Assembly (NCBI GenBank): GCA_016197285.1
Contig: JACPWD010000019.1
Location: forward strand, 37,992-101,991
DNA length: 64,000 nt
Origin: Deltaproteobacteria bacterium
GTDB lineage: Bacteria; Desulfobacterota; Binatia; Bin18
Direction of reading: 5' to 3'
The notes beneath the pieces were generated by a model, which worked only from the letters and a program-made list of their open reading frames with translations, searched no databases and was not told the origin of the DNA. Shown piece after piece: positions 1 to 64,000 of the stretch (its first letter is position 1; every line of letters starts with the position of its first letter). The translations under genes and the position numbers were made by a program.

Positions 1-876
1 GACCCACACCTTGGGCAGGGGTTTGGCCCATTCTTTGTACACCATGACGCCGTGAGCGCGGGCTTCCGGGCCGATCAACAGCAGGGTCTCTTCCATAATT
101 TCGTCCACAGGTTCGCGCTGGAAATGCGGAGGCCGTGGGCGGGCGAATTCGAGGAACTGCTCGAGCAGCAGCGACATGCGGCGCAGTTCTCCTTGCATGA
201 CGTGCACGTCCGCGCCCAGGGGGCCGTCGGAGGGGAGTTCCTGAGCCATGGCGTACATCAACATACTCACCGTGTTGAGGGGGTTGCGGATCTCGTGAGC
301 CAGACCGGCGGATAGCTTCCCGAGCGACGCGAGTTTTTCCGACTGTCGCAGGTGCTCGCGTGCTTCCATTTCGTCGCGGTGTAAGGTCGCGTTTTCGATG
401 GCGATGGCGGATTGATTGGCGAGGAGGGTGAGCAGCCGCACCTCCTCTTCATCGAAGTGCCGTAGCTCGCTGGTATAGACATTGAGGACGCCGATGACCT
501 CGGTCTTGGTGCGGAGCGGGACGGAGAGCAGGGTGCAGAGACCCTCCTGCCGCGCCAACTCGGAGACCGAAGCGCGTGACTCTTTGCGGACATCGGGGAT
601 GTAGAGAGGCCGTCCGCTGCGGACGACCTCTCCAGTGAGGCTGGAGGCCAACTCCCGATCGGGTTGGGCGAGATAGGCAGGGCTCGCGCCGTAGGTCACG
701 GTGGGACGGAGCGTGCCAGCTTCCTTATCGACTAACAAGAGCGAGGCCACCTGCGCTTCCATGAGGCGGCAGGCATGAGCGACGACGCGCTGGAGCACCT
801 CGTCGAGGTGCAGAGTGGAGGTGATCTCCGTGCTGATGGAGATCAGGGCTTCAAGGTGCTCTTGCGACGCGTCCAT
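1..876 (-). CDS. GAF-domain sensor histidine kinase, partial (N-terminal GAF plus HisKA H-box; C-terminus runs off the window)
   Basis: Reverse-strand translation from the ATG (complement of 874-876) gives MDASQEHLEALI...GAF-like region...LASLGKLSAGLAHEIRNPLN (HisKA H-box) and reads without a stop to position 1. It is absent from the ORF track because it is truncated by the edge. Confidence 0.7.
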   Translation of the reverse strand, partial: MDASQEHLEALISISTEITSTLHLDEVLQRVVAHACRLMEAQVASLLLVDKEAGTLRPTVTYGASPAYLAQPDRELASSLTGEVVRSGRPLYIPDVRKESRASVSELARQEGLCTLLSVPLRTKTEVIGVLNVYTSELRHFDEEEVRLLTLLANQSAIAIENATLHRDEMEAREHLRQSEKLASLGKLSAGLAHEIRNPLNTVSMLMYAMAQELPSDGPLGADVHVMQGELRRMSLLLEQFLEFARPRPPHFQREPVDEIMEETLLLIGPEARAHGVMVYKEWAKPLPKVWV

Positions 877-931
877 AGTCTGCTCACGTGGCTATCGAGG
901 TGCCGCGCACCGCCATGAAACACTGGCGAAT

Positions 932-2636
<1,705 letters not shown>

Positions 2637-2923
2637 CTCCTACCTCCCATCGTTATGGCTGTCTGGTGCCAAAATTTGGACGCCAGGCAATGAGCAATGC
2701 GTATGCCAGGCGCGCGCGCCGGAAAGTCCCCAAAAATTAAGCTCTCTTGAGCAGCAGATCGTCAGGGTGCCTAGAAGTAGGGCAGAGGGGCACGCGACTG
2801 CTTAAAGTCTGGACAGTTTCTTGGCCATTCGTTCGGTTGACAGTGCACATCCGATCGCCTAGTGTCTGTCGTACCGAAGGGGATACCCAATACTTGCCTG
2901 TACAAGGCGCAAAGGAGTGTGTT

Positions 2924-3529
2924 ATGGCCATGGCCACTGCGGATTTTGAAACTCGGCAGCTTTTGAAAGCCTACCGAAAAGGGTTGATCTCCGATGAGCT
3001 GTTCGAAGCCCAGATGAAAGAGGTCAATAACGGTCAATGCTTTTCTTACAACGGGAAGAGTTTTGCCACGGAGCGAGAGATGATCATGCATCTCATCGAC
3101 GAATTCCGCTGCGGCGAGAATTTTGCGGCGGAATATCTCCAGAAATGGGTCGATGTCAGCGATCAGGATTGCGTGAAAGGTGGCTTGCGCGTCGTGCAGC
3201 ATCGCGAAGCCTATCATGCGCAGATTCTCGAAGCCCGCCTCCGCGAGCTTGGTGGCGCACCGCAGTGCACCGTGCCGGCAGAGCGCCGGGAAAAAGAGCT
3301 GCCATTCTACAGCTCAGCGGAAACCAAGGACGCACAGAAGCTGCTGTCGATTGCCTCGCGCATTAGCGACCCTGTCGCCGTGCTCAAGCCGCTCAACGAC
3401 GCGATTGCGCAGATCACCGGGGATCAGCAGAGTAAGGAATTGCTGCGTTCGCTGGTCGACGACGAGATGTCGAGTGTGAAATGGCTGTTGGAAGCGTGTC
3501 AGATGATGAACGCGCCGCAGGCTGCGTAA
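2924..3529 (+). CDS. Hypothetical protein (possible ferritin-like / four-helix-bundle fold)
   Basis: ATG at 2924 preceded by AAAGGAG. 201 aa, MAMATADFETRQLLKAYRKG..., with E/H-rich helical segments (HREAYHAQILEARLRELGG). I recognise no family with confidence. The longer 2747 start in the track lacks an RBS. Confidence 0.55.
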   Translation: MAMATADFETRQLLKAYRKGLISDELFEAQMKEVNNGQCFSYNGKSFATEREMIMHLIDEFRCGENFAAEYLQKWVDVSDQDCVKGGLRVVQHREAYHAQILEARLRELGGAPQCTVPAERREKELPFYSSAETKDAQKLLSIASRISDPVAVLKPLNDAIAQITGDQQSKELLRSLVDDEMSSVKWLLEACQMMNAPQAA

Positions 3530-3635
3530 CGCCGCGCATAGACCAGGGGTGAGGAAACACCCTCACGAAAACCCGGCTGGGGACCATGCTTTCGCGAGAA
3601 GGCCTGCCCTAGTACTTCGTCCAGGTGGTTTTGGT

Positions 3636-3795
3636 GGATGTCATTCCAGGCCCTTCGCTTTCGCTCATCCTGAGCGTAGCGCAGCGAAGTCGAAGGACGC
3701 TCAGGGTAAACTCCGCGACGAGGAATCTCAAGCAGGCAGAGGTAGCACGAGATTCCTCACCTTCACTTCGTTCTGGTTCGGAATAACAGCCCCTC
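3636..3795. repeat. Nested-palindrome interspersed repeat (MITE/REP-like), copy 1, carrying an extra internal palindromic insert
   Basis: Shares the core GTCATTCC...GCGACGAGGAATCTCAAG(C/A)AGGCAG...ACGAGATTCCTC...GTTC.GG.TCGGAAT with the element at 44727-44835. It contains the inverted repeats GAGGAATCTC/GAGATTCCTC and an inserted hairpin, CCTTCGCTTTCGC...GCGAAGTCGAAGG with CCTGAGCG...CGCTCAGG. Confidence 0.6.
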
Positions 3796-3881
3796 ATATT
3801 CAAACTGACAGGCTACTAGCCGACTGCCGCTCCAGTCCACCCACCTCTGCGAAGTCTGTTCCTCACCGCTCTTTCCCCTGC

Positions 3882-6800
3882 ATGTCCAATCCCGTTGCGC
3901 TCTCTCCCGCAGTTCTCCAGATTCTCCAGCCGTTGCGCGGCCAACTTGGCACCCGCTGGGAAGCTGTGCTGACCGGGGTTGCCCTCGCGCCTGACCCGGC
4001 ATTGGCGGCGGCAAGTTTCAGCCGTCTGCTCGAAGGTGGGCTCGGGTCCGGTGCCGTGCTGGAGTCCGCAACTTTGTGTAACGACTTGCTCTTCGTGCTG
4101 GGCTCCAGCCAACTCTTGTCGGGAGTGTTGAGTCGTCAGGGAGAAGGCTGGGAAGCGGTCTTTCTGGCTGACCGCACTGCTGCGCTCACAACCGTCGCCG
4201 CGCATCTGTCAGCATTGCACGAATCCCTGTCGTTCGCTCTTTCCGAGGACGAGTTCATGCGCGAGCTGCGTATCTATCGCAACCGCGAGTATTTCCGCAT
4301 TGGCCTGCGCGACCTGCTCGGGCTAGCCTCTTTGTCGGAGACCACCGCAGAATTGAGCTTCCTGGCCGAAGCCGTCGTGCAGATTGCCTACGAATACACT
4401 CGCGCCAGAGTGCGTGTTGCCTACGGTGAGGCGGTGGTACAGGAACAAGATGGCGTGCGTCCGCTTGGGTTCGTGGTGTTCGGTATGGGGAAATTAGGTG
4501 GAGTCGAGCTAAACTTTAGTTCGGACATCGACCTCATTTTTCTCTATGAACGCGACGCCGGTCTGACGACCGGTGGGGAAAAAGGCGCTGTCGAGCCCCG
4601 CATATTCTTTAGTCAGCTCGCGCAGGGACTCACCCGAGTGGTGAGTGAGCTGGTCGCCGGCGGGCGGGTCTTTCGCGTTGACTTGCGTCTTCGTCCTGAC
4701 GGGGTGAACGGCCCGATCGTGAATCCGCTGTCTAACGCCTTGCTTTATTACGAATCCTGGGGGCAAACCTGGGAGCGGGTCGCGCTGCTGAAAGCGCGGC
4801 CCATCGCCGGAGAGAAGGACCTCGGAGAGCAGTTTTTGCGCGATATCGCTCCGTTTGTGTTTCGTCGTTATCTCGACTTTTCCACCATTGAGGATATCAA
4901 AGGGATGAAAGCGCGGGTCGAACGTTCCCTGCGCGCGCCCGAGCGTGGCGGGATGAATGTGAAGTTGGGACGCGGCGGCATCCGCGAGATCGAATTTATC
5001 GTTCAAGCGCTCCAGTTGATCCACGCCGGAAAAGACGGGCGCGTCCGTGAACGCACCACGCTGCCGGCATTAGAGCGGCTGGTGGAGTGTCGCTATCTCG
5101 CGGCGGCGGATCGCGACACGCTGCGCGATGCCTATCGTTTCCTCCGCCATGTCGAGCACAAGTTGCAAATCGTCCAAGATCGCCAAACCCACACCTTGCC
5201 GGAAGATGAGGCCGGTATCCGCGCTTTAGCACGCCGTCTGCGCATCTCGGAACAGCAGGGACAAGTGGGAAGTGGAAAGTGGAAAGTGGAGAGTGACCGG
5301 GGGCCGGATGAGGCGGGGATGTTCTGGGCCGTGCTGCGCGCGCACATGGACGCCGTGCATCAGATCTTCAGCACGCTCTTTCACGACCAGGACGGGGCCG
5401 TGGCTCCGCCGCTTGGAGAGTTTTCCGAGCTGTTTCGTGAACTCCACCAGGAAGAACGTGTCATCTGGCGACTCCAGAAGTTGGGCTTCCAAGAATTGCC
5501 GGAAGCCTATGGCAACTTGCGGTTGTTGCACGATGGTCCGTCACACTCCCCGGCCACGCCCAAACGCCGAAAACTGTTATACGATCTCGCGCCGATGCTG
5601 CTGCAAGAAGTCGCGAAAGCCGCCGACCCGGATCGCGCCTTGGCCGCCATGGCGCATTTAGTGGCTTCGATCGGCGCGCGGTCGAGTTTCTTGGCGCTGC
5701 TCCGCGAAAACCCGCAGACGCTGCATACGCTGATTGGCCTCTTCGGGGCCAGCGCATATCTCACGCAAGTGTTCCTCCGCCATCCGGAGCTGCTCGACAG
5801 CCTCGTGCGCGCGGACTTGGTGCAAGTAAGCAAGGACAAGGAAACGATGCTGGCCGAACTCACGGCGCGCCTTGCCGAGGCCCGCGAGTTCGAGGACCGG
5901 CTGGATATGTTGCGGCGCTATCGCACCGAAGAATTTCTCCGCATCGGTATCAACGACAGCAATGGTTTGCTTGACGTGACCGACGTGACCGCGCAACTTA
6001 CCAGCCTGGCCGAGGTCTGTCTGGCCGGGGCGTACGAAGTCGCGCGCGTGGCGTTGATGGAACAGCTTGGCCTTGCATGTGTGCCCGGGCAACTGGCGAT
6101 CGTCGGCATGGGCAAGCTGGGCGCGGGAGAGCTGAATTATAATTCCGATCTCGATTTGATCTTCCTGTACGCTGCCGAGGAAGAGGAGGCGGCAAGTAGA
6201 ACAAGTGGAACGCTGAGCCCACAGGAATTTTTCACCAAGCTCGTCCAGCGTCTAATTTCCGTGCTCCAAGTGCAGACTCGGGAAGGGTACGTGTATAAGA
6301 TCGATACCCGCCTGCGTCCCTCGGGTCGCTCCGGGTCGCTGGTATCCTCGGTTGCCGCTTTCTTGCGTTATCACGAGACCAGCTCGCAGTTATGGGAGCG
6401 ACAAGCGTTAATCAAAGCGCGAGTGGTCGTTGGCGAGCCCGAGTTCCGCACTGTGGTGGAGACGGCGCTCGCAGGCATCGCCTATGCAGCGGGGATTGAC
6501 GCTGTCGGCGTGGCCGAGATCGACCGCTTGCGCGGGCGCATGGAACAAGAGCTGGCGCACGAACAGGCCGGACGTTTCAACATTAAGACGGGGCGTGGCG
6601 GCATTGTCGATATCGAGTTTCTTGTACAAATGCTGCAATTACGCTACGGTCAACGGCTTCCGACTTTGCGACAACGAGCGACACTTCCGGCGTTGCAGGC
6701 GTTGCACGAGGCCGGCGTGTTGTCTCAAGACGATTATCTGACGCTGACTCAGGGGTATCGCTTTCTGCGCACGGTGGAGAATCGCCTCCGGATCGAACAG

Positions 6801-6980
6801 GATCGGCCCGTGGAAGCGTTGGAGAGCGATGCCGCCTCCCTCACGCCTGTGGCACGGCGACTGGGGTACGAAGGCGAGGCGGCGGCGAGGCAGTTATTGA
6901 CGGAGTACCAGAGTCAGCGCGAGGCGATTCGCGCCTGCTATAGTCGTTGGTTCGCGCGGGAGAAAGGACAAGAAACATGA
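3882..6980 (+). CDS. glnE: Bifunctional glutamine synthetase adenylyltransferase / adenylyl-removing enzyme GlnE
   Basis: Two nucleotidyltransferase cores (GMGKLGGVELNFSSDIDLIFLYE and GMGKLGAGELNYNSDLDLIFLYA), each followed by a GlnE-type helical domain. ~1033 aa from the ATG at 3882 (MSNPVALSP...). The 3549 start in the track would read through the repeat element and is rejected. Confidence 0.9.
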   Translation: MSNPVALSPAVLQILQPLRGQLGTRWEAVLTGVALAPDPALAAASFSRLLEGGLGSGAVLESATLCNDLLFVLGSSQLLSGVLSRQGEGWEAVFLADRTAALTTVAAHLSALHESLSFALSEDEFMRELRIYRNREYFRIGLRDLLGLASLSETTAELSFLAEAVVQIAYEYTRARVRVAYGEAVVQEQDGVRPLGFVVFGMGKLGGVELNFSSDIDLIFLYERDAGLTTGGEKGAVEPRIFFSQLAQGLTRVVSELVAGGRVFRVDLRLRPDGVNGPIVNPLSNALLYYESWGQTWERVALLKARPIAGEKDLGEQFLRDIAPFVFRRYLDFSTIEDIKGMKARVERSLRAPERGGMNVKLGRGGIREIEFIVQALQLIHAGKDGRVRERTTLPALERLVECRYLAAADRDTLRDAYRFLRHVEHKLQIVQDRQTHTLPEDEAGIRALARRLRISEQQGQVGSGKWKVESDRGPDEAGMFWAVLRAHMDAVHQIFSTLFHDQDGAVAPPLGEFSELFRELHQEERVIWRLQKLGFQELPEAYGNLRLLHDGPSHSPATPKRRKLLYDLAPMLLQEVAKAADPDRALAAMAHLVASIGARSSFLALLRENPQTLHTLIGLFGASAYLTQVFLRHPELLDSLVRADLVQVSKDKETMLAELTARLAEAREFEDRLDMLRRYRTEEFLRIGINDSNGLLDVTDVTAQLTSLAEVCLAGAYEVARVALMEQLGLACVPGQLAIVGMGKLGAGELNYNSDLDLIFLYAAEEEEAASRTSGTLSPQEFFTKLVQRLISVLQVQTREGYVYKIDTRLRPSGRSGSLVSSVAAFLRYHETSSQLWERQALIKARVVVGEPEFRTVVETALAGIAYAAGIDAVGVAEIDRLRGRMEQELAHEQAGRFNIKTGRGGIVDIEFLVQMLQLRYGQRLPTLRQRATLPALQALHEAGVLSQDDYLTLTQGYRFLRTVENRLRIEQDRPVEALESDAASLTPVARRLGYEGEAAARQLLTEYQSQREAIRACYSRWFAREKGQET

Positions 6981-8443
6981 CTACGGAACAGACGGAACAC
7001 ACAGAACAGGTAGAACAGGAACGGCCGGCGGCGACGGAGGATTTCGCGTCCATGCTCGCGCACGAAGAGCCGACGCCGGCACTGGTGGAAGGCCAAATCG
7101 TGAAAGGTCGCGTGGTGCAAATCAGCGACGACAGCGTGTTTGTGGATATCCAGGAAAAGGGCGAAGCTATCATCGCCCGCGCCGAACTCGAAGATAACCA
7201 GGGCAATCTGGAAGTTGGCGTCGATGACGAAGTCGAAGCCACCGTGATCAGTACCGATGGGGAAATTCGCCTGTCGCGCAAGCTGCTCAAAGGCATGAAA
7301 GCGCGCGCCCTGCTGGAAAGCGCCGTCGCGAATGGCCTGCCGGTGGAAGGGAAGGTTATGGGTGTCGTCAAAGGTGGATACGAGATTGCCGTCGCCGGAC
7401 TGCGCGCTTTCTGCCCCTTCTCGCAAATCGATATGCGCCGGGTAGAGTCGTCGGATATCTATCTTAATCAGGTGCTGGAGTTTCGCGTGTCTCGCTACGG
7501 CGACAACGGACGGAATATCGTGCTCTCCCGCCGGCAGTTGCTCGAAGAAGCGGCACGAAAAGCTGCCGACGAGGTGCGTCAGAAAATCGTCCCTGGTGCG
7601 GTGTTGCCGGGAACGGTCTCCTCGCTGACGGATTTCGGTGCCTTCGTGGACCTGGGCGGCATCCAGGGGTTGGTGCATGTGTCCGAGCTGTCCCATTCGC
7701 GTGTGGCCAAAGCCGCCGATCTGCTCCAGGTCGGCCAGAACGTGACCGTGAAAGTGCTCAAGGTTGACGAGAAGAGCGGCAAAGGAAAGATCTCGCTCAG
7801 CATGAAAGCCCTGGAAGGCGATCCCTGGACAGCGGTGGCCGGGCAGTTGCGCGAACGGCAACTCGTCAAAGGTCGCATCGTGCGGGCCATGGATTTCGGC
7901 GCGTTCGTGGAGTTGCTCCCCGGCGTGGATGGGTTGTTGCACTTGAGCGAAGTGCCGCGCAACCTGCAAGGACAAGTCAGAGAGGCGGCGGAGAAACAAG
8001 AAGAAGTCACGGTGCTGATCCTCGGCATCGACCAGGAAAAAAAGCGCATTTCGCTTGCACTTGCCCCCGAAGGGAGCGAACCCGGCGGACAGTTGGAATC
8101 CACGGTGGCGGTAGGCTCGGTCATGACCGGGACTGTGGATCGCGTGGAACCGTTTGGCCTGTTCGTGCGGATCGGACCTGGACAGACCGGGTTGATCCCG
8201 AACGCCGAGATGGGGACGCAGCGTGGTGCCGACCATCGTCGAGAGTTCGCTCCAGGGACGGAAGTCGAAGTGCTGGTGCTAGGGATCGAGGAAGGGGGGA
8301 AGCGGATTCGCCTCTCGCGCTCGAAGGCACAGGCGCAGAAAGAGCAGGTGGAAACCCAAGCCTACCTCAAGGGTGCCGTGCCGAAAGGTCGGGGATTCGG
8401 TGTGACCCTGGGCGATCTTCTTCAGCAGAGTCGGAAGAGATAA
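6977..8443 (+). CDS. S1 RNA-binding domain protein (ribosomal protein S1-like, ~4–5 S1 repeats)
   Basis: Repeated S1 motifs (GxV..i.dfGaFVdl.g..GLvHvSel). Start ATG overlaps the glnE stop (ATGA at 6977-6980). N-terminal low-complexity stretch TEQTEHTEQVEQ. Confidence 0.8.
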   Translation: MTTEQTEHTEQVEQERPAATEDFASMLAHEEPTPALVEGQIVKGRVVQISDDSVFVDIQEKGEAIIARAELEDNQGNLEVGVDDEVEATVISTDGEIRLSRKLLKGMKARALLESAVANGLPVEGKVMGVVKGGYEIAVAGLRAFCPFSQIDMRRVESSDIYLNQVLEFRVSRYGDNGRNIVLSRRQLLEEAARKAADEVRQKIVPGAVLPGTVSSLTDFGAFVDLGGIQGLVHVSELSHSRVAKAADLLQVGQNVTVKVLKVDEKSGKGKISLSMKALEGDPWTAVAGQLRERQLVKGRIVRAMDFGAFVELLPGVDGLLHLSEVPRNLQGQVREAAEKQEEVTVLILGIDQEKKRISLALAPEGSEPGGQLESTVAVGSVMTGTVDRVEPFGLFVRIGPGQTGLIPNAEMGTQRGADHRREFAPGTEVEVLVLGIEEGGKRIRLSRSKAQAQKEQVETQAYLKGAVPKGRGFGVTLGDLLQQSRKR

Positions 8444-8503
8444 CTCGTCGGTGCAGTGTCTCGCCGGTCTTTCTGTATGAACGGGAAAACGAGGGATGGA
8501 GAG

Positions 8504-9820
8504 ATGACAGTCGATGCACGAGTCCATGCCGCCAGACGCGAAGCGTTTGTGCAAAAGATGGGTGCCGGGGTCGCGGTTTTTCCAGCGGCACCGGAGTCGA
8601 TTCGCTCGAACGATACCGGCTACCGCTATCGTCAGGACAACGACTTGTTCTATTTGACAGGCTTTCCCGAGCCAGAGGCGGTGTGTTTGCTCTCTCCCCA
8701 CCACGAGAGCGAGCGCTTCATCCTTTTCGTCCGTCCGCGCGATAAAGAGAAAGAGACGTGGACTGGACGCCGCTTCGGGGCCGAAGGCGCCAAAGAGATT
8801 TTTGGCGCGGATGCTGCCTACACCAGCGACAAGCTTGACGAAATCCTGCCTCAGCATTTGGCCACGGCGGAGCAGGTCTACTATAGCCTGGGCCGCGACG
8901 AGCGGATGAATGCGAAGATGCTCGATCTGATGGGGCGCGCGCGTATGATGCGCCCGCGCACTGGGAAAGGGCCGACATCGCTCCTCGATCCGGGCGAACT
9001 CCTGCACGACCTGCGGCTGTTCAAGTCCGAAGGTGAGTTAGGGCTGATGCAGCGGGCGATCACTGCCACCACTGCCGCTCACCATGCCGCTCTGACGCAA
9101 ACGCGGCCCGGCATGTACGAGTACGAGATCGAAGCCGTGTTGGAGTTCCAGTTTCGCCGCCACGGCGCGACGGGACCCGCCTATCCTTCGATCGTCGCTT
9201 CCGGCGCCAATGCCACGATTTTGCACTACATCGAGAACACGAGGCAGATGCAGGATGGCGATCTGCTTTTGATCGATGCGGCCTCGGAGTTCGGTTGCTA
9301 TTGTTCGGACGTGACGCGGACCTTCCCGGTGGGCGCGCGGTTTTCGCCGCTGCAACGCGAGGTGTACTCCCTCGTGCTTACCGCGCAAAAGGAAGCCACC
9401 GCCATGATTCGCCCCGGGGTCCGCTTTGATGACGTGCACCTGCGAGCGACGGAAATTCTGGTGGACGGACTGCGGGAGTTTGGCTTGCTCGCTGGAGAGA
9501 CCAAGGAGATCATCGAAAAAGGCGAGCAGCGCAAATTTTATATGCACCGCACCAGCCATTGGCTGGGGATGGACGTGCACGATGTCGGGGCCTACAAGAT
9601 CGGCGAGGAATCGCGTGTGCTGGAGCCCGGCATGGTGCTGACCGTCGAGCCAGGGATTTATATTGCCGAAGACGCCGAGGGGGTGGAAGAACGCTTCCGC
9701 GGCATTGGCATTCGTATCGAAGATGACGTACTGGTGACGGCCAACGGTCATGAAGTGTTGACCAAGGCGATTCCCAAAGAAATTGACGAGATCGAAGCGT
9801 TGCGGAAGGGGGCAGCATGA
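8504..9820 (+). CDS. pepP: Xaa-Pro aminopeptidase (M24B family, PepP)
   Basis: AMP_N-like N-terminus (HAARREAFVQKM...NDLFYLTGF). M24 metal-binding motifs (DAASEFGCYCSDVTRTFPV, HRTSHWLGMDVHD, GMVLTVEPGIY, IRIEDDVLVT). ATG at 8504 follows GGAGAG. Confidence 0.88.
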   Translation: MTVDARVHAARREAFVQKMGAGVAVFPAAPESIRSNDTGYRYRQDNDLFYLTGFPEPEAVCLLSPHHESERFILFVRPRDKEKETWTGRRFGAEGAKEIFGADAAYTSDKLDEILPQHLATAEQVYYSLGRDERMNAKMLDLMGRARMMRPRTGKGPTSLLDPGELLHDLRLFKSEGELGLMQRAITATTAAHHAALTQTRPGMYEYEIEAVLEFQFRRHGATGPAYPSIVASGANATILHYIENTRQMQDGDLLLIDAASEFGCYCSDVTRTFPVGARFSPLQREVYSLVLTAQKEATAMIRPGVRFDDVHLRATEILVDGLREFGLLAGETKEIIEKGEQRKFYMHRTSHWLGMDVHDVGAYKIGEESRVLEPGMVLTVEPGIYIAEDAEGVEERFRGIGIRIEDDVLVTANGHEVLTKAIPKEIDEIEALRKGAA

Positions 9821-10230
9821 AACGGGGACGGCGTGGAAGTGGGATCATCGGGATTATCGGCGGCTGTACACTATTGGTTTGCGGCGGGTGCACGGTTCAA
9901 CAGCAGCAACAAGTCTTGGGAACGATCGGCCAAGTTATTCCTGGTGCTTCTCAATCGGTGTTCGGCGAGTCAGGTCCTTCCTCCTCGGAGTCGCAAGCCG
10001 CTGCTCCGGCACCGCGAGTCGATCCGAATCGTGTCGAAGCGCAGTTGGTGCTCTACACCCTGCAGCGCGCAATGAGCGACAATCCCTCACCGTTTCAGGA
10101 ATGCCTGGATAAAGCCGAGTGCAAATCCGCGCTGGCTGCGCACCTGATTCGTTTGCAAAAGCAGGCGATGAGTACGCTGGATCTGCCACCGGCGTATGAT
10201 CGCTACGATTTGAAGCGGGGGAAGGAATGA
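9817..10230 (+). CDS. Lipoprotein, hypothetical
   Basis: ATGA overlap with the pepP stop. Signal peptide plus lipobox (GIIGIIGGCTLLVCGGC). 137 aa. Confidence 0.6.
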   Translation: MKRGRRGSGIIGIIGGCTLLVCGGCTVQQQQQVLGTIGQVIPGASQSVFGESGPSSSESQAAAPAPRVDPNRVEAQLVLYTLQRAMSDNPSPFQECLDKAECKSALAAHLIRLQKQAMSTLDLPPAYDRYDLKRGKE

Positions 10231-10290
10231 CAAAGCCCGCCCTCGCCGTCGTTCCCCTGAAAGGCAGGGGCGGCTCGCCGAGCCGCCCGT

Positions 10291-10318
10291 GTAGGGGCGA
10301 GGTATGTCTCACCCCTAC
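10291..10318. repeat. REP-like palindrome GTAGGGGCGAGG-N-CTCACCCCTAC; an adjacent GC hairpin lies at 10267-10289
   Basis: Imperfect inverted repeat whose arm GTAGGGGCGAGG recurs as a perfect palindrome at 15441-15467. Confidence 0.5.
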
Positions 10319-10590
10319 TTCGCCGGATTATTCGCGTGCTTCTGTAAGTAGTCGAGTATCGTTGCGCGCTCATCCGGCGTGGGTAGCGGCACACGTCGCC
10401 GTTGCATTTCTACTTCCATGCGAGCGAGCATGAACTGCCACATATCGGCAGTGAGCAGGCTTGGAGCATAGAGTCGGTGGCACATCGAGCAGCGTTGCTG
10501 GTAGAGCTGCGCCGCAGGAGACTCAGGTTCCGGGAGAGAAGCGTTGCAACCGACAAGACTGGTCAAGGCTAACGCGAACATCAGCCACAT
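10315..10590 (-). CDS. Small mono-heme cytochrome c-like lipoprotein
   Basis: MWLMFALALTSLVGC (lipobox) followed by the heme-binding CSMCH (CXXCH). ~91 aa from the ATG at 10588-10590. The longer track ORF has an implausible Arg-rich N-terminal extension. Confidence 0.55.
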   Translation of the reverse strand: MWLMFALALTSLVGCNASLPEPESPAAQLYQQRCSMCHRLYAPSLLTADMWQFMLARMEVEMQRRRVPLPTPDERATILDYLQKHANNPAK

Positions 10591-10616
10591 CCCTTTTCCC
10601 CGCCTGTCTCTTTGCC

Positions 10617-11099
10617 TCAAAACTCCTCCCGACATACTGCCATCTGCCCGGGGATGTCTTCGATTAGCACCTCGATCGTTTGGATGCCGCCGCGCTGCTG
10701 TTGCAGCCGCTCGCGCAGACGGGCGACTAGGTAGCACGCAATTTCTTCCGATGAGGTATGGACGAGCGGCAAGAGACACACGTCTTGCCGAGGCAGGAGA
10801 AATTCCGTGCCGTCTTCGCAGCCGATATGCACGGCACCACCGCGCTCCTCAATCGTGAGACAGTCGCTCTCGCGCGGGAGCAGGGTGCGGAAGTGGAGTT
10901 GGGCGCATTCTTCCTCGGCGACTTTCTTTAAGACCAAGAAATCGACCACATAGCCGTCCGGCCCGACCGGGCCGCTGACCGTGACTTGCGCTTGATACGT
11001 ATGCCCATGCAGCGGCTCGCGAAACCCGCGAAACGCAATGAAGTGAGCAGCGGTGAAACGCAACATTTCTTTGCCGATCGATACGGAGAAAATGCTCAT
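10617..11099 (-). CDS. 6-pyruvoyl-tetrahydropterin synthase / QueD-family protein
   Basis: PTPS signature FTAAHFIAFRGFREPLHGHTYQAQV (the Zn-binding CxxxHGH-type region). 160 aa. Confidence 0.8.
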   Translation of the reverse strand: MSIFSVSIGKEMLRFTAAHFIAFRGFREPLHGHTYQAQVTVSGPVGPDGYVVDFLVLKKVAEEECAQLHFRTLLPRESDCLTIEERGGAVHIGCEDGTEFLLPRQDVCLLPLVHTSSEEIACYLVARLRERLQQQRGGIQTIEVLIEDIPGQMAVCREEF

Positions 11100-11155
11100 G
11101 ATCGTCCTCGCGTAGTCATCTTCGCATGGTCATCTTCGATTGCTAGGAGAAAAGA

Positions 11156-12019
11156 CTATCCGGCGAGAAAATCGGCCAAGCCGCTACGCGCGAGCGCTGC
11201 CGCCGATTCGCCGAAAGCCTGTCGGTAACGTGCGGGGGTGAATCCTGTGGTTACGAGAAATCGTTCGCGCTCTTCCTCCAACCGAAGAGCGAGGCGACTA
11301 CGGAGTTCCTGCGCCAGTGCTGGCTCTGCGGCGAGGGGAGCGAGCAGATCGTGTACGCTGACGCCATGCACGCCGCCCAACAGGCACGACAAGAAATAGG
11401 ACAATTGATCCTCGTTCGGCTTGCGGTGCCAAGTTTCCGCCGTGTTCATGATGGCATATATCCCGGTGTGTTGACGGACGGAGACTACAGCCTCCGAGCC
11501 TGTACCTTCGGCACCGGGAGCCAGAAAAATCAGCGCATAGCCGGCGTGCTCCACGGCAACAGGATGCGGAATGTAATGGGGCGATGTGAACCCGGCCAAG
11601 GTGCAGAGCTGACGGCGGTAACGCACGACATCGTGATCGGCGTCGAGCATCAGTTGCCAGAGAAACTCAGCTAAGCTCAACATCTCTCCGCGCGCCATTT
11701 CCATCAGTTGCTGCAGCGCCTCCGGCGCATAGCCCTCGCGCTTGGCGAGGTGGTAAGCGTCTTCTAGAGGAACCGTCAACGCTAATCCTTCGACTGCTTC
11801 TTGTGTGGCCGTTGCCGGGGCAGCGACCCGTCCTTGGAGCGGGAACCGCAGGACCTCTAGATCCGTGGCGAAGCGGTCGCCATACTTCGAGAGTTTGGCG
11901 AACCCCCGGCGACAGTTGGCCAGCGATACGATGCGTGCCTCCGCCACCTGTAAAGCACCGGAAAAAGCTAGCCCCGTTCCGCTCATCAACGAACCGTGAC
12001 CGATGATCATGACATCCAT
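11156..12019 (-). CDS. Hypothetical protein (N-terminal GHGSLMSG motif resembles the YGSL motif of gamma-glutamyl cyclotransferase / ChaC)
   Basis: 287-aa ORF with good coding bias. No confident family assignment. Confidence 0.5.
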   Translation of the reverse strand: MDVMIIGHGSLMSGTGLAFSGALQVAEARIVSLANCRRGFAKLSKYGDRFATDLEVLRFPLQGRVAAPATATQEAVEGLALTVPLEDAYHLAKREGYAPEALQQLMEMARGEMLSLAEFLWQLMLDADHDVVRYRRQLCTLAGFTSPHYIPHPVAVEHAGYALIFLAPGAEGTGSEAVVSVRQHTGIYAIMNTAETWHRKPNEDQLSYFLSCLLGGVHGVSVHDLLAPLAAEPALAQELRSRLALRLEEERERFLVTTGFTPARYRQAFGESAAALARSGLADFLAG

Positions 12020-12124
12020 ACGTGGCAGAGCTTAGCGAGGGAAAAGCCGGGGGAAAAGCCCAGCGCTCTCGAGGTTGCAACGTCGCCACGGAGGATCTAG
12101 GCTGCTTCGACAAGAGGCCCACCT

Positions 12125-12739
12125 ATGACACACCCTGCTGTTTCGACGGAGTCCGCTGCTTTCTTCCCCGTGAACCTGAAGGTCACGTGGCTGACTGACG
12201 AACAGTTCGAGCACCTGTGTGCCGAGAACCCGGAGCTGCGGCTCGAACTCACGGCCCAAGGGGAGTTGATCGGTATGCCTTCTACAGGATCGGAAACCGG
12301 ATGGTCCGATAGCGAAATCAACGCTGCCCTCAATACCTGGGCGAAGAAAGACGGAACCGGACTGACTTTTGGCTCTTCTACCGGCTTCACGTTACCTAAC
12401 GGGGCGAAACGTTCTCCTGACGCCTCGTGGGTGAGACGCGAGCGTTGGAGTACGTTGACCAAAGAGCAGCGGCGCAAATTCGCTCCACTCTGTCCAGATT
12501 TTGTGCTTGAATTGTGCTCGCCGACCGACAGTCTTCCCATGTTGCAAGAGAAGATGCAGGAGTATCTCGACAACGGCGCGCGGCTCGGGTGGTTGCTCGA
12601 TCCGCTCGAACGGCGTGTACATGTCTATCAGCCCGGCCAGCTGGTCCTCGTGCTGGATGACCCGGAAACGATCGACGGCGACCCGATCCTGCCTGACTTT
12701 GTCCTTCCTGTGCGCGAATTGTGGGAGCCGCCAGAGTAG
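12125..12739 (+). CDS. Uma2-family (DUF820) PD-(D/E)XK endonuclease-like protein
   Basis: Typical Uma2 features: ...ELIGMPS...PDFVLELCSPTD...LDNGARLGWLLDP.... Confidence 0.75.
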   Translation: MTHPAVSTESAAFFPVNLKVTWLTDEQFEHLCAENPELRLELTAQGELIGMPSTGSETGWSDSEINAALNTWAKKDGTGLTFGSSTGFTLPNGAKRSPDASWVRRERWSTLTKEQRRKFAPLCPDFVLELCSPTDSLPMLQEKMQEYLDNGARLGWLLDPLERRVHVYQPGQLVLVLDDPETIDGDPILPDFVLPVRELWEPPE

Positions 12740-12969
12740 AGAAAAAGACAGAAGGGCAATCGGTTGATAAGCATATCTTGCTTGTGAACCGATTGCTTGC
12801 GCCGCTTTTTGTCCGAGATACTCACGCACGTCGGTCGGCACCACCTGCACTCCCTCTTGTACGAACATCCGCACGCACGGCGTGTTGACTTCGAGCAGAG
12901 GCCTCCATAGGATCGCGCGGGGCAGATGCACTTTGACGCTAAACAAAATCTCAGGGAGGGTAGGCAGTC

Positions 12970-13743
12970 ATGAAATGTCTCCTTGTCTCCGATCTGCACT
13001 ACGCTCTCAAACAATACGATTGGGTGTCGAACGTCTCGAAAGATTTTGACGTCGTCGTGATCGCGGGCGATCATCTCGATATCTCTTCGGCTGTCGAGGT
13101 GCGGGCCCAAATCGCGGTGATTCTGACTTACCTGAAGCGTCTCCATACGAAGACCAAACTCATCGTGTGCTCGGGCAATCACGATCTCGATGCGCGTAAC
13201 GATGCTGGGGAGAAGGTGGCGAAATGGATCGCGAAAGTACGTCAACTCGGAGTGTCAACCGATGGAGACTGTCTTTCCGTTGACGGCGTCTTGATTACCA
13301 TTTGTCCGTGGTGGGACGGTCCGCAGACGCGGGAGACCGTAGGCGCTCAGTTTGCACGCGATGCAGCAAAGCCGAAAGAGCAATGGATTTGGGTCTATCA
13401 TGCGCCGCCGGACGAATCGCCGACGAGCTGGGGTGGGCAGAAGCATTTCGGCGACGCCGAGTTGGTGCGTTGGATCGAGCAGTACCAGCCCGACCTCGTC
13501 CTCAGCGGCCACATCCATCAGTCGCCTTTTCGCCAAGGTGGGTCTTGGGTGGATCGGCTAGGTTCCACCTGGGTCTTCAACCCAGGAAGGCAGATAGGTT
13601 CTAGCCCTACTCATATCGTTTTCGACACCAAAGAGCGGATGGCGCTGTGGTTCTCGCTAGCTGGTGCTGAAGTCGTGCAAATGGACAAGCCGCTTACTCG
13701 TCCGGTTCCTGAACTCACCGAACTGCCAGGCTGGTTCAAATAG
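12970..13743 (+). CDS. Calcineurin-like metallophosphoesterase
   Basis: Motifs SDLHY, GDHLD, GNHD and GHIH in order. Confidence 0.8.
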   Translation: MKCLLVSDLHYALKQYDWVSNVSKDFDVVVIAGDHLDISSAVEVRAQIAVILTYLKRLHTKTKLIVCSGNHDLDARNDAGEKVAKWIAKVRQLGVSTDGDCLSVDGVLITICPWWDGPQTRETVGAQFARDAAKPKEQWIWVYHAPPDESPTSWGGQKHFGDAELVRWIEQYQPDLVLSGHIHQSPFRQGGSWVDRLGSTWVFNPGRQIGSSPTHIVFDTKERMALWFSLAGAEVVQMDKPLTRPVPELTELPGWFK

Positions 13744-14221
13744 TCGTATTGGGGTCACGGTCGGAGCCCGGACTACATTCCTCAACCTGTTGATGGACTA
13801 AGGTCTCGAGCACCTCATCCACCATGCCGAGATGGTCTTCCTGATCTTCGAACTGTTTCTTTAGGTCCGCGAGATACGTAGTGACATTATATAATCTCTG
13901 CGCGAGGAGTTTGGCGAGTTGGTAGGCAATGTCGGTCTGCGATTGGAGAAACTCGGCAGCGCGCTCGACCATGTGCATCCGTGACGACGTTAACGTCCTG
14001 ACATTGGCGGTATGAGGAATATCGAGGAGAACCGACATCTCGCCGAAGATCGCGCCGGGCTCGGATGTGGTAGCGATTTGAAAATCGCCCTTCAACACTT
14101 CGATCTCTCCTTCGATGAGAATATAGAGAATGCCGTGCTGCTCCTTTTCGACCAGGAGCACTTCACCGGGGCCGAAGGTCCGTTCTGGGAGCCCTTGGCA
14201 ATAACTCAAAATCGTGCGCAT
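13736..14221 (-). CDS. Cyclic nucleotide-binding domain protein
   Basis: cNMP-binding fold motifs (...FGPGEVLLVEKEQHGILYILIEGEIEV...IFGEMSVLLDIPHTANVRT...). Confidence 0.75.
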   Translation of the reverse strand: MRTILSYCQGLPERTFGPGEVLLVEKEQHGILYILIEGEIEVLKGDFQIATTSEPGAIFGEMSVLLDIPHTANVRTLTSSRMHMVERAAEFLQSQTDIAYQLAKLLAQRLYNVTTYLADLKKQFEDQEDHLGMVDEVLETLVHQQVEECSPGSDRDPNTTI

Positions 14222-14308
14222 CGCCGTACCTCCGCAAGGGGCTACCGTACCACGAATAGTAATGAGAATCGACAGGCGCGTCGTCGATAGGCGAGGGGAT
14301 GAAGCATG

Positions 14309-15346
14309 TTAGGAACCCAGCTCTGGTTTGCCCTTCCGACTCTCCTTTTTCTTTTTCCCCAGCTTCCGCTTCGGTTCCGGCTTTTCCTGGGTATGCTTTG
14401 TCCGGTCGGCGGCAAAGACGTGGAGGATCATGTCTGCGGTCTTCGCCGCAGCGATCGCCTTCCAGTCATGGTCCGGCAACAGGACCAGCTCTGGTGCCAG
14501 TTCGGTAAATTTCTTGAGCCGCCAGGCGTTTTCCCACCAGGCTTGGCGATCCGAGACGAAGCCGGGTTCGCGCACGTAGCGCGCCTGTTCCAAGGTCCAG
14601 GCAAGGTTCCCGCAAATCAGCACCGGCGCGTGGGGCAGCCGGAGCAGGATCGCCATACCGCCGGGAGTGGCACCAGGAACGTCAATCAAGAGGATGCTGC
14701 CATCGCCAAACAGGTCACGGTGCGCGCGAAAGGTACCCAACGCTTCGGTCCCGGCAAAGTCGATCAATTGCCACTTCCGCACGCCATCGTACTCGTCGCT
14801 CAAGGAGAGCGCAGTTTCTTCTTCCTCCGTGGCGGCAGTATGTTCGGCGGAGGAGACAAGCACTCGCGCGGTGGGAAAATTCTCTAGCTCTCCTGTGTGG
14901 CTGAAGCGTAGGTCCGGCAAAATAATGGTCTGCACGTCTTGCTCCGACCATCCCAGGGATTCGAGTTGCGAGAGAATATCTTGCCCTTCAGCCAGCGTGG
15001 GGGAGCCGATAGCGGTGCGAAACTCTCCCAGATAGCTCTGTGCGCCTTGCGCGACGCCGCGACTGAGACCGGTGCCGATCAGAATGAGTCCGTGGCGCGG
15101 ATGTTCGACGGCAAACACGATAACCTCGATATCGAGGGTTTCCAGCAGACTCCCGCCCCGGTAGACGACCCGTTTGGGAACGGTGACTGTTCCGGTCTGA
15201 AACACTCGGAGTTTCAAACCGGCGACACCTTTGTACGGCTGTGGCCAATGGTGTAGTTGCGGAAGAACATAAGCGGGGTGCAACGGTTTCTCCTCGCAGG
15301 CAGAAACCGACACCACCAACATCAGAGCCAAGATCGCCATTCGCAT
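14309..15346 (-). CDS. Secreted/lipoprotein MBL-fold-like hydrolase with a degenerate metal-binding motif
   Basis: Signal peptide/lipobox MRMAILALMLVVSVSAC. Metallo-beta-lactamase (MBL)-like layout (LILIGTG ... LRFSHTGE in place of the H-x-H-x-D-H motif), so likely non-canonical or inactive. Confidence 0.45.
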   Translation of the reverse strand: MRMAILALMLVVSVSACEEKPLHPAYVLPQLHHWPQPYKGVAGLKLRVFQTGTVTVPKRVVYRGGSLLETLDIEVIVFAVEHPRHGLILIGTGLSRGVAQGAQSYLGEFRTAIGSPTLAEGQDILSQLESLGWSEQDVQTIILPDLRFSHTGELENFPTARVLVSSAEHTAATEEEETALSLSDEYDGVRKWQLIDFAGTEALGTFRAHRDLFGDGSILLIDVPGATPGGMAILLRLPHAPVLICGNLAWTLEQARYVREPGFVSDRQAWWENAWRLKKFTELAPELVLLPDHDWKAIAAAKTADMILHVFAADRTKHTQEKPEPKRKLGKKKKESRKGKPELGS

Positions 15347-15440
15347 ACATATTGCTCGCGTGCACTGTTTCCCCGGTTTGTAGCGCGCCCATCTCGGAGC
15401 CGCTAGGCCGTGGATGAGAAAGCAGTGGCGGTAAAGAATT

Positions 15441-15467
15441 GTAGGGGCGAGGTAACCTCGCCCCTAC
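15441..15467. repeat. REP-like perfect palindrome GTAGGGGCGAGGTAACCTCGCCCCTAC
   Basis: Perfect 12-bp arms. Same arm sequence as the element at 10291-10318. Confidence 0.6.
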
Positions 15468-15616
15468 CTGGGGTAATTCCCCTAACAGTCAAAATTCTGT
15501 CATGCACCCTCGGAATTTTCCGAGTTGACCGCGTCAGGGCTCTCGACTATGGTGTGGACGCTTTCCGGCGTAACGCCGGAGAGCCGACTCGGGGACGCTG
15601 AGAAAGCGGAAGAAAT

Positions 15617-17080
15617 ATGGTCGGAATCCCAGGTACAGAAGAACGGTTGGCCCTGGCGGAAATAGAAGACCGTCTGCGGAGGGTGCGGACGCGGTTCAAC
15701 CTCTATTCCTTGCAGCATCACTTCTATCGCCTTGGCGCGGCCCTCTCCCTCGGCGTGGCCCTGCTGGTGCTCGGTGCCTTTCTCCTCCCGCCCTGGGTTT
15801 TTACCCTTGCCTCGTGGCCGCTTTTAGTCCTCTTAGCCTTTTTGTTGTTGTTCTTCCTCCGCTGTGGCGTGGCCGAGTGGACAAACCTGCCGCTGGCCGC
15901 TCGTCGTATCGATACACGCGCCGGGTTGCACGAGCGCCTGTCTACTCTAGTGGCGCAACTCACTGCTGGCGTGATCGGCAAAGAACCTCCTTCGAAGTTG
16001 TGGTCCTACTTGCTGACCGACAACATGGCGCATCTCGGCGACTGGGAAGTGAAAAAGGTCGCGCCCAGCCGGGTGCCGTGGAGTTTTCTCCCGTTTCTGG
16101 CGGCGTTTCTGGCGGCGTTGTTCGTCGTTTCCGTGCCTTTGCTTTCGTCTAAGTACCGCTCGGACCCGTTTTCGCTGGAGAATTTACAGACGCTGTTGGC
16201 GCAATTGCCGGATCGCTTGGGACAGATGGCTGACGAAAAGATGTCGCTCTTGCCCGATCCGCGCGATCAATGGGGTGGAAGCAGTCTCTTTGGCGACGGC
16301 AAAAATCGCCCCACTCCTCAAGAGGCGCAACCGCCTCCCGAAGCTGGCGAAGCCGCCAACCAAGAAGAATCCCGCTCTTTAGCGTCGCTTCCCGAAGAGC
16401 TACAGAAAACCATCCGCGAGGCGCTCAAAGGGCTGGATGTGAAGGACCCCGAGAAGCGGGAGCCCGGCAATGTTTCGCCGGATAAGAACCAACTTGCTTT
16501 GCGTCCCGCCGACGAGACCTCGCAAAAAAAGCCGGAGTCCGGGGTGGACGGCAAAGATCTGCCCAAAAGCCGCGCGCAACAACAACAGCAGACCGCCGGT
16601 CGTGGCGGTGGTCAAGGAAACGACAGCAAAGGGAATGTCTCCCCTGCTAGCGAGGGTGGGGCCACGCAACCTCCTGCGCAGGGCAGCGGGATGCAGCAGT
16701 TGGATCGGGCAAAGCTAGACCGGAAAAACGCCCCCGGGCGATTCCAGCCGGATGGTGCCCAGGTGCCTGGAGGCGGCGGGAGTGCCGGCGAGGGTGGCCC
16801 TGGTGCCGGCAGTGGCACCGACTCGAATCTGTTCGGCAACCCGGCAGACTTGGGGAGCGGCGCGCGCTCGTTTCAATTAGCCCTCGATGGTACTCATGAG
16901 CGAGTGCTCGGAGACCCAACGACGGAAGAGGCGGCGAAAGACGAAGGCGGCGTGATCGAAAAGTCCACGAAAAACCTGAGCCAGAAGCAGTCGCTCGACA
17001 GCGCGATCCGTAAAGCTCAGGTGCCTCCCGAATATGAAGAGATTGTCAAACGCTTATTTTCCCGTGGAGAATCACAGTGA
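15617..17080 (+). CDS. Membrane protein with a low-complexity Gly/Gln/Pro-rich C-terminal region; first gene of the MoxR–DUF58–vWA (Bat-like) operon
   Basis: Two to four predicted transmembrane helices (LSLGVALLVLGAFLLPPWVF..., FLPFLAAFLAALFVVSV) followed by a long disordered region. Its stop overlaps the MoxR start. Confidence 0.6.
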   Translation: MVGIPGTEERLALAEIEDRLRRVRTRFNLYSLQHHFYRLGAALSLGVALLVLGAFLLPPWVFTLASWPLLVLLAFLLLFFLRCGVAEWTNLPLAARRIDTRAGLHERLSTLVAQLTAGVIGKEPPSKLWSYLLTDNMAHLGDWEVKKVAPSRVPWSFLPFLAAFLAALFVVSVPLLSSKYRSDPFSLENLQTLLAQLPDRLGQMADEKMSLLPDPRDQWGGSSLFGDGKNRPTPQEAQPPPEAGEAANQEESRSLASLPEELQKTIREALKGLDVKDPEKREPGNVSPDKNQLALRPADETSQKKPESGVDGKDLPKSRAQQQQQTAGRGGGQGNDSKGNVSPASEGGATQPPAQGSGMQQLDRAKLDRKNAPGRFQPDGAQVPGGGGSAGEGGPGAGSGTDSNLFGNPADLGSGARSFQLALDGTHERVLGDPTTEEAAKDEGGVIEKSTKNLSQKQSLDSAIRKAQVPPEYEEIVKRLFSRGESQ

Positions 17081-18120
17081 GCACAGCTGACCGCGCAGTG
17101 AGCAACTTTCAGGACACGTTCCAGCGCATCAAGACGGAGGTGGCGAAAGCCGTCATCGGTCACGACGAAATGATCGAGAACATCCTTATCGCCTTTTTTG
17201 CCGGCGGACATGTGCTCATCGAAGGCGTGCCCGGTACCGGCAAGACCTTGATTGTCCGCTCGCTCGCCGACGTGTTGAACCTGAGCTTTAACCGGATTCA
17301 GTTCACCGTCGACCTCATGCCCGCCGACATTACCGGCACGCGCATGGTCATGGACCGCGAGGAAGGACGCCGCGAGTTCGTTTTTGTCGAAGGCCCGGTT
17401 TTTGCCCATGTGTTGTTGGGCGACGAAGTCAATCGTTCCACCCCGAAAACCCAAGCCGCGCTGCTGGAAGCCATGGCCGAGCTGCAAGTCACCGTAGCCG
17501 GCACGACCTATCGTTTATTGCCGCCCTTCTTCGTGTTGGCTACTCTGAATCCGATCGAAATGGAAGGCACCTATCCGCTGCCGGAAGCGCAGTTGGATCG
17601 TTTCTTCTTCAAAGTGCGCCTCACCTATCCGACCCATCACGAGATCCAGCGTATTATCGGGACGACCACCACCACCGCCGCTCCGGACCTGGAGCCGGTG
17701 TTCGATCGCAATGAAGCACCGGAAAAAGTCCTTGCCCTGCGGCAACTCGTGCGTGAAGTCATGGTGGCTCCGCATATTGAAGAGTATGTCGCCGCACTGA
17801 TTCACGCGACCATTCCTGCCGGAGCGAAATATGTGAGCGCGACGGATGCCGCGCGAGTGCAACTCGCCAAAGACGACTACGTCAATAAATATGTCGGGTT
17901 TGGCGCTAGCCCGCGCGGTGGGCAGGCGCTTGTACTCGGGGCGAAAGTGGCGGCGCTGCTCGCCGGGCGCGCCAACGTGAGCTACGAGGATGTGGATCGC
18001 GTCACGATTCCGGCGTTGAATCATCGTCTCGTGCTGAATTTTGCCGCCGAGGCGGAAGGGATTGACCCCGCGAGCATCATTGCGCGTATCGTGCAGTCGG
18101 CTCGGAAACTGCGACGATGA
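17077..18120 (+). CDS. MoxR-family AAA+ ATPase
   Basis: VIGHDEMIENILIAFFAGGHVLIEGVPGTGKT (Walker A), LLGDEVNRSTPKTQAALLEAM (Walker B / sensor) and the MoxR C-terminal region. Confidence 0.9.
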   Translation: MSTADRAVSNFQDTFQRIKTEVAKAVIGHDEMIENILIAFFAGGHVLIEGVPGTGKTLIVRSLADVLNLSFNRIQFTVDLMPADITGTRMVMDREEGRREFVFVEGPVFAHVLLGDEVNRSTPKTQAALLEAMAELQVTVAGTTYRLLPPFFVLATLNPIEMEGTYPLPEAQLDRFFFKVRLTYPTHHEIQRIIGTTTTTAAPDLEPVFDRNEAPEKVLALRQLVREVMVAPHIEEYVAALIHATIPAGAKYVSATDAARVQLAKDDYVNKYVGFGASPRGGQALVLGAKVAALLAGRANVSYEDVDRVTIPALNHRLVLNFAAEAEGIDPASIIARIVQSARKLRR

Positions 18121-19046
18121 GCAAAGCCGATCTCCACGTCAGCATCGCCACGCCGGAGTTCCTCAAGCGGCTCGAACGCCTGCGCGTTTGGGTCCGTTCG
18201 GCGCGCGGTCTGCGCCCTGGAGAAACGTCGATCCCGCGCTCCAATCAAGCCTGGGGGATCGAATTCGAATCGTATAAAGACTATGCCCCGGGCGATGACT
18301 TCCGCTACGTGGACTGGAACGCCGTGGGTCGCCTCGATCAGTTGCTGGTGAAAACCTTCACTGCCGAGCGCGAAATTCCCTACCACATTTTTCTCGATAC
18401 TAGCGCCTCGATGGGCGCCCCGGCTATTGATCGGAAGTTCCAATTCGCTATCGACTTGGTGGCTGCGCTGGCCTACATCGTTTTGCTGAATAGCGACACC
18501 TTGCGAATTATCGCGCTGACCGCGCCGGAGAAAGGGCGGCACCCTTACACTGTGATGCCGCTCGCCCGACACCGGAGCGCGTTCCTCCGCGTCACCTCTT
18601 TTCTCGAAACGCTCGCTCCTTCGGGGAAAACCTATTTGCGAGAAGCCGTGCGTGCGTACGCCGAGCAGTCCAGAGAGCCAGGGGTAGCGATTGTCGTGTC
18701 CGATTTCCTGACAGAACCGTCGCAATATGAAGAAGCGTTGACGCTCTTGCGCGTGCGCGGCTACGAAGTCAAAGCGTTGCATGTCGTCGGTGCCGCCGAG
18801 CTGGAGCCGGACAAGCTCTTCCGTCGTGGCAAGCTGTTCGACGTGGAGAATCGTACCGAGCGCTGGGTCACACTTTCTCAAGCGAATCTGCACCGCTATC
18901 GAGAAGCGCAACAGGTGCATTTCACGGCGCTGAAAGAATTCTGCCATCACTATCGTATCCTCTATAATCGCGCCTCGACGGCCAGTGGTGTGAGCGCGGT
19001 GTTGACTGGAGAGCTGCCGAAGGCGGGAGTGTTGACCCTGCGGTAG
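18117..19046 (+). CDS. DUF58 (vWA-like) protein, MoxR partner
   Basis: DUF58 signature FESYKDYAPGDDFRYVDWNAVGRLDQLLVKTFTAEREIPYHIFLDTSASMG. Start overlaps the MoxR stop. Confidence 0.85.
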   Translation: MSKADLHVSIATPEFLKRLERLRVWVRSARGLRPGETSIPRSNQAWGIEFESYKDYAPGDDFRYVDWNAVGRLDQLLVKTFTAEREIPYHIFLDTSASMGAPAIDRKFQFAIDLVAALAYIVLLNSDTLRIIALTAPEKGRHPYTVMPLARHRSAFLRVTSFLETLAPSGKTYLREAVRAYAEQSREPGVAIVVSDFLTEPSQYEEALTLLRVRGYEVKALHVVGAAELEPDKLFRRGKLFDVENRTERWVTLSQANLHRYREAQQVHFTALKEFCHHYRILYNRASTASGVSAVLTGELPKAGVLTLR

Positions 19047-19088
19047 ATTGCAGGAATCCCATGAGATGCGCACGGAGGTGAATCACCA

Positions 19089-20000
19089 ATGAACGACGCT
19101 TATGGCCTTCCGCAGCCAATCCCATATCAGGGGAGCAAGCGGCAACTCGCTCCGGCTATCCTACGGTACTTCCCGACGAACATAGCACGGCTGGTAGAAC
19201 CATTTGCGGGCTCCGCAGCGATCTCGATTGCTGCGGCGGCATGCGGGTTGGCGGAGTGTTTCTGGATCAACGACGCGCACGCCCCGCTGATTGACCTCTG
19301 GAGGGAAATCACCTCCCGCCCGAATGAACTCAGCGCAGCGTATGCCCGACTCTGGAAAGAACAAGCTGACCATGAGCGAGAATTCTTCGATCAAGTGCGT
19401 TCGCGGTTCAACAAGACACCGTCACCTGACCTTTTTCTATATCTGTTGGCGAGATGCGTAAAAGCCGCTGTCCGGTACAACTCCAACGGCGAGTTCAACA
19501 ACACGCCTGACAACCGCCGAAAAGGGGCACGGCCATCCGAAATGCAACGACGCATCCTGTCAACGTCTAGACTCTTGAAGTCAGCGACTCGGTTGACCTC
19601 TTGGAACTACAAGAAAGTTCTCAGCGATTGCATGCCAGATGACCTCGTATATATGGACCCGCCTTACCAAGGCGTCTGTGGTCAGCGGGATCAACGGTAT
19701 CTGCCCAGATTCGAGCATGACGAGTTCTGCGATGAGTTGGACAAACTCAATGCTCGTGGCATCCTCTTCGTCGTGTCCTACGACGGTCGCACCGGTTCCA
19801 AGACGTTCGGTGAACCGTTACCGGTGTCGCTGGGTTTGAAACACTTGGAGATCAGGGCCGGTCGTTCCACCCAAGCAACCCTCCTGGGACGATCGGAGGT
19901 GACTTACGAGTCGCTTTACCTTTCCCCGGCTCTCGTTGAGGCATTGCCTCGCCGTGCTCGACGAATCGAGCGGCAGCTTGCGTTCTGGCAGGAGAGCTAA
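19089..20000 (+). CDS. Dam-like (D12 class) N6-adenine DNA methyltransferase
   Basis: N-terminal PYQGSKRQL and FAGSAA (AdoMet-binding) plus the catalytic VYMDPPYQG (DPPY) motif. Visibly lower GC than its flanks. RBS GGAGGTG. Confidence 0.85.
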   Translation: MNDAYGLPQPIPYQGSKRQLAPAILRYFPTNIARLVEPFAGSAAISIAAAACGLAECFWINDAHAPLIDLWREITSRPNELSAAYARLWKEQADHEREFFDQVRSRFNKTPSPDLFLYLLARCVKAAVRYNSNGEFNNTPDNRRKGARPSEMQRRILSTSRLLKSATRLTSWNYKKVLSDCMPDDLVYMDPPYQGVCGQRDQRYLPRFEHDEFCDELDKLNARGILFVVSYDGRTGSKTFGEPLPVSLGLKHLEIRAGRSTQATLLGRSEVTYESLYLSPALVEALPRRARRIERQLAFWQES

Positions 20001-20003
20001 CTC

Positions 20004-20756
20004 GTGGCGAAGAAGAAGCCCTATGCTGGGCTGCCTGCCGATTTCCTGCAAAAACTCCGTGCGGTCACGGCCAAGCGTCCAAAGACGGCGATCGATCATA
20101 TTTTGGAGTTCGGACACATCACGACAGAGGAACTGCGAGACAAGTACGGCTATGATCATCCGCCTAGGGCCATTCGTGATGTAAAGGAGCATGGAATCCC
20201 ACTGGAGATGTTTCGAGTCGAAGGAAGTCACGGACGCAAGATCGCGGCGTACAAGTTCGGCGATCCTTCGCAATCCAGATCCGGAGGTTTCGGGGGTCGG
20301 AAGGCGTGGCCCAAGGACTTCAAGCAGAAACTGGTAGACACTCACGGCGCACGATGCGGAATTTGTTGTACTGCCTACGCAGCTCGCTATCTTCAGATCG
20401 ACCATCGGGTTCCTTTTGAAGTTGCCGGTGATAAAGATGAGGCAATGGATGTTGCCGACTACATGCTGGTCTGTGGTTCCTGCAACCGGGCTAAATCGTG
20501 GTCTTGTGAGCACTGCAAGAACTGGACAGAGGATCGTATCGTATCCGTCTGTCAGACATGCTATTGGGCGAACCCTATCGACTATGCGCATGTTGCGCTG
20601 CGGCTGATTCGCCGTCTCGATGTGACATGGAGCGATAGCGAAGTGCCTGAGTACGATCAACTGCTAAGGCTCTCGAAGCACGCGAGAAAGAGACTCCCTG
20701 ACTTCGTAAAAGAAGTTCTCCGAGATGCCCTGGGCGAAGGAATGGAACCGAAGTAA
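20004..20756 (+). CDS. HNH (His-Me finger) restriction endonuclease, putative partner of the adjacent methyltransferase
   Basis: CGICCTAYAARYLQIDHRVPFEVAGDKDE...YMLVCGSCNRAKSWSCEHCKNW, an HNH motif with CxxC...CxxC zinc ligands. GTG start 4 bp after the methyltransferase stop, with RBS AGGAGAG. Confidence 0.7.
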   Translation: MAKKKPYAGLPADFLQKLRAVTAKRPKTAIDHILEFGHITTEELRDKYGYDHPPRAIRDVKEHGIPLEMFRVEGSHGRKIAAYKFGDPSQSRSGGFGGRKAWPKDFKQKLVDTHGARCGICCTAYAARYLQIDHRVPFEVAGDKDEAMDVADYMLVCGSCNRAKSWSCEHCKNWTEDRIVSVCQTCYWANPIDYAHVALRLIRRLDVTWSDSEVPEYDQLLRLSKHARKRLPDFVKEVLRDALGEGMEPK

Positions 20757-20876
20757 CGATGATGCAATCTAACCAGTGCCTTGCACCGTATTGCTGCCTG
20801 CGTGCGGTTCCTGCCCACCCGAAAGGGTACGTTCTGGCGGCAAACGGTGAAGGCGGGCGATAGCGAGTACGCGCTC

Positions 20877-22760
20877 ATGGGGATACTCAATCCGTCAGCT
20901 CTGCCGTTTCTTGCCGTTCTCGGCGTGCTCGTCCTGATTTACCTGCGCGAGCGCCTACGCACGCGCATCGAAGTGCCGGCGTTGCTCTTCTGGATGGAGG
21001 TGAAGGAAGATCGCCTGCGCATTCGGCGTTTCCTGCCCAGCCTGCTGTTTTTCCTGCAAGCGCTGCTGCTCCTCCTCCTCGTCGGCGGCTTGCTGCATCC
21101 TTTCCGTCCGACCACCGTGACCGAGACGCGCGGGCATCGCTGGATCTTCGTGTTCGATGTCTCGGCCAGTATGCAGGCGCGCGAAGGCCGCGCTCAGCGC
21201 TTCGAACTCGCACTCGATCAAGCCAAGCAGGTGGTGAAAACCCTCGGTACGTTGGACGAGGTGATGCTCATCAGTGTGGCGACACGTCCGAAGCTGGTCA
21301 GCGGTTTTACGACTGACCACCGTGTCGTTTTGCATCTGCTCGAAACCTTGCATCCTCTCGATGCCGGTGCCAATCTCACCTTGGGCGTGGAGCTAGCGCT
21401 GGCGCAACGCGACCGGGAAGGGCGACAAGCCAAGGTCCATGTGTTTACCGACTTGCCGAAGAACGCCCTTGCCCTTCCAGAGGAGCAGGTGCAGGACATT
21501 GTCTACCATCGGATTGGGAAAAACGACGATAACGTGGCCATCGCTGCGCTCCAACTGTACCAGAACCCGTTCCAAAACTACTCGCAGGCGCAGGCGTACG
21601 TGTTAGTGCGCAACTACGCCTCTCGGGTGCGCAGCGGAACGTTGACCGTGTTGTTGAACGACAAGTCGATTTTCCGCCGCGATTTCACTTTGCCGTCGCG
21701 CGAGGTCATGTCGTTTTCCGTGAAGGGCTTCGACGAGCCTGGGCAACTGGTGGCGCGGATCGAGCCAAGTGACGCTTTAGCCGTGGATAATCAAGCCTTG
21801 ACCTGGCTGGCGGAACGCGGACGACGGCGCTTAGTCGTGGTGTCGGCGGCCAAGGGACTTCAGGAAGAGCTGGAGCGCGTGAGCCGTTCCATTCCCGGTC
21901 TGGAAGTATCGTCGGTCGCTCCCAGCGCTTTTGCCCAAGCGAAACTCGACCCGCAAGACGTGGTGCTGTTCCACCAGTTCGTCCCGGCCGCGACGGTAGC
22001 GGCCAACAGCCTCTATATTTTTCCTCCGTCCGAGAACCCGCTGTTTCCGGTGGTCAGCGAAGCGGCGGACCTCAACATTCTCGATTGGCGACAAGAACAT
22101 GAGATCCTCCAGAATCTGCGTTATGTGGAAGCCTTGCCGTTGAAGAAGGCCCGGGTGTTGGCGCTGCCCTCCTGGGCACAGGTGTTGATCTCGTCTCGGA
22201 CGCGCACCGGCGAGGTGCCGCTCGCCTTCAGCGGCGAGAAAGATGGGCACAGAGTGGTGTGTTTGGCCTTCGATCTGAATAAAGGGAATTTGACCAACTC
22301 CGATAATTTGACTTTGCTCCTGCTCTTTCTCAATACGATTCGTTGGCTGTTACCGCACGATCCCAGCACGCCGATGCCGATCGCTGCCGGCGAAACCTTC
22401 TTTTTGCCGGCGGATGCCGCCCACGATTCGCCCCGGGTGCGAGCGCCAAACAAGCAAGAAACTTTGATCGATGGTGGCGTGGTCGAAGTGGAACAGGTCG
22501 GGGAGTATCGGGTGACGGGTAGTCGTTATCAGGCGACGCTCTACGCCAATCTGTTCGATGACGAAGAGTCCGACATCGGACGAGGGGACGAAGACCAAGC
22601 CGTGAGCGCGCCGGCGAAGACCGAGACGTTCGCGCCGCAAGAACTCGTGCGCACCGTGCCGGAAGAATTTGGCCGCTCTTTGTACTACGGTGCCGCGCTC
22701 GTCTTGCTGCTCGAATGGTTGTATGCGCTGTGGCGTTACCGGCGCATGAGGGTGTCATGA
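20877..22760 (+). CDS. BatA-like vWA-domain membrane protein
   Basis: N-terminal double-transmembrane segment (MGILNPSALPFLAVLGVLVLIYL...LLFFLQALLLLLLVGGLL) followed by a vWA domain (WIFVFDVSASM). The longer 20781 start in the track lacks an RBS. Confidence 0.8.
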   Translation: MGILNPSALPFLAVLGVLVLIYLRERLRTRIEVPALLFWMEVKEDRLRIRRFLPSLLFFLQALLLLLLVGGLLHPFRPTTVTETRGHRWIFVFDVSASMQAREGRAQRFELALDQAKQVVKTLGTLDEVMLISVATRPKLVSGFTTDHRVVLHLLETLHPLDAGANLTLGVELALAQRDREGRQAKVHVFTDLPKNALALPEEQVQDIVYHRIGKNDDNVAIAALQLYQNPFQNYSQAQAYVLVRNYASRVRSGTLTVLLNDKSIFRRDFTLPSREVMSFSVKGFDEPGQLVARIEPSDALAVDNQALTWLAERGRRRLVVVSAAKGLQEELERVSRSIPGLEVSSVAPSAFAQAKLDPQDVVLFHQFVPAATVAANSLYIFPPSENPLFPVVSEAADLNILDWRQEHEILQNLRYVEALPLKKARVLALPSWAQVLISSRTRTGEVPLAFSGEKDGHRVVCLAFDLNKGNLTNSDNLTLLLLFLNTIRWLLPHDPSTPMPIAAGETFFLPADAAHDSPRVRAPNKQETLIDGGVVEVEQVGEYRVTGSRYQATLYANLFDDEESDIGRGDEDQAVSAPAKTETFAPQELVRTVPEEFGRSLYYGAALVLLLEWLYALWRYRRMRVS

Positions 22761-25402
22761 TCTACGATATTGCCGGTGTGACTTATACCTTGACCGCACC
22801 CGAATGGATGTGGTTGCTGATGCTGACGCCTTTGCTGTGGCTCCCGCTCTTCTGGCAGCCTCGGCGCGCGGTGATGAGCATAGCGGCGGTATTCCGCTCC
22901 TTGGCTGCGGCGTTACTGGTAGCGGCGCTTGCCGGTCTCAGCACCCAGACCATTCTCTCCGAACATAAACTGGCTTTGGTCGCGGCGGTGGATACGTCAG
23001 ACAGCATCTCCGACGATGGCAAGGCGTGGACGCAAGAATATCTGACGCGGCTGACCAAAGTCTTAGAATCCTCGGACGAGTTCTCCATCGTCGCGTTTGC
23101 CGAGAATGCCGCGTTGCTGACGCCTCCCGGCCCGCCGACCAACGTTTCTGTTACGACTGAAGACTTGCAGGAATCCGTCTCCGGAGAGACCGGAGGAACC
23201 GACATCGCCCGCGCTTTGGAGCGGTCGTTGGCGCTCTACCCAGAAGAAGCGGAGAAACGTCTGGTCCTCGTTACCGATGGGAACGAAACCGACGGTGCGG
23301 CGAGACAACACATCGCGCTCGCGCGCCGCATGGGCGTCAAAATCTTCCCCGTCATTCCCCCATCGGGTCGGCATCCGGAAGTGTCTCTGGAAAAATTCAT
23401 GGTCCCGCCGCTTACGCGAGAAGGAAGTGCGTTCAGCATGCGTTTGATTGTCCGCAACGGCAACGACAAACCCGTGCGCGGCAGTGCGACCGTATTAGCG
23501 AACGATCAAGCCCTCACCCGCCAAGAGGTGAACTTGGAGCCTGGGCTTTCGGTGCTCGAAGTGCCGGCGCAGATTCTGCAACGCGGGAATTATCTCCTGC
23601 GCGCCGAAATCAAAGCCGCGCCCGACACCATTGCCGGCAACAATAAACAAATCGCCAACCTGGCTGTGACCGGCAAGATTCGCGCGCTCGTCATTACCGA
23701 TAATCCCAAAACTCATCTCGTGCGCGCATTGCAGCTCAAGGACGTGGAAACCGAGTTCCGCCGTCCGGAAGGGAGTCCCACCCGGATCGCCGAGCTGCTC
23801 GATTATAACTGCCTAGTGTTCGACGACATTGGACGGAGCGGCATTTCCACGCAGCAGATGAACGTGATCGAGAGTTATGTCCGCGACTTTGGCGGTGGGT
23901 TTCTCATGGCCGGTGGCCTCCGCACCTTCGGCGACCTGGGGTATCGCGGGACGACGGTCGAGCGCGTGCTCCCGGTGACGTTTCAAGAACAACGTCCGAA
24001 GAAAAAAAGACGCACGCCCATCGCGCTGTTTATCGTCGTCGATCGCTCCAACAGCATGGGCTACAACAGCAAGGTCCGTGGCTTGCACGACGGTCAGAAA
24101 ATGAAGTACGCGCAGAAGGCGGCTTTGGAGCTGTTAAGTCAGTTGCAAGATACGGATTATGCCGGTGCCATCGCCTTCGACTCCGAGCCCTACATGCTCA
24201 CTCCCCTTGGCGCGCTGGCCACGAATCGCGCCGACCTCATCGACAAAATCACCCGGCTCCAATATGGCGGTGGGACGGATTTTTACAGTGCACTGGAGAC
24301 AGCGGCCGATCAGTTGGCGCGCAGCCGCGGTTCGATCCGGCATATCATCCTCCTCACGGATGGCGACTCGAACCGCAGCCCGACCGATCATTACCCGCTC
24401 GTGGCTTCCGTCGCTCAACGGCAGATCAGCATCACAACGATCCGCATTGGCGACGACTCCGTCAATCTGCAACTCCTGTCGTATATGTCCGAGAAGACCG
24501 GCGGGCGCTTCTATCACGTGGAGAACGTAGAGATGCTGCCGCAGCTCATGATTAAAGACACCAAGCAGGTGATGCGCGAAAAAGAAGACGACGAGGACAA
24601 GGCGAAAGAGATCATTCCTCGCGTGGGCGAACGCGGGCAGATTCTCGGCGGCTTGGACGAGTTCCCGGCCTTGGAAGAATACATGTTGACCAAGCCGAAA
24701 GCCGGGGCCGATGTCCAACTGTACACCGACGCGCACAAAGAACACGACCCGCTGCTGGCCACGTGGCAATACGGGCTGGGCAAAGTCGTGGTCGCCACTT
24801 TCGACCCGAGCGGCGCCGGGTCGAGCGAATGGATTCGCTGGGAAGGCTACGGCAAGTTTTGGTCCCAGGCCGTGCGCTGGGCGATTCGCGACGAAACCCC
24901 GTGGGATTATCGCCTGAGTGCGCGCTATCGCGGCGACCGCACCGTGCTGCGCGCGGAATCGTTCGACAGCGACGAAGACGGAATCCTGCAAGTCCGTGTG
25001 CCGCGTGGCGGGCAGACCGATAACGCCACGATGATGCCGGTTGCGCCACGAGTGTACGAGGCGGTGCTCGCCGGGAAACGCCAAGGCGCTTTCCCGGTGA
25101 CGATTCTGAAACGGAAGGGTGGGCAAATCGTCAACCAAAAAAACGAAGTCGTCATGGTGGGACAATCCCCCGGGGCCGCGCTGGACGAATATCGCCAGCA
25201 GCACCCCAATCACGATCTTCTACGCGAACTGGCGGAAGGCACCCAGGGACGCATCGATCCCGACTTGAACGAGCTGGTGTCGCAGAAACGCGAAGGGCAA
25301 AAGAAACTCCTTCACCCATTGGAGAATAACTTGATCGTTGCCGCGCTCTTCCTACTCTTGGGCGATATCGCGCTACGGGTGTTCTTTGGACCGCCGGCCT
25401 GA
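22757..25402 (+). CDS. Large vWA-domain protein (two vWA domains plus a C-terminal glutamine-amidotransferase-like/DUF4159-like region), Bat-like operon
   Basis: ATGA overlap with the preceding gene. Two MIDAS-containing vWA domains (LVAAVDTSDSISDDG; IVVDRSNSMG). N-terminal transmembrane helices. Confidence 0.8.
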   Translation: MIYDIAGVTYTLTAPEWMWLLMLTPLLWLPLFWQPRRAVMSIAAVFRSLAAALLVAALAGLSTQTILSEHKLALVAAVDTSDSISDDGKAWTQEYLTRLTKVLESSDEFSIVAFAENAALLTPPGPPTNVSVTTEDLQESVSGETGGTDIARALERSLALYPEEAEKRLVLVTDGNETDGAARQHIALARRMGVKIFPVIPPSGRHPEVSLEKFMVPPLTREGSAFSMRLIVRNGNDKPVRGSATVLANDQALTRQEVNLEPGLSVLEVPAQILQRGNYLLRAEIKAAPDTIAGNNKQIANLAVTGKIRALVITDNPKTHLVRALQLKDVETEFRRPEGSPTRIAELLDYNCLVFDDIGRSGISTQQMNVIESYVRDFGGGFLMAGGLRTFGDLGYRGTTVERVLPVTFQEQRPKKKRRTPIALFIVVDRSNSMGYNSKVRGLHDGQKMKYAQKAALELLSQLQDTDYAGAIAFDSEPYMLTPLGALATNRADLIDKITRLQYGGGTDFYSALETAADQLARSRGSIRHIILLTDGDSNRSPTDHYPLVASVAQRQISITTIRIGDDSVNLQLLSYMSEKTGGRFYHVENVEMLPQLMIKDTKQVMREKEDDEDKAKEIIPRVGERGQILGGLDEFPALEEYMLTKPKAGADVQLYTDAHKEHDPLLATWQYGLGKVVVATFDPSGAGSSEWIRWEGYGKFWSQAVRWAIRDETPWDYRLSARYRGDRTVLRAESFDSDEDGILQVRVPRGGQTDNATMMPVAPRVYEAVLAGKRQGAFPVTILKRKGGQIVNQKNEVVMVGQSPGAALDEYRQQHPNHDLLRELAEGTQGRIDPDLNELVSQKREGQKKLLHPLENNLIVAALFLLLGDIALRVFFGPPA

Positions 25403-25441
25403 GAAAGCGCGAAAAAGGGGAAAAGAGAAGAGGGAACGACA

Positions 25442-26011
25442 ATGGAGCCGACGAATTCCCTTGCTCTCAAAGAATGGGCGGTGGTGGTCGAGTCGCTGAC
25501 GAGCGGAAAACAGATCCTCCTGCTACGCAAAGGCGGCATTCGCGAACGCGGGGGCCAATTGTCCACAGAGCCGACCGAGTTCTTCTTCTTTCCCACCTAC
25601 GTGCATCAGATGGAGCAAGGCGTTGTGTCCGACGCGGCTCTGGAACTCCAGGCGGCGCTCGCGGCCGAACCGCCGGAAGACCAGCTCTTGATTCCCGCCT
25701 ATGCCACGGTGACGGAAGTGCAGTGGCTTGACGCGCGCGAGTCCGTGGACGCTTTGACTGGGCTGCATTGCTGGACCTCGGACACGGTCGAGAAACGCTT
25801 TGCTTACAAAAAGCCGGGACTCTATCTCTTCGCGTTGCGAGTTTACCGACTGCCCCAACCGTACCGTTTACCGATGTTAAAGCGTTATGCCGGCTGCCGT
25901 TCGTGGGTGGAGTTGGGAGCAACCCTGAGCACAGCGGGAGCGACGCCGGTGTTGGACGACGAGGCCTTCACCCAGCAGGTAAGGCGTGTGAAGGAACGGC
26001 TCTGCGGCTAG
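25442..26011 (+). CDS. DUF1802-family protein
   Basis: N-terminal ALKEWAVVVESLTSGKQILLLRKGGIRE matches what I recall of the DUF1802 signature. 189 aa. Confidence 0.6.
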   Translation: MEPTNSLALKEWAVVVESLTSGKQILLLRKGGIRERGGQLSTEPTEFFFFPTYVHQMEQGVVSDAALELQAALAAEPPEDQLLIPAYATVTEVQWLDARESVDALTGLHCWTSDTVEKRFAYKKPGLYLFALRVYRLPQPYRLPMLKRYAGCRSWVELGATLSTAGATPVLDDEAFTQQVRRVKERLCG

Positions 26012-26023
26012 GCAGAGCCACCC

Positions 26024-26266
26024 TCAGCCGACGATCCGCAGAACGACATAGGGCACCAAGTTGAATAGAATGATGCCTATCTTGAAGATCGCCATCCCGA
26101 CGTAGTGCAGGGCGTCGAACTGCTCGCGGGACAGATGAAACCATCGGCCATGGAGTCGCTGAATCCAATCGTGCGCAAATGCGAAGAACAGAAACCAAAC
26201 CAGCAACACTCCGTAGTTGATAACCGTACACCACAGAAGAAAGTTACGTGTCGCTTCAATGCTCAT
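26024..26266 (-). CDS. Small membrane protein, hypothetical (80 aa)
   Basis: ATG at 26264-26266 preceded by AGGAGGAAAAG. Two predicted transmembrane helices (FLLWCTVINYGVLLVWFLFFAF; MAIFKIGIILFNLVPYVVL). Confidence 0.55.
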   Translation of the reverse strand: MSIEATRNFLLWCTVINYGVLLVWFLFFAFAHDWIQRLHGRWFHLSREQFDALHYVGMAIFKIGIILFNLVPYVVLRIVG

Positions 26267-26304
26267 CTTTTCCTCCCTTTGGCGGCTAACGCCGAGGTTG
26301 GACC

Positions 26305-26577
26305 TCACGGCGGGGGTGCACAGCTTTTGCAAACGCGCAAGACTTTGTTTTGATCGCTAGCCCACTTCCGAAGCTCTGCGAGCTTATCCGAACATGCTTT
26401 TGGAGTGTCCACTAGCTTCGCTTCAAAAGCACTGAACTGCAAAAGATGAGTGCACTTCGCAATGTGAAGCATCCACTCGTTCACCTTTTCGTTCACTACG
26501 AAACTTTGCGGATTTGCGTCGCGCCACGACGCGTAGTCATTTTCAGCGTTCTCTATCGTCCGATCAAAACGTTTCAT
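26305..26577 (-). CDS. Hypothetical small protein (90 aa, Cys-containing C-terminus), lower-GC gene
   Basis: ORF with a reasonable start, co-directional with and immediately upstream of the 26024-26266 gene. No recognisable family. Confidence 0.4.
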   Translation of the reverse strand: MKRFDRTIENAENDYASWRDANPQSFVVNEKVNEWMLHIAKCTHLLQFSAFEAKLVDTPKACSDKLAELRKWASDQNKVLRVCKSCAPPP

Positions 26578-26872
26578 CTAGTAATCCTGAGGTTCAACCA
26601 TCGATCAACGCGCCCTTTTGCCCTGATAGTACGATATTAGCCAGGTTTTCAGGCAGTTTCGCCCTGTGCCTATTATTAACGATCTCAAGGCACCGCGACG
26701 GAATCCCAATATGCCCGACACGATAAGAAGTCAACAGCTAAAACTCCTCGACGAAGTCCGTCAGGTATCCCATCTTTACCTCTTTTCTCGCACTTGAGTC
26801 GGGATTCTGTTGTGCCCCTCCTTGCTCCCCCGGTTTGACGCTGCGTTCCATCTGCGCCAAGATGACACAATT

Positions 26873-27292
26873 ATGGATGCCAAACTGGAAGCCCTACTGA
26901 ATCAGCTCCTTGAAGCGGAACGCGGCGGTCATGCTTTGCTTGAGACGATGGCGCGGGAGACCGCCGACTCGGAGATCAAAGCTCTCTTCGCCAATTTTAC
27001 CGACATCGAAATCGGTGATGTCAGCGTGCTGGAAGGACTCATTCGCTTGCACGGTGGCACGCCTTCGACCAAGACGGGCGATTTCGTAGAGAAGGTGCTG
27101 CGCTTGCAGAGCCTCCAGGAGCGAATCGATCTGCTCTCGCGCGGGCAAGCCTGGGTGGCTAGAAAAGTCGAGCAAGTGCTGGCGTTGAATCCGCCGCCGG
27201 AAGTCGCCGCCTTCCTGAAAGAGATGGCGAACCGCCACCGCCACAACATGGAATGGACGCGCGCCGAAGCCATTAAGACGTTCGACGAGTAG
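26873..27292 (+). CDS. Hypothetical helical protein (possibly ferritin-like / four-helix bundle)
   Basis: MDAKLEALLNQLLEAERGGHALLETMARE.... Coding bias is good. Start chosen at the internal ATG because the upstream part lacks an RBS. Confidence 0.5.
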   Translation: MDAKLEALLNQLLEAERGGHALLETMARETADSEIKALFANFTDIEIGDVSVLEGLIRLHGGTPSTKTGDFVEKVLRLQSLQERIDLLSRGQAWVARKVEQVLALNPPPEVAAFLKEMANRHRHNMEWTRAEAIKTFDE

Positions 27293-27325
27293 CCAGCCGT
27301 CGCGCCTGCGCTTTTCCCTTCTCGC

Positions 27326-28441
27326 ATGTTGCAAATGTTTGCGCTTCTCTTCCTGGCTCTCGCTTCGATCGAGATCTGCGGGCTCGCTTGGCTCGTGCCG
27401 CTCGATGCCTCCACTCTGCAATGGATTATCGCGCAGCGGTCCTGCTCGTTGGATTATGGCATGTTCGTTTTGCAGGATCGCGCTTTAAGTGTGCTGATCT
27501 TTTTCGGAGGGTCGACCTGCCTTTGGCTCTGTAGCCAACGACGGTGGCGAGAGGCGTGGCGTCTTGTCCTTGTCGTGTTAGTCGGCAGCTTTCTTTGCGA
27601 ACTGCTGAAGACCGGCATCGAGCGCGTGCGGCCTAGTGCGTTGCCGCCGCGAATGACCGGGAACAGTTTTCCCAGCGGGCATGTGGCGACCGCGTGCCTT
27701 GTCGCTGGGGCAGTGGGCTTCGCGGTGTGGCACGAGCGTCGCTCGGTGTTCTTCCGCGCTGCCACCATCGGTCTACTTGGTCTCCTGGTCGGAGCGGTCA
27801 TCTGGCAACGGCTCTATTTCGGGCATCATTGGCTCACCGACATTGTGGGGAGCGTGCTCCTCTCCGGGGCTTGGCTCTGCTTCGCGTTGCCGCACCCTCG
27901 GTTGTTTGTCTTGACTGGCCAGACTTCCTTCATTGCTTCCGGCTTACTCGCCAGTTATGTCGGGTTGTATTACTTCCCTGGCTTCCGTGTCTCGCTCCCT
28001 ACAGCGATACGGATTGAAGAAGTACCTGTGGTTATGGTGACTTTCGGTCGCCAGAGACAGCAAGAGCTGTTTCATGGTGCGTGGGGAGCTGACGCGCAGG
28101 AGGGGGTTGGACCAGTCACCTGGCTCGCGCGAGAGGAGGCAGGTCTTGAAGTTTTCCTGCCGCAAGCAGGAACCTATCGGCTCAACCTGACGGTGCGGCC
28201 GCTCCTACCGTCAAAAGCTTTTGCGTGTTTTCCTCTCGAAGTGGCGGTCAACCGGCATCGCCTCGGTTCGTTATTGCTCTATCGCGGCTGGCGCCAGTAT
28301 ACCCTGCCCCTCGATGCCCAGTGGATTCTGCCAGGAAAAAATACGCTCACGTTTCGTGCGGGAGAGGAGTTCCCGGACTCGGCCGCCGATACGCAAACCA
28401 TCGCTTTTCATCAGCTACGTTTCTTGAGGGACACCCGTTAG
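27326..28441 (+). CDS. PAP2-family phosphatase with an extended C-terminal domain
   Basis: PAP2 motifs KTGIERVRPS (KxxxxxxRP), FPSGHVATA (PSGH) and GHHWLTDIVGS (SRxxxxxHxxxD-like). Multiple transmembrane helices. Confidence 0.75.
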   Translation: MLQMFALLFLALASIEICGLAWLVPLDASTLQWIIAQRSCSLDYGMFVLQDRALSVLIFFGGSTCLWLCSQRRWREAWRLVLVVLVGSFLCELLKTGIERVRPSALPPRMTGNSFPSGHVATACLVAGAVGFAVWHERRSVFFRAATIGLLGLLVGAVIWQRLYFGHHWLTDIVGSVLLSGAWLCFALPHPRLFVLTGQTSFIASGLLASYVGLYYFPGFRVSLPTAIRIEEVPVVMVTFGRQRQQELFHGAWGADAQEGVGPVTWLAREEAGLEVFLPQAGTYRLNLTVRPLLPSKAFACFPLEVAVNRHRLGSLLLYRGWRQYTLPLDAQWILPGKNTLTFRAGEEFPDSAADTQTIAFHQLRFLRDTR

Positions 28442-28614
28442 CCTCATGGCCCGCTTTCCCAAAGGTGCGAACTGCGCCGCCCTTTTTCCCGGAAAAGAGA
28501 AAAGGAGAGAAGAATACCTATGTTTTTGCTTTTCGGTTCGGCGGCACTTTTCCTGCTACTCTTCCTACTTTGGTCCTCCGGTCCTCTAGTCGAACAATAG
28601 GAGTAAGGCAACAT

Positions 28615-29991
28615 ATGGCGAACCTCGGCACGGTGATGGTCGCGGATGACGAAGCTTTAGCGCGGCACAGTCTGGCGGAAGCTCTCCAAGAAGAAGGCTA
28701 CCTTGTCTATGAAGCGGCAGATGGGAATGCGGCTGTGCAACTCTTGGAAGAACGGGAGATCGACGTGGTCTTGTCCGACCTTAAAATGCCGGGTCTCGAC
28801 GGTCTTGCCATTCTCCAAAAGGTGCGCGAGCTGTACCCGCAAACCATGGTCCTCCTCATGACCGCCTACGCTTCCGTAGAAACCGTTATCGACGCGCTGC
28901 GGCTGGGTGCGCAAGATTACCTGCTCAAGCCGCTCTTGCTGGATGACGTGATGAATAAAGTGCGCCGCTTATTGGAGCACAAACAGCAAGCCTGGGAAGT
29001 GCAACTCCTCCGTCGCGAGCTGGCGCGGCGCTTGAGTCCCGATGGCTTAATCGGGAACAGTCCGGCGATGCAGGGAGTCTTGACGCTGATCTCTAAAGTG
29101 GCGCCGACCAACGCCACTGTGCTGATCGCCGGAGAAAGTGGCGTAGGGAAAGAAGTCGTTGCGCGAGCGCTTCATGCCCAAAGCGCTCAGAAGGATCGCG
29201 TCTTTCTGCCCATCAACTGTAGCGCTATCCCAGAAACTCTCCTCGAAAGCCAGCTTTTCGGTTATGTGAAGGGAGCATTCACTGGAGCCATGGGAAATCA
29301 AGAAGGCTTATTCCAGCGTGCCCGCGGCGGCACCATGTTTCTTGACGAGATCGGAGAACTGCCGCTGACACTCCAGCCGAAGCTGCTGCGGGCGATTGAG
29401 GAAAAAGAGGTATTGCCGGTGGGGGCGACGGTACCGGTGAAAACCGACATTCGACTGCTGGCGGCGACCAACCGCGATCTCAAGAGAGAAGTAGAGGAGG
29501 GGCGGTTTCGCGAGGACCTGTACTACCGCCTGAATGTGATTCAATTGACGATTCCTCCGCTGCGGGAACGGCGGGAAGATCTCCCGCTCCTCGTCGATTA
29601 TCTCGTGCATCGCCAGAACCGGGAGCTGAACAAATCGTATAAAGGTGTGGAAAACGCTGCGATGAAGATGGTGTTGGCCCTGCCTTGGAAAGGCAACATC
29701 CGGGAATTGGACAATGTCCTCGAACGCGGCATGATTCTCGGCAATGGCGAATGGATCACGCTGGCGGACTTACCGCGCACGGAGGCGCAAGACACGATGG
29801 ATGTTAGGCTTCTCGGCGACAATCTCAAAGAGGCAGTGCAAGCGTACGAGAAGAACCATGTCGAAACCGTCCTCAAGAAATTCGCTGGCGAGAAAAAGAG
29901 TGCGGCGGAAGCGCTCGGCGTGAGCCTCTCGTCGCTCTACCGCAAACTTGAGGAACTCGGCGTCCAGACAGACAAGAAAGGGCACCTATGA
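28615..29991 (+). CDS. Sigma-54-dependent response regulator (NtrC family: receiver plus AAA+ sigma-54 activator plus HTH)
   Basis: Receiver MVADDE...VLSDLKMPGLDG. AAA+ region VLIAGESGVGKEVVARALH with the GAFTGA motif (GYVKGAFTGA). C-terminal Fis-type HTH. ATG at 28615 in frame with the track ORF. Confidence 0.9.
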   Translation: MANLGTVMVADDEALARHSLAEALQEEGYLVYEAADGNAAVQLLEEREIDVVLSDLKMPGLDGLAILQKVRELYPQTMVLLMTAYASVETVIDALRLGAQDYLLKPLLLDDVMNKVRRLLEHKQQAWEVQLLRRELARRLSPDGLIGNSPAMQGVLTLISKVAPTNATVLIAGESGVGKEVVARALHAQSAQKDRVFLPINCSAIPETLLESQLFGYVKGAFTGAMGNQEGLFQRARGGTMFLDEIGELPLTLQPKLLRAIEEKEVLPVGATVPVKTDIRLLAATNRDLKREVEEGRFREDLYYRLNVIQLTIPPLRERREDLPLLVDYLVHRQNRELNKSYKGVENAAMKMVLALPWKGNIRELDNVLERGMILGNGEWITLADLPRTEAQDTMDVRLLGDNLKEAVQAYEKNHVETVLKKFAGEKKSAAEALGVSLSSLYRKLEELGVQTDKKGHL

Positions 29992-30509
29992 AATCGCCTG
30001 ACAGCGAAGCGAAGACCATCAGTGACTCTCCCACGCAAACGGCCGAGACCAGTGCCGCAGGCGCACCTCCGTGGCGGAGGCTGTTGGTGCCGGTAGACTT
30101 CTCCGCGTCTTCCGACGCGGCGTTGCTCTATGCGGTACAGCTTGCGCGGGTGAATGGGGCGACGCTCCACGTCTACCACGCGATCCCGTATCCGCATATG
30201 CTGGATGTGTTGTTCGAGCGCGGCTTTGCGCCCGAGGAAACCGTGCTGCGTATCCGCCGCAAAGGTCGTCATCACGTTCGGCAACTCCTTGCCTCCGTTG
30301 GTGTCGATGTTGCTCTGCGCTTCCATTTCCATGAGGGGGAAACGGTGGCGGCAATCCTCGCCTGGGTGGACAAGTTCAAACCGGACTTAATTGTGATGGG
30401 GACGCACGGACACCGTGGCGCTGCCCGCTTTTTTCTCGGCAGCGTTGCCGAAGCGGTCGTGCGGCAAGCGCCGTGCCCCGTACTGACGTTGCGGGCGACA
30501 CAAGCGTAG
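29988..30509 (+). CDS. Universal stress protein (UspA family)
   Basis: ATGA overlap with the regulator stop. Usp motifs (LLVPVDFSASS..., IVMGTHGHRGAARFFLGSVAEAVVRQAPCPVL). Confidence 0.85.
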   Translation: MKSPDSEAKTISDSPTQTAETSAAGAPPWRRLLVPVDFSASSDAALLYAVQLARVNGATLHVYHAIPYPHMLDVLFERGFAPEETVLRIRRKGRHHVRQLLASVGVDVALRFHFHEGETVAAILAWVDKFKPDLIVMGTHGHRGAARFFLGSVAEAVVRQAPCPVLTLRATQA

Positions 30510-31024
30510 GGACGAGGCTCCTGGCGCTATATGCAGAACACACCAAGATCTGGGCTTTTGGGCGCCACTGCTGGACCAGCCCAATGTTGTCTGGAATAAA
30601 TTCTCCGCTCATGCACAAAATCTCCTTGCCAGAGGGACCCTTTTAAGGAATGCGCCAGCATGGCGATCCTGCTGGCGCATTCGAGTCTTGCGCCTTTTCT
30701 CTCCCGGCGCTAAAGCGCCGGGCTACACAGCAACGCCGGATAAATCCGGCTTCCAAGCCCCGTTTACGGAGCGTTGTCTAGTAGCCCGGAGGGCGGAGGT
30801 GAGGTTTGGCATTTCGCCAGCAGTATCGCCCCGCTCCCGCACTCCATAGGCATCGCTGGCTATATGGCGGCCAGCGGTGCCACAACCTTCCCAACGAAGG
30901 GTCGTAATTTCCCGGACAGTATTGGGACCAGCCAGCAGTGTAAGCTGCACTCAAGCTCCGACTGTCACATCCCTATCTTGGTGTGCCTTCCATATCGGAG
31001 TTACCCAAGACCTGCCCCTGTCTT

Positions 31025-31483
31025 TTATTGCGCGGCGGATTGCGGCAGCCGTGCGACCAGCACCGGGCAGGAAGCATGACGGATAACGCGTTCGGCCACG
31101 CTCCCCAAGAACACATGCGCCAGTCCTGTTCGCCCATGCGAGCCCATCACGATCAGATCCGCATGAGCCTGCTCGGCGGCGGCACAAATCTCTCGCACCG
31201 CCTCTCCCATGACGACCTTCGTTTCGACGACCACTGGACTTGTTCCCTTCTTCGCGGCGGCGGCGTTGAGCTGTTTTTCTGCCTCGGCGAGTCCTTCTTG
31301 CTCCATGCGTGCCAGATCGACGACATACATGCTCTCGGGGTAGACGAGCGAGGACAGCATGGGCGCGGCGTGGAACAGGATGATTTTCGCATTCCAGCGC
31401 GACGCCAGCTCCAGCGCCCAGGTGAAGGCATACGCGGCGTGCTCGGAAAAATCGCTTGGCACTACAATCGTGGAAATGTTCAT
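31025..31483 (-). CDS. Universal stress protein (UspA family)
   Basis: MNISTIVVPSDFSEHA...IVMGSHGRTGLAHVFLGSVAERVIRHASCPVLV. Start chosen at MNIS (RBS AGGAGG). Confidence 0.85.
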   Translation of the reverse strand: MNISTIVVPSDFSEHAAYAFTWALELASRWNAKIILFHAAPMLSSLVYPESMYVVDLARMEQEGLAEAEKQLNAAAAKKGTSPVVVETKVVMGEAVREICAAAEQAHADLIVMGSHGRTGLAHVFLGSVAERVIRHASCPVLVARLPQSAAQ

Positions 31484-31508
31484 AGGGAATCCTCCTGACG
31501 GTTGAGTC

Positions 31509-31524
31509 AGCAAAGCGGGTGCCA
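31509..31524 (-). promoter_or_regulatory. Sigma-54 (-24/-12) promoter TGGCACccgctTTGCT upstream of the minus-strand usp gene
   Basis: The minus-strand sequence reads TGGCACCCGCTTTGCT, with GG and GC at consensus spacing, about 26 nt upstream of the ATG and RBS AGGAGG. Confidence 0.6.
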
Positions 31525-31698
31525 GCAGATCCGCCTCTTGTCCCCGTTTGGGTTGCCAAAGTTGCGAATCGCGGGGCTGGCTCTTCTCGTTTATGGGAAA
31601 TCTCCGTACACTCTTGTTTCTCTCGGGCTTTTTCTGCGGGTGTGGTTCTTGCTCGCTTCATGTGGAGATTTTCGAGTACTAGGGTATGTGGGGGAAGA

Positions 31699-32577
31699 AT
31701 GGCTGTTCCTGTGTCGCTTATGTCGTTGGATGCATTACTGCCCGCCGAGATCGCGAAACGCGCCGAGGAGGTTGGAGTCCAGAAGTGCAGTTTGCCGTTC
31801 TGGCCGCTTCTGACGTTGGCGGTCTTGGCTGGGGCATTCATTGCGCTTGGTGCGGCTTTCTCCACCACCGTCAGCGCCGGCACGGCTGGTGTGTTGCCAT
31901 TTGGTGTCACCCGTTTACTGGCTGGCGTGGTCTTTTGCCTTGGTCTCATTCTGGTGATTCTTGGCGGAGCCGAGCTGTTCACCGGCAATGCGTTGATCAG
32001 CCTGGCGTGGGCAAGCGGTCGGGTGACTTTTCGTCAGCTCCTCCGCAACTGGGGCATTGTCTATCTGGGGAACCTGCTGGGCGCGCTAGCGACCGCCCTG
32101 CTGATGTATGCCTCTGCCCAGTACACCTTTGGCAATGGCGCGGTTGGTCTCGTTGCCTTGGAGACTGCGCGGGCAAAAACGTCGCTGGGGTTTCTGCAAG
32201 CGGTCAGCCTCGGCGTCTTCTGCAACGCGCTGGTGTGCCTGGCCGTGTGGCTTTGTCTAGGGGCGCACAGCACGACAGATAAAATCCTGGCGCTTCTTTT
32301 TCCTATCAGCGCATTCGTGACCGTCGGATTCGAGCACAGCGTCGCCAACATGTATTTCATCCCTCTTGGGCTGTTCGTCAAAACCGACACCGCGTTTCTC
32401 GCCCTCATAGAGAAGAGTGCGCTGGACTACTCCACCCTCACGTGGACAGCGTTCGTGTGGACGAATCTGCTTCCGGTTTCCGTGGGTAATGTGATTGGCG
32501 GCGTCGGGCTGGTAGGGCTGGTGTATTGGTTCGTGTATCTCCAGCCGGAGGAAGCGCACAAGTCTACGACTCTTTGA
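31699..32577 (+). CDS. Formate/nitrite transporter (FNT) family channel
   Basis: FNT signatures GAELFTGN and GFEHSVANM. Six transmembrane helices. ATG at 31699 follows GGGGGAAG. Confidence 0.85.
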   Translation: MAVPVSLMSLDALLPAEIAKRAEEVGVQKCSLPFWPLLTLAVLAGAFIALGAAFSTTVSAGTAGVLPFGVTRLLAGVVFCLGLILVILGGAELFTGNALISLAWASGRVTFRQLLRNWGIVYLGNLLGALATALLMYASAQYTFGNGAVGLVALETARAKTSLGFLQAVSLGVFCNALVCLAVWLCLGAHSTTDKILALLFPISAFVTVGFEHSVANMYFIPLGLFVKTDTAFLALIEKSALDYSTLTWTAFVWTNLLPVSVGNVIGGVGLVGLVYWFVYLQPEEAHKSTTL

Positions 32578-32938
32578 CCGTGTTAGGTCCCGCCTGGCGA
32601 AAGAACGTGACCAAAATCGCCAGCTCGGGTTCGGCTTGCACGTTATGAATGACATGAGCGTCTACCGGCACGATGACCCCGGGCGTGAGGGGATACTCGC
32701 GCCCGGCGACTCGCAGGAGGCCGCTCCCGAGGAGGGCATGAATGGTGATGGGAAATTTCGCGGAATGATCGGCCAAGAGTGCGCTCGCGCGCAGACGAAT
32801 GACCACCAGTTTGCGCCATGTATCTTCCCAGACGGTTTCGACTTCGCGCGCTTTGCCGTCGCCGATCACTTGGGGAAGGACAATCGCTGCAACCACGTCG
32901 TTACTCCCTTCGCTCGATCTTCCTTCCCGTGCCCTCAT
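32564..32938 (-). CDS. Cupin-domain protein, co-transcribed downstream of hsp20
   Basis: Small beta-barrel protein with the cupin His pattern (...VDAHVIHNV...). Begins 1 bp after the hsp20 stop. Confidence 0.6.
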   Translation of the reverse strand: MRAREGRSSEGSNDVVAAIVLPQVIGDGKAREVETVWEDTWRKLVVIRLRASALLADHSAKFPITIHALLGSGLLRVAGREYPLTPGVIVPVDAHVIHNVQAEPELAILVTFFRQAGPNTVKES

Positions 32939-33406
32939 TTACTTCTGCACCTCAATCTGAACCTTTTTACTTTCGGCCGGTTGCGGTGCGGGCATGGTAA
33001 TCTCCAGCACGCCATTCTTGTAGTTGGCTTTCACCTTATCGCCGTCCATGCCTTCCGGCAGGGTGATGGTGCGAGAAAATTTGCCGTACTCCACCTCTCG
33101 GTAGACGTAGTTTTTCTCTTCTTTCTTCTCTTCCCGCTTGCGTTCTCCCTCGACGGTTAAGCGATTGCCGGAAATCGAGATCGATATATCCTTCGGGTCG
33201 ACGCCCGGCAAGTCCGCTTTGACGATGAGATTGCCATTCTCTGTGCGGCTCTCGATCGCCGGCGACCAGAGTTCACCGCCCCAGAGAGAACGGTCTTCTT
33301 CCCGATGCCCAAAGAAACGCCCGGAGAGACGGTCGAACATTTCCTCCATGTTCCGTTGCAACTTTTCCAGCTCTTGTCGTGGTTTCCACGGTGTGAGTGC
33401 TCCCAT
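32939..33406 (-). CDS. Hsp20/alpha-crystallin family small heat-shock protein
   Basis: Alpha-crystallin domain (SPAIESRTENGNLIVKADLPGVDPKDISISISGNRLTVEGER...YGKFSRTITLPEGMDGDKVKANYKNGVLEITMP). Confidence 0.9.
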   Translation of the reverse strand: MGALTPWKPRQELEKLQRNMEEMFDRLSGRFFGHREEDRSLWGGELWSPAIESRTENGNLIVKADLPGVDPKDISISISGNRLTVEGERKREEKKEEKNYVYREVEYGKFSRTITLPEGMDGDKVKANYKNGVLEITMPAPQPAESKKVQIEVQK

Positions 33407-33441
33407 AACGTACCTCCTTACGGTTTTTTCAAGAGGAACTC

Positions 33442-33457
33442 AGCAAGACACTTGCCA
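33442..33457 (-). promoter_or_regulatory. Sigma-54 (-24/-12) promoter TGGCAAgtgtcTTGCT upstream of the hsp20–cupin operon
   Basis: The minus-strand sequence reads TTGGCAAGTGTCTTGCTGAG, with GG/GC at exact consensus spacing, ~36 nt upstream of the ATG (RBS AAGGAGG). Confidence 0.55.
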
Positions 33458-33702
33458 AGAGAAGCCGTCCCGAACTCTGCGGATTTTTCTGGAAATTTAC
33501 AGTTATGGACAGGCGACGTTTTTCATCCTTGCGATTTTCGCTCGTTTGCCTTCTCATGTTTGCAAACCCCTGTGGTTTTTCGGCGGTAGTGGTCCATCAC
33601 AAACGCGACCTGCCCTCTGGCCCCGTCTTTGCGGATGACGAAAGAGGGAGAGAAAGCGTCGTACACCTGCCAAAGCAGAGACACGGACAAGAGGGGAAGC
33701 CT

Positions 33703-35034
33703 ATGACAATCGAACGCGTGCTTATCATGGGAGCAGCCGGAAGAGATTTTCACGTCTTTAACACGTACTTTCGTGACAACCCAGCGTATGAAGTCGTAGG
33801 TTTCACGGCAGCGCAGATTCCTGGGATTGCCGACCGGTCCTATCCTGCAGAGCTGAGTGGCGTTCGTTATCCACGCGGGCTTCCTATCTATCCTGAAGGA
33901 CAGATGGAGACCTTGCTGCGCTGTGAGCGCATTGACCAGGTCGTGTTCGCCTATAGCGATGTTGCGCACCTGACCGTCATGCACATGGCTTCTCGGGCAT
34001 TAGCCTGTGGCGCGGATTTTCGCCTGCTTGGCCCGGAGCACACCATGCTCTCCTCGTCGAAGCCGGTCGTGTCGGTTTGCGCCGTGCGTACTGGGTGTGG
34101 AAAGGGCATGGTGGTGCGTCGCCTAGTCTCACTGCTCCAAGCGCGTGGCCTGCGTCCTGTGGTGGTCCGGCATCCTATGCCCTACGGCGACCTTGCCCAA
34201 CAGGCAGTTCAACGTTTCGCCAGCCTGGCCGATTGCGATCGACAAGAATGCACGATCGAAGAACGTGAAGAATATGAACAGCATATTCGCGCTGGTGTCA
34301 TCGTGTATGCCGGAGCCGATTACGAACGCATTCTGCGTGCGGCGGAAAACGAGGCCGACATTATTCTTTGGGACGGTGGGAATAATGACTGGCCGTTCTT
34401 CCGTTCGGATATGGAAATTGTGGTGCTCGATCCACACCGCGCCGGGCATGAGCTACTCTACCACCCGGGGGAAACCAATCTGCGTCGTGCTCAGGTGCTG
34501 CTGCTCAATAAGCTGGACTCGGCACCCCCTGCCGGAGTATCTCGCGTCCTGGAGAATATCGCCCGCTTCAACCCCACGGCTACGGTGATTCAGGCGCGGT
34601 CAGCAGTTTCCGCAGAGCAACCGGAATCGATTCGTGGCAAGCGGGTGTTGGTAATCGAAGATGGGCCTACGCTCACCCATGGAGAAATGAGTCACGGAGC
34701 TGGGGTCATCGCCGCGCAGCGCTACGGTGCCGCTGCAATTATCGACCCTCGCCCTTACGCACGGGGTAGCCTTATTGAGACATTTACTCGTTGTCCGTGG
34801 ATTGGTCATGCCTTGCCGGCAATGGGCTATTCCTCTGCCCAGCTCACTGACCTTGCGGCAACCATCGCCGCAACTCCTTGTGACTTCATTTTGATCGCGA
34901 CACCGGTCGATTTAGTTCGTCTTATTTCTTTTGCGCGGCCCTCGTGCCGCGTGGGGTATGAATTAGAGGAAATCGGGCACCCGGACCTTGCTCAGGTCAT
35001 GACGCGGTTTCTTGACGAGCAGGTGCAGTCATGA
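33703..35034 (+). CDS. P-loop-type protein, possibly of the cyclic 2,3-diphosphoglycerate synthetase-like family
   Basis: 443 aa from the ATG at 33703 (RBS GAGAGGGGAAG). Rossmann-like N-terminus plus a P-loop-like VRTGCGKG. The family assignment is from memory and tentative. Translationally coupled to the carbamate kinase gene. Confidence 0.4.
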   Translation: MTIERVLIMGAAGRDFHVFNTYFRDNPAYEVVGFTAAQIPGIADRSYPAELSGVRYPRGLPIYPEGQMETLLRCERIDQVVFAYSDVAHLTVMHMASRALACGADFRLLGPEHTMLSSSKPVVSVCAVRTGCGKGMVVRRLVSLLQARGLRPVVVRHPMPYGDLAQQAVQRFASLADCDRQECTIEEREEYEQHIRAGVIVYAGADYERILRAAENEADIILWDGGNNDWPFFRSDMEIVVLDPHRAGHELLYHPGETNLRRAQVLLLNKLDSAPPAGVSRVLENIARFNPTATVIQARSAVSAEQPESIRGKRVLVIEDGPTLTHGEMSHGAGVIAAQRYGAAAIIDPRPYARGSLIETFTRCPWIGHALPAMGYSSAQLTDLAATIAATPCDFILIATPVDLVRLISFARPSCRVGYELEEIGHPDLAQVMTRFLDEQVQS

Positions 35035-35975
35035 CTCTCTCGAAGGAGCGGATCGTTATTGCTCTGGGAGGAAACGCCTTGCTGCGTAAAGGCGACCGCG
35101 GCACGGCGGCTGAACAGGCCGAGCGAAGTCTGGCCGCGATGAGTGCGATCGCTCTATTGTTGGTTCCAGAGCGGCAGGTGGTGATTACTCACGGTAATGG
35201 ACCGGTGGTGGGAAATATTCTTCTGCGTCAGCAGCGCGCGCGCGCAAGTGTGCCGCCTATGCCGTTAGACGTTTGCGGTGCCGAGTCGCAAGGAAGCATC
35301 GGCTACATGCTTGAACGCGCGCTCAGGCAAGTATTGTTGCAGCAGGGACGGCCGTGTTCGGTGGCGACACTTTTCACCCTGGTCGAGGTTGATCCTCAGG
35401 ACCCAGCGTTTACGCATCCGACGAAACCTATCGGACCATTTCTTTCCGAGGAAGAAGCGCGTGAGCTTGGCCGTTCTGCTGCTGTGGCGCGGGATGCCGA
35501 CCGGGGCTGGCGCCGTGTGGTGGCTTCCCCTGCGCCACAACATATTCTCGAAAGCACAGCAATCAATGCGCTGCTCGGAGCGGGGATTGTGGTGATTGCC
35601 TTGGGCGGTGGCGGCGTTCCGGTGATATGCGATGCCGAACAGCTGCTCAGCGGTGCCGAAGCCGTGGTGGACAAGGATTTTTCTTCGAGTCTTCTTGCCC
35701 GAGAAATCGCTGCCGACAGTCTCGCGATGCTGACGGATATCGACCACGTCTATCTCGATTTCCTCAGCCCACAGCAACGAGCAATCCGGCGGATGACGGC
35801 GGATGAAGCCTGGAGGCATCTCCAACAAGGAGAGTTTTTGCCGGGCAGCATGGCTCCGAAGATCGAAGCCGGTATCGACTTTTTACGTGGTGGCGGTCGT
35901 CGAGTGTTGATTGGCCTTCCTGAAGAACTGCACCTTTTGCTTCAGGGGGAAGCGGGAACCTTGATGACGCCATAA
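35031..35975 (+). CDS. arcC: Carbamate kinase
   Basis: IVIALGGNALL...VVITHGNGPVVG...VIALGGGGVPV, canonical carbamate kinase / amino-acid-kinase family motifs. ATGA overlap with the upstream gene. Confidence 0.85.
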   Translation: MTLSKERIVIALGGNALLRKGDRGTAAEQAERSLAAMSAIALLLVPERQVVITHGNGPVVGNILLRQQRARASVPPMPLDVCGAESQGSIGYMLERALRQVLLQQGRPCSVATLFTLVEVDPQDPAFTHPTKPIGPFLSEEEARELGRSAAVARDADRGWRRVVASPAPQHILESTAINALLGAGIVVIALGGGGVPVICDAEQLLSGAEAVVDKDFSSSLLAREIAADSLAMLTDIDHVYLDFLSPQQRAIRRMTADEAWRHLQQGEFLPGSMAPKIEAGIDFLRGGGRRVLIGLPEELHLLLQGEAGTLMTP

Positions 35976-36058
35976 GCGCCTATCCGAATAACTTTCAGGC
36001 CTGTGGTACCGCCGTGCATTGCCAATCCCCTGCTCAGCTACTCCTTCCTGCCAAGACT

Positions 36059-37165
36059 CTACTTCGCGCATGGCAGCACGACCTGGAACGTCGTCCCATG
36101 CCCCGGCTCGCTGGTGTAGCTCAACGTCCCCCCATGCGCGTGGACAAGCTGCTGTGCGACTGACAGTCCCAAGCCCGTTCCCTGCGCTTTGGTCGTGACG
36201 AACGGCTCGAACACGTTCACCCCAGCGGGAATGCCGACGCCGGTATCCGTGACCTCGATACTCACCTGTACTCCGTCGCAGCGCGCGCTGACAGTCAGGA
36301 CGCCACCCGCAGGCATCGCTTCCACCGCATTCTTGCACAGATTGAGCAGCACTTGTTTGAGCTTCTCGCCGTCGCCGAGCACGAGCGGGACTTGCGGTTC
36401 CGGCTCGTGTTGCACGGTCACGCCGCGCGCGGCGTAGTGTGACGCTTCCTGGGCCACGATCTCCTGGAGGAGACCGAGCACGTCGAGCGGTTGCCGGTTG
36501 ACGGCTTGCCGCCGCGACAATCCGCGAAACTCGTCGAGGAGATTGGAGAGATGGGTAATCTGGCTTTGCAATCCGCGTACGGATGCGTGGATTTTTTCGT
36601 CGAGGAGGTCGCGATGTTTGGTCAGCCGCCGCTCCAAGAGTTGCATGGCGATGGCCATGCTGTTGAGCGGGTTGCCGATCTCGTGGGCAAGTTTGGCCGC
36701 TGTCATGCCGATGGCCGCCATGCGCTCCCGGTCCACCAGGCGTTCTTGCAGGCGGACTTTCTCCGAAATGTCGCGAATGAAGGCGGCATAGCACACTTCG
36801 TTGTCGGTTCCGATTTCGGTGACGGATAGCTCCATGGGAAAGGACTCGCCGCTCTTCCGCCGTGCCGTGACGGTGCGGATACGACCGATGGCGTGCGGTT
36901 CGTGCGTCTGTTCGTAGCGGGCAATGTAGTCGTCATGTTCCGTCGCGTACGGTACGGGCATGAGCAGGTTGACTTTCTTACCTTGCACTTCGGCTTTGCT
37001 ATAGCCGAATATGCGTTCCGCCGCCGGGTTGAAGTGCACGATCTGTCCGTGGTGATCGATCGACACCACGGCATCTTGCGTGGCGTCGAGTAGGGCATCC
37101 GTCCAGTCTGCCGCGTGCTTTCGCGGGGCGCGGATGGGTTGCGGTCGGGGTTTCCGTTGAGCCAT
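36059..37165 (-). CDS. PAS-domain sensor histidine kinase
   Basis: PAS (ATQDAVVSIDHHGQIVHFNPAAERIFGY) plus HisKA (AHEIGNPLNSM) plus HATPase (DTGVGIP...GTGLGLSV). Confidence 0.85.
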   Translation of the reverse strand: MAQRKPRPQPIRAPRKHAADWTDALLDATQDAVVSIDHHGQIVHFNPAAERIFGYSKAEVQGKKVNLLMPVPYATEHDDYIARYEQTHEPHAIGRIRTVTARRKSGESFPMELSVTEIGTDNEVCYAAFIRDISEKVRLQERLVDRERMAAIGMTAAKLAHEIGNPLNSMAIAMQLLERRLTKHRDLLDEKIHASVRGLQSQITHLSNLLDEFRGLSRRQAVNRQPLDVLGLLQEIVAQEASHYAARGVTVQHEPEPQVPLVLGDGEKLKQVLLNLCKNAVEAMPAGGVLTVSARCDGVQVSIEVTDTGVGIPAGVNVFEPFVTTKAQGTGLGLSVAQQLVHAHGGTLSYTSEPGHGTTFQVVLPCAK

Positions 37166-37208
37166 GAGTGAGGTCTCATGAACGGCAGAAGGTCGGAGGA
37201 CTTGCCTC

Positions 37209-37574
37209 TTATCCTAAGACCTCTTGCACTGCGGCTAGCAGCTCTTTACGGGCAAAGGGCTTGGCCAGGGTGCGTGCGGCCCCAAATTCCTGCGCGACGG
37301 AGAGCAAATCGAGCTTGTTCATGTGCCCTCCGCCCGAGATGGCGATAATCTTGACTTTGGGCACGCACTTGCGCAACGCCAAAATCGTTTCGATGCCCTC
37401 TTTGCCCGGCATGACGATGTCCGTGATGATGAGGTCTACAGGATGCTTTCGATGGAGTTGGAGCCCTTCCGCTCCCTCCGGTGCCTCGACAACCTCATAC
37501 CCCGCCTTCTCTAGCATTTGTCGTAGCACGTCGCGCACCTGGGCCTCGTCGTCGATCACTAAAATGCGCACCAT
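37209..37574 (-). CDS. Single-domain CheY-like response regulator receiver
   Basis: [10 protein letters not shown]...LIITDIVMPGKEG...KIIAISG. RBS AGGAGG. The long upstream extension of the track ORF is spurious. Confidence 0.85.
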   Translation of the reverse strand: MVRILVIDDEAQVRDVLRQMLEKAGYEVVEAPEGAEGLQLHRKHPVDLIITDIVMPGKEGIETILALRKCVPKVKIIAISGGGHMNKLDLLSVAQEFGAARTLAKPFARKELLAAVQEVLG

Positions 37575-39934
37575 TACACAACCTCCTTGATCGCTCTTAA
37601 GATCGCGGTTTCGCGAGGGTCGGCTGTTGGCTTCAGAGGAAAATCCACGTAAAACGTGGTGCCGCAGTTTAGCTGGCTGTCTACCGTCACCGTTCCGCCA
37701 TGAGCGGTGACGACAGCATGGACGATCGCTAATCCTAAGCCGGTGCCTTCGCCTATCGGTTTGGTGGTGAAAAACGGGTCGAAAATTCGAGGAAGTATCT
37801 CTGGCTCGATCCCACGACCGGTGTCGCGAACGGAAAGCCTCAGGCTCGGGCCGGAAGACCTTGCGCTCGCCATGTGGCTGCCTGCGTTCTCTCCTTCGAT
37901 TCGTCGAAGTTCGACGGTCAGGGGGCCTGGCCTTTTGCCCATAGCCTGCGCGCCATTCATACCGAGGTTCAGGACCATCTGCTGTATTTGAGCTGGGTCC
38001 GCGAGAATAGTCTCGGTGGGGCAGGCGAGGTCCTGCTGCAACGTGACGGTTTTCGGCAGCGACGCATGAAGCAAGCTGAGGGTTTCTTCCACAATGGACT
38101 GGAGGCGTATCCATCGTTTTCCCCCTTGACTCGGACGACTAAAAGTCAAGAGCTGTTGCACCAAGTCTTGCGCACGTCGTCCGGCGTGGATGATTTCTAT
38201 CAGATTCCGATGCGCCGTACTTTTTTCGGGGAGGTCGTCTTCAATGAGTTCGCTGTAGCCCAACATTGCCGTGAGGATGTTGTTAAACCCATGCGCGACC
38301 CCGCCGGCCAGGAGGCCAAGGGCCTCCATCTTCTGTGCCTGAATGAGCTGTGCCTCCCAGTGGCGTCGTTCCTCTTCCACCTGTTTGCGCCCGGTTAAGT
38401 CGGAAATGATTAAGATGGCACCGATCATGGTGCTGTCGCGCCAGCGAGGAGAACTCGTAATCAGAACGGAAAGATAGTGACCATCCACATGCAGAACGCG
38501 GGTTTCATATGTTGATATCTCGCCCCGATGCCGCCGTGAGAATTCCTGTCTGATGAGCGCTTGGTCTTCCGGCGCTCCGAAGCTGAAGGACGACTTGCCG
38601 ATGACCTCTTCCGATCGATAGCCGAAGATTCGAGTCACAGCGGGGTTAATGTACTCGATGACACTCTCCGCATTGGTGACCACCAAGCCTTGTCCCATAG
38701 CGGTCATGACTTGGAGGGCGAAATCGCGCCCGGCCTGAAGCAGAGCTTCTGCCTGTTTGCGCTCGCTGATGTCGGTCATGACCCCGCAGAGGGTTGTGAC
38801 CCGTCCATTTTCCACGATCACATTGATTCGATCGTGCAGCCAGATGACGCGCCCATCGGACGTGAGCATGCGATAGTCGCAGCGATGACTGCGCTGTTGC
38901 TCGACTTCAGCACGGCAGAAACTCACTGTCCTCTCTCGATCCTCGGGGTGGATATGGTTACTCCAGAAGTCAGGTTCTGAAAGCCATTGCTCCACCGGAT
39001 AGCCCAGGAGCTGTTCCGCTTGGGGACTGACGAAGGTGAATTGAAAGGTGACGGCATCGGCTTCCCACACGATGCCGTCGATGGAATGGACGAGCGTTCG
39101 ATAGCGCTGCTGCGATTGTTGCACTGCTTCTTGCGCCGCCTTGCGTTCGCCGATGTCACGGACGATGCCCCAGAGCGCTTGTTTCTCTCCGTGAGCGTCC
39201 TTCATCATCCAGAGTTTCATGGCGACGGGCAGAAGAGTGCCGTCTTTTCTAATGAACTCTTTTTCGTATTCGTCGGAATAGCCACGCGGAAGCACTTGCG
39301 TGGCCACTATCTCGTCTTCAACGGCATGCCAACGCTCGGGGGTCAAGTCGTTGCAATGCCGTCCCTTGAGTTCTTGGAGAGAGTACCCCACCAGGTTTGC
39401 AAACGTTTGGTTACACTCGACGATACGATCGTCTTCTCCAGAACGTACGATTCCGTCAGCAATCGATTCGTACAGTCCGCGATATTTCTTTTCCGACTCC
39501 TGGAGCGCTGCTTCCGCCGCTTTCCGTTCGCTAATGTCGCGGTAGATCCCCTGGAAACCGATAAGGGTTCCGTCTTGTGCCTTGATGAAACGGGTGCGAC
39601 CTTCGACCCATATCGTGCTGCCATCCTTACGGAGGAACTCATGCTCGAAAGTTGAGGGAATCTTCTCTCCGTTGCGCAATTGCTGTTCCCGCTTCTGGGC
39701 CGAGGCAATGCCGGCAGGGGTAAGAACGGTGTGATCGCTTTTCCCAATCAGCTCCTTGCGGGACCAGCCGAGCAAGCGTTCCATCGAGCGATTGAGATGC
39801 ACGATAGTGTGGTCGAGCTTCACGATGGCAAGACCATCGTTGGCATTTTCAAAGAGGTTGCGATAGAAGTCGTCCCGCTCCATGCCCATCTCCGCGAGGA
39901 TCGAAGGTTGGCCGTTTTTTCGTTCGTCTTTCAT
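37574..39934 (-). CDS. Multi-PAS hybrid-type sensor histidine kinase
   Basis: At least four PAS/PAC repeats, then HisKA ([17 protein letters not shown]) and HATPase ([10 protein letters not shown]...[10 protein letters not shown]). Start at MKDERKNG (RBS AGGGAG). Confidence 0.85.
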
Positions 39935-39962
39935 TCTGCTCCCTCTTTGCCGAGCCCGCCGT

Positions 39963-41768
39963 TCAGGTGAGCCCGGAGCGACGTAACGCGGTGAGCACCC
40001 GTTCCAGCACGACCGGATCTTTATAGGGAAGGCGCTGTTGGAACATGTCCAGCGAAAAGGCTGGGCTGAGTCGCAACGAGGTTTGTCCTGCGAGCTGCGC
40101 TTCTTGGGTGGCCCCACGTTCGCCATGAATCACGGCTAAGAAGCCGTGGGCGGGGAAATAATTCGGGTTGCGGGTGAGCGCGCGTTTGAAAGTGGCGATC
40201 GCGTCTTCGTAGCGCTTGAGGAGGTAGTAGGCGTGTCCGAGATCCCAGAGATACCAGGTGGGATACAGGGGGTTGAGCCGCATGGCCTTTTCCACCAAGG
40301 GCGGAGTTTCTTCGGGCCTGCCGGAGAAATTGAGGGTATCGGCGAGCGCCGCGTAGGCGTCCGCGTGATTCGGATCGAGGGCGATGGCGTGCTCGACTTC
40401 GCCGATGGCTACGTCGTATTGTCGCTTCCACAGATGCACGACGCCGAGGAGTCGGTGTCCCTCGGGGAGCAACGGGTCAAGGGCGATGGCGCGCTGCGCT
40501 GCCGCCATCGCCAGGTCGAGTTCGCTCGTGTCATTACTCCATCCCATGCTCCACTGCTCGAAATGCCCCCAGCCTAGACAGGTATGGGCCATGGCGAAGT
40601 GCGGATCGAGTGCGAGCGCTTGGGCGAACAGCGCCATGGCTGCGAGGTTGGCCTCCCGCGTGGACCGCGCGTTGAGTTCGCGCCCGCGCAGGTACGTGTC
40701 GTAGGCGTCGAGGTTGGCGGTCAGTGGCGTGCCCAGCCGGTGTTGCTCGCCTTCCGTCAGTTTGACCTCCAGCGCGGCGACGATCCTCCGCGTCACTTCG
40801 TCTTGCAGGGTGAAAATATCTTCCAGGTTGCGGTCGTAGCGTTCCGCCCAGAGGTGATAGCCGGTCGTGGCGTCGATGAGCTGGGCGGTAATGCGCACGC
40901 GTTGCCCGGCTTTGCGGATGCTGCCTTCCAGGACATAGCGGACGCCGAGTTCTCGACTCACTTGTTCAGGTTTGACGATTTTGTCTTTGTACGCCAGGAC
41001 AGAGTGGCGAGCGATGACAAACAGTCCCGACAGCTTCGAGAGGTCGGTAATCAAATCCTCGGTGATGCCGTCGCTGAAATACTCTTGCTCGGGGTCGCTG
41101 CTCATGTTGAGGAACGGAAGGACGGCAATCGATGGTTGTTCGGGCAAGGAGAAACGTACCCCTGGGGACGAGACTGACGGCGATGCTGCGTTTGCGGCTG
41201 GAGCGTCGGACCTTTCGGCTGCGATGCGCACGCGATAGGCGCGCACCGGGCGGGCGATGTTTTTGACTGGCTGTTCGCCCAGGTACTCGTAAGCGAAAGC
41301 TAATTTCGTTTCCACCTGATCGTACACCGTGCCCGAGAGACAAATCCCCCCGGCCTCGGCCAACCCTTCCAATCGTGCCGCGATATTCACGCCGTCGCCA
41401 TAGATCCGTTCCCCTTCCACAATTACGTCGCCCAGATTGATGCCGATACGGAATTCCATGCGGCGCGCTTGCGGAAGCTCCGTGTTGCGGGTTTTTAGGG
41501 ATTGTTGGACCTCGACCGCGCAGGTGAGCGCGTCGATGACGCTGGCGAACTCGGCCAGCAGGTTATCGCCGGGAGAGTCGACGACCCGTCCGCGATGGGC
41601 GTGGACCAGGTCGCTCAGCAGCGTGCGATACTCGGTCAACATTCGCACGGTGGCGACTTCATCTACGCCCATGAGCCGACTGTAGCCGGCGACATCGGCG
41701 CTGAGGATGGCGGCCAAGCGACGCTCGACGGGAGGCATGGGGAGAGAAGGATGTTCCGTGCTGCTCAT
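39963..41768 (-). CDS. Class III adenylyl/guanylyl cyclase (CHD domain) with C-terminal TPR repeats
   Basis: Cyclase core LAAILSADVAGYSRLM...FRIGINLGDVIVEGERIYGDGVNIAARLE. TPR-like repeats at the C-terminus. Confidence 0.85.
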   Translation of the reverse strand: MSSTEHPSLPMPPVERRLAAILSADVAGYSRLMGVDEVATVRMLTEYRTLLSDLVHAHRGRVVDSPGDNLLAEFASVIDALTCAVEVQQSLKTRNTELPQARRMEFRIGINLGDVIVEGERIYGDGVNIAARLEGLAEAGGICLSGTVYDQVETKLAFAYEYLGEQPVKNIARPVRAYRVRIAAERSDAPAANAASPSVSSPGVRFSLPEQPSIAVLPFLNMSSDPEQEYFSDGITEDLITDLSKLSGLFVIARHSVLAYKDKIVKPEQVSRELGVRYVLEGSIRKAGQRVRITAQLIDATTGYHLWAERYDRNLEDIFTLQDEVTRRIVAALEVKLTEGEQHRLGTPLTANLDAYDTYLRGRELNARSTREANLAAMALFAQALALDPHFAMAHTCLGWGHFEQWSMGWSNDTSELDLAMAAAQRAIALDPLLPEGHRLLGVVHLWKRQYDVAIGEVEHAIALDPNHADAYAALADTLNFSGRPEETPPLVEKAMRLNPLYPTWYLWDLGHAYYLLKRYEDAIATFKRALTRNPNYFPAHGFLAVIHGERGATQEAQLAGQTSLRLSPAFSLDMFQQRLPYKDPVVLERVLTALRRSGLT

Positions 41769-41891
41769 TGTCTGTCATTATTCGGTGGACGGCAGGTGCC
41801 TGTCAATTGGACTGCACACGATACGGGGAGCCCTACCCTTAGGCGGGACGCTTCTGCTAGATACGAAGCACTGAGGAAAAAGGGGGAGATT

Positions 41892-44645
41892 ATGGAGCGC
41901 ATTTATCGTGTCATTCTTCACCGTCCGAAGCTGATACTGTTTTTTCTTGCGCTGGTGACGGTATTTTTCGCTTACCATGCACGTTTCATTCGTATCGACA
42001 GCTCGATCGAGAGCTTGCTGCCGCAGGACGATCCGGAGAAACAATACTACAACGATGTGCGCCGACTCTTCGGCAGCGAAGATGTCGCGGTCGTCGGCCT
42101 TATTACCGACAACATCTACACTCCCCAGACGCTTCAGAAGATCAAGCGCCTCACCGAGGAATTCAAAAAGATCCCCGAGGTCAAGAGCGTTTTCAGCTTG
42201 AGCAACGCGCCCGACATCGTTGCGAAGATCCTCGGCGAACCGCAAGATTTACTGATTCCCGAACTGCCCACGACCATGGAAGCCGCCGCGCCGCTGAAAG
42301 ACCGGGTGGCGGCCCAACCGATCTATCTCAAGAACCTAGCCTCGGCCGATGGCCGCGCCGCCGCCATCAATATCGTCTTCCTCGAAAGCATCACCGATAA
42401 CGAGTTCGTCCGCCGTGGCGTCGATGAAAAAATTCAAGCCGTCATCGACGCCGAGAACGGCGGGCCGGAACAGCTCTATTACACCGGTCTGCCCCATTTC
42501 AAAGCCGCGTCGGCCAAGGCCATGGCCGAGGATCTCAGTCGGTTGTTACCGTTGGCGCTCCTCTTGATCGTGATTGTCCTGGCGCTGTGTGTCCGTTCCG
42601 TGCGTGGGGTCGTGCTGCCAGTCCTCGCCGTGTTGATCAGCTTGATCTGGACGCTGGGCATTATGGTCCTGTGCGGGAGTCGCTTGAGCCTCGGCACCCT
42701 GGCTTTGCCTCCTCTGATCCTCGTGCTGGGCATCGCCTACTCGCTGCATGTGATCACCGAGTATTTCGAGCTGGCGCGGCCCGGGCGCACGGTGAAAGAG
42801 GTGCTGATAGAGACCGGACGAAGTATTAATGCTCCGGTGTTCATGGCGGCGGTGACCACGGTCTTGGGCTTTCTTTCGCTCTTCACGAACAACATCGTCA
42901 GCATCCGCGACATGGGGATCTACTCCGCCATCGGCATCACCATCGCTTTCGTGCTGGCCGTGGTCTTCGTTCCTGCCGCGCTCGCGCTGCTCGAGCTTCC
43001 GTCCCGTCGGAGCGAGACCGACTCGCCGGCGTTGACGGCAGCGCTCCGGACGTTGACGGCTCATGTCATTCGTCATCGCTACGCGATCATCGGTGTCAGC
43101 GTGGTGATTGGGCTCTTGTCGTTGTGGCCGATTCCTTCGATCCAAGTAGGCTCGAATTTTCTCTCGATTTTCCGCGAAAACCATCCCGTCCGTCAGGCGA
43201 GCGAGATGATCAACCGCAATCTGGTTGGCAGCATGGCGTTTTACGTCGTGATCGACGGGAAAGAAAACGACATCATGCGGCAGTGGGATACGCTGAAACG
43301 CCTCAAAGAGCTGCAGGAGTACATCAACTCTCTACCGGGTGTGGACAAGACGGTGTCCCTGGTCGATTACTGCGATCTCTTCGATCAAGGTATGCGTTCG
43401 CTCCCACCCGAGGAAGGGACGGAGGCCGTGCCTCCAGAGCAACTCAAAAGCTTTTGGGAAGACCCGACCCGGCTGACCGATGTCATGCAGATGATCTTTC
43501 TCAATCCGAGCTATGTGGGCGCCGTGGTCAATCATCCCAACTACTCGCGCTCCAATATCCTCGTGCGCACCTCGCTGACGCGCCCGAGCGAGGTGGCCGC
43601 AGTCGTCGAAAAAATTCACGCGTTCGCCAAGGAGCATTTCCCGCCGGCCGATTTGGTCGTGCATCCGACCGGCTCCCTGATTTTGAGTTCGCGGACGGCG
43701 AGCAATTTGATCTCCGGCCAAGTGCAAAGCCTGGCGCTCACGGCGGCCGTGATCTTCGTCGTCATGACGCTGATGTTTCTTTCCGTCCGGGTCGGGGTGA
43801 TCGCCATGATCCCCAACATCTTTCCGATCCTCATGTTCTTTGCTTTGATGGGGGTCAGCGGCGCCGTGCTCAGCCTGAGCACGAACACCATCGCCTCGAT
43901 CGTGCTGGGGTTGGCGGTGGACGACACCATTCACATCATGTCGCGCCTGAGCGCCGAAGTGCGTACGACCGCAGACCAAAAAGAAGCCTTGCTGCGCGCA
44001 CTGAGCACGGTGGGCAAGCCGACGCTGTACTACTCGCTCCTAGTCTTTCTCGGCTTTTTGACCTTCGGCTTATCCTCGTTCGTACCAGTCCAAGAATTCG
44101 GCTTACTGTCGGCTGTCACCATCCTGTTTGGCGTGGTTGCCGAGCTAGCGCTCCTTCCTGCGCTGTTAGCGACCACGCCGGTGATCACCTTGTGGAACGT
44201 GCTCTATCTGAAGCTCGGGCGCGACCCACACAAGACGATTCCTTTGTTTGCCGGGCTGCGTCCGTTCCAGGCTAAGATCGTCACCCTGATGGGCGAATTG
44301 CGATCTTTTCCCAAAGACGAGGCGATCATTCGCCGTGGCGAGCAGGGCAACGAAATGTACGTGCTCATCAGCGGTACGGCGGATGTGTTCATTCCCGCGC
44401 CGAACGGCAATCGCAGGGTCAATACCTTAGAACGTGGCGACGTCTTCGGAGAAATGGGCTTGCTCCGCCATCACGAGCGCACGGCTGACGTGATGGCGAC
44501 GGAAGAGGTGGAAGTGCTGGCGGTGAACGAACGGTTCCTCGACCGCATCAAGCGACGCTACCCGCGCATCGCTACGGAGATTTTCTTCAACTTGTCGAAG
44601 ATTCTGAGCGACCGCTTGGAACAGTCGCAGCGGGGTGGAAAATAG
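41892..44645 (+). CDS. MMPL/RND-superfamily transporter (two 6-transmembrane-helix bundles with periplasmic loops) fused to a C-terminal cyclic-nucleotide-binding domain
   Basis: MMPL-like topology with SSD-type transmembrane regions. The C-terminal ~115 aa are a cNMP-binding domain (FPKDEAIIRRGEQGNEMYVLISGTADVF...ERGDVFGEMGLLRHHERTADVMA). ATG at 41892 (RBS AGGGGGAG). Confidence 0.8.
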   Translation: MERIYRVILHRPKLILFFLALVTVFFAYHARFIRIDSSIESLLPQDDPEKQYYNDVRRLFGSEDVAVVGLITDNIYTPQTLQKIKRLTEEFKKIPEVKSVFSLSNAPDIVAKILGEPQDLLIPELPTTMEAAAPLKDRVAAQPIYLKNLASADGRAAAINIVFLESITDNEFVRRGVDEKIQAVIDAENGGPEQLYYTGLPHFKAASAKAMAEDLSRLLPLALLLIVIVLALCVRSVRGVVLPVLAVLISLIWTLGIMVLCGSRLSLGTLALPPLILVLGIAYSLHVITEYFELARPGRTVKEVLIETGRSINAPVFMAAVTTVLGFLSLFTNNIVSIRDMGIYSAIGITIAFVLAVVFVPAALALLELPSRRSETDSPALTAALRTLTAHVIRHRYAIIGVSVVIGLLSLWPIPSIQVGSNFLSIFRENHPVRQASEMINRNLVGSMAFYVVIDGKENDIMRQWDTLKRLKELQEYINSLPGVDKTVSLVDYCDLFDQGMRSLPPEEGTEAVPPEQLKSFWEDPTRLTDVMQMIFLNPSYVGAVVNHPNYSRSNILVRTSLTRPSEVAAVVEKIHAFAKEHFPPADLVVHPTGSLILSSRTASNLISGQVQSLALTAAVIFVVMTLMFLSVRVGVIAMIPNIFPILMFFALMGVSGAVLSLSTNTIASIVLGLAVDDTIHIMSRLSAEVRTTADQKEALLRALSTVGKPTLYYSLLVFLGFLTFGLSSFVPVQEFGLLSAVTILFGVVAELALLPALLATTPVITLWNVLYLKLGRDPHKTIPLFAGLRPFQAKIVTLMGELRSFPKDEAIIRRGEQGNEMYVLISGTADVFIPAPNGNRRVNTLERGDVFGEMGLLRHHERTADVMATEEVEVLAVNERFLDRIKRRYPRIATEIFFNLSKILSDRLEQSQRGGK

Positions 44646-44726
44646 TTGTCAGCAAGGAGCCGACTGCAGGCCATTACTTGGGCCGGGCGTAGCGGGCTGC
44701 GCCCGGGGCTGGTAGTTCGTCCGAAG

Positions 44727-44835
44727 TAATTGTCATTCCGAGAAGCGGAGCGACGAGGAATCTCAAGAAGGCAGGGACAATACGAGATTCCTCGCCTTCT
44801 CTTTGTTCCGGCTCGGAATGACACTCTCTCATCGT
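44727..44835. repeat. Nested-palindrome interspersed repeat (MITE/REP-like), copy 2 (compact form)
   Basis: Outer inverted repeat GTCATTCCGAG...CTCGGAATGAC enclosing inner inverted repeat GAGGAATCTC...GAGATTCCTC. Homologous to the element at 3636-3795. Confidence 0.65.
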
Positions 44836-44856
44836 TCTGTGGACGAACTCCTACGC

Positions 44857-45093
44857 TCATTCCTCTTCATCTTCTAACTCATTTTCCAGGGCTTCCTCTT
44901 GCTCTTCGAGGCGCATGATAATGGTGCTTAACGCAGTCTGCACCGAGTCCATCGCCTCGCGGAAATCCTCCTCGGTGGTCACCGCACCAGCGGCGACACG
45001 TTCTTCGCAATCGCGGATGACTTCGCTGACGGCGAATTTTGCTGACTTAATGAGGCCGATCCACTGACCGACAATCGCTAGGGCGTCTTCCAT
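44857..45093 (-). CDS. Small acidic hypothetical protein (78 aa)
   Basis: RBS GGAAGGAGA before the ATG. Glu-rich C-terminus (EEQEEALENELEDEEE). Confidence 0.45.
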   Translation of the reverse strand: MEDALAIVGQWIGLIKSAKFAVSEVIRDCEERVAAGAVTTEEDFREAMDSVQTALSTIIMRLEEQEEALENELEDEEE

Positions 45094-45219
45094 GTTGTCT
45101 CCTTCCCGTTCCTGGTCGTAGCTGCTAGACTCAGGCGGTCAAACGTCCATAAAGAACTGGGAAACCTTACCCTCTCTCGGCGACGTTTTCACTACCCTGA
45201 CGGAGACAAGGAGGCTGGT

Positions 45220-46422
45220 ATGCGACAAGTGGCAGTGATTGGTGCGGGCATGACCCGCTTTGGCAAGCACATTGATCGCAGCATGAAAGATCTGGCTCGG
45301 GAAGCCATCGAAGGCGCGCTGCGTTCTGCCGGCGTGGACAAGGAGGCCGTGGAAGCCGCGGCTGTCGGCAATGCCGTGGCCGGACTCATCACCGGCCAGG
45401 AATGCATTCGTGGGCAGGTCGTGCTGCGTGACATGGGCATTGGCGGCATTCCGGTGATTAACACGGAAAATGCCTGCGCCAGTGCTTCGACGGCGTTTCA
45501 TTTGGCGTGGCTCTACGTGGCCTCGGGTATGTACGATGTCGTCTTGGCCGTCGGCATGGAGAAGCTTTTCCATCCCGATAAGAAGCGCACGTTTCAAGCG
45601 ATCGGCAGCGGCATCGATGTGGAAACCGCAGAAGAATTTGCCCGCCAGATGAGCGGCGAACAGAGCGCCGGGGCGGGCGAGTCGCGCAGTGTGTTTATGG
45701 ATTATTACGCGAACTTGGCGCGTCAACACATGGCGCGCTACGGCACGACCCGCGAGCAGTTTGCCCGCATCGCAGCTAAGAATCACACCAATGGCAGCCT
45801 CAATCCGCACGCGCAGTTTCAGACTCCGCGTACGATGGCAGAAGTGCTAGCGACGCCGATGATTGCCGATCCGCTGACCCGCATGATGTGTTCGCCCATC
45901 GGCGATGGAGCGGCAGCGGTGTTGGTGACCTCGGCGGAGAAAGCCCGCCAGTTGACGGCTAAGCCGGTGGTGGTCCGTGCCTCTGCGCTGGGATCGAGCC
46001 AGCAACACAAGGAAGGGGAGCCTGGCATCGTCACCAAAGTGGCGCGCAAGGCGTACGATATGGCGGGCATCGGGCCGCAAGAAGTGCAGGTGATCGAAGT
46101 CCACGATGCCACGGCGCCTGCCGAACTATTGGTCTACGAAGAATTGGGCCTCTGCAATGTGGGCGAAGGAGGCAAGTTGATTGACGATGGCGTGACGGCT
46201 TTAGGTGGGCGACTCCCGGTCAATCCCAGCGGTGGGCTCTTGGCGAAGGGGCATCCGGTCGGCGCAACTGGGGTGGCGCAAATTGCCGAGATTTTCTGGC
46301 AACTGCGCGGCGAAGCCGGCAAACGTCAGGTACCGGGCGCGCGGGTGGGCTTGACCGAAAACGGTGGCGGTGTGATCGACGGTGAGAATGCTGCCGCCGC
46401 CATCCATATTTTCACGGTGTAA
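45220..46422 (+). CDS. Thiolase-family protein (SCP-x / lipid-transfer-protein-like acetyl-CoA C-acyltransferase)
   Basis: MRQVAVIGAGMTRFGK..., active-site Cys context (NTENACASASTAF), C-terminal thiolase motifs (VNPSGGLLAKGHPVGATG). Confidence 0.8.
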   Translation: MRQVAVIGAGMTRFGKHIDRSMKDLAREAIEGALRSAGVDKEAVEAAAVGNAVAGLITGQECIRGQVVLRDMGIGGIPVINTENACASASTAFHLAWLYVASGMYDVVLAVGMEKLFHPDKKRTFQAIGSGIDVETAEEFARQMSGEQSAGAGESRSVFMDYYANLARQHMARYGTTREQFARIAAKNHTNGSLNPHAQFQTPRTMAEVLATPMIADPLTRMMCSPIGDGAAAVLVTSAEKARQLTAKPVVVRASALGSSQQHKEGEPGIVTKVARKAYDMAGIGPQEVQVIEVHDATAPAELLVYEELGLCNVGEGGKLIDDGVTALGGRLPVNPSGGLLAKGHPVGATGVAQIAEIFWQLRGEAGKRQVPGARVGLTENGGGVIDGENAAAAIHIFTV

Positions 46423-46508
46423 GACAGTTAGGGACGGTTCACCGTCCCGACAACTTCTCCCCTCGGTGGCATGGGCCGAAGGTCGCTTGTGGACGTTGTG
46501 TTGGAGGT

Positions 46509-47318
46509 GTGATGTCGCCGCTTGTCTCGGCCCTACTCTTGGGACTGCTCCAGGGATTCACCGAATTTCTTCCTATTAGCAGCTCCGGCCATCTCGTGTT
46601 GGTGCAGAGTCTCTTGCCGGGATTTTCCCAGCCGGGCGTATTATTCGATGTGACCTTGCATCTCGGTACTTTGGTGGCCGTCTGCATCTATTTTTGGAGC
46701 GACTTGTGGTCGCTGTTCCTGTCTTTGTTCGCTCGCAAAAGCGCGGTCACGAGGGAGGACCGCCGCTTGTTGTGGCTGCTGATCGTCGGCTCGGTGCCGA
46801 CTGCGGTTATCGGTCTGCTTTTCCGTAAGCAGTTCGAGGCTATGTTCGATGACCTGCAGGGAGCAGGCATCTGGTTTGTGATCACTGGGATTCTATTGTT
46901 CGTGACGGATCGTGTGTCCACGCGTGGACGTGATTTACGAGAGATGACACTATTCGATGCGCTTGTCATTGGGACGGCGCAAGGGATTTCCATCATTCCG
47001 GCTTTGTCACGGTCCGGCTCGACCATCGCTGCCGGCATCTTCCTCGGTTTGGAGCGGCAGATGTTAGTCCGGTACTCTTTTCTGCTGTCGATTCCTGCCG
47101 TAGCCGGGGCATTTCTTTTGGAGTTGGTTGCGCATCGACAGGAAGCGCTGGCGGGGTTCGATCCCCTCGTCTACGGCGTCGGTACGCTTGCTGCCGGCAT
47201 CCTCGGCTACTGGAGCATTGCGGTGTTGCTGCGCATGACCCAGTCGCGTCGCTTATCCGTGTTCGGTTATTATTGCGTCGTGCTGGGAGTGCTGACGCTT
47301 GTCCTTGCAGCTCGGTGA
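46509..47318 (+). CDS. uppP: Undecaprenyl-diphosphate phosphatase (BacA/UppP)
   Basis: GFTEFLPISSSGHLVL and AQGISIIPALSRSGSTI signature motifs. 8 transmembrane helices. Confidence 0.9.
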   Translation: MMSPLVSALLLGLLQGFTEFLPISSSGHLVLVQSLLPGFSQPGVLFDVTLHLGTLVAVCIYFWSDLWSLFLSLFARKSAVTREDRRLLWLLIVGSVPTAVIGLLFRKQFEAMFDDLQGAGIWFVITGILLFVTDRVSTRGRDLREMTLFDALVIGTAQGISIIPALSRSGSTIAAGIFLGLERQMLVRYSFLLSIPAVAGAFLLELVAHRQEALAGFDPLVYGVGTLAAGILGYWSIAVLLRMTQSRRLSVFGYYCVVLGVLTLVLAAR

Positions 47319-47341
47319 CGACCGCAAGCCAGAAAAAGAAA

Positions 47342-47379
47342 GGGCCTGTAGGGTAAAGGAGGGGAAACCTACAGGCCCT
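47342..47379 (+). terminator. GC-rich hairpin downstream of uppP (GGGCCTGTAGG...CCTACAGGCCC); no strong U-tract
   Basis: 11-bp perfect stem starting 24 nt after the uppP stop. The lack of a T-run makes its function as an intrinsic terminator uncertain. Confidence 0.35.
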
Positions 47380-47574
47380 GGAGCACCGCCTCGTTGGGGA
47401 GGACTCGGCGGTGAACTGAGGAAACCGTTCGAGCCGGAATAGTTGCGCTTTCGCGCTTGGTCCGTCTCTTGTTGGGTCACACAATAGCAATGGAAGCCGT
47501 GTCAAGCAATATAACTTGAATTAAAATTCATTATTTTTCTGAATTAGCTGTGGTAATGTCAAAAGGAGGCGCTT

Positions 47575-49302
47575 ATGGGAGAATCGGTCAAAATAGACTG
47601 CAACGTGGAAATTTCCATGCGCGACGGCGTAACGCTGCGCGCTGACGTGTATCGACCGGATGACGCGAAGCCGCATCCGGTCCTCTTGGCTCGTTTGCCT
47701 TACAATAAAGACCTCTCTCCGATTTCGCTGTCGCTGCTGAGTCCGATTCGTGCGGCACGGCGCGGCTATGTGGTTGTCGTGCAAGATACCCGGGGACGGT
47801 TCAAGTCCGACGGGCAATTTTCGCTGTTTGTCGGCGAGGCCGAAGATGGCTTCGACACGGTGGCGTGGTGTGCCGCTCAGGCGTGGTCCGATGGCAAGGT
47901 TGGCATGTATGGCGCCTCGTACTTCGGTGCTACCCAGTGGCTGACGGCAATGGCCGCGCCGCCGGCGCTGCAGGCCATTGTCCCCACGATCACCGCTTCT
48001 GACTACTATGAAGGCTGGACGTATCAAGGCGGGGCGTTCCAACAGGGATTCATCCAGTTCTGGACGGCGGGCATGGCGGCGGAAACCCTCACCCGTCTCG
48101 ACGATGCACCGACCGACGCGCGACGCAAACTCTACGGCGCTATTTTCGACATGACCAAAACTGCGAAGCTTCCCCTGGTGGATTTCCCGCCGGCAACCGT
48201 GCCAGGGCTCATGGACCATTACCGCACTTGGTTGCAACATCCGTCGCACGATGCGTTTTGGGAAAACGTCCGCATCGAGTCGAAGTACGAGCAGATGGAG
48301 GTCGCGGCGCTCCATATCGGCGGCTGGTACGACATCTTTCTCGAAGGCACCCTGCGGAATTTTGCGGGCATGCGTGCGAGAGGCAAAAGTGCCCACGCGC
48401 GTGAGCGACAGCGTTTGGTCGTCGGGCCGTGGTTACACGGGTTATTCAATCGGATCGTCGGTGCCGTGGATTTCGGTCCCGGGGCTCTGCCCGATGCCGT
48501 TGACCTGGGCGGATTACATCTCCAATGGTTCGACTCCTGCCTCTGCGACGCGGCAGATACCGGCGTGCCTGTCCGTTTGTTCGTGATGGGAGCCAATATC
48601 TGGCGTGACGAAAACGAATGGCCGTTGGCGCGTGCCGTGGCGACGCGACTGTATCTGACCAGCGAGGGAAGGGCGAATAGCCGCCGCGGCAATGGCCACC
48701 TCGTTGCGCAACCTGTCTCTAAAGAATCGAGCGACGTTGTTCTGTACGATCCAGAACAACCCGTGCCGACGTGTGGCGGGTGCACGTTGATGCCGGGCGC
48801 ACAGAGCGCTGGGCCGCAAGATCAACGTGAGGTCGAGGAGCGCGAAGACGTGCTGGTCTATACCTCCGAACCGTTATCCGAGCCTTTAGAAGTCACTGGC
48901 CCGGTGGAAGCCCTCGTGTATGCGGCGACCGATGGATGCGACACCGATTTCACCGCGAAACTGGTGGCCGTGGCACCGGATGGTCGGGCGTTGAATCTGT
49001 GCGACGGCATCGTGCGCGCGCGTTATCGCCATTCCCTGTCACAAGCTGAACTGCTCGAACCCGGGCGGGTGTATGAGTATCGCATCTTTTTAGGCTCGAC
49101 GAGTTATGTTTTTGCGCCGGGGTTCCGCCTCCGTCTCCAGGTCTCCAGTAGCAACTTTCCCCGCTTCGATCGCAATCTGAATACCGGAGGGGAGTTGGGA
49201 ACCGAGAGCGCTGGCCGCGTGGCCGTGCAACGGGTGCTGCACGGCGGTGCGCATCTGTCCTGTGTAATTCTGCCAGTTATTCCCCAGAACAACGCGAACT
49301 AG
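47575..49302 (+). CDS. CocE/NonD-family (S15, X-Pro dipeptidyl-peptidase-like) alpha/beta hydrolase
   Basis: ISMRDGVTLRADVYRP...LLARLPYNK...VVVQDTRGRFKSDG...GMYGASYFG (nucleophile elbow) plus a C-terminal beta-sandwich domain. AT-rich promoter-like region immediately upstream. Confidence 0.85.
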   Translation: MGESVKIDCNVEISMRDGVTLRADVYRPDDAKPHPVLLARLPYNKDLSPISLSLLSPIRAARRGYVVVVQDTRGRFKSDGQFSLFVGEAEDGFDTVAWCAAQAWSDGKVGMYGASYFGATQWLTAMAAPPALQAIVPTITASDYYEGWTYQGGAFQQGFIQFWTAGMAAETLTRLDDAPTDARRKLYGAIFDMTKTAKLPLVDFPPATVPGLMDHYRTWLQHPSHDAFWENVRIESKYEQMEVAALHIGGWYDIFLEGTLRNFAGMRARGKSAHARERQRLVVGPWLHGLFNRIVGAVDFGPGALPDAVDLGGLHLQWFDSCLCDAADTGVPVRLFVMGANIWRDENEWPLARAVATRLYLTSEGRANSRRGNGHLVAQPVSKESSDVVLYDPEQPVPTCGGCTLMPGAQSAGPQDQREVEEREDVLVYTSEPLSEPLEVTGPVEALVYAATDGCDTDFTAKLVAVAPDGRALNLCDGIVRARYRHSLSQAELLEPGRVYEYRIFLGSTSYVFAPGFRLRLQVSSSNFPRFDRNLNTGGELGTESAGRVAVQRVLHGGAHLSCVILPVIPQNNAN

Positions 49303-49502
49303 AACAAGACGAAACCATCCAGCGCGGAACGCAAAGCTGCCGGGTCGTGCTCCGCGCGTAGGTGTATGTGGAGCTGCTCCCAACAGTCTGGAGCCGTGAA
49401 CGAGCGGACGCCCGACTCTCGATACATCTGCAGCGCGCTGGCGTCGTCTTCAAAGGCATAGGCCGCGCGGTTTTGTGCCAGCGGGAGAATCGTTTGTGTC
49501 AG

Positions 49503-49611
49503 GTTTCAATCTCCTACGGAGTGTGCGGTCGATTTCGACTCATGCACGGGGTATTCGACCGTGCTCAAGTGCTCGTTTCAATCTCCTACGGAGTGTGTAG
49601 TCGATTTCGAT
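49503..49611. CRISPR. CRISPR-like mini-array: two 37-bp direct repeats (3 mismatches) flanking one 35-bp spacer; no cas genes in the window
   Basis: Repeat GTTTCAATCTCCTACGGAGTGTGCGGTCGATTTCGAC (49503-49539) and GTTTCAATCTCCTACGGAGTGTGTAGTCGATTTCGAT (49575-49611). Its reverse complement ends GATTGAAAC, a common CRISPR repeat 3' end. The spacer is itself partly palindromic, so a duplicated terminator structure is an alternative. Confidence 0.3.
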
Positions 49612-49673
49612 TGGCCATGCAGTGTAGCACACGAGAAAAGAGGCACGGCGTTCGTGTCGCGAAAACACAAGGC

Positions 49674-51245
49674 TCATGGGAGCAGCACCGTCTTCATGAT
49701 GTGGAAGATGACGTTCTGCTCCAGCACGCCATGCACGAGGTGCGCGCCGGGGCCGGTAGCGTAAATCGCCACATCCTCTCCCCCGTGGGTTTCGAGGAAG
49801 AATGGTGCAATCGCTTCCTGCATGTAGTTCGGAGCGGTGGTGTCGGTGTTGGTGAGATCCGGTCGCGCATACGGCTCGCTTTTATAGGTCTTAGGCATAT
49901 GGGGGAAGGTTTTGCTGCCGTGCGGCTGGCTATCCGAAGTGCCGGTGTATCCCGGACCGTTGGCATAGTTCAGTGTCGTATACGGAAGACCGAACTGATC
50001 CTTGGCGGGTTCGGTGCTGTCCGGTTCAATCACTTTCCCCAGGATGGGATTGCCGCGTTTGGGATAGCCCGCCATCGTCAGCGTGTGGCTGTGGTCAGCG
50101 GTGACAATAATCAGCGTGTCACGTGGGTCCGTCATCTGGAGTGCGGTAGTGACCGCGCGAGAAAATTCGATGGCTTCGGTCAACGCGCGATACGCGTTGC
50201 CCATATGATGACCGTGGTCGATCCTGCCGCCCTCGACCATTAAGAAAAAGCCTTTCTTGTTTTTCTTGAGCATGGCGAGCGCGGTGTGAGTCATCTCCGA
50301 GAGCGAAGGCTCTCCGCCGGCATCCGAGGCGCGATCGGCCTCGAATTTCATATGTGACCGCTCGAACAGGCCCAGCAAATGGTCGGTCGCTTGCAAGTCG
50401 ATAGCGTCGAGCTGCGATTTGTTCCAGGCATAGGCTGCTCGTGGTTGCTCCAGCCATGTCTTGACGAGGTCGCGATCATCGAGGCGCGCCCCCGTCTCAC
50501 TGGGCTCTTCCGGGTCGATGATCCTCGTGGGGAGAAAAAAACTACGACCGCCGCCGAGGGCTACTTCCAAGCCGTTGCCGTGCTTGAATTCGATCAACTG
50601 CCGGGCGATGTCGGGGAAGTGCGCGGCTTTGGCGGCATCGGGAAGCTTCCCGTCCCATTCCCAGTCCCGGTCAACCGTGTGCGCATAACAAGCGCCCGGA
50701 GTTGCGTGCGTCACCGTCGTCGTGGTCACTACTCCAGTAGAAAGTCCTCGTTGTTCTGCGAGTTCGAGGATCGTGGTCAGTTCATTACCTTTCACCGACG
50801 TGTAATCGTCCTTGATGCCATTTTGATTCACGGAGAGGAAGCGGTCTTTCGTTTTGACGCCGGTGACCATCGCGGTCATGGTGGGCGCGGAGTCCGGAGT
50901 CTGTTGGTTGACGCTGTACGTCTTCGACAAGGCGACATAAGGAAATTTCTCGAAGCTCAGGGAGTTGTCTTCCCCGCTCTCTCCGCGCAACTGCCCCTCC
51001 AGAATGCGCGCGGCAGTCACGGTGGTGATCCCCATGCCGTCGCCGACAAAGAGGATGACATTCTTAGCCCGGTTCGCGCGAGGCTTGAGCTGCTGCGCCC
51101 CCTGTACCGCCCGTTGACCGGCGGCGTACCACTCGGCGGCGGTAGCAGGACCGGCGGCGCGCGCGGATGGTGCGATGGTAAAGAGACCAATGGCAGTACT
51201 GACCGTAACGATACTAAGACGACATCGCAAGAAATATATATTCAT
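49674..51245 (-). CDS. Alkaline phosphatase (PhoA family), secreted
   Basis: Signal peptide. VILFVGDGMGITT...DSAPTMTAMVTG (active-site Ser region), HSHTLT, DHGHH motifs. Confidence 0.88.
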   Translation of the reverse strand: MNIYFLRCRLSIVTVSTAIGLFTIAPSARAAGPATAAEWYAAGQRAVQGAQQLKPRANRAKNVILFVGDGMGITTVTAARILEGQLRGESGEDNSLSFEKFPYVALSKTYSVNQQTPDSAPTMTAMVTGVKTKDRFLSVNQNGIKDDYTSVKGNELTTILELAEQRGLSTGVVTTTTVTHATPGACYAHTVDRDWEWDGKLPDAAKAAHFPDIARQLIEFKHGNGLEVALGGGRSFFLPTRIIDPEEPSETGARLDDRDLVKTWLEQPRAAYAWNKSQLDAIDLQATDHLLGLFERSHMKFEADRASDAGGEPSLSEMTHTALAMLKKNKKGFFLMVEGGRIDHGHHMGNAYRALTEAIEFSRAVTTALQMTDPRDTLIIVTADHSHTLTMAGYPKRGNPILGKVIEPDSTEPAKDQFGLPYTTLNYANGPGYTGTSDSQPHGSKTFPHMPKTYKSEPYARPDLTNTDTTAPNYMQEAIAPFFLETHGGEDVAIYATGPGAHLVHGVLEQNVIFHIMKTVLLP

Positions 51246-51260
51246 GAAGAATCCTTTCTC

Positions 51261-52511
51261 TTACTCGGGCATTGGTTTGCTCAACACCTTCCAGACGGCC
51301 TCGCCGAGGCGGCGGCGTTCCTCGGCGTCCACTCCTTCTGTGGTGATTTCTTCCTCGGCTGCCCGGAGGACCGCATCATGATCCACGGCAAGTCGGGCGT
51401 GAGACCCGAACAGCTCAACCGTTCGGTCGCCAATGTCGGAGAGGGCAGGGCGCAAATCGGCTGCAAGGTCCAACCCTCGTGCCCAGACGGGAATCCTGTG
51501 GGGATTCTTGAGCATCGCTTCCTGGACCTGTTTCGCTACGTCAATTTGCCGGCGAAAGAGTTCGCGAGTGGCGTCGGCATTCGCGCCTCGTTCTCGTGCC
51601 AGGCTGGCGGCATGGGCAATGACGAGGCCTTCTTGTCTCAGATCTTCGACGGGCAGATTGTACCGCTGCTTGTAGTCGGCGATGGCTGGCATCAGAGCGA
51701 GCCGCAGGTCAAGGAAGGCGAAGACAGCGGAGAGAGGAGAAAGGGGCCGTGCGCGCTCTTCTCTAAGCCAGCGTTGGCGGAGACCAGGGAGAAAACCATC
51801 GTGTTCTCGATCCGCGAGCCAATGGTCGAGCCACTCGCGCCAAGGACCATCGGTTCGTCGTACAAGATAGGCTTTGCGATCGCGTCCGAACGCCGGCAAG
51901 GCAGAGAGGCGGCTATAACGTGCAAGGAATTGCGGTGCCTCGAAAGAATCCGTCAAAAGGGCGTCGGCTTGCTTATGTTCGACTAACGTGGGCAGTTCCA
52001 TATTTTTCGCTGTTGCCAGGATCGTCGCGCTACCGAATCGTGACCTTGCTACCTGTTCGAGATGGCCGCCAGCATTGACCGCCAGCCGGACGCCAGCCTG
52101 ATCGACAGCCGCCACCGAGGGAAAGCGGCTCGTATCGGCGACCAATACCATCGCACCGGACACGGCGTAAGGATGCGTAAAGGTGCTCCACAACAGCCGC
52201 TCCGGTCTCATCGTTACCCCGCTCATCGCGAGATCGAATTTTTCCGCCATGACATCGTGTCTGAGTTCTGGCCAACGAAACCGCACGATGTCGAAACGCA
52301 CGGCGAGATCGGCAGCCAAGCGGCGCGCCATTTCGACCTCGAATCCAGAACATTCCTGCGCCGACTCCGTGCACACGCAAAACGGTGCGTAGTCGCCGCT
52401 CATCCCGACCCGTAGCACGCCGCGTACGCGAATCTCGTCGAGGCTGGTAGCGGATGCCAGAACCGGGAACCACCACACGAGTACGGTAACAGCAAGTAGA
52501 AGAAAGCGCAC
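51261..52511 (-). CDS. Secreted fusion protein: periplasmic solute-binding (SBP_bac_3 / cyclohexadienyl-dehydratase-like) domain plus AroQ-type chorismate mutase domain
   Basis: Signal peptide. The N-terminal ~230 aa have type-3 SBP features (GVLRVGMSGDYAPF...). The C-terminal part reads LDLRLALMPAIADYKQRYNLPVEDLRQEGLVIAHAASLAR...LFRRQIDVAKQVQ, consistent with chorismate mutase type II. Confidence 0.6.
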   Translation of the reverse strand: MRFLLLAVTVLVWWFPVLASATSLDEIRVRGVLRVGMSGDYAPFCVCTESAQECSGFEVEMARRLAADLAVRFDIVRFRWPELRHDVMAEKFDLAMSGVTMRPERLLWSTFTHPYAVSGAMVLVADTSRFPSVAAVDQAGVRLAVNAGGHLEQVARSRFGSATILATAKNMELPTLVEHKQADALLTDSFEAPQFLARYSRLSALPAFGRDRKAYLVRRTDGPWREWLDHWLADREHDGFLPGLRQRWLREERARPLSPLSAVFAFLDLRLALMPAIADYKQRYNLPVEDLRQEGLVIAHAASLARERGANADATRELFRRQIDVAKQVQEAMLKNPHRIPVWARGLDLAADLRPALSDIGDRTVELFGSHARLAVDHDAVLRAAEEEITTEGVDAEERRRLGEAVWKVLSKPMPE

Positions 52512-52529
52512 GGAACCGCTCCCTGCGTT

Positions 52530-53048
52530 TTAGTGAATGCCTTGTTCGATGTATTCGCGCGCGAAGCGCACGTAATTGTTGGCGTTCAGGTGTAGGCGCT
52601 CAAGCTCTTCTGGTTTGAGCGGACGGATGACTTTGGCTGGGTTGCCTACCGCCAGGGAGCGTGGAGGAATCTGCGCCCGTGGAGACACCACGGCCCCAGC
52701 TCCGATCAAACATTCCTCTCCGATCTCCGCCCCGTCGAGAATGACTGCGCCCATCCCCACCAAAGTAAAGTCGTGAATCGTACAGGCATGCACGACCACA
52801 TTGTGGGCAATGGACACGCCATCGCCAATAATCGTGGGAATGCCGCCACTAAACACATGCACGGTAGAATTATCCTGGATATTGACGCGCGCACCAATAC
52901 GAATGAAGCAGACATCTCCGCGTACGACCGCATTGAACCACACGCTGGACTCGGCACCGATATGCACGTCGCCGATCACATGAGCGCTCTGTTGAACATA
53001 GGCGCTGGGATCGATCTGCGGGCTGATGCCGTGGTGAGCAATAATCAT
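52530..53048 (-). CDS. Gamma-class carbonic anhydrase / hexapeptide-repeat (PaaY/CaiE-like) protein
   Basis: Left-handed beta-helix hexapeptide repeats with the gamma-carbonic-anhydrase His pattern (SVWFNAVVRGD..., NIQDNSTVHV). Start MIIAHHG (RBS GGAGGA). Confidence 0.8.
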   Translation of the reverse strand: MIIAHHGISPQIDPSAYVQQSAHVIGDVHIGAESSVWFNAVVRGDVCFIRIGARVNIQDNSTVHVFSGGIPTIIGDGVSIAHNVVVHACTIHDFTLVGMGAVILDGAEIGEECLIGAGAVVSPRAQIPPRSLAVGNPAKVIRPLKPEELERLHLNANNYVRFAREYIEQGIH

Positions 53049-53176
53049 GGTTCCTCCGTTCTCAGCCACTGCACATACGGACAGGGCGGCGAGCGGTCAA
53101 GGTCAGCGCTTTCTTCGACACCGTGGCTTGTTCCACTTCTGGGAAGCGTTTAAGGTCAGCCACAGGAGGACCGCTC

Positions 53177-54367
53177 ATGCGCATCGGTATTCGCTTCGGT
53201 CTGTCACTACTCGGGATCGTTCTCGTGTTCGTCACCTCTAACGTCCTTGCCCAAAATACCTCTTCGCGACCGGATGGTTGGCAAGGCCCGTGGCCGGGGG
53301 ATTGGCAAGGCACCAAACCCGCTCCACAGAAAGAATTACCCGCTCCAGCACCCCAGCGGACCACGCCTTCCGGAAAACAGGTGATGGAAATTCCCTCGCA
53401 GCAAAGCACGCCGCCAGCGCCGCGCCAACAAGCGGAGATTCCTCCACGCCCGCAATCAGAAGGACCTCGTCCCACGCAATTCATTCCCGTTACCGTCACC
53501 GATCAACAAGGTCGATACGTCGCCGGCCTCCAGCCTGAAGATTTTACCCTCTACGAAGATGAAGAACCGCAGCGGGTCACCTACTTCAACACCGGCGAGA
53601 AAGAACCCATCAGCATGGGGATTTTAGTCGATACCAGCGGCAGTATGGAGACGAAGATCGACCGTGCGCGGATCGCGTTGCGTCGTCTCATCGACTCCAT
53701 CCGCCCGCGCGACGAGGTTTTTCTGGAAGCCTTCAGTTTACGTCCGGTGCTCTTACAAGACTTCACCGATAGCCGTCCGCTCCTGGCGCGCGCCATCGGC
53801 ATGTTGCGCCCGGTGGGCGGGACGGCACTGTACGATGCTATGCTGGATGCTTTGCTGCGCCTTCTTCATGGGCAGAATCCCAAGAAAGCGTTGTTCGTTA
53901 TCAGTGATGGAGACGACACCAACAGCTTCAATTCGCTAGAACAAACCATTCTCGCGGCGCGACGTGCCGGAGTCCTCATTTATGCTGTTGGGATTCAAGG
54001 GTCCGGCGATGGCCCTGTCAACTTGCAACTTGGGCCATTTTCTTTGGGGGGAGGTGGCGGTATGAACGACGCCAGAGGGGCACGTATCCTGCACGAAGCG
54101 ACGAGCCAGACTGGAGGAACTCTCTTCACGTTGAGCAGCCGGGACGTGATGGGGACCGAGTCGGTACTCGATAAAGCCATCCAAACCGTCTCCCGCGAGC
54201 TTCGTTCCCAATACAGCCTGGGCTACACACCAACAAAGCGTGGGAGCCAATACCGGAACGTTCGCGTTGCCGTGCGTCGTGCGGACGCCGAGCAACTGAC
54301 CGTGCGTACGCCAAAAGGGTACGCGGTCGATGCCGAAAAGCGAGTGGTCGAAACCGGACGCTGGTAG
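53177..54367 (+). CDS. Secreted vWA-domain protein with a Pro/Gln-rich N-terminal linker
   Basis: Signal peptide MRIGIRFGLSLLGIVLVFVTSNVLA. vWA metal-ion-dependent adhesion site (MIDAS) motif ILVDTSGSM. ATG at 53177 (RBS GGAGGA). Confidence 0.75.
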   Translation: MRIGIRFGLSLLGIVLVFVTSNVLAQNTSSRPDGWQGPWPGDWQGTKPAPQKELPAPAPQRTTPSGKQVMEIPSQQSTPPAPRQQAEIPPRPQSEGPRPTQFIPVTVTDQQGRYVAGLQPEDFTLYEDEEPQRVTYFNTGEKEPISMGILVDTSGSMETKIDRARIALRRLIDSIRPRDEVFLEAFSLRPVLLQDFTDSRPLLARAIGMLRPVGGTALYDAMLDALLRLLHGQNPKKALFVISDGDDTNSFNSLEQTILAARRAGVLIYAVGIQGSGDGPVNLQLGPFSLGGGGGMNDARGARILHEATSQTGGTLFTLSSRDVMGTESVLDKAIQTVSRELRSQYSLGYTPTKRGSQYRNVRVAVRRADAEQLTVRTPKGYAVDAEKRVVETGRW

Positions 54368-54401
54368 GGCTGCCAGCCTCGCTTCCGGGAAATGCTGAGC
54401 G

Positions 54402-54788
54402 TTATTTCTTATTGCGGAAGAAATGCTCCCGCACTTTTTCGCGGTCGAGAGGCGCGGTCGAAAAGGTGTCGAACACGCTGGCGATGGCCTGAATGCAACG
54501 CACGAAATCCGGCCAGACCGTCGCTGGGCCATTGAATGTGAGATTGACGGTTTCCACGCCAGCGTGGGTATGCTCGGAGCCGCCGGGTTTCGTACTCTGG
54601 ACATCGAAGGCGCGCACAGGCGCGGTGACGCGCAAGTGAAAGACGTCGGAAGCTTCGGTGCCGACCGGACGGCGTAGCTCCATCTTCAACTCGCTTTCGC
54701 CGCCATCGACCTCCACGATATACCATTCGCCGGGATAGGCGCTGGAGACTTTGAGTTGTGGGATTTTTTCTTCCGCTGAATCAGCCAT
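54402..54788 (-). CDS. Hypothetical protein (128 aa)
   Basis: Good coding bias. No recognisable family. Confidence 0.5.
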   Translation of the reverse strand: MADSAEEKIPQLKVSSAYPGEWYIVEVDGGESELKMELRRPVGTEASDVFHLRVTAPVRAFDVQSTKPGGSEHTHAGVETVNLTFNGPATVWPDFVRCIQAIASVFDTFSTAPLDREKVREHFFRNKK

Positions 54789-54954
54789 ACTTACTCCTTC
54801 TGTTCCGCTCGCTCCTCGTCGTTGGGAGTCAACGCCTCAATTGTATGGATGCACAGGCCAGCCTCATGTTCGGGGAAAAAAGAAAGGCCCCCACAGAATG
54901 AGGGCCTTTCAAGATGAGTTTTCCGCCTAAGGAGCCAGAGAGATGAAAGTGAAC

Positions 54955-55017
54955 TTACTTCTTCTTTGCGGGAGCTTTTTTCGCCGGTTTCTTTGCTGCG
55001 GCTTTTTTCGCTGCCAT
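54955..55017 (-). CDS. Tiny lysine/alanine-rich ORF (MAAKKAAAKKPAKKAPAKKK, 20 aa) with a strong RBS
   Basis: CTAGGAGGTCTCTATG: a GGAGG Shine-Dalgarno at ideal spacing. The sequence resembles the basic tails of histone-like/HU or ribosome-associated proteins. Coordinates are ±1 nt. It may be a real small protein or chance. Confidence 0.25.
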   Translation of the reverse strand: MAAKKAAAKKPAKKAPAKKK

Positions 55018-55464
55018 AGAGACCTCCTAGTTATTAGGGCTTCCAAGGGTGTCGAGACCTGAGCAACTAGGGATTGCTCTTCGGGATTCTCGATCTCCTT
55101 GGTCACCCGTGGGTGTTTAAGGGAACCCCTACAACGTACAGTTGAGCCCTAGGCGGAGCCCATACGGGGTCTATCTCTAGCAAAGCATGCCGCTGCCGTC
55201 AAGATGGAAATAGTATTTGAGAAAAGTTTTTTTGAAAAAAAGTCCTTTCTGTACAGAGGGTTCATGGACTTAAAATGCTGTTGCTGAAAAACACCCGACC
55301 AAATTAGCAGCGTGTTCTACTTCTAAGCAAACAATGTCACATATTTTTTGACGAAACAGCGCAGTTTGTGAGATTACAGGTATTGACCCTGCAAAGGGAG
55401 TTCGCTAGGCTGCTGGGCGCATAGAGACGTCTGGATTTGTGGGAACCCCGCCGTCTTGAGCCGA

Positions 55465-55506
55465 GGCCCGAATGACATCATTCGGGCCTTTTCCTTTTAT
55501 TTTTCC
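55465..55506 (+). terminator. Rho-independent terminator (GGCCCGAATGACATCATTCGGGCC followed by TTTTCCTTTTATTTTT) at the end of a ~700-bp AT-rich non-coding region
   Basis: Perfect 10-bp stem plus a T-run on the plus strand. There is no plus-strand CDS upstream, which suggests an unannotated plus-strand transcript (sRNA?) ending here. It could also act bidirectionally for the minus gene ending at 55497. Confidence 0.5.
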
Positions 55507-56084
55507 AGCTCTTCTCGGATAGAAGACATCTTCTGGCGCGCCTCGATAATGCAGGCGTCGAGATTGCGGCGGTGGTTGGCAGAAAGCCCACTCGGACTGC
55601 CGTCTCGTACCCCAGACACATACAGGCGTAACCGCTCGATTCCTTGGGCAAAACGACTTTCGGCGGAAGGGAACCAGAAGCGTTCGGCCTCGTTCTCGAA
55701 CAGGGTATCCGCTTCTAACAGGTTCGGGTCATATTCGTTGATCGAGACTTTCGTAAGATGTTCCTTAAATACCCGTAAACTCTCACGAAATGTCTGAAGG
55801 AGACCAAGCTGACGAGAGGCGTTATTATCTGCCCATAGTCGTGGCCCCCACAGGAAAAAGTCGTTTGGCCGCCATCCGAACCCGTCCTGGAGTTCGTGAG
55901 CCATTAGGGCGATCAATGTCGAAGCGAAGATTTCTCCAGGCTGAAAAGTGTGTTCGGCAAACTCCCCTGAGCCGAAATCCATCGGCAGTCGGTTATGCCT
56001 TCCCTGCCCAATCCAGAGCGCCAACATCCCACTCAGCCAGAGAAGAATCAGGACTCTGCCACTGCGTCTTGGCGGACGAAACAT
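55497..56084 (-). CDS. Hypothetical membrane-anchored protein (195 aa)
   Basis: N-terminal transmembrane helix (VLILLWLSGMLALWIG), then a soluble domain. Unknown family. Confidence 0.5.
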   Translation of the reverse strand: MFRPPRRSGRVLILLWLSGMLALWIGQGRHNRLPMDFGSGEFAEHTFQPGEIFASTLIALMAHELQDGFGWRPNDFFLWGPRLWADNNASRQLGLLQTFRESLRVFKEHLTKVSINEYDPNLLEADTLFENEAERFWFPSAESRFAQGIERLRLYVSGVRDGSPSGLSANHRRNLDACIIEARQKMSSIREELEK

Positions 56085-56167
56085 GAGTCATGATCCCATT
56101 GCCCTTTTGCCGAGGCAAGAACATTTTCATTTTTGTCTTGCTCGTTGCCTGACAAGCCGGGCCTCGC

Positions 56168-56929
56168 GTGGTATTTTGCCGGCGGTTCCTCGAAGAAAAG
56201 GCGCATTCCCGCGTGGCAAGAAAACTCCAGTCCTCTCGGCGGTCGGATTCCCCGGTGAGCAGCGAAGCTTCCTCTGAGGAACGGTCCCCAACGAAAGAAC
56301 GTATCCTCGACAGCGCCGAAGAGCTTTTCGCACAAAAAGGATTCGACGGTGCGCGCACGCGCGATATCGCCGCCCGAGCCAGCGTTAATATCTCTACCCT
56401 GCACTTTCACTGCAAGAGCAAGGAAGATCTCTATACTGCCGTCTACCAGCGGCAAATCGCTCGGCGTACAGCGCTTGCCGGGGAGGTGCTAGCCGTGTTT
56501 TCGCAAGCTGGCGATTCCCCGGACAGATGGTCGTCGATTGCCCAAGCCATCGTGACTCTGCTCTTCGATTTTTTTCGCCGTTACCCGCACGCCGCTCGGC
56601 TCGATAGTTACCGCCTCCTTGAAGATACCGCTCCCCACTCCACGCTCCAGCAAGGGCAAGCGTTGCTCTTTTCGGTTGCCGAGCAGTTACGGAATTTTTT
56701 GCCGAAAGATCTTGCTCCGACCGCCGATGTGGCCCTCAATATCCTCTCGGTCAATGCCTTGCTGCGTGAGTATTTTGCCAGCCCGGAAGTGTTTGGACAG
56801 TTGCTAGGAGAGTCTGACCGGAGCCGTCTGGAAGCTCGTCTTCATCGGCACGTCCAGCAGCATGTGACGCGGCTTTTCCGGATGCTTGAAGCCTCGTCTG
56901 GACAACCCGCAGCTACGGCAGAGCGATAA
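56168..56929 (+). CDS. TetR-family transcriptional regulator
   Basis: TetR N-terminal HTH (ERILDSAEELFAQKGFDGARTRDIAARASVNISTLHFHCKSKEDLY). The true start is probably downstream of 56168; the N-terminal part of the track ORF lacks an RBS. Confidence 0.75.
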   Translation: MVFCRRFLEEKAHSRVARKLQSSRRSDSPVSSEASSEERSPTKERILDSAEELFAQKGFDGARTRDIAARASVNISTLHFHCKSKEDLYTAVYQRQIARRTALAGEVLAVFSQAGDSPDRWSSIAQAIVTLLFDFFRRYPHAARLDSYRLLEDTAPHSTLQQGQALLFSVAEQLRNFLPKDLAPTADVALNILSVNALLREYFASPEVFGQLLGESDRSRLEARLHRHVQQHVTRLFRMLEASSGQPAATAER

Positions 56930-59000
56930 TCAGGTTCTGCTCTTGATCCACAGTGATGTGCGCCGCCGTTCCTACCACCACGGTACATTCGCGTTCTTCA
57001 ATGACGGCAGGTCCAGAGAAAGTCTCACCGGAAGGAAGCGCGTAGCGGTCGTACACATCGCACCGTGCAAATCCGCCGCGTTCGGGCAGATACACGTCAC
57101 GAGCGCCTTTGCGCGCGGCGGCAACCGTCCGCCCTGTCTGCTCCGGCGTTTGTAGCCGAATGGCGGGCGACGGTCCCGAGGCCACCAGACGCCAGTTGAC
57201 TACCTCGATTTCTACCCCAGGATTGAGCCGTTTGTATAAACGCTTGTACTCCTCGTCGAACGCCCGTTGGAGTGCTGGCAGGTCCGCTTTCGTGAGCTGC
57301 TTGTCTGGGAGAGCAACCCGGATCTCGAACCCTTGGTGCAAGTAGCGCATATCCGCTGAGCGCGAAAGCGTCACCATGCCTTCGACTCCGGCGGCTTCCA
57401 ACAACGCGCGTCCACGCTCCTCCATGTCGCGATACAGGCGTTCCAATGCAGCGAAGTCGAGTTCCGACAACGGCGAGACATAGCTCTGCACGAAATCGAA
57501 GGCCAACGGCGCGGTTAGCATGCCAAAGGCCGAGGTGACACCGGCGGCGAGCGGACTCACCAGCGTTTTCAACTTCAACCGCTCGGCGACGCGATAGGCG
57601 TGTACGGGTCCGGCCCCGCCGAAAGCGATGAGGCCATAATCGCGCGGATCTCGCCCCTTCTCCACTAGATGCATACGCGCCGCGTTCGCCATGTTCTCGT
57701 TCACCACTTGATGAATGCCCCAGGCCGCGCGGATCATGTCTACTCCGAGCGGGCGAGCGATTTTCTTTTCTATCGCTTGCTGCGCCTTTTCCAGATTGAG
57801 GCGCATTTTTCCGCCGAGGAAATACTCTAGACTCAAATAGCCCAGCACCAAATCCGCATCCGTTACCGTTGGTTCCTCGCCGCCCCGGTCATAACATACC
57901 GGTCCCGGTTCGGCTCCAGCGCTGTCGGGGCCGACTTTGAGCAGCCCCAGTTTATCCACGCGCGCGATGCTTCCTCCGCCGGCGCCAATTTCGATCATTT
58001 CGATCACCGGCACTTTCAACGGTAGACCGCTGCCCTTCTTAAAACGGTACACTCGCGCCGCCTCGAAGTCCGTCGTCAACAGCGGCTTGCCGTGATCGAT
58101 CAAACAGATCTTCGCCGTCGTTCCTCCCATGTCGAACGAAATGACGCGGTCCATCTTGCGGTGCGTGCCGTGGAAGACGGCGGCAAGTGCCCCGGCTGCC
58201 GGGCCGGATTCGATCAGGCGGATTGGATATTCGCTGGCAACCCTGCAACTGGTGATGCCTCCGTTCGAGAGCATGATGAAAATGTCGCGCGGCAAGCCTA
58301 GAGCACGTAGGTCCGCGTTGAGTTGCTCCAGATAGCGCTTCGCCAGTGGCTGCACGTAGACGTTCGCCACCGTGGTCGAGGTTCGTTCGTATTCGCGGAT
58401 CTCCGGCATGACCTCGCTCGATACCGAGCACGAGAGCTGAGGGAAATGCGTGAGGACCAATCGTTTGATCGTCTGTTCATGGGCGGGATTACGAAACGCA
58501 TGCAGCAGGCAGACGGCCAGCGCCTCTATCCCGTCGTCCGCTAATCCCTGAATCACTGCGAGCGCTTCAGCGGGATCGAGCAGTATCATGACACGTCCGG
58601 CATGATCGAGCCGTTCGGTGACTTCACGCCGCAAGAAGCGAGGGACAAGCGGTTCTGGGTTTTCCAAAGAGATGTCGTAGATGTCATAACGCCGCTCGCG
58701 ACCGATTTCCAAGGCGTCGCGAAATCCTTTGGTGGTAATCAGGCCGGTCTTCGCTCCTTTGCGCTCGATAATGGCGTTGGTAATCAGCGTGGTGCCGTGA
58801 ACGAGATGGGTGACCGACTGCGGCGCCAGACCTTGGTCGGTGAGGAGTTCGCGGAGGCCGTGTACGACTGCTTCTGCAGGATTCCGTGGAGTGGTCAGCA
58901 CCTTACCGATGGCAATGTGGTCGCCGGAGTCGGACAGCAAGAAAATATCGGTGAAGGTGCCGCCAATATCCACGCCAACGCGATAGGTCTGCTGTGTCAT
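56913..59000 (-). CDS. hyuA: Hydantoinase A / N-methylhydantoinase A (HyuA, oxoprolinase family)
   Basis: YRVGVDIGGTFTDIFLL...HGTTLITNAIIERKGAKTGLITTKGFRDALEI: Hydantoinase_A N-terminal and C-terminal domains. Start at MTQQTY (ATG 58998-59000). No hyuB partner in the window. Confidence 0.85.
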   Translation of the reverse strand: MTQQTYRVGVDIGGTFTDIFLLSDSGDHIAIGKVLTTPRNPAEAVVHGLRELLTDQGLAPQSVTHLVHGTTLITNAIIERKGAKTGLITTKGFRDALEIGRERRYDIYDISLENPEPLVPRFLRREVTERLDHAGRVMILLDPAEALAVIQGLADDGIEALAVCLLHAFRNPAHEQTIKRLVLTHFPQLSCSVSSEVMPEIREYERTSTTVANVYVQPLAKRYLEQLNADLRALGLPRDIFIMLSNGGITSCRVASEYPIRLIESGPAAGALAAVFHGTHRKMDRVISFDMGGTTAKICLIDHGKPLLTTDFEAARVYRFKKGSGLPLKVPVIEMIEIGAGGGSIARVDKLGLLKVGPDSAGAEPGPVCYDRGGEEPTVTDADLVLGYLSLEYFLGGKMRLNLEKAQQAIEKKIARPLGVDMIRAAWGIHQVVNENMANAARMHLVEKGRDPRDYGLIAFGGAGPVHAYRVAERLKLKTLVSPLAAGVTSAFGMLTAPLAFDFVQSYVSPLSELDFAALERLYRDMEERGRALLEAAGVEGMVTLSRSADMRYLHQGFEIRVALPDKQLTKADLPALQRAFDEEYKRLYKRLNPGVEIEVVNWRLVASGPSPAIRLQTPEQTGRTVAAARKGARDVYLPERGGFARCDVYDRYALPSGETFSGPAVIEERECTVVVGTAAHITVDQEQNLIIALP

Positions 59001-59093
59001 GGCGGCACTATACCTGAGCGAGGGAGGAGCTGTCAGCCTGCTGCCGGCGAGTGGCGCGGCAGAAAAGAAAAGAGTACCCTGAGCGCGGAAAGG

Positions 59094-60092
59094 ATGGTGG
59101 GGATGCCGCAACGATCTCGTAACCGAGGTAAGAATTTTCAATCGTCAGACCGTCAACCACGGTTCTCGCGCGACTCGCGCGGACCAAAAGCGCGGCCTGC
59201 TAGAGCCGCTTCACCTTCGGCCGCCCTGCAAGAATTTCAAGCCCGAGTCGCGATCACCCCGAATCGTAAGATTCCTTTGGCAGGGCCGGACGCCCCTCTC
59301 ACTTTGCGGGTGCTCGACCTCATTTGCCCCATCGGCTTCGGTCAACGCGCTTTAATTTTAGCGCCGCCGCGAACCGGAAAGACGACCTTTCTGAGAGATT
59401 TATGCTTGGGCGTGACCGCTGGTGCGCCGACTGCCCTCCTGTATGCGCTCTTGGTGGATGAACGGCCGGAAGAAGTGACGGATTTTCGTCGTTCGGTGCA
59501 GGCCGAGGTATTTGCCTCTTCCAATGACCGCTCGTTAGAAGAGCATTTAGCCACGGCAGCCACATGTTTAGAGAAAGCCATCACCGAAGCGCTGACCGGG
59601 AAAGATGTTGTCATCGTGGTGGACTCCCTCACGCGCTTGTCGCGCGCCCATAACCTCAACACCAGTACTGGCCGGACCATGAGCGGTGGGATCGACGCCA
59701 ACGCTTTGGAACTGCCGAAGCGCTTCTTCGGCGCGGCACGGCAGCTGGAAAATAGCGGCTCGCTGACCATTATTGCCACCGCGCTGATCGACACTGGGAG
59801 CCGCATGGATGAAGTGATTGCGCAGGAGTTCAAAGGCACTGGGAACACGGAAGTGCTGCTGGACCGACGGCTCGCGGATCGCCGCATCTTTCCCGCGATC
59901 GATATCGCCAAATCCGGCACCCGCAAAGAAGAGCAGTTGCTCGATCCCGCCGCGCTCAAAGTCTCTCATCTGCTTCGTCGCCACTGCGCGGAGCAAACCA
60001 CAGTAGAGGCGACGAAACTCCTACTGACGTTTTTCGAGAAGACGCCGTCAAACGAGGCGTTAATCGCCGAGCTGAGCAGAGAGTCGCTCTGA
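59094..60092 (+). CDS. rho: Transcription termination factor Rho ATPase domain protein lacking the N-terminal OB-fold RNA-binding domain (Arg-rich N-terminus instead)
   Basis: RVLDLICPIGFGQRALILAPPRTGKTTFL (Walker A), LLVDERPEEVTDFRRSVQAEV, TIIATALIDTGSRMDEVIAQEFKGTGNTEVLLDRRLADRRIFPAIDIAKSGTRKEE, about 70% identical to the E. coli Rho C-terminal domain. Only ~60 aa precede the connector (MVGMPQRSRNRGKNFQSSDRQPRFSRDSRGPKARPARAASP...). The hyuA start on the opposite strand leaves no room for an N-terminal domain. Confidence 0.8.
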   Translation: MVGMPQRSRNRGKNFQSSDRQPRFSRDSRGPKARPARAASPSAALQEFQARVAITPNRKIPLAGPDAPLTLRVLDLICPIGFGQRALILAPPRTGKTTFLRDLCLGVTAGAPTALLYALLVDERPEEVTDFRRSVQAEVFASSNDRSLEEHLATAATCLEKAITEALTGKDVVIVVDSLTRLSRAHNLNTSTGRTMSGGIDANALELPKRFFGAARQLENSGSLTIIATALIDTGSRMDEVIAQEFKGTGNTEVLLDRRLADRRIFPAIDIAKSGTRKEEQLLDPAALKVSHLLRRHCAEQTTVEATKLLLTFFEKTPSNEALIAELSRESL

Positions 60093-60357
60093 GGCTGAGG
60101 GGAAAATAACGATGCAGACGGAGACTCCTATCTCGGGTGTTCGCGCGACACAGCAACAGAGGATGCACGTTGCTAAATGGAGGAACCCTTGTTACGAGAT
60201 GGAGGAATTTACTTGTTCCTAAATGTAGAAGCATCGCGGTTGCTACATCTAGGAACACATCGCTAGTAGTAGCAGCAGGTTGCTACTACTAGGAACAGGC
60301 TGAAGTCGTCTAATTTATGTTAGACGGCTTCGTAATGAATGACCAGGAGGAGGGCGT

Positions 60358-61344
60358 GTGTTTCACGATCTGGTTGTCGCCATCCGGACGTCTCGCTCAG
60401 CATTCAGCTTTCTTGTGCTTGGTCTCCTATGCAGCGTCGCAACGATCGGGAGCGCGTGGTATCTGAATGAGGCCCTCACTCGTCTGCTGCCAGCACTGCT
60501 AGCTGAAGGTGCATTGATTTTTCTTTCGGCGCTGGTAATCGAGCGGACGCTTCTGCGCGAGTTCGATTCATCCGCCCATGAGCGGACAGAACGACTTACC
60601 GAAGATGTCACGGCGTCGATCACAACATTCTTCAAGGACAGGTTTGATGACTTCCAACTGTCCGATGAATATCAAGTCCACTTTGCGCCACCCAGGCGCT
60701 CAGGTTCAAGACATCCCCTCGAGACATATGACAAGATCGCTGAAGCAATTAGCAGAGCCAAGACATTGAGAATCTGCTGCACGTCTGGCATCGATATCTT
60801 CCCTCCGCCGAACACGATTCCGACGCCAATCGTGACAATGATTCGTAACAGAGTCCAGAGGCCCGAGACGTTCTCCATTACAGTGTTGTCGTGCGATCCG
60901 ACTGGTGAATACGCCAGAATCCGCGGCAGACTCGAGAACAAGGTGAATCCTAACTATCTTCAGCGAGATATCGAGGACTCTCAACTATGCCTGAATCAAA
61001 TAGCGTACTCGGCCAAACCCGAGTTCACCTGGCTGTGGCTCACACACCGCGCGATGCCACAGGCGTGGTTCGCTCTTACCGAAACGGATGGCTTCATCGA
61101 GATCTATCACTTTGGACTGGGACGGCGAGATCCTGGTGACGGCAACTCTTGCATCGGAGGTCGGATTCCGATTCTCCACGTCTCCGCAGGTTCTAGCCTG
61201 TGGCAAGCTATGAACGAGTATTTCGACTTCCTCGTGACGCCAAATACTGATACAGAGATAGAGAGAATCCGAACCGAGTATTTTGGAGTCACGGTCGTGC
61301 AGCAGGGCCGAGGTGCCGACGGGCAGACAACTACCGCAAGTTGA
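60358..61344 (+). CDS. Hypothetical membrane protein (two N-terminal transmembrane helices plus ~230-aa soluble domain of unknown family), lower-GC; immediately upstream of the TIR gene
   Basis: GTG/TTG start with a strong RBS (ACCAGGAGGAGGG). Transmembrane helices SAFSFLVLGLLCSVATIGSAWYL and GALIFLSALVIERTLL. I find no recognisable catalytic motifs. Confidence 0.6.
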   Translation: MFHDLVVAIRTSRSAFSFLVLGLLCSVATIGSAWYLNEALTRLLPALLAEGALIFLSALVIERTLLREFDSSAHERTERLTEDVTASITTFFKDRFDDFQLSDEYQVHFAPPRRSGSRHPLETYDKIAEAISRAKTLRICCTSGIDIFPPPNTIPTPIVTMIRNRVQRPETFSITVLSCDPTGEYARIRGRLENKVNPNYLQRDIEDSQLCLNQIAYSAKPEFTWLWLTHRAMPQAWFALTETDGFIEIYHFGLGRRDPGDGNSCIGGRIPILHVSAGSSLWQAMNEYFDFLVTPNTDTEIERIRTEYFGVTVVQQGRGADGQTTTAS

Positions 61345-61556
61345 GGGGCCGTCTAACACGCGCCTGAAGCCGGCACGCCCATCATTTCGCTGCGGCGTGC
61401 GGCTTAGGCGCAATCGTTAGCTGGTCATGAAGCAAGCTTCACCACGCAGAATGAAATAGGGACGAGCGAGCGAATTCAGGGACTTAGCCTGCTATTCCAG
61501 AGCAGGCCACTAGGACTAGATTGCACTGTAGGGTTCAAGAATCGCAAGGATGACTT

Positions 61557-62498
61557 ATGATTCCGTCGGCATTCATTTCTTATTCCTGGGACGATGACGC
61601 TCACAAGGAGTGGGTCCGCACGCTTGCCGAGCGTCTTCGCGCGGATGGCGTCGACGTCATTCTCGACAGATGGGCAACAGTCCCAGGAGATCAACTCCCT
61701 GCCTTCATGGAGGGGGCTATCCGCGAAAACCAGTTTATTGTCATTATCTGCACCCCTCGTTATAAGAGCCGCTCAGACGCACGTGAGGGTGGCGTCGGCT
61801 ACGAGGGAGACATCATGACAGCAGAAGCCATGACTTGGCAGAACAATCGCAAGTTCATTCCAGTATTGCGAAGCGGCACTTGGCCCCTAGCCGCGCCATC
61901 TTGGCTCGCCGGGAAGTACTACATCAACCTCTCGGGCAATCCCTACTCTGAGCGAGATTACGAGGACCTCGTCCGTACGTTACTGGGGATCCGCGAGACT
62001 GCGCCACCGATTGGCAAGCCGATGGCAACGGTCAATCCAAACACGAACCCACAGCCCGAAGCATCACGCCGCAGCCCTAGCGTAGACTTCGAAGACATCA
62101 AGATCATGCGCGTGATCGTCGAAGACATTACGGAGCCGCGTAACGACGGCACCCGGGGGAGTGCTCTATACGCTATTCCCTTCGCCCTTTCTCGCCGACC
62201 ACCTGCGGAATGGGCGGAGCTGTTCATAGCCAACTGGAACCATCCTCCTCGGTTTACTACGATGCCCCGGCCCGGGATCGCAAGGATTTATGGCACCACG
62301 GTGACGCTAGATGGAACGACCATCGAGGAAGTCGAGCGGTACCATCGCGATACACTCCAGTTGGCGGTCGCTGAAGCCAATCGGCAATACCGTGAGTGGC
62401 GACACAAGCAGGAGCAACTCCGTGCGCAGGAGCAGGCACAGCATGAAGAACACCAAAAACGTGTCGAGGATATCTCAAAGCGTATCAGGTTCGACTGA
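61557..62498 (+). CDS. TIR-domain protein (N-terminal TIR/TIR-like fold, C-terminal ~150-aa unknown domain)
   Basis: AFISYSWDDDAHKEWVRTLAERLRADGVDVILDRW...PGDQLPAFMEGAIRENQFIVIICTPRYKSRSDAREG: the FISYS...D..PG...I..ai..s...ivi.S..Y pattern of bacterial TIR_2/DUF1863 domains. ATG at 61557 (RBS AAGGA). Confidence 0.75.
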   Translation: MIPSAFISYSWDDDAHKEWVRTLAERLRADGVDVILDRWATVPGDQLPAFMEGAIRENQFIVIICTPRYKSRSDAREGGVGYEGDIMTAEAMTWQNNRKFIPVLRSGTWPLAAPSWLAGKYYINLSGNPYSERDYEDLVRTLLGIRETAPPIGKPMATVNPNTNPQPEASRRSPSVDFEDIKIMRVIVEDITEPRNDGTRGSALYAIPFALSRRPPAEWAELFIANWNHPPRFTTMPRPGIARIYGTTVTLDGTTIEEVERYHRDTLQLAVAEANRQYREWRHKQEQLRAQEQAQHEEHQKRVEDISKRIRFD

Positions 62499-62523
62499 GG
62501 CGTGGCCTAACGAACCGCTGCAC

Positions 62524-62688
62524 GTGACCGCCGCCCGCTGGCGGCTTGGGATGAAGCCGAATGGTTTCGGGTGGGTGGCTCGCGGTGCGCTGGAGCGTGA
62601 TGGTGCGGAGTCTGATGCTGAACTGCATTGGTATGAGGCGCATGGCATGGGCAAGAAGGAAATGAAGGTGAAAGAATTGCTGGATTGA
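62524..62688 (+). CDS. Small ORF (54 aa, GTG start) sharing a conserved 23-aa block (AARW.LG.KP..FGW.ARGALER) with the truncated copy at 63024-63119
   Basis: Copy A of a duplicated ~100-bp segment (62504-62605 vs 63009-63105). The substitutions between copies preserve an ungapped reading frame, which argues for coding rather than RNA conservation. GWVARGALERDGAESDAEL weakly resembles the GSxARGx5SDxD motif of minimal nucleotidyltransferases. Confidence 0.35.
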   Translation: MTAARWRLGMKPNGFGWVARGALERDGAESDAELHWYEAHGMGKKEMKVKELLD

Positions 62689-62693
62689 ACACT

Positions 62694-62933
62694 ATGAAGA
62701 CAGAAGAAGCTCCCCCGCAGTTTGCCGTATGTATCCAGAATGCCGGCTACCCGGCTTCCTTAGAGTTGCGGAAGATTTATCAAGTGCTGCTTGATGAGAA
62801 AGCGGCCAAGCATGACCTGGTCCGGGTGATTGATGAATCAGGCGAAGATTACCTGTACCCGCAGAGGTTCTTCGTTCCTATCGAGTTGCCGCAGGCTGCA
62901 GAAGAAGCCTTCCTGCAAGGAGCCTCAGTATGA
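62694..62933 (+). CDS. Hypothetical small protein (79 aa)
   Basis: ORF between the two repeat copies. Weak RBS. Unknown family. Confidence 0.35.
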   Translation: MKTEEAPPQFAVCIQNAGYPASLELRKIYQVLLDEKAAKHDLVRVIDESGEDYLYPQRFFVPIELPQAAEEAFLQGASV

Positions 62934-63023
62934 ATGAGGAGGCGCAGCCGAGATCAAGAAAGATGAGAGGCAAGGCCGCAGCGTCCTGCCACCAGAGAGA
63001 ATAGAGGCGGCCTAACCAACCGC

Positions 63024-63119
63024 ATGCTGGCCGCCCGCGTGTGGTTTGGAGTGAACCCGAAAAGCCGCGGTTGGGCAGCTCGCGGTGCGCTGGAACGTTG
63101 GACGCTATCGGTTCTATGA
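63024..63119 (+). pseudogene. Truncated paralog (31 codons) of the small ORF at 62524-62688
   Basis: MLAARVWFGVNPKSRGWAARGALERWTLSVL*. The conserved block is followed by divergence and an early stop. Confidence 0.3.
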
Positions 63120-63272
63120 AGACTTTCGCCAGCTCGTATCGCCAGCAAAAGCGTTGACACGCTTGACGAAGTTTGATACTCACTGCACGCTCGAACACGG
63201 TTTTGGGCCTCCCGATCTTCAAACGATCCTCTGTCCCGAACCGAAAACAGCTTTGAACGGAGGAAGGAACCG

Positions 63273-63695
63273 ATGATGAGTAAGCGCACCCTAATTGTCG
63301 CCATTGCCGCTTCGTTGCTCTTCATAGCCTCCTGCAAACGTCAGTCGACAACCAATACAGGACTCCAGCCGAATACCATCAAAGAGTTTACTTTCCAAGG
63401 CGGAACCTTCAAGGATGGCAAGATTAATGTCGCTCCCGACATTAAGGTCGAGCCGGGGCAGGCGAAGAATACCGTTACGCTGATGCGTCCCAATGGTAAC
63501 GGGATCAAGGTAACCTGCTTTTGCGTACTCGAAGGTGGAGATTGTTGGGCCGTAAGCAACCCAATACCAGGAGGCGTTGGAGTTGGTTGCGCCTCACAAA
63601 ATTGTGCTGGAGGGGGAGAACCGTTCTGCTTCATGGACATTGGCGATGATGCGAACGGATTCAATATTCGACTCGCCGTCGCCAGCAGGCAATAA
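63273..63695 (+). CDS. Cys-rich secreted lipoprotein, hypothetical
   Basis: Lipobox LLFIASC. 8 Cys in the mature part (VTCFCVLEGGDCWAV...GCASQNCAGGGEPFCF). 140 aa. Confidence 0.55.
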   Translation: MMSKRTLIVAIAASLLFIASCKRQSTTNTGLQPNTIKEFTFQGGTFKDGKINVAPDIKVEPGQAKNTVTLMRPNGNGIKVTCFCVLEGGDCWAVSNPIPGGVGVGCASQNCAGGGEPFCFMDIGDDANGFNIRLAVASRQ

Positions 63696-63941
63696 AGTGT
63701 CACAGAACTGGGAGCGGTACGACCGGGTCATAAACTCAGCTTGGCGGAATCCGCTCATTGGTTCTGTCAACCGTTAAAGCGGGCTTGGGATTTCGGACGG
63801 CGTGATCCCCTGGTTACGCTCGCTGCGCTCACTCACCCGCAGCTATTATCTGTCGCCGCTTCGCGGCTCGTCGATGCCAACAAACCAAGTTGAGTTTATG
63901 ATTGCGTCGGTTCGGCTTATCTAAGGAAATGTTGCTCACCT

Positions 63942-64000
63942 ATGCGCGTGCTGCTTGACGAATGGGTCTCGCGTCCCCTGAGACGAGAACTGCCTGGGCA
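63942..64000 (+). CDS. DUF5615-family (PIN-like, Mut7-C-related) protein, 5' fragment at the window edge
   Basis: MRVLLDEWVSRPLRRELPG matches the characteristic DUF5615 N-terminus (MRxLLDExxxxxLxxxL). Truncated by the window end, hence absent from the ORF track. Confidence 0.5.
   Translation, partial: MRVLLDEWVSRPLRRELPG

Follow-up and report, generated by a model that had tools for sequence, protein, structure and literature searches.

A widespread MMPL-type RND transporter with a fused, predicted cyclic-nucleotide-binding domain, and the class III cyclase gene divergent from it in a Binatia genome

The window analyzed here, a 64,000-nucleotide stretch of a contig assigned to the Binatia, carries a gene encoding an MMPL/HAE3-type RND transporter with a C-terminal cyclic-nucleotide-binding (CNB) domain and, in the divergent orientation, a gene encoding a soluble class III nucleotidyl cyclase with TPR repeats (Table 1). 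This gene anatomy had been described in a sequence-only reading of the window, and it was borne out by the Pfam matches and the open reading frames. The transporter gene starts with an ATG at 41892, preceded by a GGGGGAG ribosome-binding site, and stops at 44645. The intergenic region shared by the two genes, previously put at about 120 bp, measures 123 bp; with Met11 as the start of the cyclase, the choice of an alternative gene caller, it would be 153 bp. The cyclase domain adjacent to the pump is the only one present in the window. Homologous loci and assemblies are designated below by L numbers.

Table 1. Features of the transporter-cyclase locus, with their positions in the window.
Feature	Coordinates	Strand	Basis
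Second PAS histidine kinase, 368 aa	36059..37165	-	Pfam PAS, HisKA, HATPase_c
Single-domain response regulator, 121 aa	37209..37574	-	Pfam Response_reg
Histidine kinase with four PAS domains, 786 aa	37574..39934	-	Pfam PAS x4, HisKA, HATPase_c; L085 gene call
Soluble class III nucleotidyl cyclase, central domain and TPR region, 601 aa	39963..41768	-	Pfam
TPR repeats of the cyclase, aa 417-570	40059..40520	-	Pfam TPR_11, TPR_17, TPR_2, TPR_1, others
Catalytic domain of the cyclase, aa 14-185	41214..41729	-	PDB 3MR7 match, E=1.2e-40
Divergent intergenic region, 123 bp	41769..41891	.	Gene calls
MMPL/HAE3-type RND transporter gene with C-terminal CNB fusion, 917 aa	41892..44645	+	ORF, RBS, Pfam
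TM10 motif LGLAVDDTIH, aa 672-681, with candidate proton-relay D677/D678	43905..43934	+	Invariance in A1
Junction after TM12, aa 762-782, TPVITLWNVLYLKLGRDPHKT, linking membrane domain to CNB domain	44175..44237	+	A1 invariance
Cyclic-nucleotide-binding domain, aa 783-917	44238..44642	+	Pfam, PDB matches, model
Phosphate-binding cassette FGEMGLLRHHERTA, aa 852-865 (G853, E854, R863, T864, A865)	44445..44486	+	PKG alignment
Nested perfect inverted repeat, 12-nt and 11-nt arms	44731..44823	.	Only copy in window

The gene of the four-PAS kinase starts 28 bp past the cyclase stop codon, behind a AGAGGGAG ribosome-binding site, the start of the response regulator overlaps the stop of this kinase (TAATG), and the second PAS kinase is located 43 bp beyond the receiver stop. 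A cluster of this composition had been reported immediately upstream of the cyclase: the genes do lie beside it, but all of them are 3' of it on the same strand. In view of this orientation and of the short gaps, the kinase genes are downstream of the cyclase and probably co-transcribed with it, and the cyclase, PAS kinase, receiver and second PAS kinase genes probably form a single operon ending with the second kinase. The two-component genes are not conserved beside the orthologs of the cyclase, and a homolog of the second PAS kinase is retained in L005, a locus without a cyclase.

On the other side of the locus, the inverted repeat begins 86 bp after the transporter stop codon and is possibly a terminator or a small mobile repeat. 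The genes further downstream, which encode a thiolase-like lipid-transfer protein and BacA, are in synteny only with the ortholog showing 91% identity, and they are separated from the pump by the repeat and by an ORF on the opposite strand; for these reasons, the idea of deducing the substrate from the neighbouring genes was dropped. Scanning the window for tRNAs and with Rfam gave no matches to non-coding RNAs.

The membrane body of the transporter matches Pfam MMPL (PF03176) over two stretches (E=1.7e-37, 129.6 bits, cut-off 20.5). Its AlphaFold model (pLDDT 75.9) comprises 12 transmembrane (TM) helices and two periplasmic domains, the linker at aa 767-800 and the C-terminal helices having pLDDT values below 50. 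The RND/MMPL layout, in which a large periplasmic loop and then a TM bundle make up each of two repeats, was recognized by Pfam, in the model and by Foldseek, where the matches include MmpL4/5/3, HpnN, NPC1, and Patched (E 1e-25 to 1e-17). The best NCBIfam match, the HAE3 model TIGR00921, scores 249.3 bits, under the cut-off of 351.9: the transporter is thus classed here as HAE3-like, yet by this cut-off it is not a member of HAE3. An HpnN identity was also considered, and the scores obtained with TIGR03480 and NF052374 were 145.9 versus 751.85 and 70.3 versus 1100 bits, respectively. The neighbours examined (cyclase, kinases, thiolase, BacA, and peptidase) include no hopanoid genes. Since the scores are far under the cut-offs and the context lacks hopanoid genes, the HpnN/hopanoid assignment was abandoned. 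The residues D677, D678, T679, and H681 in TM10 and Y283 and H286 in TM4 are invariant in an alignment of 14 sequences (A1). Going by what is known of RND proteins, D677 and D678 are candidates for the proton relay. The most conserved stretch of the transporter comes from TM10 and provided the pattern used in the genome scan described below, I[AV]LG[LVI]AVDD.

The C-terminal domain shows a cNMP_binding (PF00027) match at aa 804-888 (E=2.8e-20, 72.5 bits, cut-off 27.5), and its sequence matches in the PDB include PKG, PKA-R, CRP, and SthK, the best of them at 2.1e-24. The beta-barrel and the C-terminal helices of a CNB domain are visible in the AlphaFold model, at lower confidence. The claim that the protein ends in a CNB domain is therefore upheld by the profile search; its size, given earlier as the last 115 residues or so, had to be revised to about 135 for the whole domain (about aa 783-917). 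The segment FGEMGLLRHHERTA matches the cGMP-binding cassettes of the Plasmodium PKG, FGE(R/A)ALL....R(T/S)A, position by position, and the pattern G-E-x-[AG]-L ... R-[ST]-A is present with the spacing of PKA and PKG. This cassette is conserved in the close orthologs, and most of the roughly 65 fused homologs, which span many phyla, have it in its canonical form. As far as can be told from the residues present, the cassette of the transporter is intact and canonical, and binding of cAMP or cGMP is predicted.

In one subclade (L009, L012, L017-L020, L047, and L010), the cassette has lost its Glu and its Arg-Thr-Ala, and the domain is retained together with the RYPRIA helix, which shows that it has some value beyond nucleotide binding. 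Some effector domains of the CRP/FNR family bind other ligands, and the C-terminal domain might likewise be a CNB/CRP fold with a different ligand, or a module serving for dimerization or docking. The full G-E...R-[ST]-A cassette found in the window protein and in most members of the family argues against this possibility, as does the fact that cyclases are recurrent neighbours of the fused genes, and we regard it as quite unlikely.

In the segment linking TM12 to the CNB domain, W768, L771, L775, G776, D778, and P779 are invariant in A1, and the junction motif (I/V)T(L/V)WD...LG and the C-terminal helix RRYPRIA have been kept across phyla, at an overall identity of about 30%. In the place of the CNB domain, close paralogs have a histidine-kinase module, directly after the WD(L/V)LY helix (aa 768-772 in the window protein), and the junction helix runs on as a coiled coil into the H-box. 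The fact that the kinase was swapped in at the identical junction marks the exit of TM12 as a signalling conduit.

These kinase-swapped paralogs suggest that RND bodies can act as sensors too, and the MMPL body of the window protein might accordingly be less a bulk exporter than a sensor of lipids or hydrophobic compounds, that is, a transceptor resembling the sterol-sensing-domain proteins. The membrane part must be the input in the paralogs, which join the same body to a kinase transmitter, and at L014, two receivers and the remnant of a receiver-cyclase come after a kinase of this type; the window transporter itself also scores on the Pfam Sterol-sensing and Patched SSD models. Against a mainly sensory role stand the invariant candidate proton-relay residues AVDDTIH (TM10) and Y283/H286 (TM4), the nature of the CNB domain, which is an input domain and leaves the pump as the sole possible output, and the operonic LolA-like carrier of most relatives, which suggests that a real cargo is handed off. 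We give the sensor interpretation a small probability. A receiver-cyclase following a kinase-fused paralog was found only in L014, the homologous receiver protein of L090 having no detectable cyclase domain.

The fusion of MMPL and CNB domains had been called uncommon, a description which the architecture search does not support: the MMPL plus cNMP_binding architecture occurs in at least 115 of the 120 top-scoring homologous clusters, with identities of 59-91%, and about 60 of the 80 species-level loci retrieved in the genome scan, from at least eight phyla, carry it. The carriers belong to the Binatia, Methylomirabilota, Myxococcota, Gammaproteobacteria, Alphaproteobacteria, Acidobacteriota, Verrucomicrobiota, Omnitrophota, Desulfobacterota, and Spirochaetales, and include the cultured Solimonas, Spectribacter, Salinisphaera, and Albimonas. 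Loci L042, L055, and L056 come from Solimonas sp. SE-A11, Spectribacter hydrogenoxidans W335, and Salinisphaera sp. PC39, respectively. One locus, L089, has an 818-aa MMPL gene followed immediately by a separate 96-aa CNB ORF, as would be expected if an assembly or frameshift artefact had joined two such genes in the window. Such an artefact is extremely improbable, since the ORF is continuous in the window, the independent Logan assembly L085 shows an identical gene order and an identical transporter protein, the junction sequence is conserved, and the architecture is shared by more than 100 clusters and about 60 genomes, isolates among them; an assembly chimera was ruled out on these grounds. 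Judging by the sequences compared, the MMPL-CNB fusion is ancient and conserved. Full-text searching turned up no paper on an RND-CNB fusion in the literature library covered; the fusion is of an uncharacterized type, and the gating of an RND pump by a cyclic nucleotide is a prediction made here.

The cyclase matches Guanylate_cyc (PF00211) at aa 20-170 (E=1.3e-10, 41.6 bits, cut-off 21.9). The metal-binding residues D25 and D68 and the transition-state residues N128 and R132 are in place, and its relatives conserve them. The positions specifying the substrate are occupied by D64 and R121 instead of the Lys and Asp found in the same columns of 3MR7. This Asp/Arg pair covaries in the subfamily, where it was observed in 113 of 174 domains from the closest 150 cluster representatives, and we know of no characterized member of this group. 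The label of adenylyl cyclase, and with it that of a cAMP module, is thus unproven: the enzyme's activity is predicted only, and its product cannot be assigned. The TPR region is presumed to be a sensor or a protein-interaction module. Orthologs of the catalytic segment (57-74% identity) are divergent from MMPL-CNB genes at L001, L010, L011, and L015, and the truncated divergent cyclase of L013 is of a different and more distant type.

In the intergenic region, a sigma-70-like promoter candidate for the cyclase was detected on the minus strand (TTGACA-18-AATAAT, 41806 to 41777, 11 of 12 consensus matches). It can be taken only as a lead, as the scan of 5.7 kb gave one hit versus a mean of 1.4 in shuffled sequences, which is no better than chance; the same scan yielded no sigma-70-like promoter for the pump. 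The blocks CTGTCAAT and TACCC..GCTAGATAC are common to the window, L001, and L005. No convincing CRP-like palindrome was found in the alignment of the region with L001, L005, L010, and L013, which showed short blocks only.

The proposal that the cyclase is the probable signal generator of the pump gains support from the distribution of cyclase genes across genomes. In neighbourhoods extending to 10 kb, a class III cyclase lies within 4.5 kb of 23 of the 65 fused genes, and all 29 cyclase ORFs were found within this distance and none at 5-10 kb (0.55 versus 0.38 Mb; p=2e-7 in a naive binomial test which ignores shared ancestry), the gammaproteobacterial loci in these counts amounting essentially to one event. 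Four cyclase architectures are involved. The cyclase-TPR type is present near the fused pump in the window, L001, L010, L011, L086, L087, and L089. The Zn-ribbon-cyclase-AAA_16 type forms an apparent operon with the LolA-like and pump genes, with gaps of 27-134 bp, in L042 and 12 other gammaproteobacterial loci, and a cyclase-AAA_16 in which no Zn-ribbon was detected directly follows the pump in L087 and L019. The CHASE2-cyclase type occurs in L021 and L025, and the MASE7-cyclase type in L056; the second divergent cyclase of L055, L057, and L067 was assigned to the latter by alignment similarity alone. Among the non-fused MMPL relatives, 2 of about 13 (L014 and L063) have a nearby cyclase, numbers too small for an informative control.

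The unit cannot be described as self-contained, however, as it was initially, because some close orthologs of the pump have no cyclase nearby: none was found within 10 kb of the 91% ortholog (L005), where the downstream synteny is kept, nor, among the orthologs showing 60-66% identity, in the flanks of L003 (about 8 kb upstream and 5 kb downstream) or in the 6-kb flanks of L088. The pairing of cyclase and pump is therefore dispensable, and the gene neighbourhoods support a link that is probably real but facultative. The divergent cyclase-TPR gene of L010 lies beside a pump paralog with a degenerate cassette (FGVTSL...EMFA), which means that adjacency to a cyclase does not always imply nucleotide binding.

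These exceptions bear on another explanation, namely that the pump is regulated by a nucleotide and the adjacent cyclase belongs to a variable island of signalling genes instead of being a dedicated partner, the CNB domain reading the cell-wide cAMP or cGMP pool supplied by any cyclase. Besides the lack of a cyclase at L003 and L088, it would account for the organization of L005, which retains the flanks (the amino-acid kinase upstream and the thiolase, BacA, and S15 peptidase downstream) and has only PAS kinases at the cyclase site, for the variable position and orientation of the cyclase among close relatives, and for the insertions disrupting some of the nearby cyclase genes (L086 and L089). 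It is less easily reconciled with the confinement of all the neighbouring cyclases to the first 4.5 kb, with the independent recruitment of four cyclase architectures, or with gaps of merely 27-134 bp in the gammaproteobacterial loci. We consider this explanation unlikely, if worth keeping in mind.

It seems to us moderately probable that the nucleotide made by the cyclase switches or tunes an RND exporter of the lipid type via the fused CNB domain. The transporter body would be a proton-driven RND pump of the lipid-handling MMPL/HAE3 kind, and the short, highly conserved helix would couple its cytoplasmic CNB domain to the last membrane helix. The divergent soluble cyclase would provide the cyclic nucleotide, with cAMP as the default guess, in response to any signal picked up by its TPR region and perhaps also to the probably co-transcribed PAS-kinase/receiver genes, to which we provisionally ascribe this role. 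Nucleotide binding at the CNB domain of the pump would then cause a movement transmitted via the junction helix to TM12, and the export of a hydrophobic envelope compound would be switched or tuned, both the substrate and the direction of the effect being presumed.

As regards the cargo, most relatives of the window pump adjoin a gene for a LolA-like (PF17131) periplasmic carrier. No LolA-like gene was found in the window, or nearby in L001, L005, and L011, and the window pump differs in this respect from the two-gene MMPL and LolA-like systems such as that of Thalassolituus (TOL_3187). Nevskiales and Salinisphaerales are linked to hydrocarbon use. Alkane degradation has been predicted in Binatia by genomic analysis (PMC8262859), and since some of the carrier lineages are tied to the use of alkanes or other hydrocarbons, the substrate may concern very hydrophobic compounds. 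An MMPL/LolA-like protein was induced 42-fold on the n-C28 alkane (PMC6304351); together with the LolA-like association, this induction points to a very hydrophobic cargo, the role of such systems being putative.

MMPL/HpnN-type RND pumps build and remodel the outer envelopes of bacteria, and MmpL3 is a leading drug target in tuberculosis. If the mechanism proposed here is true, such a built-in switch would provide a fast and direct route from environmental sensing to the export of envelope lipids. The cAMP/cGMP systems found in environmental bacteria, so far poorly understood, would thereby gain a defined target. A broader interpretation, possible but in our opinion doubtful, is that the MMPL-CNB proteins of the various phyla are second-messenger-gated RND lipid exporters, the first known RND pumps to be directly controlled by a cyclic nucleotide, and their kinase-fused sister paralogs are sensors feeding receiver-cyclases, so that the two would form a closed circuit; the flux of envelope lipids or hydrophobic compounds would then set the cNMP levels, and these would set the export. 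The cultured carriers Solimonas, Spectribacter, Salinisphaera, and Albimonas make the gating idea directly testable.

Among the systems known so far, HpnN is a hopanoid transporter and delivers this lipid from the inner membrane to the outer one. This HAE3 RND protein (PDB 5KHN, 6WU0) shares the 12-TM fold and the two periplasmic domains of the window transporter, and is the best sequence match among the solved RND proteins for its TM2-6 region (5.7e-14), but has no CNB domain. MmpL3, MmpL4, and MmpL5 are HAE2 RND exporters of lipids and siderophores. These mycobacterial proteins have the folds nearest to that of the window transporter (E 1e-25 to 1e-20, target-normalized TM-score of about 0.75), with just 14-16% sequence identity; the C-terminal tail of MmpL3 is not known to be a CNB domain, and their accessory partners (MmpS and AcpM) differ from those of the window transporter. 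The prokaryotic cyclic-nucleotide-gated channels SthK and MloK1/LliK likewise have a C-terminal cytoplasmic CNB domain after the last membrane helix, which gates the membrane protein in their case, and the CNB domain of the transporter matches those of SthK and LliK at about 1e-10. In these and other CNB-fused membrane proteins, the membrane part is a channel, an MFS or an ABC transporter, whereas it is an RND pump in the window protein. In a 2023 review on transporter regulation, MFS-CNB fusions were described as uncharacterized regulatory modules, and for RND pumps, binding by small proteins was the sole post-translational control mentioned (PMC10710835). Lastly, the window cyclase shares its fold, the metal-binding Asp and the transition-state Asn/Arg residues with 3MR7, a cyclase domain from Ruegeria, and with Ma1120, and departs from 3MR7 in the charge-swapped Asp64/Arg121 present in place of Lys/Asp. 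Its C-terminal TPR region is of a kind found in many proteobacterial cyclases, and presumably brings it close to the cyclase-AAA-TPR type (Rv0386-like).

The credible start of the pump gene is ATG 41892, with a GGGGGAG ribosome-binding site 7 bases ahead of it. Pfam recognised MMPL in two stretches of the protein (E=1.7e-37) and the Sterol-sensing/Patched SSD, with a weak likeness to AcrB, and the top NCBIfam model, HAE3 (TIGR00921), scored 249 bits, under its cut-off of 352 bits. An identity as HpnN was rejected, the scores of the HpnN models in NCBIfam being far under their cut-offs. The AlphaFold model (14-sequence alignment, mean pLDDT 75.9, pTM 0.66) predicts the canonical set of 12 TM helices and places periplasmic domains in the TM1-2 and TM7-8 gaps. 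D677, D678, T679 and H681 (TM10) and Y283 and H286 (TM4) are invariant in the pump alignment; these candidate relay residues would fit an active proton-coupled transporter.

The cyclic-nucleotide-binding (CNB) domain proposed at the C-terminus was recovered by Pfam as cNMP_binding at aa 804-888 (E=2.8e-20; 72.5 bits vs a gathering score of 27.5), the whole domain comprising about 135 residues (aa 783-917) rather than ~115. Its phosphate-binding cassette, FGEMGLLRHHERTA (G853, E854, R863, T864, A865), matches, residue for residue, the functional cGMP-binding cassettes in Plasmodium PKG and has the spacing of PKA/PKG; cAMP and cGMP cannot be told apart by the cassette. The CNB domain of the pump is quite likely to bind nucleotide. 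In most of the MMPL-CNB family the cassette is intact; a single paralog clade of Binatia/Methylomirabilota has a degenerate version (FGVT..L...ER[VIL][ST]E, or EMFA), and its members probably no longer bind nucleotides. In this clade (fused genes of loci L009, L010, L012, L017-L020 and L047; proteins P0099, P0106 and P0117), the Glu and Arg-Thr-Ala of the cassette are gone, and the CNB fold and RYPRIA helix are retained. The window encodes a second CNB-domain protein, with a non-canonical cassette (see table).

The junction between TM12 and the CNB domain is short and remarkably well conserved: W768, L771, L775, G776, D778 and P779 are invariant in close relatives, and the motif (I/V)T(L/V)WD..L.LG and the C-terminal helix RRYPRIA are retained across phyla at about 30% overall identity. 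The C-terminus of RND proteins is cytoplasmic, and the CNB domain is therefore exposed to the nucleotide pool.

Coordinates of features in the window and in compared loci of relatives (L-numbers)
Locus	Feature	Coordinates	Strand	Remarks
Window	MMPL-CNB pump	41892-44645	+	917 aa; long ORF 41502-44645
Window	Cyclase	39963-41768	-	601 aa: class III cyclase domain aa 20-170, central domain, TPR aa 417-570
Window	Catalytic-domain span holding D64 and R121	41214-41729	-	
Window	Candidate promoter, toward cyclase	41806 to 41777	-	TTGACA-18-AATAAT
Window	PAS kinase	37574-39934	-	786 aa; 28-bp gap from cyclase; ribosome-binding site AGAGGGAG
Window	Single-domain receiver	37209-37574	-	121 aa; TAATG stop/start overlap with PAS kinase
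Window	Second PAS kinase	36059-37165	-	43-bp gap from receiver
Window	Second CNB-domain protein	13739-14308	-	190 aa; Pfam cNMP_binding E=7e-13; PHTA replacing R[ST]A
Window	Nested perfect inverted repeat	44731-44823		93 bp; 86 bp past pump stop codon; arms TGTCATTCCGAG...CGAGGAATCTC...GAGATTCCTCG...CTCGGAATGACA; single copy in window
Window	78-aa ORF	44857-45093	-	Between pump and thiolase gene; strong ribosome-binding site GGAAGGAG; very acidic C-terminus (EEQEEALENELEDEEE)
L001	MMPL-CNB paralog pair	8001-10769; 11030-13846		
L088	MMPL-CNB paralog pair	6001-8736; 11324-14071		Interleaved with GAF/sigma-54 activators
L089	MMPL ORF	6001-8457		818 aa
L089	CNB ORF	8459-8749		96 aa; begins two bases past MMPL ORF
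L014	Kinase-fused paralog	10001-13249	+	No CNB domain
L090	Kinase-fused paralog (P0280)	7001-10234		
L042	LolA_like gene	9116-9913		
L025	LolA_like gene	5650-6489		
L021	CHASE2-cyclase, DUF928, patatin-like phospholipase, LolA-like, MMPL-CNB	3547-9850	one strand	

That the fusion is real is essentially certain: it is no assembly chimera, since the order receiver, PAS kinase, cyclase, pump recurs in an independent Logan assembly (L085) and MMPL plus cNMP_binding occur in at least 115 of the 120 top-scoring homologous clusters (59-91% identity). The unit had been thought uncommon in the sequence-only reading, which does not hold for the fusion: when one genome was scanned for each GTDB species, about 60 of the best 80 of 492 relatives were fused. 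The carriers belong to Binatia, Methylomirabilota, Myxococcota, Acidobacteriota, Verrucomicrobiota, Omnitrophota, Desulfobacterota, Spirochaetales, Gammaproteobacteria (Solimonas, Panacagrimonas, Nevskiaceae, Oceanococcus, Salinisphaera, Spectribacter) and Alphaproteobacteria (Albimonas), and cultured ones include Solimonas sp. SE-A11, two Spectribacter species, Salinisphaera sp. PC39 and an Albimonas sp. This old and widespread architecture is already visible to databases: some members are labelled "RND superfamily exporter / CRP-like cAMP-binding protein" by the JGI pipeline, and the record identical to the pump protein, from a Deltaproteobacteria MAG, is named "MMPL family transporter". Two MMPL-CNB paralogs coexist in some genomes of Binatia, either arranged in tandem or separated by a few kb. 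A 72%-identical relative (L089) is split into two ORFs, either by a frameshift error or by natural separation of the fusion, and is directly followed by cyclase-TPR fragments with an intervening HNH gene.

In some close paralogs, the C-terminal module is a different one. In L014, a pump-type membrane body, with 53% identity to aa 1-772 of the window pump and 83% identity to P0271, an MMPL-CNB protein, is fused to a HisKA + HATPase_c transmitter, and the same fusion occurs in clusters P0274, P0276, P0280 and P0281. The two variants are homologous through TM12 and the WD(L/V)LY helix, beyond which they diverge, into LKLGRDPHK in the CNB variant and a coiled coil leading into the H-box in the kinase variant. 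Since the CNB and kinase modules swap at the same helix, the TM12 exit helix would be a general signalling junction: in the kinase-fused paralogs, the state of the pump body would drive the kinase, whereas in the CNB-fused pump, the nucleotide would drive the pump. Downstream of the L014 kinase come a 121-aa receiver and then a receiver plus cyclase fragments; the L090 kinase has receivers and a Ser/Thr-kinase/histidine-kinase hybrid as its neighbours, and no cyclase is present there. The fusion of an RND/MMPL body to a sensor-kinase output appears to be undescribed.

The divergent partner had been called a TPR adenylyl cyclase. The class III cyclase and TPR assignments stand, and the metal-binding aspartates (D25, D68) and transition-state residues (Asn128, Arg132) are all there, but the adenine-specifying Lys/Asp pair found in 3MR7 (E=1.2e-40), the nearest match of known structure, is replaced by Asp64 and Arg121. 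The cyclase is therefore probably active, but only putatively an adenylyl cyclase. In the best 150 of its 7,565 relatives (E<=1e-30; 1.84 billion cluster representatives searched), Asp/Arg was present in 113 of 174 domains and Lys/Asp in 9, which reads as a co-varying charge swap and suggests a large cyclase subfamily.

The start codons of the two genes are 123 bp apart, in agreement with the ~120 bp initially estimated (153 bp if the cyclase begins at Met11, as called by another gene caller). The only strong promoter-like site is a sigma-70-like candidate (11/12 matches) directed toward the cyclase. Its -10 element stops 9 nt short of the first ATG (41768), so the cyclase mRNA may be leaderless; no ribosome-binding site was found ahead of either candidate start (41766-41806, minus strand). 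The PAS-kinase/receiver/PAS-kinase cluster does adjoin the cyclase, not upstream as first described but downstream, and since its genes lie 3' on the same strand with the short gaps and overlap listed in the table, the four genes probably form one operon.

All the compared loci were scanned with HMMs for cyclase, CNB and LolA-like domains built from the sequences of this analysis. A class III cyclase lies within 10 kb of 23 of the 65 fused genes. The flanks (0.93 Mb) contain 29 neighbour cyclase ORFs, about 31 per Mb; genomes rich in cyclases typically have some 3-5 per Mb. All 29 are at most 4.5 kb from the fused gene (0.55 Mb examined), and the scan detected none at 5-10 kb (0.38 Mb), giving a naive binomial p of 2e-7 with loci counted irrespective of kinship. 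Four architectures, unrelated to one another, are represented among these neighbours: cyclase-TPR in divergent or convergent orientation (window, L001, L010, L011, L086, L087, L089); cyclase-AAA_16, with a Zn-ribbon in 13 gammaproteobacterial loci (e.g., L042) and no Zn-ribbon detected in L019 and L087 (in L087, lying 34 bp beyond the pump gene); CHASE2-cyclase (L021, L025); and MASE7-cyclase (L056 by Pfam; the second, divergent cyclase of L055, L057 and L067 by similarity only). The gammaproteobacterial loci, with cyclase, LolA-like gene and pump on one strand (gaps 27-134 bp), represent essentially one evolutionary event, and their cyclases have Gln/Thr at the purine-specifying positions, a pair reminiscent of the relaxed-specificity Rv0386 type. 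The 64-kb window contains exactly one cyclase domain, adjoining the pump. That different cyclases were recruited independently speaks most strongly for a nucleotide signal aimed at the pump. Cyclases occur near 2 of about 13 non-fused relatives, a control too small to inform.

The pairing is nevertheless facultative, since no cyclase was found in the flanks examined of the 91% ortholog L005 (10 kb), of L003 (~8 kb upstream, ~5 kb downstream) or of L088 (6 kb). L005 carries PAS kinases only where the window has cyclase and kinases, between the same flanks (amino-acid kinase upstream; thiolase, BacA and S15 peptidase downstream), and in L010 a divergent cyclase-TPR accompanies a paralog with a degenerate cassette. 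The proposal that the cyclase is the pump's probable signal generator thus gains from the recurrent pairing and loses from its dispensability, and the chances that it is a dedicated source are about even.

A LolA_like gene (PF17131) lies directly up- or downstream of the pump in about 50 of the 80 loci scanned (best 80 of 492), and was confirmed by Pfam in L042 and L025. In most phyla it precedes the pump, and in a Binatia/Methylomirabilota paralog clade it follows it. The HMM scan found no such neighbour in a subclade made up of the window, L001, L005 and L011. The association suggests that LolA-paired pumps may hand a hydrophobic cargo to a periplasmic carrier. A Thalassolituus MMPL/LolA-like protein was induced 42-fold on n-C28 (PMC6304351), and alkane degradation has been predicted in Binatia by genomic analysis (PMC8262859); these are leads, not evidence for the pump substrate. 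The L021 cluster provides a lipid-related context for the family. Downstream of the pump in the window, the inverted repeat may represent a terminator hairpin or, alternatively, a miniature mobile repeat, and the 78-aa ORF has no match in Pfam.

The anatomy, an MMPL-CNB pump with a divergent cyclase-TPR, is thus confirmed, and the action of the cyclase's nucleotide on the pump is supported by the comparative data as a putative, not obligatory, relation. A lipid-like substrate is reasonably probable; the full mechanism, in which a cyclic nucleotide from the cyclase would switch lipid-like export, is slightly favoured. In the PDB, Foldseek matched the pump model to MmpL4/5/3, HpnN, NPC1/NCR1, NPC1L1, Patched and Dispatched (E 1e-25 to 1e-17; target-normalised TM-score about 0.75), none of which, to our knowledge, bears a CNB domain. 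A full-text literature search on the fusion and possible partners found no description of or experiment on an RND-CNB fusion, and a 2023 review of transporter regulation names CNB fusions for MFS transporters only and gives small proteins as the only regulators of RND pumps (PMC10710835). The locus is best classed, from its predicted architecture, as a hitherto uncharacterised CNB-regulated membrane transporter, built here on an RND lipid pump that shares the fold of the lipid- and sterol-handling RND branch.

Follow-up and report, generated by a model that had tools for sequence, protein, structure and literature searches.

The window, by which we mean the whole 64,000-nucleotide stretch of DNA analysed, carries on its plus strand a rho gene whose product consists of a short basic tail joined to a Rho-type ATPase motor, next to the divergently oriented hyuA (Table 1). 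The product is 100% identical to a protein of 329 aa deposited at NCBI (P0001), which is titled 'MAG: transcription termination factor Rho [Deltaproteobacteria bacterium]' and derives from a 127-kb MAG contig. Comparison with Rfam gave no RNA leader or riboswitch upstream of rho. The ATG at 59103 (MPQRS...) is invariant across nine aligned upstream regions of relatives, and this invariance, the spacing of the Shine-Dalgarno sequence, and the agreement with P0001 led us to regard it as the true start. The ATG at 59094, at which the first-pass annotation began the gene, is not kept in the relatives, and the start is thus shifted by 9 nt.

Table 1. Features of the rho locus; positions are counted from the first nucleotide of the window, and residues refer to the OB-less Rho with E. 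coli Rho equivalents in parentheses.
Feature	Position	Strand	Residues	Remarks
hyuA (hydantoinase/oxoprolinase A), divergent neighbour	56913..59000	-		Pfam Hydantoinase_A, 6.5e-87
Divergent intergenic region, 102 bp, common to hyuA and rho	59001..59102			Conserved blocks CACTATA, CTGTCAG, GAGTGGCG, AGAAAAGAGTA
Sigma-70-like promoter for hyuA	59036..59007	-		Within the 102-bp intergenic region
Shine-Dalgarno sequence GGAAAGGA	59087..59094	+		8 nt ahead of ATG 59103; AAGGA core invariant in the 9-sequence upstream alignment
OB-less Rho gene	59103..60092	+	329 aa and stop	ORF, NCBIfam match, identity to P0001
Arg-rich disordered N-terminal tail MPQRSRNRGKNFQSSDRQPRFSRDSRGPKARPARA	59103..59207	+	1-35	9 R, 2 K, 2 D; AF2 pLDDT <50 for 1-34
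Connector before the CTD ASPSAALQEFQARVAITPNRKIPLAG	59208..59285	+	36-61	Conserved; canonical Rho linker homology starts here
Walker A/P-loop PPRTGKT	59364..59384	+	88-94 (179-185; K184, T185)	P89, G92, K93, T94 invariant
Catalytic Glu and Arg valve	59460..59465	+	E120, R121 (E211/R212)	Inside the invariant ERPEEVTD motif
Walker B Asp	59622..59624	+	D174 (D265)	Invariant DSLTRL motif
Q-loop TSTGRTMSGGID, secondary (channel) RNA-binding site	59661..59696	+	187-198 (278-290)	
R-loop TGSRMD	59793..59810	+	231-236 (322-327)	T231, G232, S233, D236 invariant
Arginine finger	59883..59885	+	R261 (R366)	Invariant R261-x-F263-P264-A265

The only domain that Pfam detected in the 329-aa protein is the generic ATPase PF00006, which would also suit a different hexameric ATPase of the RecA family, such as the FliI/T3SS ATPase or an F1-like enzyme. 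The comparisons with specific models point to Rho. The NCBIfam Rho equivalog NF006886 scored 362 bits against a cut-off of 315, with only model positions 131–412 of 413 aligned, and it is because this cut-off is exceeded that PGAP names the protein 'Rho'; the whole-protein model TIGR00767 scored 349 against a cut-off of 509. The FliI, SctN, and F1 models did not exceed 78 bits, FliI being the best non-Rho ATPase (~78). Rho chains in the PDB (M. tuberculosis, T. thermophilus, E. coli, and T. maritima) were matched with E values of 2e-81 to 9e-72 in alignments that begin only at query residue ~43–64; residues 329–613 of M. tuberculosis Rho, for example, align with query residues 43–326. An AlphaFold2 (AF2) model generated from 32 family members had a mean pLDDT of 84.7, with residues 1–34 below 50 and the remainder confident, and a Foldseek search with this model returned Rho for all of the top 50 PDB matches (E. 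coli Rho: TMq 0.80, E 2e-33). The Rho-specific Q-loop and R-loop motifs are, moreover, invariant. A non-Rho ATPase was rejected on the Rho model scores, the PDB matches, and the Foldseek result, its probability being close to nil. Residues ~43–329 can be read unmistakably, from sequence and predicted structure, as the complete Rho connector and C-terminal ATPase/translocase motor (CTD). The conserved RecA-like ATPase domain of Rho that had been claimed at first pass is borne out by NF006886, the PDB matches, and Foldseek, and the alignment to Rho sequences proposed together with that claim places the beginning of homology at about residue 43, corresponding to NF006886 position 131.

The residues of the motor were numbered after E. 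coli Rho by alignment to 1pv4, and invariance was judged from two family alignments of 22–32 members. In the connector, the helix of residues 40–47 has a pLDDT above 90 in the AF2 model, S39, F45, P53, and L59 vary little or not at all, and the residue at which the NCBIfam match begins (about residue 43) lies inside it. The Q-loop follows the pattern G-x-T-x-SGG-x-D, in which G190, T192, S194, G195, G196, and D198 are invariant, and where E. coli has T286, the family has serine throughout. At R-loop position 234 (E. coli K326), most members have arginine, and one sub-clade has leucine or valine. The dN/dS of the CTD was 0.02–0.09 in ten pairs (Nei-Gojobori), and the motor is under strong purifying selection. 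From the motifs and the model we infer a homo-hexameric ring with RNA-dependent ATPase activity, 5'->3' translocation, and termination activity.

The earlier reading also held that the whole N-terminal domain, helix bundle and OB fold, is missing, and the Pfam results, the extent of the NF006886 match, and a dedicated profile search agree. In the OB-less Rho, Pfam gave no match to the OB fold (Rho_RNA_bind, PF07497) at E<=1. The helix bundle (Rho_N, PF07498) was found neither with Pfam nor with a profile HMM made from the N-terminal domains of 28 full-length Rho proteins (Rho-NTD HMM), and residues 1–34 are predicted to be disordered. The window and 37 related loci, 724 kb in all, were translated in six frames; the Rho-NTD HMM returned nothing there at E<=10, and it matched all seven of the positive-control loci with E values of 2e-9 to 9e-79. 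No split-off or adjacent gene encoding an NTD alone lies within ±10 kb in the 37 related loci. Homology to canonical Rho sets in after about 42 residues, 35 of which form the basic tail; the ~60 residues that had been counted before the connector need correction. The first-pass annotation was right that a longer N-terminus can be ruled out, but not in taking the start of hyuA as the reason: hyuA starts at 59000, yet the plus frame remains open upstream to 58545 (186 codons before the start), and a 496-aa ORF from 58602 is possible. This open frame overlaps hyuA in antisense, and the extension has no Pfam match and no similarity to the Rho NTD; in relatives (e.g. L021, L018, and L025), in-frame stops occur 1–7 codons upstream of the conserved ATG. 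A longer N-terminus is excluded by the featureless extension, the negative Rho-NTD search, and the stops in the relatives, and, with the positive controls of that search, the same evidence establishes that the OB-less architecture is real.

The 186 open codons could be taken as the trace of a normal rho gene that has been truncated, has become a pseudogene, or has been broken by a frameshift or assembly error. That explanation is extremely improbable, since the open frame lacks Rho-NTD or Pfam similarity and is antisense to hyuA, the stops in several relatives lie within a few codons of the start, the ATG and Shine-Dalgarno sequence are conserved, and the same architecture is present in at least 33 genomes that include long-read closed chromosomes. 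The recurrence in many genomes and the purifying selection seen in the dN/dS of the CTD led us to reject it for practical purposes.

The tail sequence quoted in the first-pass annotation is correct, and its Arg-rich character proved to be a conserved feature. The net charge of residues 1–35 is about +9. Among 86 unique tails of the family, the median length is 34 aa (range 13–56) and the median net charge +9 (range +2 to +12); the composition is 27% Arg, 14% Gln, 13% Gly, 7% Asn, and 6% hydrophobic residues, and many tails contain RGRGGR-like motifs. The tail dN/dS over 33–36 codons was noisy, at 0.1–1.5 (Nei-Gojobori), and tail identity falls to 26–51% between genomes whose CTDs are 88–89% identical. 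Composition, charge, and length of the tail are conserved, and its sequence is not. Disordered regions that function in nucleic-acid binding typically show this pattern of conservation. Because the Arg-rich N-terminus is conserved across the 86 tails, a role of the tail as an RNA-binding surrogate is plausible by composition and by analogy with characterized Rho proteins. In M. tuberculosis and M. luteus, the affinity of Rho for RNA is increased by Arg-rich disordered regions (PMC13650167; PMC11347177), and the disordered region of M. tuberculosis Rho is described as governing the selection of Rut sites, alongside the OB fold (PMC13650167).

A protein search found, among the matches listed, about 70 clusters (90% identity) of 313–331-aa proteins with the same architecture and 66–100% identity, labelled Binatia, Deltaproteobacteria, or, rarely, Methylomirabilota. 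In a genome scan with one genome per GTDB species, the OB-less rho was present in at least 33 Binatia species genomes (loci L018–L050, 70–96% identity), a lower bound because the scan used exact 8-mers specific to this protein and had divergent paralogs outside its reach. At least 13 of the 33 loci are on closed 3.8–6.0-Mb chromosomes labelled Candidatus Binatia, in each of which one locus was found (OZ244620.1, OZ252051.1, OY282457.1, OZ242288.1, OX638322.1, OY763426.1, OY761159.2, OZ243979.1, OZ220487.1, OY729511.1, OZ241351.1, OZ241332.1, and OZ246888.1). The order of genes in the sub-lineage of the window is VWA, DUF2333, and hyuA (leftward), rho (rightward), and a convergent lpd-sucB-sucA-RidA; the divergent pairing of hyuA and rho is conserved there, and in most other Binatia a convergent RidA follows rho directly (rho->|<-RidA). 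A single locus per genome and the conserved synteny across Binatia are consistent with vertical inheritance. Between relatives, the identity of the OB-less Rho is comparable to that of SucA, Lpd, and HyuA, and the protein changes no more slowly than these neighbouring metabolic enzymes.

In the window, the stretch past rho comprises an intergenic segment rich in repeats, an uncharacterized ORF of 328 aa, and, 1.5 kb downstream of rho, a gene for a bSEFIR/TIR defence protein (PADLOC 1.4e-65), and synteny with the relatives breaks immediately past rho. This arrangement might suggest a Rho-like motor that belongs to the adjacent defence/accessory island made up of the bSEFIR/TIR and 328-aa proteins. 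The suggestion did not hold up when the relatives were considered: they have lpd-sucB-sucA or RidA downstream of rho and no bSEFIR gene. The best PADLOC match of the OB-less Rho itself was mad8 (E 0.008) with no significant stretch, and no member of the family was found on viral contigs, leaving a phage origin unsupported. Since relatives without the island keep the same context of rho, rho is a core gene that borders a small insertion and is not part of it. Membership in the defence island is very improbable, and we rejected it on the missing bSEFIR linkage in the relatives and the meaningless PADLOC match. Even taken together, an artefact, a non-Rho ATPase, and a defence-island motor are improbable.

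We compared the protein with the Rho types that have been described. With canonical Rho (E. coli, 'Type 1' in PMC11347177) it shares the connector and the entire RecA-type CTD (~46% identity, TM 0.80); it differs in having a 35-aa basic tail in place of the equivalents of E. coli residues 1–~128, namely the PF07498 helix bundle and the PF07497 OB fold. The 'Group B'/'Type 4' Rho proteins and the NCBIfam family NF041509 ('Rho, short form'; paralog_Rho2) resemble it in their shortened N-terminus and conserved ATPase, but they drop the helix bundle only and keep the OB fold. The OB-less Rho scored 313.5 bits against NF041509, whose cut-off is 628, and aligned to positions 76–359 of the 360-position model, as did other members of its family likewise, whereas the Type-4-like protein P0089 aligns from model position 18. 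The label 'short form' was rejected because the protein reaches half of the cut-off and the model covers an OB fold, which the protein lacks. 'Type 2' Rho (M. tuberculosis with its NID, M. luteus, and Bacteroides) likewise has a basic disordered region rich in Arg, Gly, and Gln toward its N-terminus, which supplements an intact OB fold; in the OB-less Rho, the tail alone precedes the motor. In 'Type 2' proteins, this region is reported from experiments to raise RNA affinity and to direct the choice of Rut sites in GC-rich organisms (PMC13650167; PMC11347177).

In their survey of 2730 complete RefSeq genomes, Moreira et al. 2024 distinguish functional Types 1–4, all of which retain an RNA-binding domain, from single-domain 'Rho-like' sequences, which are treated as non-functional and described in the supplement (PMC11347177). 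By these definitions, the OB-less Rho, with the ATPase domain alone present, lies outside functional Types 1–4 and fits the 'Rho-like' definition of a Rho ATPase domain only; it differs from such sequences in forming a conserved family, in Binatia and several uncultured phyla, under strong purifying selection. Binatia is not among the phyla named in the available text of the survey (PMC11347177).

The closest OB-containing CTDs are those of Vicinamibacteria (Acidobacteriota) Rho (P0276 and P0124) and of L052, with 57% identity and 325 bits. All three have a basic low-complexity N-terminal region, and L052 shares with the OB-less Rho the unusual motif CPIGFGQR. They differ in retaining Rho_RNA_bind (Pfam 2.6e-10/2.6e-11) and in their genomic neighbourhood. 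Their architecture is [basic IDR]-[OB]-[CTD], from which deletion of the OB fold would give exactly that of the OB-less Rho, and on sequence comparison the OB-less Rho most likely arose in this way from an ancestor of this type. No gene neighbourhood is shared with the Binatia rho at the Vicinamibacteria rho, P0083, an Omnitrophota locus, or the P0428 locus.

OB-less Rho proteins with basic tails are not restricted to Binatia. An exhaustive search of 50%-identity representatives found further clusters (P0125, P0126, P0189, P0140, P0151, and P0079/81/83) in which PF00006 is the only Rho domain, and a profile built from them detected, among the matches listed, well over 100 additional PF00006-only 'Rho' proteins of 296–477 aa. 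Labels among the profile matches include Omnitrophota and Eisenbacteria, and members of the P0189 cluster are labelled Hydrogenedentes. The OB-less Rho with a basic tail is widespread in uncultured lineages and essentially undescribed. In a neighbour-joining tree of CTDs, the Binatia family is monophyletic (100% bootstrap), has a long stem branch, and joins two other OB-less clades with moderate support (61% bootstrap). Because four other OB-less lineages are placed elsewhere in the tree, the OB fold may have been lost several times independently, as the CTD sequences suggest.

Two readings of the role of the Binatia protein have to be weighed, an unusual housekeeping Rho and a second, specialised Rho, and these alternatives, already named at first pass, are still the appropriate ones. 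On balance we think it probable that the OB-less Rho is a working Rho and the principal or only one of its lineage. It is also possible, though not probable, that it is an ancient specialised paralog beside a canonical full-length Rho encoded elsewhere in Binatia genomes. Such a paralog would form homo-hexamers with a task of their own (e.g. clearance of R-loops or antisense RNA, lacking rut specificity) or join hetero-hexamers in which the canonical subunits supply the OB folds. Precedents for such a paralog come from PMC11347177: two rho genes occur in ~4% of complete genomes, the shorter of the two being N-terminally reduced; N-terminally reduced copies usually accompany a full-length copy; and Rho hetero-hexamers have already been proposed. 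According to work cited in the same paper, E. coli Rho needs its primary site as well as its basic N-terminus to bind RNA, and removal of 27 N-terminal residues abolishes binding (PMC11347177); there would thus be no precedent for a sole terminator that lacks both. The long stem branch and a rate of change that is like that of neighbouring enzymes rather than slower can be counted for a paralog as well, and the 61%-bootstrap grouping with OB-less clades, whose loci differ greatly in GC (49% against 55–64%), could mean an old paralog family. The stem branch and the rate are compatible with the principal-Rho and paralog readings alike.

The search for a full-length companion argues in the other direction. 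Among the matches listed from 5.8 billion proteins, there was no full-length Rho with a CTD more than 59% identical to the OB-less family, which excludes a recent duplication within the lineage; any duplication must be very old. No full-length Rho labelled Binatia was among the matches listed, the known paralogs (Group B/Type 4 and NF041509) keep the OB fold, and the neighbourhood of rho (±10 kb) contains no NTD-only gene. Two proteins that might have passed for a canonical Rho of the same clade (P0072/P0073; 441 and 413 bits) were rejected as chimeric assemblies with duplicated CTD segments. The closest genuine full-length match (P0105, 59% identity) was rejected as a Binatia Rho: it lies on a 30%-GC contig beside the S10 ribosomal operon. 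Its neighbours among the matches listed are labelled Sulfurovum and Nitratifractor. A search with the nearest OB-containing representative, P0124, gave only Vicinamibacteria-type proteins among the matches listed.

As to mechanism, sequence, model, and analogy make it most likely that the protein works as an active Rho hexamer whose basic tails take hold of RNA by electrostatic attraction. It would be a functional Rho-type hexameric 5'->3' RNA translocase in which both the helix bundle and the primary site on the OB fold have been lost and the connector and RecA-type motor follow immediately on an Arg/Gln/Gly-rich disordered tail of ~35 residues. Six subunits would assemble into the usual ring, with the tails extending from the side that the OB folds occupy in canonical Rho. 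The six basic tails, with about +54 per hexamer, would first capture RNA non-specifically and pass it to the conserved Q-/R-loop channel, possibly with the assistance of NusG in closing the ring, and ATP-driven translocation would then lead to transcription termination or to the removal of R-loops. In support of such a role, the KOW domain of NusG attaches to the Rho CTD and promotes closure of the ring, even when the RNA has no C residues (PMC7819879). We tentatively extend this proposal, with chances that we put a little short of even, to the view that Binatia have no Rho besides the OB-less tailed one, that the same is true of Omnitrophota, Hydrogenedentes, and the other uncultured carriers, and that the protein thus represents a fifth structural type of functional Rho.

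Rho is taught as a two-site machine, in which C-rich rut RNA is first selected by the primary sites on the OB folds and afterwards handled by the motor channel. If the OB-less protein is indeed the only Rho of its carriers, the OB-fold primary site, held to recognise rut, would be dispensable, and an RGG-like disordered tail could perform RNA capture, perhaps together with NusG. A large natural family with a constrained motor and no primary site provides a direct natural test of the need for that site, and it bears on the possible basis of target choice for termination in GC-rich genomes. There is also a consequence for annotation: PGAP names these proteins 'Rho', and censuses based on domains would score their carriers as having no functional Rho, so that the presence or absence of Rho in uncultured phyla is currently ambiguous. 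The work on the disordered insertion of M. tuberculosis Rho is here extended to its extreme, a Rho in which the IDR is all that remains ahead of the motor.

The gene order of relatives breaks off on the 3' side of rho, and the break coincides exactly with a repeat-rich intergenic region. A direct repeat of about 20 nt, GGTTGCTACATCTAGGAACA, occurs there in four copies spaced 22–46 nt apart, alternating with three strong hairpins. The region may represent a cluster of terminators or an array of binding sites, or it may mark an insertion, as its scar or its end. The two genes that follow it (60358–62498), an ORF with neither a Pfam nor a PADLOC match and a bSEFIR/TIR defence gene, occupy the position held in relatives by lpd-sucB-sucA or RidA. 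Because of this difference, the two genes look like a small defence islet inserted beside the core gene rho.

Features of the window on either side of rho
Feature	Position	Remarks
TetR-family regulator	56168-56929	between the DUF2333 gene and hyuA
Repeat-rich intergenic region	60168-60331	after rho
Hairpin 1	60214-60257	15-nt arms
Hairpin 2	60263-60292	12-nt arms, perfect
Hairpin 3	60302-60331	12-nt arms
328-aa ORF	60358-61344	no assigned family; precedes the bSEFIR/TIR gene
bSEFIR/TIR defence protein	61557-62498	PADLOC bSEFIR, 1.4e-65; Pfam TIR_2/SEFIR

The hyuA side differs from relatives as well (window 55497–56929). The DUF2333 gene is shortened to 195 aa, versus 302–305 aa in the compared loci L001 and L004, and no TetR-family gene was called at the corresponding DUF2333–hyuA position in these two loci.

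Some database records call for caution. In three "Rho" entries (P0072, P0073, and P0123), segments of the C-terminal motor domain are duplicated internally, and these proteins are probably chimeric metagenome assemblies. The duplications raise bit scores, and the entries may wrongly pass for full-length proteins that are close relatives. Among five other loci (L019, L020, L027, L039, and L046), several Binatia-type contigs from binchicken co-assemblies bear the record title "uncultured Enterobacteriaceae bacterium"; the label reads Methylomirabilota in one case and Thermodesulfobacteriota in another. Such titles disagree with the gene content, and the taxonomic labels on these MAGs are therefore unreliable.

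Rho of Vicinamibacteria (Acidobacteriota; L098, L052; P0276, P0124) lacks the Rho_N helix bundle and begins with a His/Arg-rich low-complexity tail, followed by a divergent OB fold that matches Pfam Rho_RNA_bind at just 2.6e-10. It is plausibly an intermediate toward OB-less Rho. Several candidate phyla are rich in OB-less proteins with long disordered tails (up to ~150 aa) that are basic or Pro/Gly-rich, all annotated plainly as "Rho": Omnitrophota (P0416, P0455, and P0482), Hydrogenedentes (P0189/P0389), and Eisenbacteria-labelled entries (P0151/P0502). OB-less rho loci of this kind include L101–L103; in L101, the rho gene and the end of a gene for an ABC-F-type ATPase overlap by 4 nt.
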